From Penicillus capitatus (lineage: Eukaryota > Plantae > Chlorophyta), in assembly GCA_965649825.1 (NCBI GenBank), contig OZ287694.1, positions 495,197 through 559,196 of the forward strand: a stretch of DNA of 64,000 bases, given 5' to 3'. The position numbers and the translations under genes are program-made. Positions 1-64,000 of the stretch are shown one piece after another (position 1 is the first letter of the stretch; every line of letters begins with the position of its first letter). Below the pieces are notes generated by a model. It was not told the DNA's origin and did not search any database. It saw only the letters and a list, made by a program, of their open reading frames with translations.

Positions 1-739
1 CGCTCCGGCGCAAACGAATCTCATCGCAAAACCGCCAGTTGTACGAAGAGGCGTTCCACAGACAAGACACCCGCATGAAACCGATAGCCTGCGGCTGGAT
101 GCCGGAAGTCACCTCTCCACACTTTCCAGTTGAGCCTGCGACGCACAACAACGAAAACAACCCACCCATAGATTCAGACATCTCTTTTCTCTCAGTCTGC
201 GGCGTTTTTCTGCTCTTCCACTGGGCGATAACTGCAGAATCAAGAATGTGACTTTAAGAGATGCTTATTCCATGAATTCCGTAAAGCCTAGATGAGCCCT
301 CGACGCATAGGATATATTGTTGTAAGGTTTCGCCCTCGAGAGTTTGAGGCTAGAGATCGCGGAGATACCTAGTGCCTTGTCTCTATTAGCTGGCTAGCAG
401 ACAGCCCCACGGCAATCGTTGTGACACGACTAACCGATGTTCGCGTTGTTGGCTCGACAGGTTGCTGCCCCGTCGAGGCCGAGACCAAATGGTCGAGAGT
501 GGGGCCAACGAGCCGCTTCGCTGAGGCCATCGATCTCAGTCCCGAAGGTCCTGGTCTTTGTACGACAATCGGTAACACATTTCTCCGTTTGAAAAAGTGT
601 TTCTGTAAATGCCAGTATAAGACGGGAAGAGTTTCACAGCGTCGGATGGTGGTATCGATTCACTTGAGGGCTAAACGACGCGTTAGATATCTTTCGTGAT
701 AAATATGCTGTGTGATTTATTAGGTCAAGGAAGATGCGA

Positions 740-1070
740 GTAAATCCGGCTACAGGACTGTCTAGTACTACGCATTGAACCCGGTGCGGATAGGCAGCTC
801 TCGCAGCGTTATGACGAGAGCATTGGGTCAGCCCGACCAGATACCAACCCGCTTCCAGAATTCGCTCTCCACGTCGCATCGGATGAGGGTCTGTTTGAAA
901 AGCGTGACAGCTACGACGGCATCGCAGAGTTCTGCACGATCCTTCGTTGTAAACTTAAATCGAGCTCGGTTCACAAATTCTACGACCCGTTCATCGACAC
1001 AATGAACGTTACGGAATTCGAGCCGTTCTTTGACGAGCGAGATCGAATCATGAATGTCTAAGGAAGTAGG
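740..1070 (+). pseudogene. Degraded ORF of unknown family, paralogous to 31330-31690
   Basis: Frame ...SQRYDESIGS...LPEFALHVASDEGLFEK... matches SQRFGESDGLS...PEFAFQMELDEGLFEK on the minus strand at about 31.5 kb. Each copy has a stop or frameshift. Confidence 0.35.
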
Positions 1071-1276
1071 CCGTCTTCATAAAACACGACTACGCTATTG
1101 CGGCAACAGAGAATCGAAACAAATGAAATATAATCTTTGGTATCCTTCATTCGTATCTGCATATTTGATCCGACTTTTGGGAAAGACGCCCGTCCAAGCT
1201 TCTCTTCAGCGAGGAGCGGAAAAACAACAGGACAAGAAGATTCCTTATGTCCTTGACAAACCGCATATGTTGTGCT

Positions 1277-3769
1277 TCAAAAGCCAGTCATGGCGAGTTT
1301 CACGATGGCGTGGGTCTCTTCTTCAGTCTGCACGACTCCGTGAAAAGGCAGGTGTGATGCGGAGAGATCGATCGCACTTGTATGCCATTCTTCTGCGTTT
1401 GGAGTTCTTTGTTCATGTCCATGGCGCCCTTGGGAAGATCCGTCTGAAACCATCGATGTTCCATGATTCCTTCCATGTCGATGCGTTGGGTTGGATCCTT
1501 GTCCAATATCTTGTGCAGCAGGTCGCTCAGATCGGCAGAGATGGCGGGATGATCAGGGATCGTTAACGGCGCTTCTGCAATTCTCTGGCGATGAACAGGA
1601 TCGATAGCAGAGACAAAGAATGAGGTGACTGCTCACTGTCATCATTCGTTGCGGTTTGTCTTGCCGATCGAGACTTCTTTTTTCGGTGTTATCAAAGGGA
1701 TACGATGCAAAAATCATGGTGTAAAGAAAGAATCCACACAACCAAATGTCCGCTTTCTGAAGCGACACGCAGACACACGTCATCTTCGGGATGTCGAGCA
1801 ATGGAACGGGTACTTTGCTGTCATACGTCTGTCCTTGCCTTGTTGCGAAGATGGCCTCTGGTGCCATGTAGGCAGGCGTGCCCACTCTCGGATGCGTCGA
1901 TCCACACATATCGTTCTGTGCAGAACGGAATGTCGAAAAAAAGCTTAGATGACAAGACAGACACGGCTTACCTGGCTATACCTAAAGCCACAGATTTTGA
2001 GGAGAGGCCATTGGCCACTACTCAGCAGAGCATGTTCAAGCTTGATATCATGACTTGTCACTCCCAGTTGATGGCAGTAATCTAAACTGATGATAAGCTG
2101 CTGAAAAAACCAGCGTGTCTGATTCTCGTTGAGTCCGTCTTTCTTCTTAACCAGATCCAACAGATCGCCACCCGGAGCGTACTCCGTGACGATGCATAAG
2201 TGTCGGGGCGTCAAGTATACCTAGAAGTTTATCACACATCGCAATTTAGCAATGCTGTAGAGAATTTGCGACAACTGAACAACCTCTTCAAACTGGATCA
2301 CGTGATGATGAAGTAAGTTTCGATGGTTCATAATCCCTTGCAACACATGCTCGTCGATCTGTCATCACAGTTCGACATTGGCGGAGTCTTTCGCCGGATG
2401 CATGTGCTTTACTTTTTTCCCGCGTTCGATGCACTTGACGGCATACTGCTCTCCTGTGCATTTGTTTTGAGCCAAGTGGACGGAGCCGAAGTCTCCGGAG
2501 CAAATGTCTTTGACCTGCCGTTGCGTCGAAAGCACTTCATCGGCAACACATTCCTTTGCTGTTTGCTTGCCTTCTTGTAGTATCTCTCATTTCTGAGAGG
2601 CGGTGCGTCCATGAGCTGTGAAGAGGGCTGCGGTGGTAGATACTCGACGGCTTCTTGGTCTCCTTCTCGCTTGTCCCTCTCCTCCTCCTTGCAAATACGC
2701 AACATCAATGGCATGCGACAGAGAAATGGATGCAGACAGAAGCGGCGGGGTCATCTGCACGTGCATGCTGACTGTGCGCTTCGTTCAATTCATCCCCAAG
2801 AGGGTGTCCATTTTCTGTCTCGGTCTCGCAATTCTCCGACCCGTCGATTCTGACTGGGAAACTCACAAGAGTCTTGGCCGACGAACTGGTAATCGGCTCT
2901 CCCGATGTGATTTCGGTTTTGGTCACCGGGTCCTTCTCATGTCCGCGTCGCAGCCGCTCCTCAATGCTGGCCCTCTCACAAGTGACACCCGAGTCTTTCA
3001 GCACGACTGTGTCCCTCTTGACCTCCTTGCTGTTGGGACAACAACAGAGCTGATCAAGAAGACCGGCAGACAAATCTGAAGATGGTGCTTTTTCTTTCTG
3101 CTCAAATGACTCGTAAATGGCATCGATGATATGCTTCAGCTCATACTCCAGCAGCTGGTCTTTTTCTCTTCGCGCCTCGCGCATGTACTCCTTCAGCACA
3201 GCCAAGTCCTGCAACTTGGCTTCGACTGTTCTGGAATGCTCTTTCATCATGTCAACGAGGATTGTCTTCATCTCCTCTGTCCCTTCCAGATTCCTGTTGA
3301 ATGCCTTCTCCATTTCGTCCTTCCACACCCTCGTCTGATGCGTCGATGCCGCCACGCTGTCGAACTTGGCTTGGCGAAGATTGTCTTGGAGGGCGAGAAT
3401 GGATTGGCGCATTTCTTCCGTAATCGGCAGACTGGCCAAAAGCAGCTGTTGCAGCACGTGTTCCAGCTTCTGTGCTACGTGCTTCAGCTTCTCGTTGTTC
3501 CGCGAATCGAACAACGTCCCTGTCAAACGTGTGGACTTGCAACAGTCTTCTATGGCTTGGTCGGCTGCATTAAACGCGTGGAGCATGAGGTCCAGCGCTG
3601 CGAGCAGTGAGGGGTCATCCACGTGAAGCTGCTCCAGTGTCTGCAGAAACGGCTTCGTTTGTTCCGCCAAAGAGGCGAGCAGTTTGCACTCTTCGGCATT
3701 CATAACGGCGAGTGCTGCACGGTCGGCGATGCCTTCGGTCACCTTTAGGACCACGCTTATGACATCCAT
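1277..3769 (-). CDS. MLKL-NTD/UND-like helical bundle + coiled coil + degenerate U-box + SnRK2-like pseudokinase (copy 1, multi-exon)
   Basis: ORF 3769-2705 is joined in frame through a GT-AG intron (2737-2688), a 117-nt exon and a GC-AG intron (2570-2515) to the kinase exons: VKDICSGDFGSVHLAQ..YAVKCIERGKK|IDEHVLQGIMNHRNLLHHHVIQFEE|VYLTPRHLCIVTEYAPGG..RWFFQQLI..HDIKLEHALL..LLKICGFRYSQ|..GTPAYMAPE. Stop is TGA at 1279-1277. Exon phases match copy 2. Confidence 0.85.
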
Positions 3770-5327
3770 CGTGCTGCAGAGAAAGGGAAATGATGGACAT
3801 TAACGACGCTGCTGCACCTACCGTACGGGACGCTGACCCGTACTGATCATCGAATGCATCGAAACACCGCGTTCGACTTTGAAGTCATCTTCGAGCTTTC
3901 CGCGTAGTCGCGTTCAATTCTTCGAGGCTGACAGTGGTGGTGCTCTTTCCATCGCCGCTTGTTTTCGCCACGCAGGTCGACAAACGCGTTCGCTCGGACA
4001 AGTGAATGGATGAATGATGCACGCGATGGCGGCTGTCGTGTCCGTCGTTTCTCGAACACTCTGTCGTTTACATGACAGCGACAGTTGGCGGGCAGCGCTG
4101 ACATGACTAAATCTACTTTTCGGCTTTGACTGCACACTTATCAGTGCTGATCTGTGGAGGCGATGTGACGTCGGATATCTGTGGAGAGATGATGTTCACA
4201 CTTCGGCATTCCTTCCTCACATCACCAGCCTCGCTGTCCAAGTCAGTGAAGTGATAAAAATGAGACGAGATCAGAAGTCCATCTGCATTGCCGTCAGGCA
4301 AAGTCTCAAACAAAGAGACGCCGATATTTACTACTGGCGCACACCTGAAAGATTATGTACGGCGACCAGAAAACAAAAAGACTGGTCTTCGCGAAGTCGG
4401 CACATATCTGGAAATCCATCGCTCTCTATAACTGTAATGGACACGCGGAAAGCATCCGTGCTGATGTCAGAACTCGTCATTGGAATCAGGTCTCGACTTG
4501 CAAAAGGCAGGTTTCGACGCAGCAATACAGAACATGGTGTTTGTCTGCTGTCTCGGCGAAAGGATGAGTGGCTGATGAGAGCAGCATTTGTGAGAAATTC
4601 CGACCAGAGGAAGAGATTTTAAGATGCATCGGTACGAGAGAGAAGAAAGGGTACCTTGTCCGATATGCGCTATCGGCTGTAGTTTCAATTCTCGAATCTA
4701 TGGGCTGTCTGCCGACGCAGTAGTCTGTTTCGTCGCTGTTATCTGTGTGAGTGAGGGCTGGTCAACCAGAACAAATCGCGATTTGCTGTTTGGTTTCGTC
4801 GAACGTCTCCCAGCCTCCATACTGTAAAAGCACCGTTGCTAAGCGACGGATTGACGAACTCGGTCATCTACTGCCGCTTGGATCCGTAGGAAGTCAGCCT
4901 TCCCATGCGGGCGAGCCTTTTGGTGGTACTCTTGTCACTGGCCAGTAGACGGCCGTCACAAAACCGACAGATTCAAGGTCAGTAGTGTCTTCGGTTTGTC
5001 GAGGCCCGAGATTGCGACTTCGAAGTACGTTCGCTTTGCTTTTCTCCTATTGGACTCGACGCATATGTGTGGACACTTACGAAACGAACGGAAAGCTTAC
5101 GGAGTCAATAGAACACTTTGGAAGTCGGATAGGCTATCCGGGACAGGCCAACAGCCCCACTCGTGCGTGTGCTTGCTCAAGAGCAGCCAAAACTGGCTCA
5201 TACGGAAGAAGAAAGCCACAGTTAGAAACCATCTCAGCAAAAAATTATCTATCGGACGCGCGATTTCCCGAGAACTCGTCGCGTTTGTCTCGTTTTTGGG
5301 CGGCTAAAGGGATCAAAGGAGAGTCGA

Positions 5328-5947
5328 CAAAAGTTTTTGTCCGGGTGGTGAGACTCCATCGTCGTCGGCCCCCGAACTCAGCGCGACGTTGTCCTTTCCC
5401 CGCCGTAACCCATCCAACTCGGCGCGGGCTCGCCGGACACAACCGGTCAACTCTGATGGGACAACCCTCCTCTGTGTCCGGCGCAGGTATCGAACCCCCG
5501 CGGTCGTACTTCTCGAACTGGTCCAACTGCACCATCCGCTTCGGGTCGATCCCCACAGTCGAGAAAACGCTGTCGCAAACGTAAGCCCGCCCGCGACGAC
5601 TCTCCTGACAACCGTTTGACGACTTTCTCCACCGATCACTCTACACCCGTGACGACTTCGCCGGCGACTCTTTGACGACTTTGTCGTCCACCCTCCGGAT
5701 GTCACTGTGGCACTCTGTGGTCGGCAACACTATATGTTGCATCACACTATTTATTCGAGTTATGGCTGTCCATGCGACGTGTTTTGGCGTTCAGGACATC
5801 GAGATCAGGCAATGCATTCATTTTCGATTCACGTTTGCTTTAGCGCTATTCGTGTTTTATTCGTTCCGTGCCCGAGTCTGTGTTTCATTCACTACCATGT
5901 TTCTCCGCCGCCGGACTGATGGTGACAGAACGGAGTTCGTCTTCTGA
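5328..5947. repeat. 620-bp dispersed direct repeat, copy 1 (copy 2 at 33737-34356)
   Basis: Same-orientation match at offset 28,409. 5328-5565 is identical and the remainder is roughly 90% identical. Confidence 0.95.
5329..5560 (-). ncRNA. Candidate Pol III (type-2 promoter) structured ncRNA, copy 1
   Basis: Minus strand has an A-box TGGTGCAGTTGG (5534-5523), a B-box GGTTCGATACC (5496-5486), a perfect 10-bp helix (5432-5441/5473-5482) and TTTT at 5332-5329, where homology to copy 2 ends. Invariant between the two copies. Confidence 0.4.
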
Positions 5948-6439
5948 GCGACTAGGGTCGGTCAAATCTTGACAACTCGCTAACAAGCTCTTGCATCGTT
6001 CAGAGTCGCGCAACCAGCTTCTGCTAGAACGACGCATGTGCTACGGGAGTAACGCATCTTTTCCTTCAAAACACCATGCCAGTGCTCTCTACACATGAAG
6101 TATTTAGGAGCAAAACGTTACGACGTCGCTTATCGATCTTCAAGTAGTGCGACCGGAGACCTTTCGCTACCGCGCTATCACACGAATGCACGGATACGTG
6201 TTCCGCGGTTGGAGTTTCTCAAGTCGCCACGGCTAGGCGGCGAGTAGTTTCTCAGTCATTCAGCAGACGGATGTCATCTATAGAGTCGATGATCGTTCGA
6301 AGATGGCGAGAACGCGAACGGAATTCCTCGTTTGTACATTTGAGACGCAAGTTGCGTGAATCGACTTGCTTAATCTGTCGCTTCGCGACAGCCGAGTTGC
6401 GTGAATGAAAGATGAATGCGTTCGATGTTGAACAATCTA

Positions 6440-8839
6440 TCACGGCCCATAGTATTCGTCAGACCACGTGCCGTGAAATCCGTGACCAATCTTATGCTCC
6501 AAATAAAGAATAGCAACAGGACCATCCGCAATCTTAGCGGCGTCGAGAATCGCGAATTCCGTCTTCTGACGGAATGCATCGTAACAGAGGGCAACAATCC
6601 ACCCATCCTCCTCTTCCACTCCTCCCGGTTCTGATACAGAAACATCACCGACCGTTCCTCAAAGTGCGTTTTCATGGTTGGCCAGACGCACTTGGTATAA
6701 AGCGTGGCTCGCCGAAGGAGTAGTGCTCCCCTTTCGTCCATGTCTCCATGTCTCCGGTTTCGTGGTCGAACTGAGAGACAATGCGATCGGCGATGCGAAG
6801 AAGCACGCATAGGTGGACGCACTTTTCCCAGAACTTGTGTCGCGGTGTGTGCGTCTGGGTATATCATGGCAACCATATAGGTGTAGCGCTGACGTCGTCC
6901 GACGTTGTGCGGATTCACACTGGCGAATTCCATTTCATACGCCGTCATCTCTCTCGTCTCCACGCCACCGTCCGGTGCCAGTGTCGTTCGCCTCCACCTA
7001 AGAAAAATGTGACAAAGAAGGGAAAGACACTCGAGATGATTCAGAGACCGTGGGCCCATGCCGATATCAGGTTCGTAGAGCTCGAAGCCGGACGGCTTCT
7101 GATCGGCAGTACGGCCGAACGGGTATGTCGGATAGTGGGTAGCGTCAACGATCACATGACCGTCCTCTTCGAAGGCGTTGATGAAGTGAAACGAGAAGGT
7201 TGTCTCCTCGAGCTGCCAACGAACGTCAGACAGGTCACACAACAATGAGACGGTTGGGTAGCATGGTGTGCATGCATACCTGGTAGACCTTTGGTGCGGC
7301 TTCCTTCGGTACATGACCGTCGGGTGATGGACGAGGCAACAGATGAAGCTGAAACACTCGAGGTTTTTTCGTGTGTCGTCTTTTAATACAGACATCTCAC
7401 TTCGTGGACGCCGCCATCTTCGAGGTCAAGCGCGTTTGCCGCGGTGGCACTCTGATCGATGAGTTTCTTGAAATCCATTCGCATTGGAAACTGGAGATCG
7501 AGTGTTGCGCGTGAGGCAATCGCATGGCCGGCTTTACCTTGTAGAAGACGTAATAGTTTTCAGTGACGCCGACGGAGTGCAGGAGTGAGAGGTTGTCAAA
7601 GGAATGCGTCTGTCGGGCACGAACCTTCAGATCTTCGTCAATTTCGCACAGGCTGATATCCGTTCGTATAAATGACGAAGAGAGGGTCGGCTACAGAAAA
7701 GAACAGCTCAAAGGAAAGTTAAGCGAAATGGATTTTGACCATGTATTGTGTCATAGGCAAGACAGTGACGTCACGTCGCGCATCGTATACAGCGTCGCCG
7801 ACGCCGAAAACGGAATCAGCATCCAGATGACGGCAACCTAGAACGATTGGATACTTCATTAGCGCTAATGCCATGTGCCAAACGACAAGGAATCGCGAGA
7901 GCCTCACTGGAATTCTGTGGGGAAGAGAAGAAGTGCTTCATGCCGAGATGCCATACAGTAGAGAATAGATCTTGCTTCGATCGCGGATCGATCGTCCGCA
8001 GTGTGTGAGGGTCGAGTACCGTCAAATAGGCACCCTGCAAAGAAAGGCGTTGCAGAACGACGGCTACGACACGCAACAGGCGACAATACTTCTTGTGGGA
8101 TGAGTAGTTTGTTTCCCACCACGATAGGCATTCCGTTTCCCGGGTTTCTGGGAAGGAATGACGCGAAAGGCAATGTGCCGTTCTTTGGCTCGGATCCGAA
8201 CACGCCAGTGAATATCCGTCTTCCAACCTCCTCTTCGACCATGGTACTGCGTCACAAAGCATGATGCGACTGAGAAGTCCCACGGGGTCGGCCCTACTGA
8301 AGGGTCCGGACAAATCTGGACCGAAAGAAGGCCTTGCCGTCTCGAATGGCGATGCTTGCGATGATGCCGTTCGCTTCGAAGAACGAACAAAACCTCTCGC
8401 CCAAGAAATCAATCTCTCCAGGGCCATTCCTATCGCCACGCGTCGGGATCCGAATGGCATGAGAATCGCGTGTCCGTTACCGGAAGTAGGTGCCATGCAG
8501 CTCTGCCGGGATTTCACCTTCGACGTTCTCGACCCAGTACCCCTCGGGGCATTCTTCTACGGATGTGTAGGCGGAGAAGTAGCACCTAGAAGGCACAAGA
8601 CAGTGCGACGACTATGATGTCATTCAGAAGCACTCTCTGCCGACGTTGGTTCGTGCAAGATCGTCCTCCGTTTGTTCCGCCAGAGAGGACGGCGACTGAG
8701 GACTCGGACGACTGGTGAAAGCTGATTCGGACGCCTTTGGGATGTCGGCAATGCGCTTCGGTGCCCGATTCTTGCGAGAAAAACTGCGCGGAATGCAAAA
8801 CGTGGTACCAGAGACACTAGCGAGACGAACGGATTTCAT
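6440..8839 (-). CDS. Carotenoid cleavage dioxygenase (RPE65/CCD family, ACO-like) with putative plastid transit peptide, copy 1; about 10 short introns
   Basis: Exons give EGEIPAELHGTYFR|NGPG, RSRFVRT, GVFGS, LDPHTLRTI, LHSVGVTENYY, FSFHFINAFEEDG, MEFASVNP..GRRQRY, GEPRF, EDGW, HGFHGTWSD. The N-terminus MKSVRLASVSGTTFCIPRSFSRKNR is Ser/Arg-rich. Confidence 0.9.
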
Positions 8840-9404
8840 GTTAACAGACAACGCGAGGGAGAAAGGAATCGACTCTGATCTCAAAATAAGAACTAAAGCT
8901 TATGCGATTGGGAAATCGATGTTGAACTCCAGTCATGCAAGTGTCAGCACGTGTGGTTCAGGCGATTCGTGCATTCATTGTACACGCCGTAGCTGATGTG
9001 ACGCGTACCGCTCGAGTCAATACATCCAGTCGAACACCGCTTCAAACGATCTTGGCTCCAGCTGTGTATCGTCGTGCTGCAGTCTCTGGCAATGTTCCCT
9101 TAATTCGCGTTCATGATGACCCCGGAAACCAACGAAGTGGATGATTTGGACCGACGATGTTTATTCGAAGATGGAATTGAGGTGACTGGCGAGTCGCTTC
9201 ACATGAGGCAGCAAACAATCTCTGCCAACTGGCAACCTTTTCGGCCGATGGATGTGACTGGTCTCTCGTAAACTTGGCAGTTCGGCAGAAGAACAAAGAG
9301 ATCCTCGTTGTCGAACTGACATTAGACAGGATGTGCTGTCAGGTCATGGATACTGGAACCAAGGGGTAAAGAAGATGACGTGGACATCTCATGCAAAAGT
9401 GCAG

Positions 9405-11166
9405 CGAAGAGCTGGGTGATACTCATGACAGTCGAATACGTGTTAGCACGATCCATTGTGTCACATGACGAATACCGTCACAGGAAGACGCTCTGGCATA
9501 ACATGCGTCTGGCCCCATTCCTGCCAGACGACACTTGTATTCGGCATCCTGAGAGAGGTTCTAGCAATGCTTCGTCGTGTCCAAGAGATATCCGACAGAA
9601 GCCTTTCTATGGTTAGCAGCGTCTGTGGCTGTATGGAATCGCAGTCGTGGCGATGCGTGGCAAACCGTCGTACGAATAAATCGTCTGGCGACCATTGATT
9701 CGTGTCTTTTGTGTTCGTCTGCTTTGTTCCTCTCCGACTGAGCTGCAAACCACTGCGACTTGTGTGCGGACCACCTTCCTGTTGTTCGTGCGTTGGTTCG
9801 GCGACGCAGTACACGTCCTTCAAACCGATCGCAGAAGGCGGAGCAGAACGCAGTCGGAGGTTTGTCGACGGAGGTCGTCTGTTGTTTTCCGCAGTGATCC
9901 GACCCGCCCGGAGAGAACGACGACGAGCAGTGGAACCACGAGCGCGGAGGACGACGTGTACTGCGAAGTTTGCGTCCGAAGAAAAGCAAACTCCTAACCG
10001 ACGCGTTAGAAACCGAGGGGTCGTGCGTCGACTTTCCATGCAAGTAGGCTCTCCTTCGACCGCGCATCGTCTAAGCACGTTTGTTTCTTCAAGGAGGCTC
10101 TGAGGCTCGTTGATTCCCGAGCGACTGCGATACCGCCCAACGAACAACGTGAAAAGGGTACCATCACCGCGCACAACATCCTCAGGCGAAAAGGGCACCA
10201 TTACAGTTTCCCTGCCAGCGGCGCCCTCGGGAAATCCACGTGAGCCGAGTTAGCCATCGCACCCAGGGGTCAACGCATGGTTGTGTGTTTCAGATGCAGC
10301 TGTCACCTGGTGGTGGCACCTGGCCGAGGCAGCTCTGCGGTGGGATAGGCGGAGTATGCGTGGACGTGGCGTCGTTCTGAAGCGCTGGGCCCGGTCCAAG
10401 CCCCTCGCGTTCGGATCTGTCGCCGGTACCTTGAAGGATGCTGGCTTTGGAGGCCCCCACTCAGGACCCGCGTTTCCCTTTTTTCTGTAAGGGTCTCTTG
10501 TTAGAGTCTTTTCTTTCGTCCTGAGTGGGTTTTTCATTTCGCCGTGTTAGCCAGTAGTTTTTTAGTACTTTGTTAGACCCTGCTCTTTCTGTTCTCCTTT
10601 CTGTGTTTAGTATAGAACCTTTCTTGACTGTGTCTTTTATTTCACTTCACTTCTATGTGTGCTCTGGCGACCTTTCTGTCGCGTTTAATTTGTTCATGTT
10701 TATTGTTTCCCAATTTTGTTTTGTCTCATTCCCTGTGCTTGCCTGTTTGTTACTGTGATGTCTGGGCTTGAGACCGGCCACCTGCCTTCTTGACTGTGTG
10801 TTTCTCTGTTCGTGTTTTATTGCATGTGTGTTTCTTCATCTATACTGCGTGTTTTGCTCTTTTCTGTCCCTTCTTTGTGTGTTTTTTTATTAGCGTGCGC
10901 GCCGCCTTCGCCTCCTTAGCTGACTCTGCAGGGGGAAAGCACAGTGAAGGTGTGGGGTGAGGCTTTGCACGGGTCGGTGTCCCTGTCGTGGATGGTGACA
11001 GAAGCGGGCCCTGCAAGCTTTCGCTACCCCCCAGGTCAGATCCCTACCTCTCTCGTATAGCATGACTCAGTATGTATGTGTCTGCCATTAGGCTGTGGGT
11101 CGGGTCGCCGTCCGCCTCCAATGGACAGCTGGCGATATACTTCACCCGAGGGCGCTGCACGGGCAG
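9405..11166. repeat. Dispersed composite repeat R, copy 1
   Basis: Homologous to 16607-18363, 23804-25553 and about 62945-64000. Contains an ORF remnant, a GC-rich segment and a TIR-bounded segment of about 950 bp with a T/GT-rich interior. Confidence 0.9.
10205..11166. mobile_element. Non-autonomous TIR-bounded (MITE-like) element inside repeat R
   Basis: Left end AGTTTCC-CTGCCAGCGGCGCCCTCGGG. Right end (reverse complement, copy at 25553) AGTTTCCACTGCCCGTGCGGCGCCCTCGGG. No transposase ORF and no TSD could be established. Confidence 0.4.
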
Positions 11167-11459
11167 AGGATAACCAATGAACAATTGGCGCCTTCTCACT
11201 GATAAGTACACCAATCGTTTCTTTATGGCTGGCGGCGAAACTTTCACTGCCCCCTTCAGCTCTTCCTTGTGCCTGAATTAACACGTCTAAATTACTCATG
11301 TGCATTGACTTCTGGAGAAGTTGGCACACTTTCCATGCGCTGCACATGCAAATTGATAGACAGTCTGTTGGTACGAAGGTCTAGACCCCAATACCCTTGT
11401 CTAAGCTGTACTTCCTATTCTTGATTCTTACATTCTGGGTTACATTTCCCGCATCTCTA

Positions 11460-12133
11460 CTATGCTCGTAAGATCATAAGTCGCCAGTTCCGCAGCGCAT
11501 GGAAAACGTTTGGCTTTCTTGGAACTTTTGAGTTTCTTTGAGCAGGCTTTCTTAAGTTCTGCTTGCACTGAAATGCAGCCTGTCGTTTCTCCCTTGGTGC
11601 ACCGAAGCGTTGTACTCTTTCCTTCCATAAGGGAGAGATACTTTGGAGGAGAGTGTTAATTGCAACGATAAGATCTTGAAGTTGACTCTCAATATTCTGG
11701 GCCGCAACTTGGAGAGCATTGTTTTCCTTTCGAAGTTTTTTAATGCCGTCTTCAATGCCTTTTAATGCCAGTAACTTTGCTTGCGGGTTCGCCGTTCTAC
11801 TTAGTGCATCTTTTGCACTTTCGACTGTCTTATCTGCGTCAGAGACAATATCCGAGCTTCCTTCCTGATAAACCGTCGAGAGTCTATTGTCAACCTCGAC
11901 GGAACCTTAACCTCTCTCTGTTATAATGTAGCGTACGATAAAGACGCACTTAACAAATGATTCTTACCTCGGTTGCCTATTTCTCTTGCTACTGCAAAAA
12001 TTCGGTATGTGATTTGACCGAGTCTAAACCCTTTTGCAGCTCCAAGCCACTTATCCATAAGGGCCCAAAGTTCGCGACACTTCAAAATATCGTCTGTCAG
12101 TTCGGCGATATCATCACGCGCTTTGCTTCCCAT
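11460..12133 (-). CDS. Hypothetical coiled-coil protein (about 203 aa, 2 exons)
   Basis: MGSKARDDIAELTDD..REIGNR(G), then a 62-nt GTAAG..TAAG intron (11967-11906), continues in frame as SVEVDNRL..KLLALKGIEDGIKKLRKENNALQVAAQNIESQLQDLIVAINTLLQ, which is heptad-like. Confidence 0.6.
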
Positions 12134-13333
12134 GTTTTCGAACGCGAAAACAAAAGTCGAACAAAAAAACGAAAGTCGAACGCGAAATCTTCCATAAGGG
12201 AAAATACAAACAAATGTTTCCACCTCGCTTAAGGTATACGACCGTCTTTCACATTGCTGGAACAAGATTCGAGGTTAATTCCGTACAAAGGACCCATCAA
12301 CTCCACAATCTGTTAATAACAAAAGTGGCCTTAAGTTTGCCAGATCCTGTGTCTCCCTTGCCTTCACTCTATATATACTCTCTGTATGTCTACGATCTTC
12401 ACTGTCCCTAAAGCTAGGACAGATAGTGCCGTCTTAACGCATTGTAGCTTTGTTTTATTTAGAACACGTGAATGTAGTCGCTACTCTATATCCTTCATCT
12501 TATTCTAGGTACCTTGCAGCATTGCCACGTCTCGCTCTGGATTTCGCCTTTGCATTCGGGCATGGCAATTTGTTCTTAAAGCCGAGTCGCATTCATGTGC
12601 ACTATGTGGATATGCTGTCTTCCTTCGGCTAGCATGTCCCTCCAAGGATCTTTGACAATAAATACTGTCCACTGGTGTATGTCTGAATATCATCATCCTA
12701 ATCTCTTTCATTTCATCTTCTTTTTAGAAAAAAGCATGTCTAGCATTCTAACTCTATTGCACAATGCACTTCGAGTCGATGACGAGATCAGCCTTCGTTT
12801 TTACTCGGATGACTTGTTCGTGAAACGGAACACACGCTTTATGTTCCCTTTACCGGCGCCGATCGAGCTGTGAATGATGTACAGCGACTCGCACGAGAAC
12901 AACCATAAACGATTTGTATCTTCAGGTGTTGGAATCTATCGTAGTGATCGGTATTCGATGCGTCGACATGCTTACTCGTACATTCTTCGATGACGATAAG
13001 TCAGGCGATACCGTCGCGAATGATACTCTATTGCTTGCCAGACTGCAGTGCGAATGCAATGTCACTTGAGCCAAAAAGTAGTGTTGCGCAAAGAGGCTTC
13101 TCTGGAAACTCATTCGAGCCGAAGCGCGTGTCGGCAGTGGACATTGAAAACGGCGCTTTCGTATATCCGCGGATTCTAAATGGTTACCCTATGGTTGCGG
13201 TATCCTTTTGGACGCGTATCCGTCTGTGCCGCGGTACAAAGAAACGTTCCGCGGAGCGAAAAGAAGTTTTGCTCGGCTTTTTGTGCACCGACGCGCAGAC
13301 TTCGAGAAGACACGTACACAAATGACCGTTTCG

Positions 13334-14406
13334 ATGATGGCTGTAACCAAAGCCATTTCCCTTCTAGTGCTCTTGCGAAAAATCTAGACTTCGTTTAACA
13401 TTGCGTGTTGCTCAGGGGATTATCGCAACCCGATGCGCCGTATCGGCATTAGCACGTTCGTCGCGATTTCTTCCTAAATTGTGTGCTAACCTGTCTGTGA
13501 CTGCAGCTTACAAGGATGAGTGGCGAACAGATGTAGTTCGTTTCCTTCCGAAAACAGATATTACCAAATATCATTGTCGACTGTCTGCAGGTGTCGGCAA
13601 CGGGCAGGTCTCTGATGGAGGCCTGCAGTGGACAGGAAGAATGCCTACCACAGAAATTAGTGGAGCTGACCAGTTTTCCTAGCGCTGTGGCGTTCGTTGC
13701 AGAAGAATTCGATTCAGAATCAATGACGTGGAACTTTGCAAGTGCATCTTTGGAATCTGTGATGAGCCACAGTCAAGATGCCGTTTCATGTGATGCTGCG
13801 GCAACGCTCGAAGCCGCTCATGAAGAACACGATGAGAGCATGGACCAAGAAAAGAACGTAGAAGAAGAGATGTCGTCCACAGTGGCTGTTGAGTATTTCG
13901 GCGGACATCTTCGCGACGCTGTTGGACAGCAGACAGTTGATCCGACCATCCTAATCGCAGAACCGTCTCTGATCTCTATGTTTGCACAAGCTTCTGCGAT
14001 TGCCAGCGATTTTATCTTCGATGATGCGATTGGACTGGAGGAAGTGATGAGAACGGTGGCCTCAGATCATGCTTCTGAATCACTTATGGCACAGGAGATA
14101 GTCCGCGTGACTGATGCAGTCGCGACAATTGAAGCAGTAGTGTCGGAACTAGCAGCAGAATCGGCCGTCGCGTCAGAAGACGCACCAGAATCGGACATAG
14201 CACCAGAATCGGTCGCCCTATTAGAATCAGTTCCCCAGCAACCTCCTGTGGCTAGCACTCCTCAAAATGGACCCAGGAATTCTCCGAAAGCGCCTAGAGA
14301 CGATTTCCCAATTAGAACAAAGGGACAACCTGCAGTTACCTCGAAAAGAGACCCCGGACCTGGCTTGGGAGATCTCATCTCTACAACGACACCGCATATT
14401 AACTGA
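13334..14406 (+). CDS. Acidic secreted protein family member A (4 exons)
   Basis: Exons 13334-13366, 13416-13455, 13507-13532 and 13591-14406 splice in frame to MMAVTKAISLL-GIIATRCAVSALAP-YKDEWRTD-VSATGRSLMEACSGQEEC..., a signal-peptide-like start followed by an E/D/S/A-rich body. Confidence 0.7.
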
Positions 14407-16606
14407 ATCCCACTAAATCAAAACTCGTCGAAAAAACAAATACAGTTATGTTGTTACTGCGATCACGATGCACGTCATCGCATTCACTCCGACCCAAGTT
14501 TATGATTCATTAGCGTAACAGAACCTTAGTTTACAATGTCGAGACGGTTTGAACAATTCATAGCATTCAATCGGCGAAGCGCGAGCCACCGCACAAAGAA
14601 GTGTCATTTACATCAGGAAATTTCATTGAACGGATGAAAGAAAACGCACAGGTTTATGATCCGACACCCTACGAAAAGATGTACTGGACCAAAGTAAGGT
14701 TTAGGCCTCTACGACATGAACACACTCGGATCAACAATGCCATCTCTTCCGTGCTCTCTACCGCAGAGATAGAGAGTGTGCAACAGACATTGCGATCCCG
14801 AGCTTGTTTATCGCTCACTGGATGACATGAGGCTGTTCGCGTAGAGATAAAAACAGAACATCTCCCCTGTATTGTAAGAGTATCAATTTACGCCAACTTG
14901 GATCGATTGGTCAAGGATAGAGAACCTGCAAGATGATGCAAACAATCCTTAGAAGCAGAAAGGCAAAGGATGATTTCTCCATTCATCGACTCTAATTGGC
15001 TGAGAAATATCGCGAGCATGAAATGTAGTGATGCGATGAATTGCCATTCTCACCTAAAGAGGTGGTAACCTCTTTTGGAGAAAACAGAGAGAGGTCGTGC
15101 ATCCCTGACATTCAGTTCTCCTTTGATGTGACAGGCCGCGTCGATCTGCCTAGCGAAGGACACGACGAAGGTCACATCCGAACAGCAGCATCGCACAGCC
15201 AGTATAACATCTGCTGTCCTGGCATCTTGCTTTACGAGGTACTGAATCCACGAGCACAAGGATAGATAGTGGGATCGCCCTCGATGATAACAGGTATGCC
15301 AAGATGATCTGGGGGTCCCTCTTGTTCACTGATTAGATAGACACGACGATGCTCGAAGCCATGAGTGGTCTGAGGATATCGAGACGTCTTCCTTGGCAGG
15401 CAAACAAGTCAATCGTGCAAAGCGAGAGCCCAACGTCTTACGTTCCGTCATCTGCATCAGCAGAATCGACGGTGTACCGACAGTTTGTTCGTTCAGCGTT
15501 ACGGTTCAGACGAACTTCGTTCTTGGACACGGTCGCCCACGAGCGACGTGCACGCTAAGACAAGAACAGCACCTGGACTATAGTCAAGATTGATGCGTTG
15601 CATCGTCGTCAACCCATCGCGGCTGCTGAAAAGATTTTCCATGCAACACATCGTTCGACATGCAAGACAGAATAAAAGAATAACCGAAAGGGCAGGAAAG
15701 ACGAGTACGAACGGTAGGGTTAAGTCTCAAGCCGATGCTCTTATCCTCCGTTTGTTTTCTGACTCGTCATACAGGACTGCCCAGAACACAGCCCGTTATC
15801 TCTTCATTGATTGCTTGCTATCTGACTAAAAAGTAGGACCAGTCTGTGTGTGATCAAGGCAACCATTTTGCTACCGTCAGAACGGCGACATTCTATTCAG
15901 ATGCAGAGCTAGATGAGTTGAGTTGTTTTAGATGTCTAGTCAAATGGGTCATTCTAGGCGGCGATCGGTTGACTGTACGAAATCTGAGCGCTGGTGACAG
16001 TGTTACGCATTTTCCGATGCCATGATCATTCTGCGCAACGGAAAGTGCACCAGAAGCAAATGGTACGGCGAAGGATGTTGATAGATTGCGTTGTTGAACA
16101 ACGGCCTTGTCAGTTCGGTTATGCTTCGGTAGTAAGTTGCACTCACTTAAGTTAGGAAAGGAACAAAGTCGGCAAACTCCTTCTGCGGCTGGGAAACAAG
16201 TCATCAAGAAACCTTACCATCTAATACCAATCATACCAAAGACCGTATGAAAAGGCAGTGTGAAATGCCCTACAAGGATACACTTTTAGTGTCGACATGT
16301 AACATGGTCAATTGGATGGACTGATATAGGCATCGTTCTCTACAATAACGCCAACGCATAAACGCACCTCGGAGACTTTCAGAAGTATATACCGAATTCT
16401 TGTTCTTGGTTATCTGTTTCTTTCTCATTGCGTTTTGTGAAAAAATACAAGAGTCGGATCGATGGCCGATCGCAGACTTGGCGTAAGGAAGGTACAATGC
16501 GCACGTCAGAAGTGTGAGCATGAATGGTGAATTCTCCGCTCGCGGATCAATAATCCATCCAGAGTGAACAGAAGTGAAAGACGTCTGGCTCGGCAGATAT
16601 ACAACG

Positions 16607-18363
16607 AAGAGCTGGAAGCCCACGATAGTCGAATACGAGTTAACACGATCCATTGTGTCACATGACAAATACTGTCACGGGAAGACGCTCTGGCATAACA
16701 TGCGTCTGGCCCCATTCCTGCCAGACGACACTGGTATTCAGCATCCCGATAGAGGTTTTAGCAATGCTTCGTCGTGTCCAAGAGATATCCGACAGAAGCC
16801 TTACGATGGTTAGCAGCGTGTGTGGCTGTATGGAATCGCGGTCGTGGCGATGCGTGGCAAACCGTCGTACGAATAAATCGTCTGGCGACCATTGATTCGT
16901 GTCTTTTGTGTTCGTCTGCTTTGTTCCTCTCCGACTGAGCTGCAAACCACTGCGACTTGTGTGCGGACCACCTTCCTGTTGTTCGTGCGTTGGTTCGGCG
17001 ACGCAGTACACGTCCTTCAAACCGATCGCAGAAGGCGGAGCAGAACGCAGTCGGAGGTTTGTCGACGGAGGTCGTCTGTTGTTTTCCGCAGTGATCCGAC
17101 CCGCCCGGAGAGAACGACGACGAGCAGTGGAACCACGAGCGCGGAGGACGACGTGTACTGCGAAGTTTGCGTCCGAAGAAAAGCAAACTCCTAACCGACG
17201 CGTTAGAAACCGAGGGGTCGTGCGTCGACTTTCCATGCAAGTAGGCTCTCCTTCGACCGCGCATCGTCTAAGCACGTTTGTTTCTTCAAGGAGGCTCTGA
17301 GGCTCGTTGATTCCCGAGCGACTGCGATACCGCCCAACGAACAACGTGAAAAGGGTACCATCACCGCGCACAACATCCTCAGGCGAAAAGGGCACCATTA
17401 CAGTTTCCCTGCCAGCGGCGCCCTCGGGAAATCCACGTGAGCCGAGTTAGCCATCGCACCCAGGGGTCAACGCATGGTTGTGTGTTTCAGATGCAGCTGT
17501 CACCTGGTGGTGGCACCTGGCCGAGGCAGCTCTGCGGTGGGATAGGCGGAGTATGCGTGGACGTGGCGTCGTTCTGAAGCGCTGGGCCCGGTCCAAGCCC
17601 CTCGCGTTCGGATCTGTCGCCGGTACCTTGAAGGATGCTGGCTTTGGAGGCCCCCACTCAGGACCCGCGTTTCCCTTTTTTCTGTAAGGGTCTCTTGTTA
17701 GAGTCTTTTCTTTCGTCCTGAGTGGGTTTTTCATTTCGCCGTGTTAGCCAGTAGTTTTTTAGTACTTTGTTAGACCCTGCTCTTTCTGTTCTCCTTTCTG
17801 TGTTTAGTATAGAACCTTTCTTGACTGTGTCTTTTATTTCACTTCACTTCTATGTGTGCTCTGGCGACCTTTCTGTCGCGTTTAATTTGTTCATGTTTAT
17901 TGTTTCCCAATTTTGTTTTGTCTCATTCCCTGTGCTTGCCTGTTTGTTACTGTGATGTCTGGGCTTGAGACCGGCCACCTGCCTTCTTGACTGTGTGTTT
18001 CTCTGTTCGTGTTTTATTGCATGTGTGTTTCTTCATCTATACTGCGTGTTTTGCTCTTTTCTGTCCCTTCTTTGTGTGTTTTTTTATTAGCGTGCGCGCC
18101 GCCTTCGCCTCCTTAGCTGACTCTGCAGGGGGAAAGCACAGTGAAGGTGTGGGGTGAGGCTTTGCACGGGTCGGTGTCCCTGTCGTGGATGGTGACAGAA
18201 GCGGGCCCTGCAAGCTTTCGCTACCCCCCAGGTCAGATCCCTACCTCTCTCGTATAGCATGACTCAGTATGTATGTGTCTGCCATTAGGCTGTGGGTCGG
18301 GTCGCCGTCCGCCTCCAATGGACAGCTGGCGATATACTTCACCCGAGGGCGCTGCACGGGCAG
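16607..18363. repeat. Repeat R, copy 2 (chimera of copy 3 left part and copy 1 right part)
   Basis: 16607-16840 is identical to copy 3. 17040-18363 is identical to copy 1. Confidence 0.9.
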
Positions 18364-18656
18364 AGGATAACCAATGAACAATTGGCGCCTTCTCACTGAT
18401 AAGTACACCAATCGTTTCTTTATGGCTGGCGGCGAAACTTTCACTGCCCCCTTCAGCTCTTCCTTGTGCCTGAATTAACACGTCTAAATTACTCATGTGC
18501 ATTGACTTCTGGAGAAGTTGGCACACTTTCCATGCGCTGCACATGCAAATTGATAGACAGTCTGTTGGTACGAAGGTCTAGACCCCAATACCCTTGTCTA
18601 AGCTGTACTTCCTATTCTTGATTCTTACATTCTGGGTTACATTTCCCGCATCTCTA

Positions 18657-19330
18657 CTATGCTCGTAAGATCATAAGTCGCCAGTTCCGCAGCGCATGGA
18701 AAACGTTTGGCTTTCTTGGAACTTTTGAGTTTCTTTGAGCAGGCTTTCTTAAGTTCTGCTTGCACTGAAATGCAGCCTGTCGTTTCTCCCTTGGTGCACC
18801 GAAGCGTTGTACTCTTTCCTTCCATAAGGGAGAGATACTTTGGAGGAGAGTGTTAATTGCAACGATAAGATCTTGAAGTTGACTCTCAATATTCTGGGCC
18901 GCAACTTGGAGAGCATTGTTTTCCTTTCGAAGTTTTTTAATGCCGTCTTCAATGCCTTTTAATGCCAGTAACTTTGCTTGCGGGTTCGCCGTTCTACTTA
19001 GTGCATCTTTTGCACTTTCGACTGTCTTATCTGCGTCAGAGACAATATCCGAGCTTCCTTCCTGATAAACCGTCGAGAGTCTATTGTCAACCTCGACGGA
19101 ACCTTAACCTCTCTCTGTTATAATGTAGCGTACGATAAAGACGCACTTAACAAATGATTCTTACCTCGGTTGCCTATTTCTCTTGCTACTGCAAAAATTC
19201 GGTATGTGATTTGACCGAGTCTAAACCCTTTTGCAGCTCCAAGCCACTTATCCATAAGGGCCCAAAGTTCGCGACACTTCAAAATATCGTCTGTCAGTTC
19301 GGCGATATCATCACGCGCTTTGCTTCCCAT
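18657..19330 (-). CDS. Hypothetical coiled-coil protein, tandem duplicate of 11460-12133
   Basis: Identical sequence at +7197. Confidence 0.6.
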
Positions 19331-20530
19331 GTTTTCGAACGCGAAAACAAAAGTCGAACAAAAAAACGAAAGTCGAACGCGAAATCTTCCATAAGGGAAA
19401 ATACAAACAAATGTTTCCACCTCGCTTAAGGTATACGACCGTCTTTCACATTGCTGGAACAAGATTCGAGGTTAATTCCGTACAAAGGACCCATCAACTC
19501 CACAATCTGTTAATAACAAAAGTGGCCTTAAGTTTGCCAGATCCTGTGTCTCCCTTGCCTTCACTCTATATATACTCTCTGTATGTCTACGATCTTCACT
19601 GTCCCTAAAGCTAGGACAGATAGTGCCGTCTTAACGCATTGTAGCTTTGTTTTATTTAGAACACGTGAATGTAGTCGCTACTCTATATCCTTCATCTTAT
19701 TCTAGGTACCTTGCAGCATTGCCACGTCTCGCTCTGGATTTCGCCTTTGCATTCGGGCATGGCAATTTGTTCTTAAAGCCGAGTCGCATTCATGTGCACT
19801 ATGTGGATATGCTGTCTTCCTTCGGCTAGCATGTCCCTCCAAGGATCTTTGACAATAAATACTGTCCACTGGTGTATGTCTGAATATCATCATCCTAATC
19901 TCTTTCATTTCATCTTCTTTTTAGAAAAAAGCATGTCTAGCATTCTAACTCTATTGCACAATGCACTTCGAGTCGATGACGAGATCAGCCTTCGTTTTTA
20001 CTCGGATGACTTGTTCGTGAAACGGAACACACGCTTTATGTTCCCTTTACCGGCGCCGATCGAGCTGTGAATGATGTACAGCGACTCGCACGAGAACAAC
20101 CATAAACGATTTGTATCTTCAGGTGTTGGAATCTATCGTAGTGATCGGTATTCGATGCGTCGACATGCTTACTCGTACATTCTTCGATGACGATAAGTCA
20201 GGCGATACCGTCGCGAATGATACTCTATTGCTTGCCAGACTGCAGTGCGAATGCAATGTCACTTGAGCCAAAAAGTAGTGTTGCGCAAAGAGGCTTCTCT
20301 GGAAACTCATTCGAGCCGAAGCGCGTGTCGGCAGTGGACATTGAAAACGGCGCTTTCGTATATCCGCGGATTCTAAATGGTTACCCTATGGTTGCGGTAT
20401 CCTTTTGGACGCGTATCCGTCTGTGCCGCGGTACAAAGAAACGTTCCGCGGAGCGAAAAGAAGTTTTGCTCGGCTTTTTGTGCACCGACGCGCAGACTTC
20501 GAGAAGACACGTACACAAATGACCGTTTCG

Positions 20531-21603
20531 ATGATGGCTGTAACCAAAGCCATTTCCCTTCTAGTGCTCTTGCGAAAAATCTAGACTTCGTTTAACATTG
20601 CGTGTTGCTCAGGGGATTATCGCAACCCGATGCGCCGTATCGGCATTAGCACGTTCGTCGCGATTTCTTCCTAAATTGTGTGCTAACCTGTCTGTGACTG
20701 CAGCTTACAAGGATGAGTGGCGAACAGATGTAGTTCGTTTCCTTCCGAAAACAGATATTACCAAATATCATTGTCGACTGTCTGCAGGTGTCGGCAACGG
20801 GCAGGTCTCTGATGGAGGCCTGCAGTGGACAGGAAGAATGCCTACCACAGAAATTAGTGGAGCTGACCAGTTTTCCTAGCGCTGTGGCGTTCGTTGCAGA
20901 AGAATTCGATTCAGAATCAATGACGTGGAACTTTGCAAGTGCATCTTTGGAATCTGTGATGAGCCACAGTCAAGATGCCGTTTCATGTGATGCTGCGGCA
21001 ACGCTCGAAGCCGCTCATGAAGAACACGATGAGAGCATGGACCAAGAAAAGAACGTAGAAGAAGAGATGTCGTCCACAGTGGCTGTTGAGTATTTCGGCG
21101 GACATCTTCGCGACGCTGTTGGACAGCAGACAGTTGATCCGACCATCCTAATCGCAGAACCGTCTCTGATCTCTATGTTTGCACAAGCTTCTGCGATTGC
21201 CAGCGATTTTATCTTCGATGATGCGATTGGACTGGAGGAAGTGATGAGAACGGTGGCCTCAGATCATGCTTCTGAATCACTTATGGCACAGGAGATAGTC
21301 CGCGTGACTGATGCAGTCGCGACAATTGAAGCAGTAGTGTCGGAACTAGCAGCAGAATCGGCCGTCGCGTCAGAAGACGCACCAGAATCGGACATAGCAC
21401 CAGAATCGGTCGCCCTATTAGAATCAGTTCCCCAGCAACCTCCTGTGGCTAGCACTCCTCAAAATGGACCCAGGAATTCTCCGAAAGCGCCTAGAGACGA
21501 TTTCCCAATTAGAACAAAGGGACAACCTGCAGTTACCTCGAAAAGAGACCCCGGACCTGGCTTGGGAGATCTCATCTCTACAACGACACCGCATATTAAC
21601 TGA
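20531..21603 (+). CDS. Acidic secreted protein family member A' (tandem duplicate)
   Basis: Identical to 13334-14406 at +7197. Confidence 0.7.
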
Positions 21604-23803
21604 ATCCCACTAAATCAAAACTCGTCGAAAAAACAAATACAGTTATGTTGTTACTGCGATCACGATGCACGTCATCGCATTCACTCCGACCCAAGTTTAT
21701 GATTCATTAGCGTAACAGAACCTTAGTTTACAATGTCGAGACGGTTTGAACAATTCATAGCATTCAATCGGCGAAGCGCGAGCCACCGCACAAAGAAGTG
21801 TCATTTACATCAGGAAATTTCATTGAACGGATGAAAGAAAACGCACAGGTTTATGATCCGACACCCTACGAAAAGATGTACTGGACCAAAGTAAGGTTTA
21901 GGCCTCTACGACATGAACACACTCGGATCAACAATGCCATCTCTTCCGTGCTCTCTACCGCAGAGATAGAGAGTGTGCAACAGACATTGCGATCCCGAGC
22001 TTGTTTATCGCTCACTGGATGACATGAGGCTGTTCGCGTAGAGATAAAAACAGAACATCTCCCCTGTATTGTAAGAGTATCAATTTACGCCAACTTGGAT
22101 CGATTGGTCAAGGATAGAGAACCTGCAAGATGATGCAAACAATCCTTAGAAGCAGAAAGGCAAAGGATGATTTCTCCATTCATCGACTCTAATTGGCTGA
22201 GAAATATCGCGAGCATGAAATGTAGTGATGCGATGAATTGCCATTCTCACCTAAAGAGGTGGTAACCTCTTTTGGAGAAAACAGAGAGAGGTCGTGCATC
22301 CCTGACATTCAGTTCTCCTTTGATGTGACAGGCCGCGTCGATCTGCCTAGCGAAGGACACGACGAAGGTCACATCCGAACAGCAGCATCGCACAGCCAGT
22401 ATAACATCTGCTGTCCTGGCATCTTGCTTTACGAGGTACTGAATCCACGAGCACAAGGATAGATAGTGGGATCGCCCTCGATGATAACAGGTATGCCAAG
22501 ATGATCTGGGGGTCCCTCTTGTTCACTGATTAGATAGACACGACGATGCTCGAAGCCATGAGTGGTCTGAGGATATCGAGACGTCTTCCTTGGCAGGCAA
22601 ACAAGTCAATCGTGCAAAGCGAGAGCCCAACGTCTTACGTTCCGTCATCTGCATCAGCAGAATCGACGGTGTACCGACAGTTTGTTCGTTCAGCGTTACG
22701 GTTCAGACGAACTTCGTTCTTGGACACGGTCGCCCACGAGCGACGTGCACGCTAAGACAAGAACAGCACCTGGACTATAGTCAAGATTGATGCGTTGCAT
22801 CGTCGTCAACCCATCGCGGCTGCTGAAAAGATTTTCCATGCAACACATCGTTCGACATGCAAGACAGAATAAAAGAATAACCGAAAGGGCAGGAAAGACG
22901 AGTACGAACGGTAGGGTTAAGTCTCAAGCCGATGCTCTTATCCTCCGTTTGTTTTCTGACTCGTCATACAGGACTGCCCAGAACACAGCCCGTTATCTCT
23001 TCATTGATTGCTTGCTATCTGACTAAAAAGTAGGACCAGTCTGTGTGTGATCAAGGCAACCATTTTGCTACCGTCAGAACGGCGACATTCTATTCAGATG
23101 CAGAGCTAGATGAGTTGAGTTGTTTTAGATGTCTAGTCAAATGGGTCATTCTAGGCGGCGATCGGTTGACTGTACGAAATCTGAGCGCTGGTGACAGTGT
23201 TACGCATTTTCCGATGCCATGATCATTCTGCGCAACGGAAAGTGCACCAGAAGCAAATGGTACGGCGAAGGATGTTGATAGATTGCGTTGTTGAACAACG
23301 GCCTTGTCAGTTCGGTTATGCTTCGGTAGTAAGTTGCACTCACTTAAGTTAGGAAAGGAACAAAGTCGGCAAACTCCTTCTGCGGCTGGGAAACAAGTCA
23401 TCAAGAAACCTTACCATCTAATACCAATCATACCAAAGACCGTATGAAAAGGCAGTGTGAAATGCCCTACAAGGATACACTTTTAGTGTCGACATGTAAC
23501 ATGGTCAATTGGATGGACTGATATAGGCATCGTTCTCTACAATAACGCCAACGCATAAACGCACCTCGGAGACTTTCAGAAGTATATACCGAATTCTTGT
23601 TCTTGGTTATCTGTTTCTTTCTCATTGCGTTTTGTGAAAAAATACAAGAGTCGGATCGATGGCCGATCGCAGACTTGGCGTAAGGAAGGTACAATGCGCA
23701 CGTCAGAAGTGTGAGCATGAATGGTGAATTCTCCGCTCGCGGATCAATAATCCATCCAGAGTGAACAGAAGTGAAAGACGTCTGGCTCGGCAGATATACA
23801 ACG

Positions 23804-25553
23804 AAGAGCTGGAAGCCCACGATAGTCGAATACGAGTTAACACGATCCATTGTGTCACATGACAAATACTGTCACGGGAAGACGCTCTGGCATAACATGC
23901 GTCTGGCCCCATTCCTGCCAGACGACACTGGTATTCAGCATCCCGATAGAGGTTTTAGCAATGCTTCGTCGTGTCCAAGAGATATCCGACAGAAGCCTTA
24001 CGATGGTTAGCAGCGTGTGTGGCTGTATGGAATCGCGGTCGTGGCGATGCGTGGCAAACCGTCGTACGAATAAATCGTCTGGCGACCATTGATTCGTGTC
24101 TTTTGTGTTCGTCTGCTTTGTTCCTCTCCGACTGAGCTGCAAACCACTGCGACTTGTGTGCGGACCACCTTCCTGTTGTTCGTGCGTTGGTTCGGCGACG
24201 CAGTACACGTCCTTCAAACCGATCGCAGAAGGCGGAACTCGAACGCAGTCGGAGGTTTGTCGACGGAGGTCGTCTGTTGTTTTCCGCAGTGATCCGACCC
24301 GCCCGGAGAGAACGACGACGGGCAGTGGAACCACGAGCGCGGAGGACGACGTGTACTGCGAAGTTTGCGTCCGAAGAAAAGCAAACTCCCAACCGACGCG
24401 TCAGAAACCGACGGGTCGTGCGTCGACTCTCCATGCAAGTAGGCTCTCCTGCGACCGCGCATCGTCTAAGCACGTTTGTTTCTTCAAGGAGGCTCTGAGG
24501 CCAATAGATTCCCGAGAGATTGCGATACCGCCCAACGAACAAGGCGAAAAGGGTACCATCACCGCGCACAACATCCTCAGGCGAAAAGGGCACCATTACA
24601 GTTTCCCTGCCAGCGGCGCCCTCGGGAAATCCACGTGAGCCGAGTTAGCCATCACATCCAGGGGTCAACGCATGGGCGTGTGTTTCAGATGCAGCTGTCA
24701 CCTGGTGGTGGCACCTGGCCGAGGCAGCTCTGCGGTGGGATAGGCGGAGTATGCGTGGACGTGGCGTCGTTCTGAAGCGCTGGGCCCGGTCCAAGCCCCT
24801 CGCGTTCGGATCTGTCGCCGGTACCTTGAAGGATGCTGGCTTTGGAGGCCCCCACTCAGGACCCGCGTTTCCCTTTTTTCTGTAAGGGTCTCTTGTTAGA
24901 GTCTTTTCTTTCGTCCTGAGTGGGTTTTTCATTTCGCCGTGTTAGCCAGTAGTTTTTTAGTACTTTGTTAGACCCTGCTCTTTCTGTTCTCCTTTCTGTG
25001 TTTAGTATAGAACCTTTCTTGATTGTGTTTTTTGATCACTTCACTTTTTTCTATGTGTGCTCTGGCGACCTTTCTGTCGCGTTTACTTTGTTCATGTTTA
25101 TTGTTTCCCAATTTTGTTTTTTCTCATTCCCTGTGTTTTCCTGTTTGTTGCTGTGCTGTTTGGGCTTGAGACCGGCCACCTGCCTTCTTGACTGTGTGTT
25201 TCTCTGTTCGTGTTTGACTGCATGTGTGTTTTGCTTTTTTTCTGTCCCTTCCTTGTGTGTTTTTTTATTAGCGTGCGCGCCGCCTTCGCCTCCTTAGCTG
25301 GCTCTGCAGGGGGAAAGCATGGTGAAGGTGTGGGGTGAGGCTTTGCACGGGTCGGTGTCCCTGTCGTGGATGGTGACAGAAGCGGGCCCTGCAAGCTTTC
25401 GCTACCCCCCAGGTCAGATCCCTACCTCTCTTCTCGCAACTCTACTCAATATGTGTGTCTGCCATTAGGCTGTGGGTCGGGTCGCCGTCCGCCTCCAATG
25501 GACAGCTGGCGATATACTTCACCCGAGGGCGCCGCACGGGCAGTGGAAACTAG
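23804..25553. repeat. Repeat R, copy 3 (diverged), abutting the truncated receptor pseudogene
   Basis: Multiple substitutions and indels versus copy 1 from 24237 onward. The right TIR ends at about 25553, directly against receptor coding sequence. Confidence 0.9.
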
Positions 25554-27569
25554 GTGTTCGCTGTACGGAGACACAGTATCGAATGTCACCCGAGGACGAC
25601 GCGTGTCAGCCGTGTCCTCCGAATGCAAACTGTGCATCCGATAACGTCATTCAGCCGAACCAAGAGTACTGGCATCCGTATCCGTGCGACGTGCACATGC
25701 AGGAATGCCTGAGCCAATCTGCGTGCGATTTTGATCGAGAGGCGCAGCTGGTCGCCATCACAAGAGATATGCACGAGTGTGATCTCAATGCGGCCACTGA
25801 AAGTGCCTATGCTGAAGAACAATGCAATGAGGTCTCGTTTTCCTTCTCCTAACCCCTTTTCTCCTATCTCTCGTGAAGCAGGGATACAGAGGACCGCTTT
25901 GTGGTGAATGCAGAAGTGGATACGGTCATACGTCTTCTTTGGACTGCGACCGATGCGACAAGGACCTGAGCATTGCCTACCTAGTTCTCTCTGTTGTCGT
26001 CGTCTTGGCACCCAGCAGCTTCGCCATCAAGAGTAGTCTGGGACCAGCTCTATCAAGTGGACAAGACATCGCGCGACTCCTTCGCCAAGTGCCAGCACGC
26101 AAGCTGATCAGGACCGTTTCTGTTCCGGAAGAACTCCAGTTGGCAGAACTCGGTGGTCCGTCAAGCAGAGTCGTCTCATCAAGGCGCCAGGCGACCGAGA
26201 TCGCAGGCAGTCATGGAAGCGACGAAGATAGCCAACTGTCAGCCGAACTGGCCAAATGGAAACTCGTTGAGATCTTTAAGGTACATACAGCGTCAGATGC
26301 GGCTCCGTAAAGAATCTCTTGTTTCCAGATCACGATCAATTCTTTGCAGACGATTTCGGTGGCGATATACATCAGCTCCAACTGGACATCCTCGGCAAAG
26401 TCGCTGATATCGGCAACAGGTAAGCCGCCATCGTCCCGCTTTCGGATAAGGGACAGACTGTTCGATGGATAGATGTTGTTGGAGGCATGATGTTGAACAC
26501 GGCGTCCTTTTCCATCGAATGTCTCATTCCGCTGGAGGCCGCCTTCCCCCGGTCCATCCTTCGCCCGATCGTCGCCATAGCCGTTCCAGTTGCCGCTCTC
26601 CTCCTGCACGGCGTTTTCTGGTTCTGCGTGGGGATGAGATCCGCAGAGAGCTGGGAGTATTTGGAGAAGAGGTGGTCATTGAGCTTCCTTGCAGTTTCCT
26701 ACCTGAGCTGTGTCTGGATCACCAAAAACGCCGTGAATGTGCTTTCCTGCGTCCGAGTGCGCCAATCCATCCACACAGGCGCAGAAAGCACGAGCTATCG
26801 CTGGACACAGGCAACCACCGTCAAGTGTTTCGCAGGATACCATGCCATCCTTGTCGGTGTCCTTGGCCTTCCCGTCCTCCTTTTCTTCACGCTCTGATTC
26901 CCAGTGCTGTTGTCGTGGAAGCTGCTGAGAAAGAGAAACCGCGATTCCTCGCACGAGAGCTGGTTTATGGATGCCACAGCGTTTCTGTATCGGGCTTACG
27001 CCGACAGGTTTGTCTATTGGGAATCCCTTGTCCTGTTCCGAAAAGCGCCGTTGACGATCGTCGTGGCATTTGGATACCATCTAGGATCGAACCTCCAAGC
27101 CATCCTTGCCGTCTGCATACTGACCACGGCACTGTACCTGCACACGATGTGTCATCCCTTCCGAAACGAATTTGCCAGTCTGAATGTGTATGAAGAGGCC
27201 GTTCTCTTTTTCTCGAACATTACCTTTGTCATGGCTCTCTTATTCAATGACGATCAGATCGGGAATGCTCTGAGGGTATTGCTGTCGGTTTTGTTTTTTC
27301 TGTCGATCTGTGGACTGTTGGCTTTCTTGGGCTTTGTCTTTTCTCGGGCAACCTTTGCCTATATGTGTGTCGTACTGGGAATAGAAGAGGTTCCACAGAT
27401 CGATGCGCTTGGCAATTTGCGAGTGATGCGCGAGTTCATGATCTTTAAAGTGGCGCAGAATGTCCCTCGCATGAGAAGCTTCATTCGTAAATCCAAAGCC
27501 GATGAGGAGCAAACAAACATTGGCCTGAACGCCAGACGAGATTCGGCGGGTTTCTCCTCAGGATTGTGA
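25554..27569 (+). pseudogene. 5'-truncated PMP-like receptor pseudogene (Cys-rich + multi-TM part only)
   Basis: Starts mid-exon at (C)VRCTETQYRMSPEDDACQPCPPNANC, then GYRGPLCGEC and TM exons paralogous to 39.3-41.3 kb. In-frame TGA at 26895-26897 where the paralog has Gly (FTL*FP vs FTVGFP). Confidence 0.85.
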
Positions 27570-28616
27570 CCGTCGCAAACGATGGCCTCGAGCCTTGTAT
27601 TCATATCACAGACGGTTGTCGCGTGTTATGAGAGATCTCTTTGAAAGAATAACACTTCTCGGACTGTTGGCTCCCTGTCATGCGAAACTGCGGTTAACGC
27701 GACGTTCAGAATAGTGTCCAAAGAGACGAAAAGGCTATATGAAGATTTCCACTTGCATACTGCTCAGCCTCGCCTTATTTCGACCGCAATCTCGCCGTTC
27801 TCCACCATCTGAGAAACGCACTTGCAGCCTTAAGTGTCTAATCCAGGTTTCTCTTCTCGCTTACGGCGCGACCTTTAGCCACTCAATCTCTGTCTGCCAT
27901 GTTTTCTGTTTGATCCTCGCACTTGTCGACATTCATGCAGTCAGTCATGGTGGCATGCAGGAACGTGATGTGGACAGCATCGGTGTGTCTGGTTTGGCAT
28001 TGTCATATCGATCAAACGTTTCCACTCTATTGTTCAATGTTTGTGCCCCGTCGGCCGACGTTAAGCCTTGCAGGTAAAACAACATCCTCCATTGCGTACT
28101 CTTTTGATGTCGGCTGAATTCTTTATCAGTTGGCTGAATGAGGCAGCGAAGCTACTGATATGAAGGAAGGAATACCGAAATGTAAACATCGTCTCTTTCC
28201 TACAGATATCCGACATCACACGCCGCATCACGTTTGCAGATCAGCTCCAATGCATGTGATCAGAGCTGAGGGTTAAGTTCAGACATTTCGGCGCTGCCCT
28301 CTGACTATCGCCGTCATGTCAATGAAGTGCGTGCATTCAGGAGAAACGACGAACGTCAGTTGCCGTCGCATGCATTCTTCGTCCATTTTTCTGTCCCAGT
28401 GAACGCGTTCGTCGAACTGCGAGATAAAAAAACATGTCCACCACAAGAATACTACCATTCACGGCTTTGCCGATCTGAAAGCTATTAGGCGGAATGCTCG
28501 ATAACGTCTTCAAAGTCGAACGCGGTGTTTCGATGCATTCGATGATCAGTACGGTCAGCGTCCGTGCGGCACATTAACATCGTCACTCTCCATCATTTTC
28601 CCTTCATTGCAGTTCG

Positions 28617-31127
28617 ATGGATGTCATAAGCATAGCCCTAAAGGTGACCGAAGGCATCGTAGACCATGCCGCACTCGCCGTAACGAACGCCGAAGAGTGC
28701 AAACTGCTCGCCTCTTTGGCGGGACAAACGAAGCCGTTTCTGCAGACACTGGAGCAGCTGCACGTGGATAATCCTTCACTGCTCGCAGCGCTGAACCTCA
28801 TCCTTAACGCACTCAATGAAGCGGACCAAGTCATAGAAGACTGTTGCAAGTCCACATGTTTGACAGGGATGTTATTCGCTTCGCGGAACAGCGATAAGCT
28901 GAAACACGTCGCTCAGAAGCTGCAACACGCGTTGCAACAGGTGCCTCTGGCCAGTCTGCCGATTGTGGGAGAGATTCATGAATGCATGCTCGCCCTCCAA
29001 GACGACCTTCACAAAGCCAAGTTCGACAGCGTAGCGGCATCGACGCTTCAGACGACAGTGTGGAAAGAAGAAATGGAGAAGGCATTCAATAGGAATCTGG
29101 AAGGGACAGAAGAGATGAAAACCGTCCTCGCTGACATTATGAAGGAGCATTCCAGAACAGTCGAAGCCAAATTGCAGAACCTTGATGTGCTGAAGGATTA
29201 CATGCACGAGGCGCGAAGAGAAAAAGACCAGCTGCTGGAGTACGAGCTGAAGCATATTATCGACGCCATCAATGAATCTCTCAAGCAGACGGAACAGGCC
29301 CCGGCTCCGGATTTGTCTGCTGATGTTCTTGATCAGCTTTGTTGTTGTCCAATCAGCAAGGAGATCATGAAGGACCCAGTGGTGCTGAAAGATTCGGGTG
29401 TCACTTATGAGAGAGCCAGCATTGAGGACTGGTTGCGACGCGGGAATAAGAAGGACCCCGTAACCGAAACTGAAATCAAATCTTACGAGCTAATTCCAAA
29501 TCTGTTGGCCAAGAGTCTTGTGAGTTTCGCAATTGCAATCGATGGATCGGAGAAACACCAAACCAAGACAGAAAAACGACAGCCTCGTGAAACTGAATTG
29601 TACGAAGGACGCGGTCAGCATACACGTGCAGAAAATGCTGCCACTTCCGTCTGCATCCATTCCGCTGTCATATATCATTGATGATGTGAATTTCAAGGTT
29701 GGGGAGAGGAGGAAGCGAGAAGGAGACCCAGTTCGCGCTGAGTATCTACCACAGTTTTTTACACCCCTCACGATAGCATCTCCGCTTGTCAGAGAAGAAA
29801 GTCGATATGAGAAGGCAAGGACGTAGTAACAAAGGCATGCAGTCGTTTGGAAGCGTATGTTGCAACGACAGGTCAGAGACATTCATCTCGGCGACTTCGC
29901 CTTCGTCCACTTGGCTCATGACCATTGCACGGGGGAGCACTGTGCTATTAAATACATTGAACGTGGGAGAAAAGTAAGGCACGTGTGTTCGGTTGAGATT
30001 CGCCAATGTCGAAGTGGGATGATAGATCGACAAGTACGTGAAGTATGGGATACTTAACCATCGAAAGTTATCTCATCGTCACGTGATTCAGTTTAAAGAG
30101 GTTGCCAAACTATTGCTACTTCATTACAGCTTCTGTAAAAGTGTGACGGGTGATTAACATTCAGGTGTATTTGACCCCCTCGTATTTGTGCATCGTCACA
30201 GAGTATGCTCCGGGTGGCAGTATGTTGGATTATGTCAAGATGAAAAATGAGTCCAGCGAGAAGGAGATGCGTTGGTTTTTTCAGCAACTTATCATCGGTG
30301 TGGACCATTGCCATCAAATGGAAGTGGTACGTCCTGAGATCAAACTCGAAGATGCTCTGCTGGATGGTGGCCGACGTCCTCTCCTCAAAATCTCCCCCTT
30401 TAGATATAATGTGGTGAGCAGTGTCGTTACTGTCACTTTATCATTTTCCGGACGTTCCCTCCTCTGCAGCAAGATGAAGACAATTTAACACCGTTACCTG
30501 GAGTGGGTACACCCGTCTACGTGGCACCAGAGGTCATCGCGCCACTACAGGCATATGATAGCAAAGTGCGCGTTCGATTGCGCGACATCCGAAGATGATG
30601 ATGTGTGGTCACGTTGTCTACAGAAAGCAAGTGTTTGGTCCTGTGGAGTTTGTCTGTACTTTATGATTTTTGCATGTTATCCCTTCAAGAACGACACGGT
30701 AAGGCACGCCATGTCCAGACAATCAGACTACCTCATTCCCTTCCTCTGCTGCTGATCCTGTGTTTTCAGTGTATTTTGGAAATGCCGTTATCGATTCCCG
30801 AACATCCCGCCATCTCTGCCGATTTGGAAGACCTGTTGCACAAGATCATGGAAAAGGATCCAGAGAAACGCATCGGTATAAAAGACATCATGGAACATCG
30901 CTGGTTTCAAACTGATCCTATAAATGTCGCCATATTCACGAACAAAGAACTCGGCAATCAAAGGGCAAAAAGTCGCTTGCAAGTAAGATCGATCTCTCCA
31001 CATCATACCTGTCTTTGATGGAGTCTTACAGAGTGAAGAAGAGGTCCGTGCTATCGTGGAAGAAGCAAAGATTCCTGCCACAGATAAAGGGCTTAGATTG
31101 GACATCGTTCACACAGTAGGGGATTAG
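28617..31127 (+). CDS. MLKL-NTD/UND-like helical bundle + coiled coil + U-box + SnRK2-like pseudokinase (copy 2, multi-exon)
   Basis: ORF 28617 has the U-box CPISKEIMKDPVVLKDSGVTYERASIEDWL..DPVT..LIPN. Introns 29649-29697 (GT-AG) and 29815-29871 (GC-AG) join it in frame to VRDIHLGDFAFVHLA..CAIKYIERGRK|IDKYVKYGILNHRKLSH..QFKE|VYLTPSYLCIVTEYAPGG..RPEIKLEDALL..LLKISPFRYN..GTPVYVAPE. Stop is TAG at 31125-31127. Confidence 0.88.
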
Positions 31128-31329
31128 ATGCACAGATACATACAAAGGGATCCGGGATTATATTTCATTCGTTTCAATTATCTGTTGCCGCACTCGCCTA
31201 ATCACTCAGTTTTGTAAAGACATCCCCACTCACTCCCTTGGACATTCAGAATTGGATCTAGCACATCCAACCCCGATTTAGACTCCGTTATATTATTGTA
31301 TTGATGAACGGCTGCAGATTTTATGAAAC

Positions 31330-31690
31330 TAGATCGAGTTCAGTGCGAAACGCGAAGGGTCTTACAAAACTAACTATGCGCCGTCATCGTAGCTGCCACA
31401 TGAGTTTCGAAAAAAGCAGACGATACCTCTTCAGATTCGAGATCAAAATATGGTATCCTGTGTTTTGACAGCAAAGACGATCTACTACCAAGGAGATAAT
31501 GCGACGGTCGACCTTTTCAAACAGACCTTCATCCAGCTCCATCTGGAAAGCAAATTCTGGAACGAGTATCCGGTTAGGAAAGCCCATCGCTCTCGCCAAA
31601 ACGCTGCGAGAATCGCCCACCCGCATCGGATTCAACGCCGTACCACATCACATCCCTGCATCCGGAGTCACTGGCATGTTCCTTGATGAA
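31330..31690 (-). pseudogene. Degraded ORF paralogous to 740-1070
   Basis: EHASDSGCRDVMWYGVESD..SQRFGESDGLS*, then a frameshift into PEFAFQMELDEGLFEK. Confidence 0.3.
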
Positions 31691-32264
31691 ACAGATCACA
31701 CAGCAGTCCAGTACCTCTATCACTCCCATTGACATTGGCCATGACGATCGGATGCACAAGATCATCTCCATGAAGTTATGACACCCATTTGCTGTCCACT
31801 CCCTAATGAGTGGGCTCTTTTATAGTCCAGTACATTGTTCTCAAACAGACAGAGATCGATGAGAAATCGTTTGCAAGGAGACCAAAGACCGGAAATCCAG
31901 CACTTTAGCATACGACCACCCCTTCTCCTATAAAAACGGCGCCCTCTCCCCGAACGTCGACTCTTGCTGGATACTGGATCTCTTGGCTGGTACCATCGTT
32001 AGCAGCAAGAGCACGTGGATAACACCATAGACTGATATTAGAGAAGTGTCTCTAAGAGTGGCGTGATCTTCACTGCTGTAAGTCGTGCGCTTGGCGGAAA
32101 AGAGTGAGATACGTGCTCTCCAGCATCTACGTACGCCGAGTGGTTTGATGCAGGTGTATGTTTGTCGTACGACTAGCGGTTTTTGATCAGACTCATTTTA
32201 TCTGCAGAACGTTTCTTTGTTCTTCGCAGCTTAGTGAATCGTGAGAATCGACACGTGCTCAAGG

Positions 32265-32960
32265 ATGGATGCAATCTGTGCGATTTTTCTGATGGTGTTC
32301 CAGGACACCTACGAAAGAGTGTTTAGCGTTAGGTGTTGTCTAGGGAATTCGCGCCGTTCTGTGTGTCACACAGACGCCTCTGGCTTCTGTATCTGCACCT
32401 GATTACGCGAGTGTCGTTACGGTCGCGTTTGAAGATGATTTCGGACTGCAAGAGGCGATAGACTCCGAAGGAGAGATAGAGATGCCTCCGGAAGCTCCTG
32501 GTTCGCTCATGACCCAAGAGTCACCAGTCGTACTTATCACAACTGCATTGTAGAAGCAATGAATTCAGAGGAAGCGCAAGAGAAGGACGAGACATATGCG
32601 GACGTCACATCCACATACTACGCCCATATCGACTTTGATGTAGCAGATGTGGAAAGTGAAGGAGAAGGAGAAGGGGAGCACGATGCCGATGTCGACGTCG
32701 CTGCAGAGGAAGTGGAAGAAGAGGAAAAGAAAACAAAGAAGAGACAGAAAAAGAAGAAACCGACGACGATTCAAGTGTCCGAACGAACCACCCAGAACAC
32801 TGTCGTGGAAAAAACTCCACAGAAATATCCAAGCACAACTCCCCCAAAGGCCACCAAGGATGAAGGAATTGATGGAGAGGGGCAACCTGTCTTGTTGGAA
32901 AGGAGTTCCAGACCTGATCCACAAGCACTTGTGTACGCAGTAGGACAGCTTGTCGGCTGA
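32265..32960 (+). CDS. Acidic secreted protein family member B (apparent 1-nt frameshift near 32547)
   Basis: MDAICAIFLM|GIRAVLC.. has a 10-codon first exon, as short as in the other members. Acidic body. C-terminus TPPKATKDEGIDGEGQPV..RPDPQALVYAVGQLVG matches member D. Confidence 0.55.
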
Positions 32961-33736
32961 ATTCCATCGAGTCGACAGAAGAGAGCGAAGGGGTCGCTGC
33001 TCAGACATGTTGTTCTCGCAATGGATAGCACATACATGAGTGGATTCTTTCTGAGGCCACTTTGTGATACATTGGGAAAGAACTGCATCGCACAATGTGA
33101 ATATCCTTGTAAAGCAAATAAACAAAGTTCTTTGGACGAAGCACAAAACGTTGAACGAAGAAGGATCACGTTCGTTAGACGACGACACTGAATAGATGAT
33201 CATGTGTTCGAAAGGACACTGCCACTCGTCGAGAGAGGAATCCTGCCAGACATGGCCCTTCGCGTGCATGATCTGCAACTACTACACTGTCCGCTCTTGA
33301 CGATGATATCTACCGATATTCCGTTTCTTAAACAACGACCACGTGTGCAACGAAGATCACCTCTTGTATCGACAAAACAATCCTGCCACAACTGTTCAGG
33401 ATGCCAGCTACGGTGGATGGCACGCAGGGTAACAGAATGCGCTGTATGCTCTTTCACATTCTCACCGCAAGCGGCACGCCAAGTATTACGGAAAAGACGG
33501 CTCTTGACGACAAAACCGGATCCCATCTGTCTATTGGGTTGCATTTCACCCCAAATCGAGTTGCTAAGGACTTTCGAACGGCGTTGCAAGAGGCGCTGCC
33601 ATTCCTGTTGTAATCGAATCGGTCGTCGAACGCTACCTTTGACAGAATCGAATCGACAGAAATCGACTGCGTAGCTCAAACGGAACTCGCGAAGGCGGAG
33701 GAGCGCAAGAACAGAAGCGACGGTTAAATAAAAATC

Positions 33737-34356
33737 CAAAAGTTTTTGTCCGGGTGGTGAGACTCCATCGTCGTCGGCCCCCGAACTCAGCGCGACGTTG
33801 TCCTTTCCCCGCCGTAACCCATCCAACTCGGCGCGGGCTCGCCGGACACAACCGGTCAACTCTGATGGGACAACCCTCCTCTGTGTCCGGCGCAGGTATC
33901 GAACCCCCGCGGTCGTACTTCTCGAACTGGTCCAACTGCACCATCCGCTTCGGGTCGATCCCCACAGTCGAGAACACGCTGTCGCCAAGGTAAGCCCGCC
34001 CGTGACGACTCTCTCGACGGCCTGTTGACGACTTTCTCCACCGATCACTCTACACCCGTGACGACTTCGCCGGCGACTCTTTGACGACTTTGTCGTCCAC
34101 CCGCCGGATGTCACTGTGGCACTCTGTGGTCGACAACACCATATGTGTCCTCACGCTATTTATTTGAGTCATGGCTGCCCATGCGACGTGTTTTGGCGTT
34201 CAGGACATCGAGATCAAGCAATGCATTCATTCTCAATTCACGTTTGCTTTAGCGCTATTCCTATTTTGTTCGTTCCGTGCCCGAGTCTGTGTTTCATTCA
34301 CTGCCATGTTTCTCCGCCGCCGGACTGATGGTGACAGTACGGAGTTCGTTTTCTGA
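33737..34356. repeat. 620-bp dispersed direct repeat, copy 2
   Basis: Matches 5328-5947 at offset 28,409. Confidence 0.95.
33738..33969 (-). ncRNA. Candidate Pol III structured ncRNA, copy 2
   Basis: Identical to 5329-5560 (A-box, B-box, 10-bp helix, TTTT). Confidence 0.4.
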
Positions 34357-35040
34357 AAGCTGTCGCTCTTTATCGAAACTCCTCGTCAGTTTATCGCATG
34401 ATCAATACCGACAACGAAGCTGATCCCTACTGAGTGTATTCTCGTCATCTCGATAGAAAGGTCGAGTACAGATGTTTCTTCTACGCTCCGACGATTGGAC
34501 TGACTGGCCTCTGGAGCCTCAAGCGGCGTTCGGGATTGGACTGTAAAAGACAGTGGTTGATCATCAGAAAGCTTTTTGTCAACGAGCTTTAGGAAAAGTT
34601 GCACCAAACGGTATCCTTCGAGACTCAATTCGGGAGATTGCTGCATCGCACAATACAAATGCTGTCTGTACATGACGAGCAAAGCTCTACGCTACAAAAC
34701 GGCAGAGGAAGACCGAACGATGCAACGGACGCGTCGAACAAACAAACCAGAGTGAGCAAGTCGTGTCGACCACTCCGCAGTACGCGAGCCGACACACAAT
34801 CGAACACAGAACGCTCAATTTCGCCAATGATAACAGCGAACATCGCGGAGAACCACACTGAGAAGTCTCTCCTGTCGTGTCGGGAAGAGAGCACTTAAAG
34901 AACGCGGCCCTCTCCATTCCGGGATTCGTTCGAGTTTTACCGAAGACCGACGCGTGTCGCGATATCGTTTTCTCGCCCACCGAGGGGACACTAAGTTCCT
35001 TTCGCGTACGTTTCGCAGAAGGCAACAACGACGCGGCAGC

Positions 35041-38000
35041 ATGGCACCTTCGAAGATGCTCTGGGCATCGCTTCTGACCATCTGTGTCGCCACGCTGTGT
35101 GCCTCGCAGCCCGACTCTCGCGCTCCCAACGTCGCGGGATCGTCTTCGAGGGCCACCACAAGGTCGACAGGTGAGCTTTGCACTGCTGCCGTCTCTTCGC
35201 GTGTAGGCTCGACTCCTTCGCCGTCTCTCCCGCTAAACGAGACCGAAATCTCACATCTCTCTCTCTGAGTCCTTCCCTTCAGGAGTAGGCGACGAGTCAG
35301 CGGCACTTCCCATGTCCACAGACAACGGCTCGAAGGAGTCCGACGATGCGAAATCCCACCACGCTGTACATCCTCGGCATCGACGGCTGCCTGCGGAATG
35401 GCGTCTTGTGTTTCCCCAGGCACCCAGATCTGTCCGTTCTCTGCAGCAAAGCCTCGAGGACGCTGGGGAAGAAGGTCTGAAACCCGCCGCGGCGGATATA
35501 CGGCCGTGACGTTGTCTTGAGCAGGTCGGTGTCAGCTGACGAGCAGCGCGATTGCGTCCATCCTCGACGTCGAAACCAGAATGTGGCTCATCGACGACCG
35601 GCATCTGGACGACATCTCACACGACCTGCAGACTCTCGTCGACTGCAGCAGCGACGGAGACACCATTCTCTTCAACACCACGCGGCCAATCACGCCTCCA
35701 AGACGCATCGAGATTCCATGGAACCTGACCCTCAGTGCCGCCGTGGACGCGATCGATCTCGAGAACGGCGTGTTTCCAAAGTCGGAGTCGCCGACGACGT
35801 TCACGTGTCCCGAAGGAGACGGCGTCTTCTCCCTAAAGTGAGGATCCCCATCGACGTGGGACAGGGCGATATCTTGCATCACCTCACTCGTCGTGTGCGT
35901 GCAGGACGGGTACAGCCCTAATCGCAAACATCGTCTTCAAGAACTGCACCCTGGACGAACAGGACAGGGCCATCGTGCAGCTGGAGGAATGCACCTCGAA
36001 GGAAGCGAGCGGGACCGTCCGCCTTCACCGCGTGGCGTTTCGCGGACATCGACTGAACGGCACGAGCTCCTTCTCCTCTGGCGCCGAGTGCGCGTCGGTG
36101 GAGATGATCCGCGTCAAGTTCTCTGACAACTCCTGTGGGGACGCATGCTTCGCGCAGCTGGCCGCCGCCGCCGACCTGAGACACGTCCGTCTCGAACGAA
36201 ACGTGCCTGTAGCGAGTCTGGACACAAGACGTCCCGTCTCGCTGCTGCGTCTGCTCGCTGGATCGACGACTAAGGTCGTCGACATCCATCTCAGCCAGAA
36301 TGCCGTCGCAGGGGTCCACGTCAGCGATGGGACGTTGAACCTGACACAGTCGACCTTCGAGCGCAACTCCGAGGGTCCGACGGTCCGTTTGGACCAGGGC
36401 AGTCGAGCACACATTGCCGACTGCGTGTTCCGAGGGAACGAGGCGTCGATTCAGAGAGCGGAAGAGACGCTGCCCGAGTCGCTGCTCGCCTTCGAGAGCA
36501 GCGGGTTCAGATGCGTGCCCGTCACGATGACGCGGGGAAGTGCTCTCTTGTCGTTCGACAGCGACGTCAGAGTGAAGGGCTGCGAGTTTAGGCAAAACAA
36601 GGTGCACGGAGACGCCAGCGGAGTCTTCGCATCGGGCGGCACTCTGGAAGTCGACGCGTGCAGCTTCAGAGACAACTCCGCGACTAAGGCCGGAGGCGCC
36701 GTCTATCTGCTCAACGCTCTGGCTCTGTTCGATAACGTCGTCTGCGTCGATAACAGCGCCGAAGACGGCGGTGGATGTCTCTTCGCTGAGAACGCCACTG
36801 GCTGGATCGTCGACTCGCGTCTGAAAGGCAATTCGGCTTCAAAGGGAGGCGCTCTCTGCATCAAGGAGTCCGCCGAGTTGCAGATCCAGAACAGCTCCTT
36901 CGTCGGCAATAGCGCTGAGGAGAGCGGCGGGGGAGCCCACGTCCAGGCCGAGCTCTGTCGCTTCGTCGAATGCCGGTTCGAGAGGAACAAGGCAAGGACG
37001 GGAGGCGGCCTGAACGTCGACAAAGACAGTGCCGTCCGCATCGAGCGCTCCACCTTCGTTCAGAACAATGCGTCCGATTCTGGCGGCGGCATGTCGAGCG
37101 AGAGAAGCGTCGTGGAACTGGAGGCCATCGAGCTGACAGGCAACCGCGCAAGCAGTCAGGGCGGAGCCGTCCGGGTGAAGGAAGAATCGACGATCCGTGT
37201 TCGGGATTCGCAGTTCCGGGAGAACAGTGCCGGGATATACGGCGGGGCGATGGTGGTGCAGAACAGCAAGGGGACGCTCTCCGGATGCGAGGTCGAGAGG
37301 AACGTGGCGGACATCGGCGGAGGAATCGAGCTGTCGCGCACGTCCTCCCTCGAGATCCGAAACAACTCCGAATTCGTCGAAAACCGAGCGAGAAATGGAG
37401 TGGGCGGCGGAATCGACTGTCAAGGCCGAAGCGAGTTGAAAATCTCGGACGCCGAATTTCGGGACAACAATGCATCGCGTCAAGGAGGGGCCATCTTCCT
37501 GTACGCGTCCTCTCTAAACGCGGCGCGTCTGGTGATTCTGGATAACGTCTGCGGTGATATGGGCGCTGGGGTGTTTCTCTACGGCAAGAGCACGGCGGAG
37601 TTCTCTGACTCGCTTTTCCAGCAAAATCGAGCAGAGTACGGAGGGGCAGTCTTTGTGCGCGAGTCGCAGGTACACGTGCGTGGCAGCAAGTTTTTTGATT
37701 GTCGAGCAGAGAAGAATGGAGGCGGCATCTATATCGAATCCCAATCCGTTGTCGTTTTCGAAGGCTCTGCTTCAGAGTTTTTGTGGAACATCGCCGCAGG
37801 GGGCGAGGGCGGCGGCGTGTACTGCTCGGATGGAAACCTGACGGGAGAATCGCTGAGCTTCGTGAAGAACTATGCTGCCGACGGAGGCGGGATCGCGATG
37901 AACATGGAATGCGAGGCAACGCTGTCTCTTGTGAACTTCAGAGCGAACAATGCCTCTCGTGGCGGAGGCCTCTACGTCACAGGAGGGTCCAGAGTGGACC

Positions 38001-41000
38001 TGCGCAGCGGGTCGTTCGAAGACAGCCAGACTTCCGAGATGGGGGCCGCCATCCACGTCGAGCTTTCCTCTCTTAAGCTTCGCGGCGCCACGTTCCTGAA
38101 CGGAACCTCCCAGACAGGCGGATTCGTCACGTGTCGGGGAGCCAACGTGAAGATCAGGAATTCGCAGGCGGACATCGGCCTGGCGAGTGAAACTGGAGGA
38201 TTCATGGACGCAAGCGAGAGCAGCAACGTCTCCATCGCCAACCTGTCCCTCAGCGGCATGCGTGCCAGAACAGGCGGCGCATTTCACCTTGCAGCGTCCA
38301 ACCTGCGTGCCAGAGGGCTTAGCGTGAACGGATCCTCGGCGGAGGAATCGGGTGGCGGGATTCACGCAGATCAAGGGTCGTCTATTCTCTGCCTCAAATG
38401 CGCCTTCGAGGGGAACGCAGCTGGCCGTTCCGGAGGCGGCGTCTCGATCGCATCCGCAGAACCGCAGCAGCTGGTCTACCAGTTCGACGGGTGTCACTTC
38501 AGCAACAACAGCGCCACACTCGGAGGTGCGTCGATCCTGCAGCTCTGGGAGGAACGGATTGAGAGTGTTGCGGTGTAGGTGGGATTCACTACCTGAGCAA
38601 TCACACGGCACCGGACTGTGGCAGACCGGAGGCTAACTGCACCCTGGTCACCCTGGGCGGCGTTGTGCTCAAGAACAACAGTGCCGAGTGCGGCGGCGGC
38701 ATCTTCACGAGCGACCCGACAGCGTTCAGATTCCGCTGCCCGGAACATCACGAACGAGACGAGCTGGGGTTTTATAGCGAAAGGGAGCTGGATGGAATGC
38801 GCGTTCTCAGATCCGATAAAGACCTCTGCGCCGACGCATGGTCCGGCAACACGGAGATCAACTTTGGTCCCGACGTCGCCACCTACGCCCGTCGCATCCT
38901 GTGGTTCATAGAGGACGGGAGTGGACCTGAGGCGGAGACGATCCAGATAGAGGAAACCCGCAAACGCATCGACTACAAGAGCGGCGAGCCGCTTCCGAAG
39001 ATCCGCCTCGAGGTGGTCGACGCGTTTGGCCAAGGACCTGCCTTCGGAGCGGGCAATGCCACGGTGGCGGCTGTGATGTGGTCTCCCTCGACGGACCCGT
39101 CCAAGAGCAATGCGCTCTTTCCGGGCAACGTCAGTCTGCTCATGGTGGACGGCACCGCAGAGTTTTCCGAGATCCGCGGCCTCCAGACGCCGAACGACTG
39201 CCTCGTGCGGATCGACTTCAGCGAAGACGCGCTGCCGACTCTGGAGATCGACGTGACCGTCCGGGATTGCATCATAGGCGAGGCGCCGAACAACGATCGG
39301 ACCCTCTGCGTCCCGTGCTCCCAGAGACAGTGCAGGGTGTCGAAGAAAGACGACCAGTGTCAGCCGTGCCCCGAGAATGCAAACTGCTCGTCCATAAACG
39401 TCATCCAACCCGACAGAAAGTACTGGCACCGCCATCCGTGCTCGGTGCACATGCAGGAGTGCCTGAGCCGAACGGCGTGCGACTTCGATCGCGAGGAGGG
39501 ACTAACGACTGTCACGGCAGAGATGCAGGACTGCACATTCAGCCAAATGATGGATGAGGATTACAGCCAGACGCAATGCCGAGAGGTGCCGTGCCTTCTC
39601 CCGTCGTCCTCTGCGCACTCTGACTGCTTTTTTTCAGGGCTACACCGGGCTGTTGTGTGGAGACTGCGAGGCTGGATACGGTCACAGTTCTTCGTTCGAC
39701 TGCGATCGATGCGACACGGGTCTCAGCATCACGACCCTGGCGATCTCCATCTTGCTGGTGCTGGCTCTCAGCAGCTTTGCCATCCGAAGCAGTCTGATCC
39801 CGGTGCAGAATCCTCGACGCGACGCTAGAGCCAGTCGTCGAAGGATGTCGCGACGCTTTATCGGGGTAGCAACCTCGGCTCCAGCCAGCATCCAGCTGGC
39901 GCCACTCGTCTCGCGCGGCAACCCTCCACCGAGATCGAGGCACACGCAGAACGAAGCGAGCCAGGAGGACGAGGGCGAGAGCTCGGCCGTGATGGCCAAG
40001 TGGAGAACGGTCGAGATCTTCAAGGTGAGGCTCTGCGAGTGCGTTCTCACGATCACCTCTGGCATTTGCAGATCACCATCAATTTTCTGCAAGTGATGTC
40101 GGTGGCGATCTACATCAACGCGAACTGGACGTCGTCGTCGACATCCCTCATCTCAGCAACAGGTCACGCCTCTCAGCGCTCTTCCGCAGGGAGTGCTCAC
40201 GATTCGTGTGGATCTCAGACGCGGTCGGCGGCATGATGTCGGGAAGGGCGTCTTTCTCTGCCGAGTGTCTCGCGCCGGCGAACGCAGTCGTCGCACGGCC
40301 GGTCATTCGAGCCATCATCAGCTTCGCCATTCCCGTCGTCGCCGTTCTCCTCTACGGCATCTTCTGGCTGTGCATGGCGTGCAGATCCGCCGAGGGCTGG
40401 CACTACTTCAAGAAGAGATGGCTGCTGAGCGTCGTCGCCGTCGCCTACCTCACCTACGTCTGGATCACGAAGACCGCCGCCAACACCCTCTACTGCATTA
40501 GAGTGCACGATTCCGTCGACGTGGACGTCGACACCATGCATCGCTACTGGTCGCAGGACACATCTTTGCGCTGCTACAGAGGCCCCCACGCCGTTCTCGC
40601 CTTCACACTGGGCTGGCCGGTGATCGTGGCCTTCACGGTCGGATTCCCCGCCTTCCTGTACTACAATCTGCGCAACAGTCGCAGCTCCGATGGCCGACCG
40701 GCGGCCGTCTTCATGGAGATCGCCGCCTTTCTGTACCGAGCCTACTCGGACGACTTCAGATACTGGGAGCTGGTCATCATGTGTCGCAAGGCGCTGCTCA
40801 CCGTCGTCGCTGTGTTCGGCTACCATCTCGGATTCAATCTCCAGGCCGTTCTCGCCGTGTGCGTTCTGACGACGGCGCTCTATCTCCACATCAGTGCCCG
40901 TCCCTTCAGAAAGGAGTTTGACGCACTGAACGCCTACGAAGGGGCATCTCTGTTCGTCTCCAACATCACCTTCGTTTTGGCGCTCCTCTACGACGACAAT

Positions 41001-41276
41001 CGCACTCGAGATGCCACGAAGACCTTCTTGAATGTCTTGCTCTGTGCTCTGGTCGGAGGGCTGTTTCTCACGTTTTTCTGCCTGTTTGTTCAGTCCGGGT
41101 TGATACACCTGCGTCTGGTTCTCGAGGAGGAAGGAATCATTGACGACGCCCAGCGGCAGAAGTCGATTGCGATCGTCAAGACGTTCGTGACGACGACGTT
41201 GGAGCAGTGTTGGTCGCAGATGAAGAAGATGAGCTTCAAGACGAAACCAAGCTCGGAGGAAGAAGAGGCCTTGTGA
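35041..41276 (+). CDS. Large PMP-like (GGA/FxxN beta-helix) + Cys-rich + about 9-TM membrane receptor-like protein, receptor 1
   Basis: Signal peptide MAPSKMLWASLLTICVATLCA. ORF 35975-38578 has many FxxNxA..GGA(V/I/L) repeats. Then PKIRLEVVDAFGQ, CQPCPENANC, GYTGLLCGDC, and the TM exon 40206-41276 with the YWELVIMCRK / ARPF / LNAYE motifs of this algal/protist family. Confidence 0.88.
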
Positions 41277-41797
41277 ACTCGCCTCCGAACGACTGACCCT
41301 TTCCATCATGCCTGTGCAGACTCTCGAACTCTTATATCTATGCTTACGTCAAGTGCGCCTTTAACTAAGATAGATTCAAATAAACGAACGGGTGGTGGAT
41401 GCTTAAGTTTGTACATGAAAACCGTCTGCCCTTGTTATAGTTGACGTTTCGTGCAGCGAAAGTCGCGTCTTTACTGACGTCTGTTTCGCGTCTGCTCGTT
41501 CGCGGTCGAAAGTGAAGACAGTGGTCGAAACGTCCCTGCGTTAGACGACGGCGTCTTTCTCGCTGAATGCATGGGCAGTAGTAAATCCGTCTCGGTGATC
41601 ACGATGAGCGGCCGATTGTCGAATAAACGACGGATTTGAAGTACATGTCTGGAGTGCGGTTAGAGCATAGGAATAAAGTCCGACTGCTTAGTCCGCAAGT
41701 CAGTTGTAGTGTGCTTTGTTGAATCGAGACCTTTCAGTCAGAGAGAACTCGGTGTCTTCAAAGTTCGAAAGAAAGTCTCGGTTGCGATATCCCTCGA

Positions 41798-42967
41798 ATG
41801 GCTGCCTTACACAGACGCGACGTGCCACTCGTACGAAGCTCCACGCCGCGTTCCGTGTCTTGAGTTTTCCGTGCGATTCAGGTTCTGCCGCTGGTGTGTC
41901 TTCTTCTGAGCGGAGCCGACTTTGCGATTGCAGCGAGAACACTGCCGGCGCCGCGCTTCGGTTTCAGGTATCGTCTCTGCGCAAAAATGCGTGTCGCGAA
42001 CGAAGTCGGTTTGTGCAGCGGGATTGATGCCGCGCGTATCGAGGCATCGTTGAGAAGCAGTGGCAGGTCTCTCAAGAACGACTGCGCCGCGAAGGAGTGT
42101 TTGGATCTCGAGGAGGCATCGGAGGCCAATGCTCCGGACGCGGCAGTTGCGATGTTCCACGAAGCGACCGTACCACAAGAGACGGAACGAGTATTAGATG
42201 CAGCAACAACAACAGAAGACCTGGAGGTATCGCCAAGAGACGTCGGTGATGTGGAAGTGGCTCTGCCACAAAAATCAACGATTCTTGCTATCGCTGGTGG
42301 TCCAGTAGGGGAGACAGATGCAGATGCTGCTTCCGCTATGGCGCCCGCTTCTCCCGAAAACTCCGTGTTGTTGAACACTGTCCTCTCGCCAGATGGCAGA
42401 CTCGACGTTCCTGCTGCACAGCCAACACCACTGGATGAAGATCAAAGGGAGACGTTGGACGATTCGAATGAGGATTTCGTTGCCTCCTCGTCCACGGTAG
42501 CCGTGGACAGTTCGACCACTGGCAAGTCCCCGTCAACGATGACATCAACAATTGTCCCAGTCCAAGACTCAAAAGATTTGGATGAAACGGTGAAGCTGGC
42601 TGAAGATCCATCCGTGCAGTCGAAACTCTCTACTCTTCTTGATGGGGATCTCGAAGAACCGACAAGATTTGAAGACGGAATGGAGCCATTTGAGGCGCCA
42701 CTGGAAGAACCATCATCAGCAGAACCATCTGTCCCGTCCGCAGTGGAACCGGATACGGAGCCAGTAGAGGAACCGGAGTCTGCGCCAGCTCTACAGGAGC
42801 GTGTCGTTCAGCGGACTCCTGTAGACAAACTAGGGAGGAATGGACTGAAACCGAAACCACCAAGTCCAAGTGGAATTGTCGTCATCAGCGACGGGAATCA
42901 TGTGCCAATGATTCCCAGAGATCCTCCCAAACCCGCAGGCGCTATCGTCGAAGCATTCCCTCGTTGA
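41798..42967 (+). CDS. Acidic secreted protein family member C
   Basis: MAALHRRD|VLPLVCLLLSGADFAIAA is signal-like. SGRSLKNDCAAKEC matches the GRSL-x-C-x4/5-C motif of members A and D. Acidic, Pro-rich body. Confidence 0.6.
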
Positions 42968-43858
42968 CGGCAAGACATTCCCTCTCTAGTCCTTACAGAA
43001 CATAAGATTCGCGTGCTAAACGTTTCCAACCAGTTTAACGGATAATCTAAGACTCTTGTGGCTGACAGCCACAGAACCAAACGCTCTGTTAGCGACCTAA
43101 AATGTCAAGACACAATGAATCTTCAGATACGTACAACGAACGCATACAGTCGCGCGATCGATCTTACACCTCACCACGCAACAGTCATTCAACACCAGAC
43201 ACCGCATCAGAAGGGCTAAAGATGCTTCGTCATTTGCCCGCGATGCATTGAAGAGAAGATGTCTCACAGTCTGTCGAACTGAATGGAATGCAATTAATAG
43301 CAAAGATGAATCTGCCTTTATAACCACATCTCGAAACAAGTTAGCATGGCAGAAGAGCAAGGGCTTCTTTACGGGGATGTGTGCACCTCGAGAAGTGTCT
43401 CTCGTCGAAGCCGGCACTCTTGATGAGAGCGCATTAGCGGGATGCTCGCCATGAAATGCAGGAAGAACGAGCGAAGACACTGAGTTGAGCTGACCACCAG
43501 AGCTTGCTCAATAAATGACATGCCGTAACGTTGTTCCGTCAAGTTAACCCTCGGTGTTCTGCTTCTCGCGAAATGGGGGTAAAATGGCGTCGTCTGGTCA
43601 AAGAAGAGAAGTGGTACTCGGAAAAGTGATCTTTGTCTTCTCTGCTGTCGACAATGTGTCTTTGTGCAAGCAAGCGTTTGCACATTATACCTCACAAAGC
43701 AAACCTGTCACATCACTGCCGGGGTCTTCTGAAACGGGCGTATCCGTCAGCGCCTTCATTTGAACGAACACGCACTGAATCCGAGAGACACTCGTTCGGT
43801 CTCTGTAGACTGACTGGCAAACAGGATCTGTGTCGAGAATCCTACGATTAGTCCTTCA

Positions 43859-44984
43859 ATGGTTGCTGCGACCAAAACAGTCTTCTTTCTGGTGCTGTCA
43901 CGCAGAATCTCGAAAGGAACCGTTTAACGTCAGGTGCTGCTCAGGCAATTCTGGCTATTCAGTGCGCTGCACCACCACCTTTAAGTACCTCTAACCTTCT
44001 GCCGTGACTTACTTTGCTGAACCGTTCCTGACCTCAGTGCGCAGGGGCGGACCAAAGACAGACACCGTTTATTTCTTACTTGATAGCGGACTTTGCGAAT
44101 GACGTTCCTCTGTAGGTGACGGCATCTGGCAGGTCTCTGATGAAAGCGTGCAGCGGGCAAGACTGCAAACCAGAGGACTTCGTGGAGGAGACCGGTATCC
44201 CAAGCACCGCTCTGCCCTCCCTTGCAGAAGAATCCGATGCACAAACGGCGGCCTGCCCATCTGCAGATTCTATAGAATCCGCGATGGGACACGATAAGGA
44301 CCTGGTTGCTTGTGATGCTGCAGCAACCGTCCAAAGTGCTGCCGATTATTGTCATGAAAGCATGGATCGAGAAGAGATGTCATCCACGGTGGCTGTCGAA
44401 GGTATCTATGACCAACTCTAGATGCAAACGGAAAACAGACTGTAGATACGGACGCTTCGCTGGCAGAGGTGACTTTGTGCTCTGCATCCGCACTGGATAT
44501 CGTCGATGCCGATGTGCTACTGACAGATGATTCGACGGGACTGGAAGATCTGATGGATCTGTACGAAGCGATGGGAATAACTTCAGATCAAGCTCACAGA
44601 TCGCTTTCGTTCTTAGAATCTATGGATGCCCTAATCGAAGCATCTGTCGGAATAGCATCTCTCGAAACATTCGATGACTATGCGCAGGATTCCGATTATG
44701 CGCCAGAGGAGTCTGCGCCATCTTCCGATTATGCTCCGGAGTCTGCGCCATCTTCCGATTATGCTCCGGAGTCTGTGGCAGAACCTGCGTCATTTCCACT
44801 CCCCGATACAGTCACTCCGATTCCTGTCATAGACGCAACAATTCAGAGCTCCCCTAGAAACACTCCCCCGAGCGCCACCAAGGATAATGGAATTGTCGGC
44901 GTGGGTCAGCCGGTGCAGCCACTGAATGACACCAGACCTGATCCACAGGCCTTTATTGCAGCAGTAAAGCAGTATAGCAGCTGA
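43859..44984 (+). CDS. Acidic secreted protein family member D (apparent 1-nt frameshift near 44418)
   Basis: Same exon phases as member A (33-nt exon 1, 40-nt exon 2). VTASGRSLMKACSGQDC and EEMSSTVAVE are shared with A. Reading resumes as DANGKQTVD, matching DAVGQQTVD in A. Confidence 0.65.
44691..44776 (+). repeat. Coding tandem repeat, 3 x 30-33 bp (SDYAPE(E)SAPS)
   Basis: tccgattatgc(g/t)cc(a/g)gag..tctgcgccatct repeated three times. Confidence 0.9.
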
Positions 44985-46620
44985 ATTTTGGAACATTAAA
45001 ACGATCAGAGAATGAAAACACAGTTGCGAAACATTTCTATTGCGACTCGAATGTTATCGATTAAATTCGCTCCAAGCGCATATTTGTTTAGCACTCTTTG
45101 GACAAACAGAGCTGGTTCAGTAAAAATGACAACATCCGAACAGTTCGTAGCAATCGCCGGCAGATGTGCAAGGTATCGACCAGCGAACGAACACACGCAC
45201 CAACCTTACTTCATGCATACGGTCGCGGTTTCGGTCTACTCAGATAGACATAGCCAGCCACTCGTCGAGTAAAGAATTGAAAGAGTATCTAAGACTCGCG
45301 CTATGAGTCTGGTTGGTCTATTGTTTGGTCAACGTAACGCTTTCCGAAGGTCGATCACAGTGGAAGTATATGTCTCCTCTCGTATCATCTAATCAGGCCT
45401 TCGGCTGTTTAGAATACAATTTACGACAGTATGCGCAGACAGCAGATCACAAAGAGGACTGGAACTGCAGCAGAATGGAGTGTGTCGAAAGCTTCGGCTT
45501 TCCGAAACCACCTAGCGTATTTGCCAACAGATATGGCACCGAAATAGTTTCTCAGTCAGGGTATTGAAGCAGCAGAGTGCGAGTTGTACACCAAAGAAGC
45601 TCCTTGACGCCACAGAACGGACGAGTTTAAATAGAATGATTGCGCTGCAGACTCGACGGTGACTCTCATGACTGACTCCTAACAGCAACCGGAAGGGCCT
45701 GCGATTTGAGAAGGGCTGTTGTCTTCGCCTAAGCCATCTAGTCATGAATGCCATCCGATAAATGCGGTAGAGCACACAAGTCGTCTTTCAGTTCCATCAC
45801 TCTGTTCTCCACTCCGTCCATCTCACAAACAATTCCGTGAAAAACATCGTGTGGCTTGCCCATTCTCACTACCCTGAGATGATTGCATCGAGAATGCATG
45901 ATGCGTGGACATCTGTCGGGTTCTTCTCGATGTCACAGCATGAAAAGTGGGGGAGGTGGTGAGGTGTCCCGCACGCAGTTCCGGTCTGTTAAAGAAGAAA
46001 GCCTTCTAGGCAAACATTCACTTCTTCTTTCAACCTACGCTTCCGCTCCACAAGCACAGTGTTCGCGACGTTGATGACGGCAGGGGAAGTTCGATGGTGT
46101 CGTCTTGTCGAATTCGTCGACGACAATTGACTAACGCTTCCAAGACGAAGATCGGGAAACGGCAAGAAAGGGGAGACCTTAAGAATGGAGCTAGCTCGAC
46201 GAGATTCTGTCGACGACGGTTTCGGAGTGTTGTTGTGTTCATGCCGACAATGACGTGGCTTGACTTTTCTGGCAAATGCCAAACGTCTGCATACAAAACC
46301 GTTTCGCATACGAACGTGTAGAACTCCCGCCTTCTGAAGCCGGCTGCACGCAGTGCCCTCGTCGGCAACGCCGTTGAGGCTAATCTCGTTCGATTATCGC
46401 GAGGAGAGGCGAGAGGCGCGGCGTTTTCGTCACGTCACATACTTAAAAGTGTCACAGAGAAAGCGTATGGCTCACCCTATAAGGTGCATAATGCAGGTCA
46501 TTCTCTTCGGCAAGGAAAAGGAGGAAAAGTCCCGTCACAGCTTAGAATATTGAGCCCGGTTTGCGAGCTCAGCTTGCAAAAAGAAAAGACTATCTATCTT
46601 GCTAATGGATGTCGATCAGC

Positions 46621-49600
46621 TTATGCCTCGGCCGCCGATTGCTCGGCGATCTCGGAGTATTCGGATGTCGGACATATCTTGCCAATCTGATGTTTGACTT
46701 CGTAGCTGATCCAGTGTGCGAGAACGCGGAAACTGCCAGCATCAGATGCGACGAGCTCGTCGCGCTCTCTCAGCTTATACTTCAGGTACTCAGCTGCGAA
46801 CTTGAGAATGTAGAAAACAAAAACGAAAAATGCAATGACATTCAGCAAAGCGCATGCGACTGTGAGCAGCTCGCGAGTAAAGTTTTCTGGATAGCTCTCG
46901 TCTTTGAGCATGACAGCTGCCAACGTTGTCGCCACTGACACAAAAAGAGACGCCAGTTCCATTCCATTGAGGTCTTTAAAGTCATCGCGGTATGGCATCA
47001 CCAGAGTGTGAGCCAGGATGGCAAGCATGATGATGTACGCGACGCCGGTGATCGGCAATCCGCTGTCGAACAGGTGAGCGCAGAACACAAGAAAGGCGAT
47101 GGCGGCCTTCCTTGCAACGATGGCGACTTCCCAGTATCGACGATGATCCATTCGGTAAGAGCGGTAGAGGAATCCCGTTGTCTGGTACGCCCATGCGTCC
47201 TTGTGGACGAGGTGCTGCGGTGCATTTTTAAGGACGACGACGAAGAGTGTGAAGAGTCCGCCGTACATTGGACACACAAACGCAACGACCACTCCGTAGA
47301 GGAGCGTACTGTGGTCTCCTTCGTAGCACTTCATGCTTGTGTCGACGGCCCAGTACATGTGCGTCGCGTTGACCTCTGCGATTTCTGCCGAGTCGTGCAC
47401 GTCGACGCAGAGGAAGACGCTCAGTGCGGTCTTCAGTACCGGCACGAGGGTCACATACCAGATGACCATCACCGAAAGCAAGCATCTCTTCGACAGGTAG
47501 CGGTGAAGCCCATCGTTTCCGGATCTCGCCGATCTCGCCGTCCAGAACACGATCCAACAGAGAAGCACAGCGCAGGGAACAACGCACACGCTGACGACGA
47601 GTGCCATTGCCGTCGGCTGCAAGGACAGGTGTTTTGAGGTCAGACACACGACGGAGCGTCGAATGCCATCCGTCGCCAGACCTCCGAACATTTCTGACAG
47701 CAGCACAACAGTCGACAAGCGGAAACTTACGAGATTCTGGTCTCACCTGCCGCTGCCGCCATAACGATTACAGGAATCGCATACCCCACGTCAAGGGAAG
47801 CCAGAAGAACAGTCGTTTGGACGTAGCTCAGAGTGATCTAAAAACGACGTTTTTCAGTAGAAGGTAAACGGATCGAGTTTCCACCTTAAACATTTCGACG
47901 GCCTTCCACTTGGCCAAAGTCTCCTCGGAAGCAGGCACTCCAGCGGTTTGGACCTAAAGCGTACTCATTCGGCGGATGCTCTGATGATGTGATTCTAGAC
48001 TCACTTCCCTCCCGAGTCCCGGCGATCCAATGACTTCTGCCGACGTAGACGGTGCACTCTGCTCATGAGTCTGCGCAGTGTCTCCGCGAAGAACGCTGAC
48101 CGTTCCGTGGATCGTGATGCCCGTCATAGCCAGAAGAATGATCGCCGACGTCAGAATGTAGGCCACGTTGTAGAGCCCCTTCAAACACTTTTTGCATTTC
48201 GAGGACAAACCAGCCCCGAAGTCTTCTTTGCAGGATCCACAGAGTGGGCCCGTGTGACCCTTGTGAAGAAACAGACAGATGATTCAACGATCTAAAGAGT
48301 CAAGAATACATCTTACCTCGGCGCACTGAGCTTGCGTGTAATTCTCAATCCATTCTTCTTTGAAATTACAGCTCGAGACGTCTTCAACCATGGTCTTCAA
48401 CTTTTCGGAGCGGCCTTGAGACTCGCAGGCGGAAGCCGGCAGGCATCTGTGAAGGTGATCTGAGCACGGCATTTGCTGCCAGTAGCCGTCGTCTGGAGTG
48501 ATCACTCGAGACTCGCAGTTGCCATTCTCCGGACAGGGCTTACAATCTTCCGCAGAGAGGAGGAAGTTGTACGTCGTGCTGCTGCAGGTCTCACAGAATC
48601 CAGCATTCGACACAAACTCGCCGACAGAGCAGTTGTGGACTCTCACGGTAATCCCGATGCTCTTGATCGCTTTTTCGCCAAACTCGACAATGAGGTCGTA
48701 GACTCCAGGCGGTACAAAGCCTTTGATGGATCGAAAAGTGCAAGCTCCTCTCTCCATCGGGACAACGATCGACACAAGCAAAAACTGACCGACCGGTGAT
48801 GACATTCTGGCATCGACTGGGCGGTAGTTTGTCGCGGGACTTTGCTTCAGTTCGTCCAACAGCTCGACTGTTGCGGTTGGCAGATCTGTGCCAATATGAT
48901 ATCCTTCTATCACACAGTTCTCTCCACCACTCACACAGACGGCCTTGTTCGTGTCGTCCAACGTCATCTCTGCCGTTGCGGCATACGTCCCAACGTTAGG
49001 ACCATAAACGCCACCGTGATTGCCTTTCCACGATGGGCAAATGTCCTTGTCCGATTTTAGTTGGCTCAAGGCTTTCCACTCTTTCTCCTCGTAGAAACGC
49101 AAACCGACATCTGACGAAGTGCTGACGCAACTCAAACGGATTGCTTCTAGGTAGCCAGCGAAGACGGCCCCTCCGGCGACGCTGGCTTCGTTACCCGACA
49201 ATTGGGTATCCGTCAAGGCCATAACGGGGCAGTGGATGCTCCTTGCCAAACATTTCGTGTGCCTTTCACTCGAGACGAAGAAAAGACCGCCTACAGATAA
49301 GCAGTAACAAGGTTTTTTGCTCTCTCGGAGCGAGCACTCACCTCCCAGATCAGCCGTATTTTCTTCAACGTGGTTTCTTACAAGCTGCAATGGCAGAGTC
49401 TGATCGGAATGGGCATCGAAGAAAACTGCACCGCCGTTGCCATGCTTCGCCGAGTTGTTCCGAAACGTGCAGTCGGTGCACAAGAAGGTCGACGCCGCGG
49501 ATCCCATAACGCCGCCGCCGTTTTCGCCAGCTTCGCAGTGAAGAATAGAGAGGTTACGTGCAACGAGATGAGATTTCTTCAATCGGATGAATCCACCGTT

Positions 49601-52600
49601 TTCGGATCTTCCTTGTTCAACTGTGGATTTATTTATGAGAATCGAGGAGCCTTTGAATGCTGCGGCAAAACCACCATAGCTTCTCGCAACGCTAAGGGCG
49701 AATTGCGATTGTGAGATGCTCAGAGTGGAATTCCATGCCCAAACGAAGCCCCCAGTTTTGGAACTGCAGTTGACGGCGCTGGCGTGCTCCATTTTTGCCG
49801 TGGAGTTTGTCGTGTACATGAATCCTCCAAACGTCGCGCTATTGTCGGCCGCCTTCGTATGTTTTAGTATGAAATTCGATTCTACGGCGCGCACGAAACC
49901 ACCCCGTTTTGCGCTGTTGTTGGCCGCTTTCGTCTCGTCCAGCTTCACCGTCGAGCTCTGCGTCAGCACAAATCCTCCACTATCTTGTGCACTGTTGGAA
50001 GTCGCGATGGTGTGCTCGAGCGTCACGTTCGATTCTTCAACTTCCATGAAACCGCCAAACTTCGCGTTGTTGCTTGCTGCTTTTGTCTCTTGCAGCAATA
50101 CTGTCGAGCTCCATGCATTCATGAACCCGCCCCACCCTTGTGCACTGTTGGCGATTGCGTTCGTGTGCTCGAGCGTCACGTTCGATTGTGCTACGACCAT
50201 GAACCCGCCACCTTCTTGTGCACTATTTGCAATGGCTTTAGTGCGGGTGAGTGTCACATTCGATTCATGTGTACCCATAAATCCTCCTGCTCTCGCTCTG
50301 TTGCCGACTGCGATCGTCTCTTGCAGCAATATAGTCGAGCTCCACGCCATCATGAACCCGCCGAGCTCAGCGGTGTTGTTGGCCGCTCTAGTGCCGTTTA
50401 GCTTCACAGTCGAGTTCCACATCGATACGAACCCGCCATTCTCTTGTGCACTGTTGGCAGTCGCGTTGGTGCTCTCAAGCGACACGTTCGATTTTTCAAC
50501 TTGCATGAACCCGCCCCGCTTCGCGTTGTTGTTTGCCGCTTTAGTGCCGTCCAGCTTCACAGTCGAGTTCTTTATCGATATAAACCCGCCGTACTCTTGT
50601 GCACTGTTGCCGACTGCGTTGGTGCTCTCAAGCGACACGTTCGATTCTCCAACATGCATGAACCCGCCGTACTGCAGAGCAGTGTTGAAAGTCGCGTTGG
50701 TGTGCTTGAGCGTCGCGTTCGACTCTCCAACTTGCATGAAGCCGCCCTGCTTCGCGTTGTTGTTTGCCGCTTTGGTGAGCGCGAGTGTCACAGTCGAGTT
50801 CTTCATCGATATGAACCCGCCGTACTCTTGTGCACTGTTGCCGACTGCGTTGGTGCGATCAAGTTTCACATTCGAACCATAAGCACGCATAAACCCGCCG
50901 TACTCTTGTGCACTGTTGCCAACTGCGTTGGTGTCCCTGAGCGACACGTTCGATTCTTCTACTTTAATGAACCCGCCCCGCTTCGCGTTGTTGTTGGCCG
51001 CTCTAGTGCCGTCCAGCTTCACAGTCGAGCTCCCTATTGATATGAACCCGCCGTACTTTTGCGCACTGTTGGCTGTCGCGTTGGTGTCTTCCAACTCTAT
51101 GGTCGAGTCCAGCGTCAACATGAACCCGCCATGCTTTTCCGCAATGTTTGCGGTCGCGTTGGTGTGCTTGAGCATCGCGTTCGATTCTTCAACTTGCATG
51201 AAGCCGCCCTGCTTCGCGTTGTTGCCGGCCGCTTTCGTGCTGTCCATCTTCACAGTCAATCTCCACCCATAGATAAACCCGCCTAACTCCCGAGCAGTGT
51301 TGAAAGTCGCGTTGGTGTGCTTGAGCGTCGCGTTCGACTCTCCAACTTGCATGAAGCCGCCCTGCTTCGCGTTGTTGCCGGCCGCTTCGGTACCGTTTAG
51401 CTTCACAGTCGAGTTCCACATCGATACGAACCCGCCGTACTCTTGTGCACTGTTGGCTGTCGCGTTGGTGTCTTCCAACTCTATGGTCGAGTCAAACGTC
51501 AACATGAATCCACCACTCTGGGTCGCAATGTTTGCGGTCGCATTGGTGTGCTTGAGCGTCGCGTTCGATTCTTCAACTTGCATGAAGCCGCCCCGCTTCG
51601 CGCTGTTGTTGGCCGCTTTGGTGAGCGCGAGTGTCACAGTCGAGTTCTTCATCGATATGAACCCGCCGTACTCTTTTGCACTGTTGCCGACTGCGTTGGT
51701 GCGATCAAGTTTCACATTCGAATCATAAGCACGCATAAACCCGCCGTACTCTTGTGCACTGTTGCCAACTGCGTTGGTGCTCTCAAGCGACACGTTCGAT
51801 TCTTCAACTTTCATAAACCCGCCACGCTCTTGTGCACTGTTGGCAGTCGCGTTGGTGTCTTTCAACTCTACCGTCGAGTAAAACGTCAACATGAATCCAC
51901 CACTCTGGGTCGCAATGTTTGCGGTCGCATTGGTGTGCTTGAGCGTCGCGTTCGATTCTTCAACTTGCATGAAGCCGCCCCGCTTCGCGTTGTTGTTGGC
52001 CGCTTTCGTGCTATCCATCTTCACAGTCAATCTCCACCCATAGATGAATCCGCCTAACTCCCGAGCAGTGTTGAAAGTCGCGTTGGTGTGCTTGAGCGTC
52101 GCGTTCGATTCTTCAACGGCTATGAAACCACCCCATCTCGCGTTGTTGCCGACTGCGTTGGTGCGATCAAGCATCGCATTTGAACCATAAGCACACACAA
52201 ACCCGCCATGCTCTTGTGCACTGTTTGCAGTGGCATTCGTGTCTTCCAACTCTACGACTGAGTTCAGCGTCAACATGAACCCGCAATGCTTTTCCGCAAT
52301 GTTTGCGGTCGCGTTGGTGTGCTGGAGCGCCGCGTTCGATTCTCCAACGGCTATGAAACCACCCCAACTCGCGTTGTTGCCGGCAGCTTCGGTGCCGTCC
52401 AGCTTCACAGTCGAGCTCCACGCCATCATGAACCCGCCGAACTCGGCGGTGTTGTTGGCCGCTTTAGTGCCGTTTAGCTTCACAGTCGAGTTCTTCATCG
52501 ATATGAACCCGCCGTACTCTTTTGCACTATTGCCGACCGCATTCGTGTCGTCTAGCTTCACCGTCGAGTTGAACACCATCATGAATCCTCCGTTTTCTTG

Positions 52601-54138
52601 TGCGCTATTGGCATTCGAGATTGTGTGCATGAACTTTGCTTCTGAGTCTTCTACGTAGACGCATGTTCCATTATCAAAGCCGACATTTTCGTTGAAAATG
52701 GACCCGGAGACGGAGATTTTCGATTCTTTGGCGAAAATTGCGACTCCTCCGAAGCCTTCATTTGCAACGAAGGCGCATTCTTCCATTTGAACAGACGACT
52801 TGACCAAATGAAAGCAGTGGTTCTTTGTGGCTTCGACGATCCGTGTACCCAGAAAATTCCGTTCGAACGACGCATTCGACACTGTGAGAGAGCCATCTTG
52901 AATTTTGACGCCGCCGATCTCGTTTTTTCGAACCGTGAATCCTTGGATCGTGGTGTTGGATGAAGCAGCACCAAAGAGCAAGGAGGATTGCTGCCCCTTG
53001 GTCTTGGCCATTTTGTTTTCGAAAGCGGTGCAGTTTTCCAACCGGTTCTTCTTTCCGAGATGGACCCCGCAAGATTTGCCAGAACAGACGTTCTCCGTGA
53101 TCTCCACTCCCACCATTTCAAGTTCGAAACACGACGAGGAGGGCATTCGAAGTCCGGAAGCCGCAATCAGCTCGTTCTTTCGGAAGACGACTCGGTGCAG
53201 AGCTATGAGGCCGTAGGTGTCTTGGGAATGGCATGCTTCGACGTCAACAACCGCTTGGGATCCATCCGTGCCGTCGAATGCACACTCTTCAATGACGAGA
53301 TCGACGAAAGTGACATTCATGGACCTGCAAGCGAAACGAGAATGACCATCATTCTCGCTCGACGCGGTCTTACTGGACGAGAAAGAGGCCAGAGTTCTTG
53401 TGAGGACATGTGAATGTTGTCTTTGTTTTTGGGCTGGGATTGACGCCGTCGTTAGAGTCGGCGTCTTCGACTTGGGTCATAAGGGTCAGTTGCCAGGGAA
53501 TGGTGACTCGCGACGGTGGGCGCACGACACCTGTCGCGTTAAACGACAGAACATCGCCTTCTTTGGTGCAGTTGACAATCTTTTGGAGATCGTTGTCGAT
53601 TTCCTTAAGCACGGTGCCGTCGACGAGCCACGTTTTGCTGTCGGCTGTCGTGTATCTTTCTGTAGCATCATGCGTCAACGCACATTCAAAACCTGACACG
53701 CCAGAACACCATCGAAAATCGGCATTCGGCACATTGAATGGAAGAAGCCGAACCTGTAATGATTCCATGACCAGACGCGTTGACCTGAGAAGGGACGCGC
53801 GCCTCGTTTACCATCTAGAGACAAAAAACAAGATGTTCAATGCCTTTACTGCCGAATGGCGGCAGGCGAATCCGAACATTACCTTTCGAACGAGGTCGAC
53901 AGAGAAAGCTGTGGGTGTTTTAGAAAGCCTGAGTGGCGGTTCGTCGTCCGTTTTGCCTAAAACAGCAAACAGCACTGCTGACGAGTCGCAGCGAAGCTAG
54001 CGTTAGAAAACCGTCTTTGGCAGAAGCGGCATCTGGAGGACGCGGGTGCGCGCTTTGAACAGCGCGTGATATTCCGACTCCATGCGCGAAGGCGCAGCAG
54101 AGCAGACAGAGCTTGAGGCAAGACAGAGTTCTTCGCAT
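46621..54138 (-). CDS. Large PMP-like beta-helix + Cys-rich + multi-TM receptor-like protein, receptor 2
   Basis: Signal peptide MRRTLSCLKLCLLCCAFAHG. N-domain WLVDG..C..GD is shared with receptor 1. The 1678-aa ORF 53320-48284 carries the GGF repeats and CKPCPENGNC, followed by GHTGPLCGSC and the TM exon 47718-46621 (YWEVAIVARK). Exons splice in frame. Confidence 0.9.
49770..52610 (-). repeat. Coding array of about 37 modules of 75/78 bp (25/26 aa; N-x-A-x(2-3)-GGF-x5-S-(T/N)-x-x-L-x-x-T-x-A-x-x)
   Basis: Read directly from the ORF translation. Several modules recur nearly verbatim in non-adjacent positions. Confidence 0.95.
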
Positions 54139-55499
54139 TTTCAAGACGAGAGAGCGTCTGAACGTATCGTTGCAGAATGCGTCGTTTCGTTCGACGCGAG
54201 TCATTAACGACGGATTGATGCGACGAACGAAAAGACAGATGCATTAATCCGTCGCCATAAAGCGGCGAGCTCTGTGTCGGTAGACGTTAACGTCACCGAG
54301 GTCGAGGTATCGTTTTATCTGGTGCTGTCCACGAAGCATCGACTGCTATGACATTGCACGATCTGACCGACACGGCTGCAGATATCCAGTGCTCGAGATT
54401 TAAACATAAATCGTCATCAACTGCATGCATCCGAGACACAGTGGGGCCGTGCTGCGCTCGATTCACGGCTGCTGCAAACGACCGACGATTTCAGATTTCT
54501 GACGAGGGCCACGCGGAAGTGTGAGCTCCAGTGAGAATCCTTCAATCAGCCTTCCATGTCGCCTGTCATCTGCGCTTGTCTTTTCGACAGAAATCAAGAG
54601 TGCCTTCCTGTCACACTGGAGCAACATGGATTCCAGATCCACTTGTGGAAGGCAAAGCTTACCGGAGCATGAAAATCGCAAACGTCGCGTGTCTTCCTGG
54701 CAGAGCGAGCCACTGAGTCGACAGGAAACATCTGGTTACGTCCGTCACATCGTCAGTCTGGACATCATGTCAAGTGTTTCAGATCGTGTGTGCATCAAAG
54801 TCGTCGACCAGTCATTCCGGATGCCACCAGGATTCTCTGCCCTTTTCGATTCTTTGTCCCAATCAGGTCAGCTGGGTGCGATACTGATGCAGTTCCGTCT
54901 TTACGACGGAGTCAGATCCACATGTCGATCCTCAGCCATGCATCTGAGCTGGAGGGTGCGGGATTGGACAGATGAGCCCTCAGCGCCGACAGGTCGACAG
55001 TGGGTTAACGACTGCTCCAAACACAACGCAACAGTCACATCCGAAACGCAACGCAAGAGACCGTACCTACCTTCCGATTCGATCTACGTCTGCAGCACGA
55101 TGGCATTTGCGTCGCTTCTGTCGTAAGACGACTCTCGACTTTTTTTTGTGGCTGAAGGAAGAATCAATCTTTGGCGGCGATACTGAGGTGACAGCTGTCT
55201 TGTCAGTTATCGGAAGGGGCTGTCTGTCCGATCTTCTTGGGTGCTTTCGATGCCCTGCTGGTGGTTCCGAACTTCTCGCCCGAGTGTCTATTGATAAGTC
55301 TGAACACTTCTTCAAAGCATGCTCCTCGAGCAGTCTCTTCCTTCCGGATTGCATTGGAATCAGAGACAGCCCTTCATTTCCCAGTGTCACACTCCATTCT
55401 GTCGTTCACATTTTGCCGACATGGAGAGAAATTGATAACGAGACCTGTTGCAGTCACGGGCCGGGACCAAAACAGCATGTGCATCCATCCATCCTACGC

Positions 55500-55760
55500 A
55501 TGTGACACAGGACACAACTTCGACGCTTCGTCATGTCCGTGGCATGAATATCGAGAACGTATGGCTGGTGGATGGCATCTTTCGCGAGACAGGAAACGAC
55601 TCGATCGGAGAGATAGACTGCGCAACGATAACGTTGCAGTCCAGCGGGCGAACGTGTTGGATGCCGTAGACGGCAGGCAGCCACGCACGCGTACAGTCAC
55701 TGATGACGTGGTAGTACGACCACTCCGGCTGTCGCTGCCCCGTCACATCTGTTGGTTGAA
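55500..55760 (+). pseudogene. Relic of a PMP-like receptor N-terminal domain
   Basis: VTQDTTS..ENVWLVDGIFRETGND..IDC and VVRPLRLSLP resemble LTHDATE..KTWLVDGTVLKEIDND..VNC..VVRPPSRVTIP of receptor 2. Stops and frameshifts are present. Confidence 0.4.
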
Positions 55761-57421
55761 TTTGCTTCGTTCACTGGCACGGCCATCGCTGAGAGGGATA
55801 TCTTAAATTCAAATCAAAACCTAGACAGAGATACCCCTTCAGTTAGAGAGCATTAGTAGGATATAGAAATGCAAGAATACCTTGAGTTTGCAGAGGTTAT
55901 GGAATCGTCGGAGATTGGCACCCTCAAAGATGCACACCAGTGAGCTCTGTTCGCCTCCTACCTGCGAAAATCCGGCATGCCGTCCGTCTCAGACCCCGCA
56001 GGTACATTCCTCCTTGAAGAATAGCAGCTACACGACACAAGAGCATAGCTTCAGAACTGCGGGCGTGTTGCTACATCTGTCGTACATTCTGACATAGATG
56101 ACTCCATTCATGCAGCTCTGTCAACGCAGTCGACAGATTTAATAAAGTCAATTCTCCAAATCATCTCGAACGCAGCAACTGAAGTTTCACATGAATGCGC
56201 AGTCACAAGGTTCCATCATTGGAGATCGCTAAATTGAAAACAGTTAATGTACGACAAGGTCGACAGCGACAGGCCAACACCTGTTTGCCATAGATGTCTG
56301 ACGGCATTGCGGGAGGACCCCTTACGATCCGTTTTAGAACGCAGATGCGTGCTCACGACACTCCTGTCGGGCCGCGTACGGATGCCGATAATGACGACGC
56401 CAGCAGGTGATACAATGACGATCCTCAGTCCATCGTCTGCCGGTATCTTCGTCAGAATCCAAATACCCGAACTCGCAGACTCTTCGTTCGACAACAAAGC
56501 TCGGTTCATCCTCAGTGGACACATCCAAAGGGATAAGACAATGCGAACGGGGTCGAGAACGACATGTGCTGAACAGAGGATACGAACGGCACTTGAACAC
56601 TCGTCGTTTCAGTCGCTGTCGCGTTTCGTACCGGATGGGACACTCTCACTGCAAGCGAAGAAGTATTAGAAACGCCCAACAGCATCACAGTCAACATGGA
56701 TCATCTTGGCATTCATAGTATAACATTGATTCTCTCTTCTATGGATTAAGAGGCCGGAAACATCCGAACCGTCTTCCTAGGCGCATTTCGACTTAAAGAC
56801 CTGTCTATCTACGGATGTCTACATGAAACCTTTCGATTTGCTTAACACGCATGCGGTTTTACGGCAAGGCTGCTGTATTGTACTATAAAGCCATCGATAT
56901 TGTAAAGGGTATGGCAAATGCCAGGCCATGCATGCCCTACTCTTATGGGTTCCGCAGACAAGTGGTACGTGCGTGACCACGAAGCAGGCCTACGATAAGC
57001 GAGGTTCTGTGTCGATCACTGTTTCGCGCTCTATAGTGTCGATTGCGCCGTTCTCCGTTCGATAAGAAGAGCAGACGTGAAACCTAGAAGACACGTCGGC
57101 GGTGTACGGGAAGAAATGGTAACGCCGAACACGATTCCGTCTCTGCCCACTAGGCTGCTTTTCTTTCAGGGATCTTGGTCGCGTCGCGCTGGGCAGGCGA
57201 CAGAATCTACTGGCTATGACAACGGTGTTTGCCATTCATGATCCCTCCTCGGGTTGCTGCAAGGCGACGAATCTCCTTCCACAACTGGAGATGAATATGA
57301 AGACGCCACAGAACGCATCCTGTCACATCAACGCCAACGGAAGGAAGATGGCATGCAAGGTTGAGCGAAGAGAAATGTATCTACAGAGGACGTCAGTGGA
57401 AACACAGCAGCCTGTCCGCGA

Positions 57422-58174
57422 TGCGTCCTCCTCTCGTCAGAGCCGACGCATTCGACGTAGGCGAAGACGGCATGAACACACATCTCTGGGAAAGATACTA
57501 CACGTACTGCCTTGCAGCTCGTCTTCACTTCGATCAAGAGAATGCGGATTCAAAGATCAAGTCAATGACAAATGGCAAGCAAGGGCCTGGGAGTTTTCTA
57601 CAGAGCAAGATGGACAGCATTTGTTGGGTGACCGGAGAGGTTTCTGCGCCAAAACACCGACCAATGACTGATCGTTATCTCCAGGGTGCGTCTTTCGGCT
57701 GCAGCCGCTTCCATGAATGGTTTACTGTACGTTACAGTGGAGTTCGATCCATCATCTGTCAGAGGACGTGTTCAGATTCTAGATGGTCACGGGGTTCTCA
57801 CGGAAGAACTGGATTCTGCGGCCGAGCATGGTTGGATCACTTTTCTCTCACACTTTCCGCCTGCGACGGGAGGCATTTTTGCAACAAACGTGCTGCGGCC
57901 AGAAAGAAAGCGCGTTAATCATCTTTACCCCTTGCTCGTCAGAGGATCGACAGAGCAAGATGGAGATGTGCGTCGGTTTCGAGTTCTTCTCTCAGCGCTA
58001 TCAAGTGGGAGTGATACGAGGTTCGGGGGAGAAACTTGCGGTATGTGCATTTTTACGCTATCATTATCGACGGAGCGTGTTTCACACGTGCGGCGCGTTT
58101 TTTCTCTCCATGGTCTCTTTCGTGTCGGTAAGTCTCTTTGTCAGCGCCGTTGCTACTGTATCGTTCATTATTAA
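57422..58174 (+). CDS. Hypothetical protein (spliced, unidentified; ends uncertain)
   Basis: ORFs 57361 and 57686 are joined in frame by a 52-nt GT-AG intron (57686-57737): ..MTDRYLQ|VEFDPSSVRGRVQILDGHG.. Confidence 0.4.
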
Positions 58175-58480
58175 AACGTCACTGTCGCCGCTTGTGTACC
58201 ATTGATACGACATTCTTCTCGTTGTCTAGCAGAAGATGGCGTGAAAAGACAGCTGCGCTTACCACGGATGCGTGATCTGGCGTCTAGGAGAATCCCAGTC
58301 GGTCTTTGCAGAAATGCGGTATTGAAGGCTTTTCTCGTTGAAGGAAATGCGAGGATGACCGGATTCGAATCTGAGTTTACTTTCGCCGACTGCAACAGGG
58401 AAATCCGCCTTTCCAAGCTCTCTACGCGTCAGTCTGAATGTCAGATCCGTGTTGTTTCGTTTCAGACATTCTAGACGGAT

Positions 58481-58960
58481 CTAACAGGCTTTTTGGCCTT
58501 TTTGTCTTTGGTCTTCTTCCGTACCCCTACGCGACCTGCGGAGTACTCGACCGTGTCGTCTACGGATGCTCAGGGGATTGCCTACGGTAGCGGCGGCCGT
58601 CTCAGGGAAGGACGACGTTGCAGATGAGATGCCGAAAAGGAAGTGCATTCGGATGTCGCACACTTTTGCAATGTCCGTCGATGGCCCCTTTACCACCTCT
58701 TCATCCACGTCTTCCACAGCGACACATTTCTGCATACGGTTTCTCCATTGCTGCGTCGGCCTCAGGCTAAAGGCGAAGGGAGCTTGTGCAGGTCTCTTTG
58801 TGTGATACCATAGCTGGACTTCGTCAAGTACAACGTCTCGGTCGGAGAAATCGAACGACGCAATCGATTCCCAAGTGACTCGGACAGTTAGCCACACACC
58901 AACTTGCCATTCCCTCTGCCCTCCATCTACTGCCGGAGCAATCCTTGCTGTCTCAATGAG
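58481..58960 (-). CDS. Possible hypothetical protein exon
   Basis: Open frame with protein-like composition (QREWQVGVWLTVRVTWESIASFDFSDRDVVLDEVQLWYH..). No family recognised. Confidence 0.25.
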   Translation of the reverse strand, partial: LIETARIAPAVDGGQREWQVGVWLTVRVTWESIASFDFSDRDVVLDEVQLWYHTKRPAQAPFAFSLRPTQQWRNRMQKCVAVEDVDEEVVKGPSTDIAKVCDIRMHFLFGISSATSSFPETAAATVGNPLSIRRRHGRVLRRSRRGTEEDQRQKGQKAC

Positions 58961-59731
58961 ACTCCCTTATCTGAACTCTTTGTTCTCTGGCCGAGATTCC
59001 GCGCCCCAGGAGCACAGCTCCCGCGCGCTTCACGCCCACAGAAAGAACAACAACAGTCGCCGCGACAGTCGTGACGAAAACACGGCTGATGTGCATTACG
59101 CTTTCGGAATCCTCGACTCATTGGAGAGTCTGGTAAGCGAACTCCCGCATCTCTGCGGAGACATCGAGCTCGTATCACTGGAATCGCACCATCGCTATTC
59201 TTCGACGCCATCTTCCAGTTTTCCTGCCGCACACGAGGCCATCCCTAGTTCGACATGTATACTGGCATGGATAGGCGCCTTTCCCCTTAACAACAGAGTT
59301 CAGTTGGTTCTTCTTTATAGCCGAGTGGATTCAGATCTGGTTCCAGCCTCTATTCAAACTGTTCATCCTAGCTATCAGAGAATCCTCCCTTCAGGTGTCA
59401 AGATCGTTTTGTTTTCATTTGGTCGAAGTCTACGTTTGCCGCGACTGTTCTATTCAGTGCTCTCAGTCTAGTCGACGGCATATCCGTTCCTTCCCCTGTC
59501 AAAACTTGCGATTCGACGTGAAGAGGTGAATAAAGTGCCACTGCGGATCGACTATTGTTCGTCATTTAGACATGATGTACAGACACATGACGCCCAACAG
59601 CATCTCTTTGCGAATAGCATCACAGTCTCTGCCGACGCCAACACCTTTGGCAACTCTATGCTCTTCGCGGCGACATCGCTTACCGATCTTCATGTGGTTC
59701 GGCTAAGAGACCTTTAGTTGACGCGCCAGCG

Positions 59732-62700
59732 CACGAATGCACGGATATGTGTTCCCTAGTCTAAGTTTCCAAGTTGTCGGCGGCCAGGCGGCGAGTAGTT
59801 TCTCAGTTATTCAGCAGACGGATGTCATCTATTGAATCGATGATCGTTCGAAGATGGCAAGAACACGAATGGAAAATTCCTCGTCGGTACATTAAAGACG
59901 AAAGTTGCATGAATTGAATTGTTTGATCTGTCGCTTCGCAACAGCCGAGTTGCATGAATGGAAGACAAATGCGTTCGATGTCGAACAATCTATCACGGCC
60001 CATAGTATTTGTCAGACCACGTGCCGTGAAATCCGTGACCAATCGTATGCTCCAAATAAAGAATAGCAACAGGACCATCCGCAATCTTAGCGGCGTCGAG
60101 AATCGCGAATTCCGTCTTCTGACGGAATGTGTCGTAGCAAAAGGAAATAATCCACCCATCCTCCTCTTCCACTCCTCCCGGTTCTGACAAACATCACCAA
60201 CCGTTCCTGAGAATGCGTTGTCATGGTTGGCCAGACGCACTTGGTATAAAGCGCGGCTCGCCGACGAAGTAGTGCTCCCCTTTCGTCCATGTCTCCATGT
60301 CTCCGGTTTCGTGGTCGAACTGAGACACAACACGATCAATGCGAAGAAGCACGCATATGTGGAGGCACTTTTCCCAGAACTTGTGTCGCGGTGTGTGCAT
60401 CTGGATACATCAGGGTAACCGTATAGGTGTAGCGCTGACGACGTCCGACGTTGTGCGGATTCACACTGGCGAATTCCATTGCATGCGTCGTCATCTCTCT
60501 CGTCTCCACGCCGCCGTCCGGTGACAGTGTCGTTCGCTTCAACCTACGAAAAAAGTCACAGCGACAGGAAAGTCACTCGAGACGATTCAGAGACCGTGGG
60601 CCCATGTCGATATCAGGTTCGTAGACCTCGAAGCCGGACGGCTTCTGATCGGCAGTACGGCCGAAAGGGTATGTCGGATAGTGGGTCGCGTCAACGATCA
60701 CATAACCGTCCTCTTCGAAGGCGTTGATGAAGTGAAACGAGAAGGTTGTCTCCTCGAGCTGCCAACGAACATCAGACAGGTCACACAACAATGAGACGGT
60801 TGGGTAGCATGGTGTGCGTACCTGGTAGACCTTTGGTGTGGCGTCCTTCGGTACATCACCGTCGGGTGATGGACGAGGCAACAGATGAAGCTGAAACACT
60901 CGAGGTTTTCTCGTGTGTCGTCTTTTAATACAGACATCTCACTTCGTGGATGCCGCCATCTTCGAGGTCAAGCGCGTTTGCCGCGGTGGCACTCTGATCG
61001 ATGAGTTTCTTGAAATCCATTCGCATTGGAAACTGGAGATCGAGTGTTGCGAGTGAGGCAATCGCATGGCCGGCTTTACCTTGTTAATGACGTAATAGTT
61101 TTCAGTGACACCGACGGAGTGCAAAAGTGAGAGGTTGTCAAAAGAATACTTCTGTCGGGCACGAACATGCAGATCTTCGTCAATTTCGCAGAGGCTGATA
61201 TCCGTTCGTATAAATGACGAAGAGAGGGTCGGCTACAGAAAAGAACAGCTCAAAGAACAGTTAAGCGAAATGGATTTTGACCACGTATTGTGTCATAGGC
61301 AAGACAGTGACGTCACGTCGCGCATCGTATACAGCGTCGCCGACGCCGAAAACGGAATCAGCATCCAGATGACGGCAACCTAGAACGATTGGATACTTCA
61401 TTAGCGCTAATGCCATGTGCCAAACGACAAGGAATCGCGAGAGCCTCACTGGAATTCTGTGGGGAAGAGAAGAAGTGCTTCATGCCGAGATGCCATACAG
61501 TAGAGAATAGATCTTGCTTCGATCGCGGATCGATCGTCCGCAGCGTGTGAGGGTCGAGTACCGTCAAATATGCACCCTGCAAAGAAAAGCGTTTGTGAAC
61601 GACGGCGGTGTCACGCAACAGATGATGATACTTCTTGTGCGATGAGTAGTTTGTTTCCTGCCGCGATCGGCATTCCGTTTCCTGGGTTTCTGGAAAGCAT
61701 TGATACGAAAGGCAATGCGCCGTTCTTTGGCACGGATCCGAACACGCCAGTAAACAACCGCCTGCCAGCCTCCTCTTCCACCATGGTACTGCGTCACAAA
61801 GCATGATGCGACTGAGAAGTGCCGCGGGGTCGGCCCTACTGAAGTGTCCGGACAAATCTGGATCGAAAGAAGGCCTTGCCGGTTTGAATGGCGATGCTTG
61901 CGATGATGCCGTTCGCGTCGAAGAACGAACGAAACGTCTCGCCCAAGAACTCAATCTCTCCAGGGCCATTCCTATCGCCACGCGTTGGATACGAATGGCA
62001 TGAGAATCGCGTGTCCGCTACCGGAAGTAGGTGCCGTGCAGCTCTGCCGGAATTTCGCCTTCGACGTTCTCGACCCAGTATCCCTCGGGGCATTCTTCGA
62101 CGGATATGTAGGCGGAGAAGTAGCGCCTAGAAAAGCACAGAACGGTGCGACAACGACGCGTCATTCGGCAGTACGCTCTGCCGATGTTTGTTCGTGCACG
62201 CTCGTCCTCCGTTTGTTCCGCCAGAGAGGACGGCGACTGGGGACTCGGACGACTGGTGAAAGTGCATTCGGACGCTTTTGGGATGCCGGCAATGCTCTTC
62301 GGTGCCCGATTCTTGCGAGAAAAACTGCGCGGAATGCAAAACGTGGTACCAGAGACACTAGCGAGACGAACGGATTTCATGTTAACAGACAACGCGAGGG
62401 AGAAAAGTTTAGTCTCTGATCTCAAAATACAAACTAAAGATTTTGCGCTCGGGAAATCGACGTTGAACTCCAGTCATGCTAGTGTCAGCACACGTGGTTC
62501 AGACGATTCGTGCATCCATAATGCATGCCGTAGCTGATGTGACGCGTACCGCTCGAATCGATGCATTCAGTCGAACATCGCTTCAAACGATCTTGGCACC
62601 GGCTGTGTATCGTCGTGCTGCAGTCTCTGGCAATGTTCCCTTAATTCGCGTTCATGATGACCCCGGAAACCAACGAAGTGGATGATTTGGATCGGAGATG

Positions 62701-64000
62701 CTTAGTCGAAGATGGAATTGAGGTGACTGGCGGTCGCTTCACATGAGGCAGCAAACAATCTCTGCCAACTGGCAACCTTTTCGGTCGATGGATGTGAGTG
62801 GTCTCTGATTAACTTGGCAGTTCGGCAGAAGAACAAAGAGATCCTCGTTGTCGAACTGCCATTAGACAAGATGTGCTGTCAGGTCATGGATACTGGAACC
62901 AAGGGGTAAAGAAGATGACATGGACATCTCATGCAAAGATGCAGCGAACAGCTGGGTGATACTCATGACAGTCGAATACGAATTAACACGATCCATTGTG
63001 TCACAGATGAATACCGTCACAGGAAGATGCTCTGGCATCACGTGCGGCTGGCGCCATTTCTGCCAGACGACACTGGTATTCAGCATCCTAATAGAGGTTT
63101 TAGCAACGCTTTGTCTCCACTAGGAGATAACTGACGAGGGCCTTTCGATGGTTAGCAGCGTATGTGGCTGTATAGAATCGCAGTCGTGGCGATGCGTAGC
63201 AAACCGTCGTACGAATAAATCGTCTGGTGACCATTGATTCGTGTCTTTTGTGTTCGTCTGCTTTGTTCCTCTCCGACTGAGCTCCAAACCACTGCGACTT
63301 GTGTGCGGACCACCTTCCCGTTGTTCGTGCGTTGGTTCGGCGATGCAGTACACGTCCTTCAGACCGATCGCGGAAGGCGGAGCAGAACGCAGTCGGAGGT
63401 TTGTCGACGGAGGTCGTCTGTTGTTTTCCGCAGTGATCCGACCCGCCCGGAGAGAACGACGACGAGCAGTGGAACCACGAGCGCGGAGGACGACGTGTAC
63501 TGCGAAGTTTGCGTCCGAAGAAAAGCAAACTCCTAACCGACGCGTTAGAAACCGAGGGGTCGTGCGTCGACTTTCCATGCAAGTAGGCTCTCCTTCGACC
63601 GCGCATCGTCTAAGCACGTTTGTTTCTTCAAGGAGGCTCTGAGGCTCGTTGATTCCCGAGCGACTGCGATACCGCCCAACGAACAACGTGAAAAGGGTAC
63701 CATCACCGCGCACAACATCCTCAGGCGAAAAGGGCACCATTACAGTTTCCCTGCCAGCGGCGCCCTCGGGAAATCCACGTGAGCCGAGTTAGCCATCGCA
63801 CCCAGGGGTCAACGCATGGTTGTGTGTTTCAGATGCAGCTGTCACCCGGTGGTGGCACCTGGCCGAGGCAGCTCTGCGGTGGGATAAGCGGAGTATGCGT
63901 GGACGTGGCGTCGTTCTGAAGCGCTGGGCCCGGTCCAAGCCCCTCGCGTTCGGATCTGTCGCCGGTACCTTGAAGGATGCTGGCTTTGGAGGCCCCCACT
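59732..64000. repeat. Direct segmental duplicate of 6181-10461 (CCD gene + repeat R copy 4, truncated by window end)
   Basis: Continuous homology from the CCD 3' flank through the gene and upstream region into repeat R. Offset is about 53,540. Confidence 0.92.
59993..62380 (-). CDS. Carotenoid cleavage dioxygenase (RPE65/CCD family, ACO-like), copy 2
   Basis: Same exon structure as copy 1. Ends EHTIGHGFHGTWSDKYYGP*. Confidence 0.9.

Follow-up and report, generated by a model that had tools for sequence, protein, structure and literature searches.

Plant U-box E3 ligases of the PUB10/12/13 type carry an N-terminal helical bundle (UND) ahead of the U-box and ARM repeats behind it. In plant proteins of the PUB32-35 and PUB50-53 type, a USP domain and a kinase, which is RLCK-like and usually active, lie N-terminal to the U-box. 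A four-helix bundle also opens MLKL, an executioner in which the bundle is followed by a two-helix brace and a TKL/RIPK-like pseudokinase that keeps the VAIK lysine. SnRK2 kinases (OST1/SRK2E; the algal SNRK2/SAC3 'sulfur stress regulator') stand alone. Independent fusions of an MLKL N-terminal domain (MLKL_NTD) with a kinase occur in grasses (PMC11297308). From our analysis of 64,000 nucleotides of the Penicillus capitatus genome (contig OZ287694.1; hereafter the window), two neighbouring genes, copies A and B, are predicted to join an MLKL_N/PUB10_N-type bundle, a U-box and a catalytically degenerate SnRK2-type domain within one protein [Table 1].

The two genes share features with each of these systems and depart from each. 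As in the PUB10/12/13 type, a helical bundle precedes the U-box, whose best PDB match is PUB12/OsCIE1, and Chara and Ginkgo PUBs are distant relatives by the N-terminal profile; however, a dead SnRK2 stands where ARM repeats would be expected (no ARM match in Pfam), a single helix of ~90 residues separates bundle and U-box, and the closest family of A and B is confined to Caulerpa-related green algae. The U-box and the kinase fold are shared with the PUB32-35 and PUB50-53 type, but the order is reversed and those proteins have no MLKL_N-type bundle. Likeness to MLKL extends to helical segments after the bundle and to a C-terminal pseudokinase with the VAIK Lys, whereas the pseudokinase here is of SnRK2 (CAMK-like) origin and the brace is absent (the ~90-residue helix, the U-box and a 73-residue linker, predicted to be disordered with pLDDT 25-34, lie between bundle and kinase). 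The kinase of wheat Pm13, an MLKL_NTD-kinase fusion, is active, whereas that of A and B is predicted to be dead. Exon boundaries and the SnRK2 box are shared with SnRK2 genes, but the alphaC Glu, the catalytic Asn, the DFG Asp and domain II have been lost, and the copy is attached behind a ligase. Closest of all is a family from Bryopsidales (Caulerpa lentillifera g2326, g5391, g5364 and g5121), which shares the N-terminal module of ~230 aa, the U-box and the LYEGxGQ motif; g5121 ends in a kinase-like domain, but this is TKL-type, reads NFE for DFG and follows ankyrin repeats. The SnRK2-type domain was found only in A, B and two metagenomic copies (L001 and L005), whereas the other members carry a ~280-aa domain or ankyrin repeats.

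Table 1. Features of copies A and B in window coordinates
Feature	Position	Strand	Remark
Copy A, whole gene	28617..31127	+	9 exons, 684 aa; four-helix bundle, coiled coil, U-box, linker, SnRK2-type pseudokinase, SnRK2 box
A, exons 1-3	28617-29648, 29698-29814, 29872-29973	+	Exon 2 of 117 nt
A, exons 4-6	30026-30100, 30165-30413, 30470-30565	+	
A, exons 7-9	30624-30698, 30770-30982, 31032-31127	+	
A, bundle	28617..29015	+	Residues 1-133; MLKL_N/PUB10_N-type four-helix bundle and first following helix
A, presumed coiled coil	29028..29297	+	Residues 138-227; single long helix, ~90 residues (AF2)
A, U-box	29343..29534	+	Residues 243-306; Pfam 6.5e-16, 58.7 bits
A, last 18 codons of exon 1	29595..29648	+	ELYEGRGQHTRAENAATS; remnant, start of the family's usual C-terminal domain
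A, intron 1	29649..29697	+	49 nt, GT-AG; inferred ligase-kinase fusion junction
A, exon 2	29698..29814	+	117 nt; probable former N-terminal leader of the captured SnRK2, ends RYEK
A, intron 2	29815-29871	+	GC-AG; GC donor kept in all four copies
A, exons 3-8	29872..30982	+	Degenerate SnRK2-type kinase domain
A, VAIK Lys	29950-29952	+	Kept
A, alphaC Glu	30047-30049	+	Gly
A, catalytic loop	30330-30353	+	RPEIKLED
A, DFG	30396-30404	+	PFR
A, exon 9	31032..31127	+	SnRK2 box SEEEVRAIVEEAKIP and stop
Copy B, whole gene	1277..3769	-	9 exons, 684 aa; architecture as in A
B, exons 1-3	3769-2738, 2687-2571, 2514-2413	-	Exon 2 of 117 nt
B, exons 4-6	2358-2284, 2220-1972, 1915-1814	-	
B, exons 7-9	1756-1637, 1584-1378, 1327-1277	-	
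B, U-box	2852..3043	-	Degenerate; Pfam 2.5e-5, 24.8 bits
B, exons 3-8	1378..2514	-	Pseudokinase
Inverted duplicate	1695-4277 vs 30685-28101		77% nucleotide identity

Gene models of both copies were built by hand. An earlier note on this DNA had proposed that what appear as separate ORFs splice into one reading frame in both paralogs, with identical intron phases and a 117-nt linker exon, and the models bear this out: the predicted CDS is 2055 nt in A and in B, all eight introns are in phase 0 and 49-71 nt long in both copies, and intron 2 alone departs from GT-AG, reading GC-AG in A and in B. Homology to SnRK2 makes the introns within the kinase necessary. The A and B proteins are 66% identical in global alignment. 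The two alternative frames of the A CDS contain 30 and 35 stop codons; no stop or frameshift was found in the nine exons of four copies (A, B, L001 and L005) at a dS of 0.4-0.6, and exon-length differences between the copies are all multiples of 3, every indel being in frame. Nucleotide identities of introns and exons are similar, the kinase exons being barely above the introns. As judged from these models, A and B are real genes of a green alga, paralogous to each other and interrupted by introns. An origin from bacteria or a contaminant was considered and rejected, as spliceosomal introns are needed to restore the kinase and the homologues are all from Viridiplantae. The region is rich in recent segmental duplications.

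The N-terminus had been proposed to be a four-helix bundle of the MLKL/UND type, and two comparisons agree. A PDB search with a profile of the N-terminal module gave matches to MLKL N-domains and to nothing else (E 1.3e-4, residues 7-111 against 8-115), and the top Foldseek match of the AlphaFold (AF2) model, which has a pLDDT of 85-95 over residues 1-226, was the MLKL N-domain 2msv (probability 1.0, target-normalised TM 0.65). In Pfam, copy A scored 19.7-21.5 bits for MLKL_N, below the 27-bit cut-off, and 19.5-20.8 bits for PUB10_N (cut-off 32.6 bits); the MLKL_N cut-off is passed by the Caulerpa relatives P0219 and P0220, and PUB10_N matches 17 of 19 family members (best 2.2e-8). In the model, a short helix at residues 118-133 precedes the long helix of ~89 residues, and this presumed coiled coil is the most conserved segment of the protein (dN/dS 0.14-0.30). 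The U-box that the note had reported is confirmed by Pfam in A and, more weakly, in B. It is intact in A, L001 and L005; in A the consensus residues CPI, DPV, TYER, I..W and LIPN are all present, the profile recovers the PUB12/OsCIE1 and CHIP U-boxes in the PDB (1e-16 to 1e-11), and the pLDDT in the full-length model is 88-94. Copy B reads CPN for CPI, RDTV for KDPV, TCER for TYER, R for W and PITS for LIPN, and its U-box dN/dS is 0.39-0.45 vs 0.07-0.18 in the other copies. The full-length model of A shows three well-folded modules with the disordered linker between them, and no confident packing between domains is predicted (pTM 0.48).

The SnRK2 type of the kinase, also claimed earlier, is well supported. 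Pfam Pkinase matches at 1e-41 (A) and 1e-51 (B), SRK2E/OST1 is the top match in the PDB (2e-68, vs ~1e-35 for CIPK and AMPK), the identity to an intact algal SnRK2 is 42-46%, and the SnRK2 box is present; the proteins end 10-30 residues past this box, without the acidic C-terminal domain II of SnRK2s. The description of catalytic degeneration held for the RPE and SHD motifs, for Asp or His in place of Asn, for PFR and GFR in place of DFG and for the retained Lys, but the missing His of HRD is not part of the degeneration because canonical algal SnRK2s already read N/S-R-D. Copy B has a G-loop SGDFGSV, the Lys, Gly for the alphaC Glu, a loop SHDIKLEH (Asp kept, Asn to His) and GFR for DFG, and part of the alphaG region is deleted in A. 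None of the four copies retains the alphaC Glu (Gly in A, B and L001), the catalytic-loop Asn or the DFG Asp, which indicates that pseudokinase status predates their divergence. The catalytic Asp is kept in B and L001 and is also lost in A and L005. The loss of catalytic residues is progressive, A being worse than B and L001, and L005 worst. Despite these losses, the kinase is under purifying selection in A, B and L001 (dN/dS 0.35-0.44, and 0.37-0.44 for A; Z 4.5-5.3 for dN<dS), and the substrate-binding segment GTPxYxAPE is intact in the same three copies. In L005, selection is relaxed (dN/dS 0.67-0.77, not significantly below 1, Z 1.5). The core of the A kinase is predicted to be folded, with a pLDDT of 87-96 in the full-length model. 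Land-plant SnRK2 genes have conserved exon sizes of 75, 102, 54 and 93 (PMC5433004). The kinase exons of 75 and 249 nt fit these sizes (249 = 102+54+93), and exon boundaries fall at residues homologous to SnRK2 boundaries; this agreement in sizes and positions is indicative that an SnRK2 gene was captured as genomic DNA.

Several features of the junction between exons 1 and 2 record the putative fusion. The remnant that closes exon 1 carries the family motif LYEGxGQ (residues 327-344 of A; consensus GLYEGxGQHKxADG, by alignment and by sequences P0014-P0024), which is also present in Caulerpa relatives, and exon 2 can be aligned with the leader of P0025, an intact algal SnRK2. This SnRK2, from a Logan run, is closest to Trebouxiophyceae and may come from another organism in the sample. 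Unspliced, the exon-1 frame stops 10 codons past the donor in A and 10-12 codons past it in the four copies. Intron 1 is 49-54 nt in three copies. Its splicing, and hence the fusion of ligase to kinase, is what we infer from this arrangement. In B, L001 and L005 an in-frame ATG (MLRICK, MMCIKK, MMCIQK...) lies 9-42 nt 5' of exon 2, partly overlapping the stop; copy A is without such an in-frame ATG, ATGATGTGA being out of frame.

Bundle, coiled coil and U-box make up the module of an older green-algal family whose C-terminal domains are interchangeable. An exhaustive profile search recovered relatives of the N-terminal module at E-values of 1e-31 to 1e-113, the named relatives being Caulerpa as the nearest, then Mesostigma, Chara and Ginkgo, and exon 1 is 45-87% identical to its paralogs. 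The C-terminal variants are the ~280-aa domain (at least 10 paralogs in the organism of the window, and also in Caulerpa), which has no match in Pfam or in PDB sequences, ankyrin repeats, and ankyrin repeats with a TKL pseudokinase. In A, B, L001 and L005, the SnRK2-type domain stands in place of the ~280-aa domain. ARM repeats occur in nine of the 70 relatives scanned. The earlier proposal was of an MLKL-like switch to which a ligase was added; the family points instead to an older ligase module whose C-terminal domain was replaced by an SnRK2. That the combination of bundle, U-box and SnRK2 pseudokinase had not been described is consistent with our searches, which found it in none of the annotated proteomes or papers covered.

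Related loci came from metaMDBG contigs of ENA ERZ25074695 and ERZ26696514 and from Logan SRR20820735; the scan of JGI metagenomes with the N-terminal profile gave no relative. By tblastn, a kinase lies downstream of the module in A, B, L001 and L005 only, and L001 and L005 share the nine-exon frame and the GC donor of A and B. One contig (L007) contains a 14.4-kb stretch identical to the copy A region. Another locus, L009, is 97% identical to L001 with the kinase deleted, which indicates that the module is dispensable in some genomes. The dS between A and L001 is 0.09 in the U-box vs 0.56 in the bundle, a mosaic indicative of gene conversion. L001 was considered as a positional allele of A and rejected, as 95 kb separate it from the B equivalent on a 1.84-Mb contig and the relative orientation differs. 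Its flanks are colinear with those of A at 86-90%, and we regard it as either a paralog or a haplotype that has been rearranged.

The genes are best read as a new version of the algal ligase family; a cell-death switch is not yet proven. More specifically, we give roughly even chances to a PUB-like E3 ligase of this family in which a dead SnRK2 serves as a binding or sensor module. The usual C-terminal domain would have been cut off after its first ~18 residues, and a complete SnRK2 gene, as genomic DNA with its own introns, would have been attached, with a new intron as the link. Loss of the alphaC Glu, the catalytic-loop Asn and the DFG Asp would have followed, while the kinase was kept as a folded domain. 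In the resulting protein, the coiled coil may oligomerise, the U-box may recruit an E2 and confer ligase activity, and the helical bundle may have a regulatory or localising role, as the UND of plant PUBs may have. The dead SnRK2 would bind proteins, either recruiting SnRK2 partners to the ligase or signalling what state they are in; candidate partners are PP2C-type phosphatases, upstream Raf-like kinases, substrates and active SnRK2s. Since the U-box consensus of copy B is lost too, B may be only a partner or regulator, acting through its conserved bundle and coiled coil, or may be decaying. The conservation of kinase exons barely above that of introns, the relaxed selection in L005 and the existence of L009 without a kinase were counted against this explanation.

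Other readings of the same genes differ mainly in what they make of the junction and of the kinase. One could argue for two cistrons, exon 1 being a complete 354-aa bundle–U-box gene and the SnRK2-like gene being translated separately, whether from a transcript of its own or as part of a bicistronic message. The stop shortly past the donor in all four copies and the in-frame ATG in three of them fit such an arrangement, and the splicing of intron 1 was chosen by logic alone. Yet copy A, without that ATG, keeps an intact kinase frame over eight exons, the gap of 49-77 nt leaves no room for a promoter, and intron 1 resembles the other seven introns in size and GT-AG ends. Leaky scanning and reinitiation are poorly served by a long upstream ORF with many ATGs, and the upstream ORF here has 354 codons and many internal ATGs; we regard separate translation as unlikely. 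It is improbable that the copies are decaying chimeric duplicates, an accidental juxtaposition in which the kinase half (and the U-box of B) drifts towards a pseudogene. The progressive loss of catalytic residues, the L005 kinase ratios, the degenerate B U-box, the deletion in L009, the near equality of intron and exon identity and the recent segmental duplications would all suit decay, but the nine exons remain open in four copies with only in-frame indels, A, B and L001 have a dN significantly lower than dS, every copy retains its splice sites, the unusual GC donor among them, and the kinase core is predicted to fold. An atypical active kinase, with catalysis by relocated residues as in WNK or CASK and a kinase-ligase acting on shared targets, is highly improbable: it could draw on the catalytic Asp and VAIK Lys of B and L001 and on the intact GTPxYxAPE of A, B and L001, but every copy lacks three essentials at once, namely the alphaC Glu, the Mg-binding Asn and the DFG Asp, and A lacks the catalytic Asp too.

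A decoy-executioner of the MLKL kind is conceivable, if doubtful. The dead SnRK2 would serve as bait or sensor for an upstream kinase or a pathogen effector and release the bundle, which would oligomerise via the coiled coil and act on membranes as a pore or Ca2+ channel, the U-box controlling the protein's own level or signalling. The bundle does look like a true MLKL_N homologue, MLKL domains being its sole PDB sequence matches and its top structural matches and the Pfam cut-off being passed by relatives, and the VAIK Lys is retained as in MLKL. The family also resembles immune genes in its many paralogs, clustering, mosaic gene conversion, swapped C-terminal domains and presence or absence of the kinase; a Caulerpa relative with bundle, U-box, ankyrin repeats and TKL pseudokinase in one protein arose independently, in a trebouxiophyte protein (P0027) a truncated SnRK2-like domain is combined with a TIR-like domain and NB-ARC, and plant MLKL_NTD-kinase fusions function in immunity (PMC11297308). 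Against this, the brace is absent, the U-box and the disordered linker intervene with no packing predicted, a like bundle precedes the U-box in ordinary plant PUBs, which are not known executioners (PUB10_N in 17/19 members of the algal family), the MLKL_NTD of Pm13 alone caused no death (PMC11297308), and the strongest constraint falls on the coiled coil and U-box, not on the bundle. A bolder version, which we consider quite unlikely, is that siphonous green algae independently built an MLKL-like immune or wound device with the SnRK2 copy as integrated decoy or stress-kinase sensor. Modification of the SnRK2 would free the bundle for coiled-coil oligomerisation and membrane action, the U-box would set the threshold by self-ubiquitination, and the C-terminal domains of the family might form a sensor repertoire on one executioner chassis, by analogy with the integrated domains of NLRs.

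Under the preferred reading of a ligase with a captured SnRK2, the fusion would have arisen when a gene was captured together with its introns, and a vestigial start codon and what is left of the old domain can still be seen. Should the fusion be expressed, it would stand alone in these searches both as a pseudokinase derived from SnRK2 and as a protein that combines an MLKL_N-type bundle and a U-box with a kinase fold built from SnRK2. To our knowledge, chlorophytes lack the land-plant ABA receptor module, and the coupling of a dead SnRK2 to a ligase would suggest ubiquitin control of SnRK2 partners in this group. An algal family with one chassis and swappable C-terminal domains constitutes a natural experiment on the UND/MLKL_N bundle in plant U-box ligases, and bears on whether the ligase and executioner functions of the bundle fold are linked. 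Among minor observations, Rfam gave no match, ARAGORN found a single tRNA-Leu, and Pfam on ten long ORFs gave matches only to Beta_helix/PMP and RPE65.

From our joining of the two paralogous genes, copy A and the minus-strand copy B [Table], the region is eukaryotic and intron-containing. Exon 1 of copy A is followed by seven further pieces in shifting frames that align collinearly with SnRK2 kinase, and joining at GT/GC...AG sites gives a CDS of 2055 nt (684 aa) with eight phase-0 introns of 49-71 nt. Copy B also encodes 684 aa, with eight introns of 50-63 nt; in both, exon 2 is 117 nt and the donor of intron 2 is GC (GCAAGG and GCAAGC). The coordinates proposed for both paralogs in an earlier note, and the splice junctions it gave, are correct in these hand-joined models. 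The same nine exons, phases, and GC donor recur in two further loci, L001 and L005 (metaMDBG contigs of one ENA metagenome). Across the four copies, exon lengths differ only by multiples of three and the CDS frames hold no stops, with 30 and 35 stops in the other two frames of the copy A CDS. The introns within the kinase are demanded by homology (e.g., RYEK and VRDI across a junction, vs. RYELVKDI of OST1). The splicing of intron 1, which would create the ligase-kinase fusion, is the weak point of the gene model; left unspliced, the exon-1 frame runs 10-12 more codons to a stop within intron 1.

Pfam matches at the N-terminus were sub-threshold, both for MLKL_N (19.7-21.5 bits, cut-off 27) and for PUB10_N. 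When residues 1-232 of 14 family members were combined into a profile, its PDB matches were all to the N-terminal executioner domain of MLKL (E 1.3e-4 to 2.2e-4; residues 7-111 vs. 8-115). AlphaFold2, with a 19-sequence alignment, modelled residues 1-226 at pLDDT 85-95, predicting helices at 3-19, 25-48, 53-78, 81-107, and 118-133 and then a single helix at 138-226; with this model as query, Foldseek ranked MLKL N-domains top in the PDB (2msv, E 6.5e-3, probability 1.0, TM 0.65 on target). Among 70 profile-found relatives, 33 matched MLKL_N, 27 MCAfunc, 11 PUB10_N, and 8 RPW8. Because the profile, the structure model, and the domain matches of the relatives agree, the bundle truly belongs to the MLKL_N/UND superfamily, and the MLKL-type four-helix bundle suggested earlier is borne out by the PDB profile match and the Foldseek result. 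The proposed U-box is likewise found by Pfam, strongly in copy A (6.5e-16; consensus residues retained, with rice and Arabidopsis PUB U-boxes and CHIP nearest in the PDB) and more weakly in copy B (only 24.8 bits), where the E2-contact Ile (CPN), DPV, Tyr, Trp, and LIPN are changed.

The kinase half is of SnRK2 type, as had been recognised from its motifs (OST1/SRK2E at 2e-68 in the PDB vs. ∼1e-35 for CIPK and AMPK), and it retains the SnRK2 box and has no acidic tail. Land-plant SnRK2 genes have exons of conserved size, 75, 102, 54, 93, 93, 105, and 99 bp (PMC5433004). The 75-nt and 249-nt exons (249 = 102+54+93) of the fusion genes match these sizes, with boundaries at homologous residues, which indicates that the kinase was captured as genomic DNA, introns included, and that two of these introns were lost later. 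Exon 1 of A and B ends in ELYEGRGQHTRAENAATS, the stump of the ∼280-aa C-terminal domain of the family. In the full-length model, the kinase, U-box, and bundle reach pLDDT 87-96, 88-94, and 85-93. The stretch from residue 301 to 373 is disordered (pLDDT 25-34), and no confident domain packing is predicted (pTM 0.48).

Set against the intact algal SnRK2s P0025, P0076, and P0078, every one of the four copies is missing three residues: the alphaC Glu, which is Gly in A, B, and L001; the Asn of the catalytic loop, which is Asp in A and His in B and L001; and the DFG Asp, the motif reading PFR, GFR, GFK, or PLE. Copy A additionally lacks the catalytic Asp (RPE), and L005 the Gly-rich loop and Lys. 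The claimed catalytic degeneracy thus stands on these residues and not on the missing His of HRD, since algal SnRK2s usually read N/S-R-D; an atypical but active kinase is highly improbable. The pseudokinase state is common to all copies and is therefore older than their divergence (dS 0.4-0.6). By Nei-Gojobori estimates, the dN/dS of the kinase is 0.35-0.44 among A, B, and L001 (dN<dS, Z 4.5-5.3) and 0.67-0.77 against L005 (Z 1.5); values are 0.14-0.30 for the coiled coil, 0.22-0.45 for the bundle, and 0.07-0.18 for the U-box, or 0.39-0.45 in U-box comparisons with B. On these ratios, the pseudokinase has been maintained under moderate constraint since the copies diverged, and we consider it unlikely that they are decaying chimeras. 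The copies are mosaics: the dS between A and L001 is 0.09 in the U-box and 0.56 in the bundle, and B and L001 share 86-91% identity across their kinase exons, suggesting gene conversion. L009, 97% identical to L001, shows presence/absence variation: 1.9 kb of unrelated DNA carrying a (REEEDRRR)n frame replaces the 2.4 kb containing exons 3-9, and the kinase exons are lost.

The best-supported reading is that these would be PUB-like E3 ligases of a family whose C-terminal recognition domain can be swapped, and that the dead SnRK2 occupying this position in the present lineage would most plausibly bind or sense SnRK2 partners; the function of the fusion proteins is putative. The MLKL-like switch with an added ligase module, proposed in the earlier note, keeps its MLKL_N bundle and pseudokinase and gains a little from a family that behaves like immune genes, from the Caulerpa pseudokinase member g5121, and from the trebouxiophyte P0027, which joins a TIR-like domain, NB-ARC, and an SnRK2-like domain. 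However, the brace coupling that defines MLKL is missing and ordinary plant PUBs have the same bundle ahead of the U-box, and we regard an executioner as rather unlikely. Somewhat less probable still is the separate translation of the bundle–U-box and SnRK2-like genes as two cistrons, a reading that draws on an in-frame ATG 9-42 nt 5' of exon 2 in B, L001, and L005. A has none, and we read this ATG as the vestigial start codon of the captured SnRK2 gene. We found no literature description of a bundle, U-box, and SnRK2-type pseudokinase combination and no annotated protein with it, in line with the earlier impression that it was undescribed. What is new is how known kinds are combined here (PUB ligases, MLKL_N fusion proteins, SnRK2-family pseudokinase), and the proteins do not form a category of their own.

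When 1.84 billion representatives were searched exhaustively with a profile, 129 proteins reached E<=1e-3, and 36 reached E<=1e-30. Homologues of exon 1 were few and lay on metagenome contigs. The source of the window is thus a green alga, whose nearest named relatives for the N-terminal module are Bryopsidales (Caulerpa lentillifera), with Mesostigma, Chara (a PUB), and Ginkgo farther off. Most relatives in the full-protein search are single-ORF proteins of 616-794 aa that share the N-terminal half with A and B and end in a different, uncharacterised domain of ∼280 aa beginning GLYEGxGQHKxADG. This domain (PGLYEGxG start, many conserved Trp and Gly) is conserved between paralogs of the same organism (P0014-P0024) and Caulerpa (P0194, P0204-P0210) and has no match in Pfam or PDB sequences. 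Caulerpa members carry the bundle, coiled coil, and U-box, then ankyrin repeats or this uncharacterised domain. The SnRK2-type domain was absent from the Caulerpa gene models and loci L002, L003, L004, and L006, to which this negative applies, most other metagenome relatives being ORF calls blind to a spliced downstream kinase. In g5121 (P0224, Caulerpa lentillifera, 1550 aa), bundle, coiled coil, U-box, and ankyrin repeats precede a TKL-type kinase-like domain reading HRDLN, with NFE for DFG; here the ligase chassis was paired a second time, independently, with a probable pseudokinase. P0027 ([Myrmecia] bisecta KAK9815300.1, 824 aa), an NLR-like protein from a further green alga, has a TIR-like N-terminus, NB-ARC, and then an integrated, degenerate SnRK2-like domain without the Gly-rich loop and VAIK region (DFS, NRDLSLEN). 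L003 (Logan SRR20820735, 6.4 kb) holds two tandem family members of a different organism (347 and 627 aa), which share 44-45% identity with A and have no kinase. In L006 (ERZ26696514 ctg296184, 46.6 kb), the paralog P0019 adjoins an LTR-retrotransposon polyprotein (RVT_1, RNase H, integrase); the circular flag of the assembler is probably a repeat-induced artefact. The matches of L007 and L008 indicate that ERZ25074695 contains several haplotypes or strains of the alga.

Table. Coordinates of features in the window and in related loci
Feature	Location	Strand	Remarks
Copy A	28617-31127	+	
Copy A, exon 1	28617-29648	+	open frame, 344 codons
Copy B	3769-1277	-	
Inverted duplicate (A/B)	1695-4277 vs. 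30685-28101		77% nucleotide identity
Tandem duplication	9424-25550 (9424-18371 vs. 16621-25550)		∼7.2-kb unit, 99% identity, third copy partial
Segmental duplicate	6121-10461 vs. 59671-64000		93% identity
RPE65/carotenoid-oxygenase-like ORF	6370-7395	-	Pfam 2.8e-13
Right-handed beta-helix/Chlamydia-PMP-repeat protein	48284-53320	-	very large
Right-handed beta-helix/Chlamydia-PMP-repeat protein	35975-38578	+	very large
Beta-helix/PMP-repeat gene	L001 1-2226		
Beta-helix/PMP-repeat gene	L002 11646-13146		
Beta-helix/PMP-repeat gene	L004 10801-12855		
Beta-helix/PMP-repeat gene	L009 1-1185		
tRNA-Leu(CAA) call	53522-53620	-	99 nt; sole RNA gene found in window
L007 (ERZ25074695)	window 25276-39681		100% identical
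L008 (ERZ25074695)	window 1-13784		98.3% identical
L009 replacement	L009 6156-8041 vs. L001 7156-9590		

Within the tandem duplication, ORFs of 246 and 271 aa recur that have no Pfam match, and Rfam at gathering thresholds gave no match in the window. The segmental duplicate holds RPE65/carotenoid-oxygenase-like fragments. One beta-helix/PMP protein is 1678 aa with internal repeats 70-83% identical, and one such gene lies within a 61% GC stretch. These genes adjoin bundle–U-box family members both in the window and at four related loci, either as a co-duplicated block or as two expanded families.
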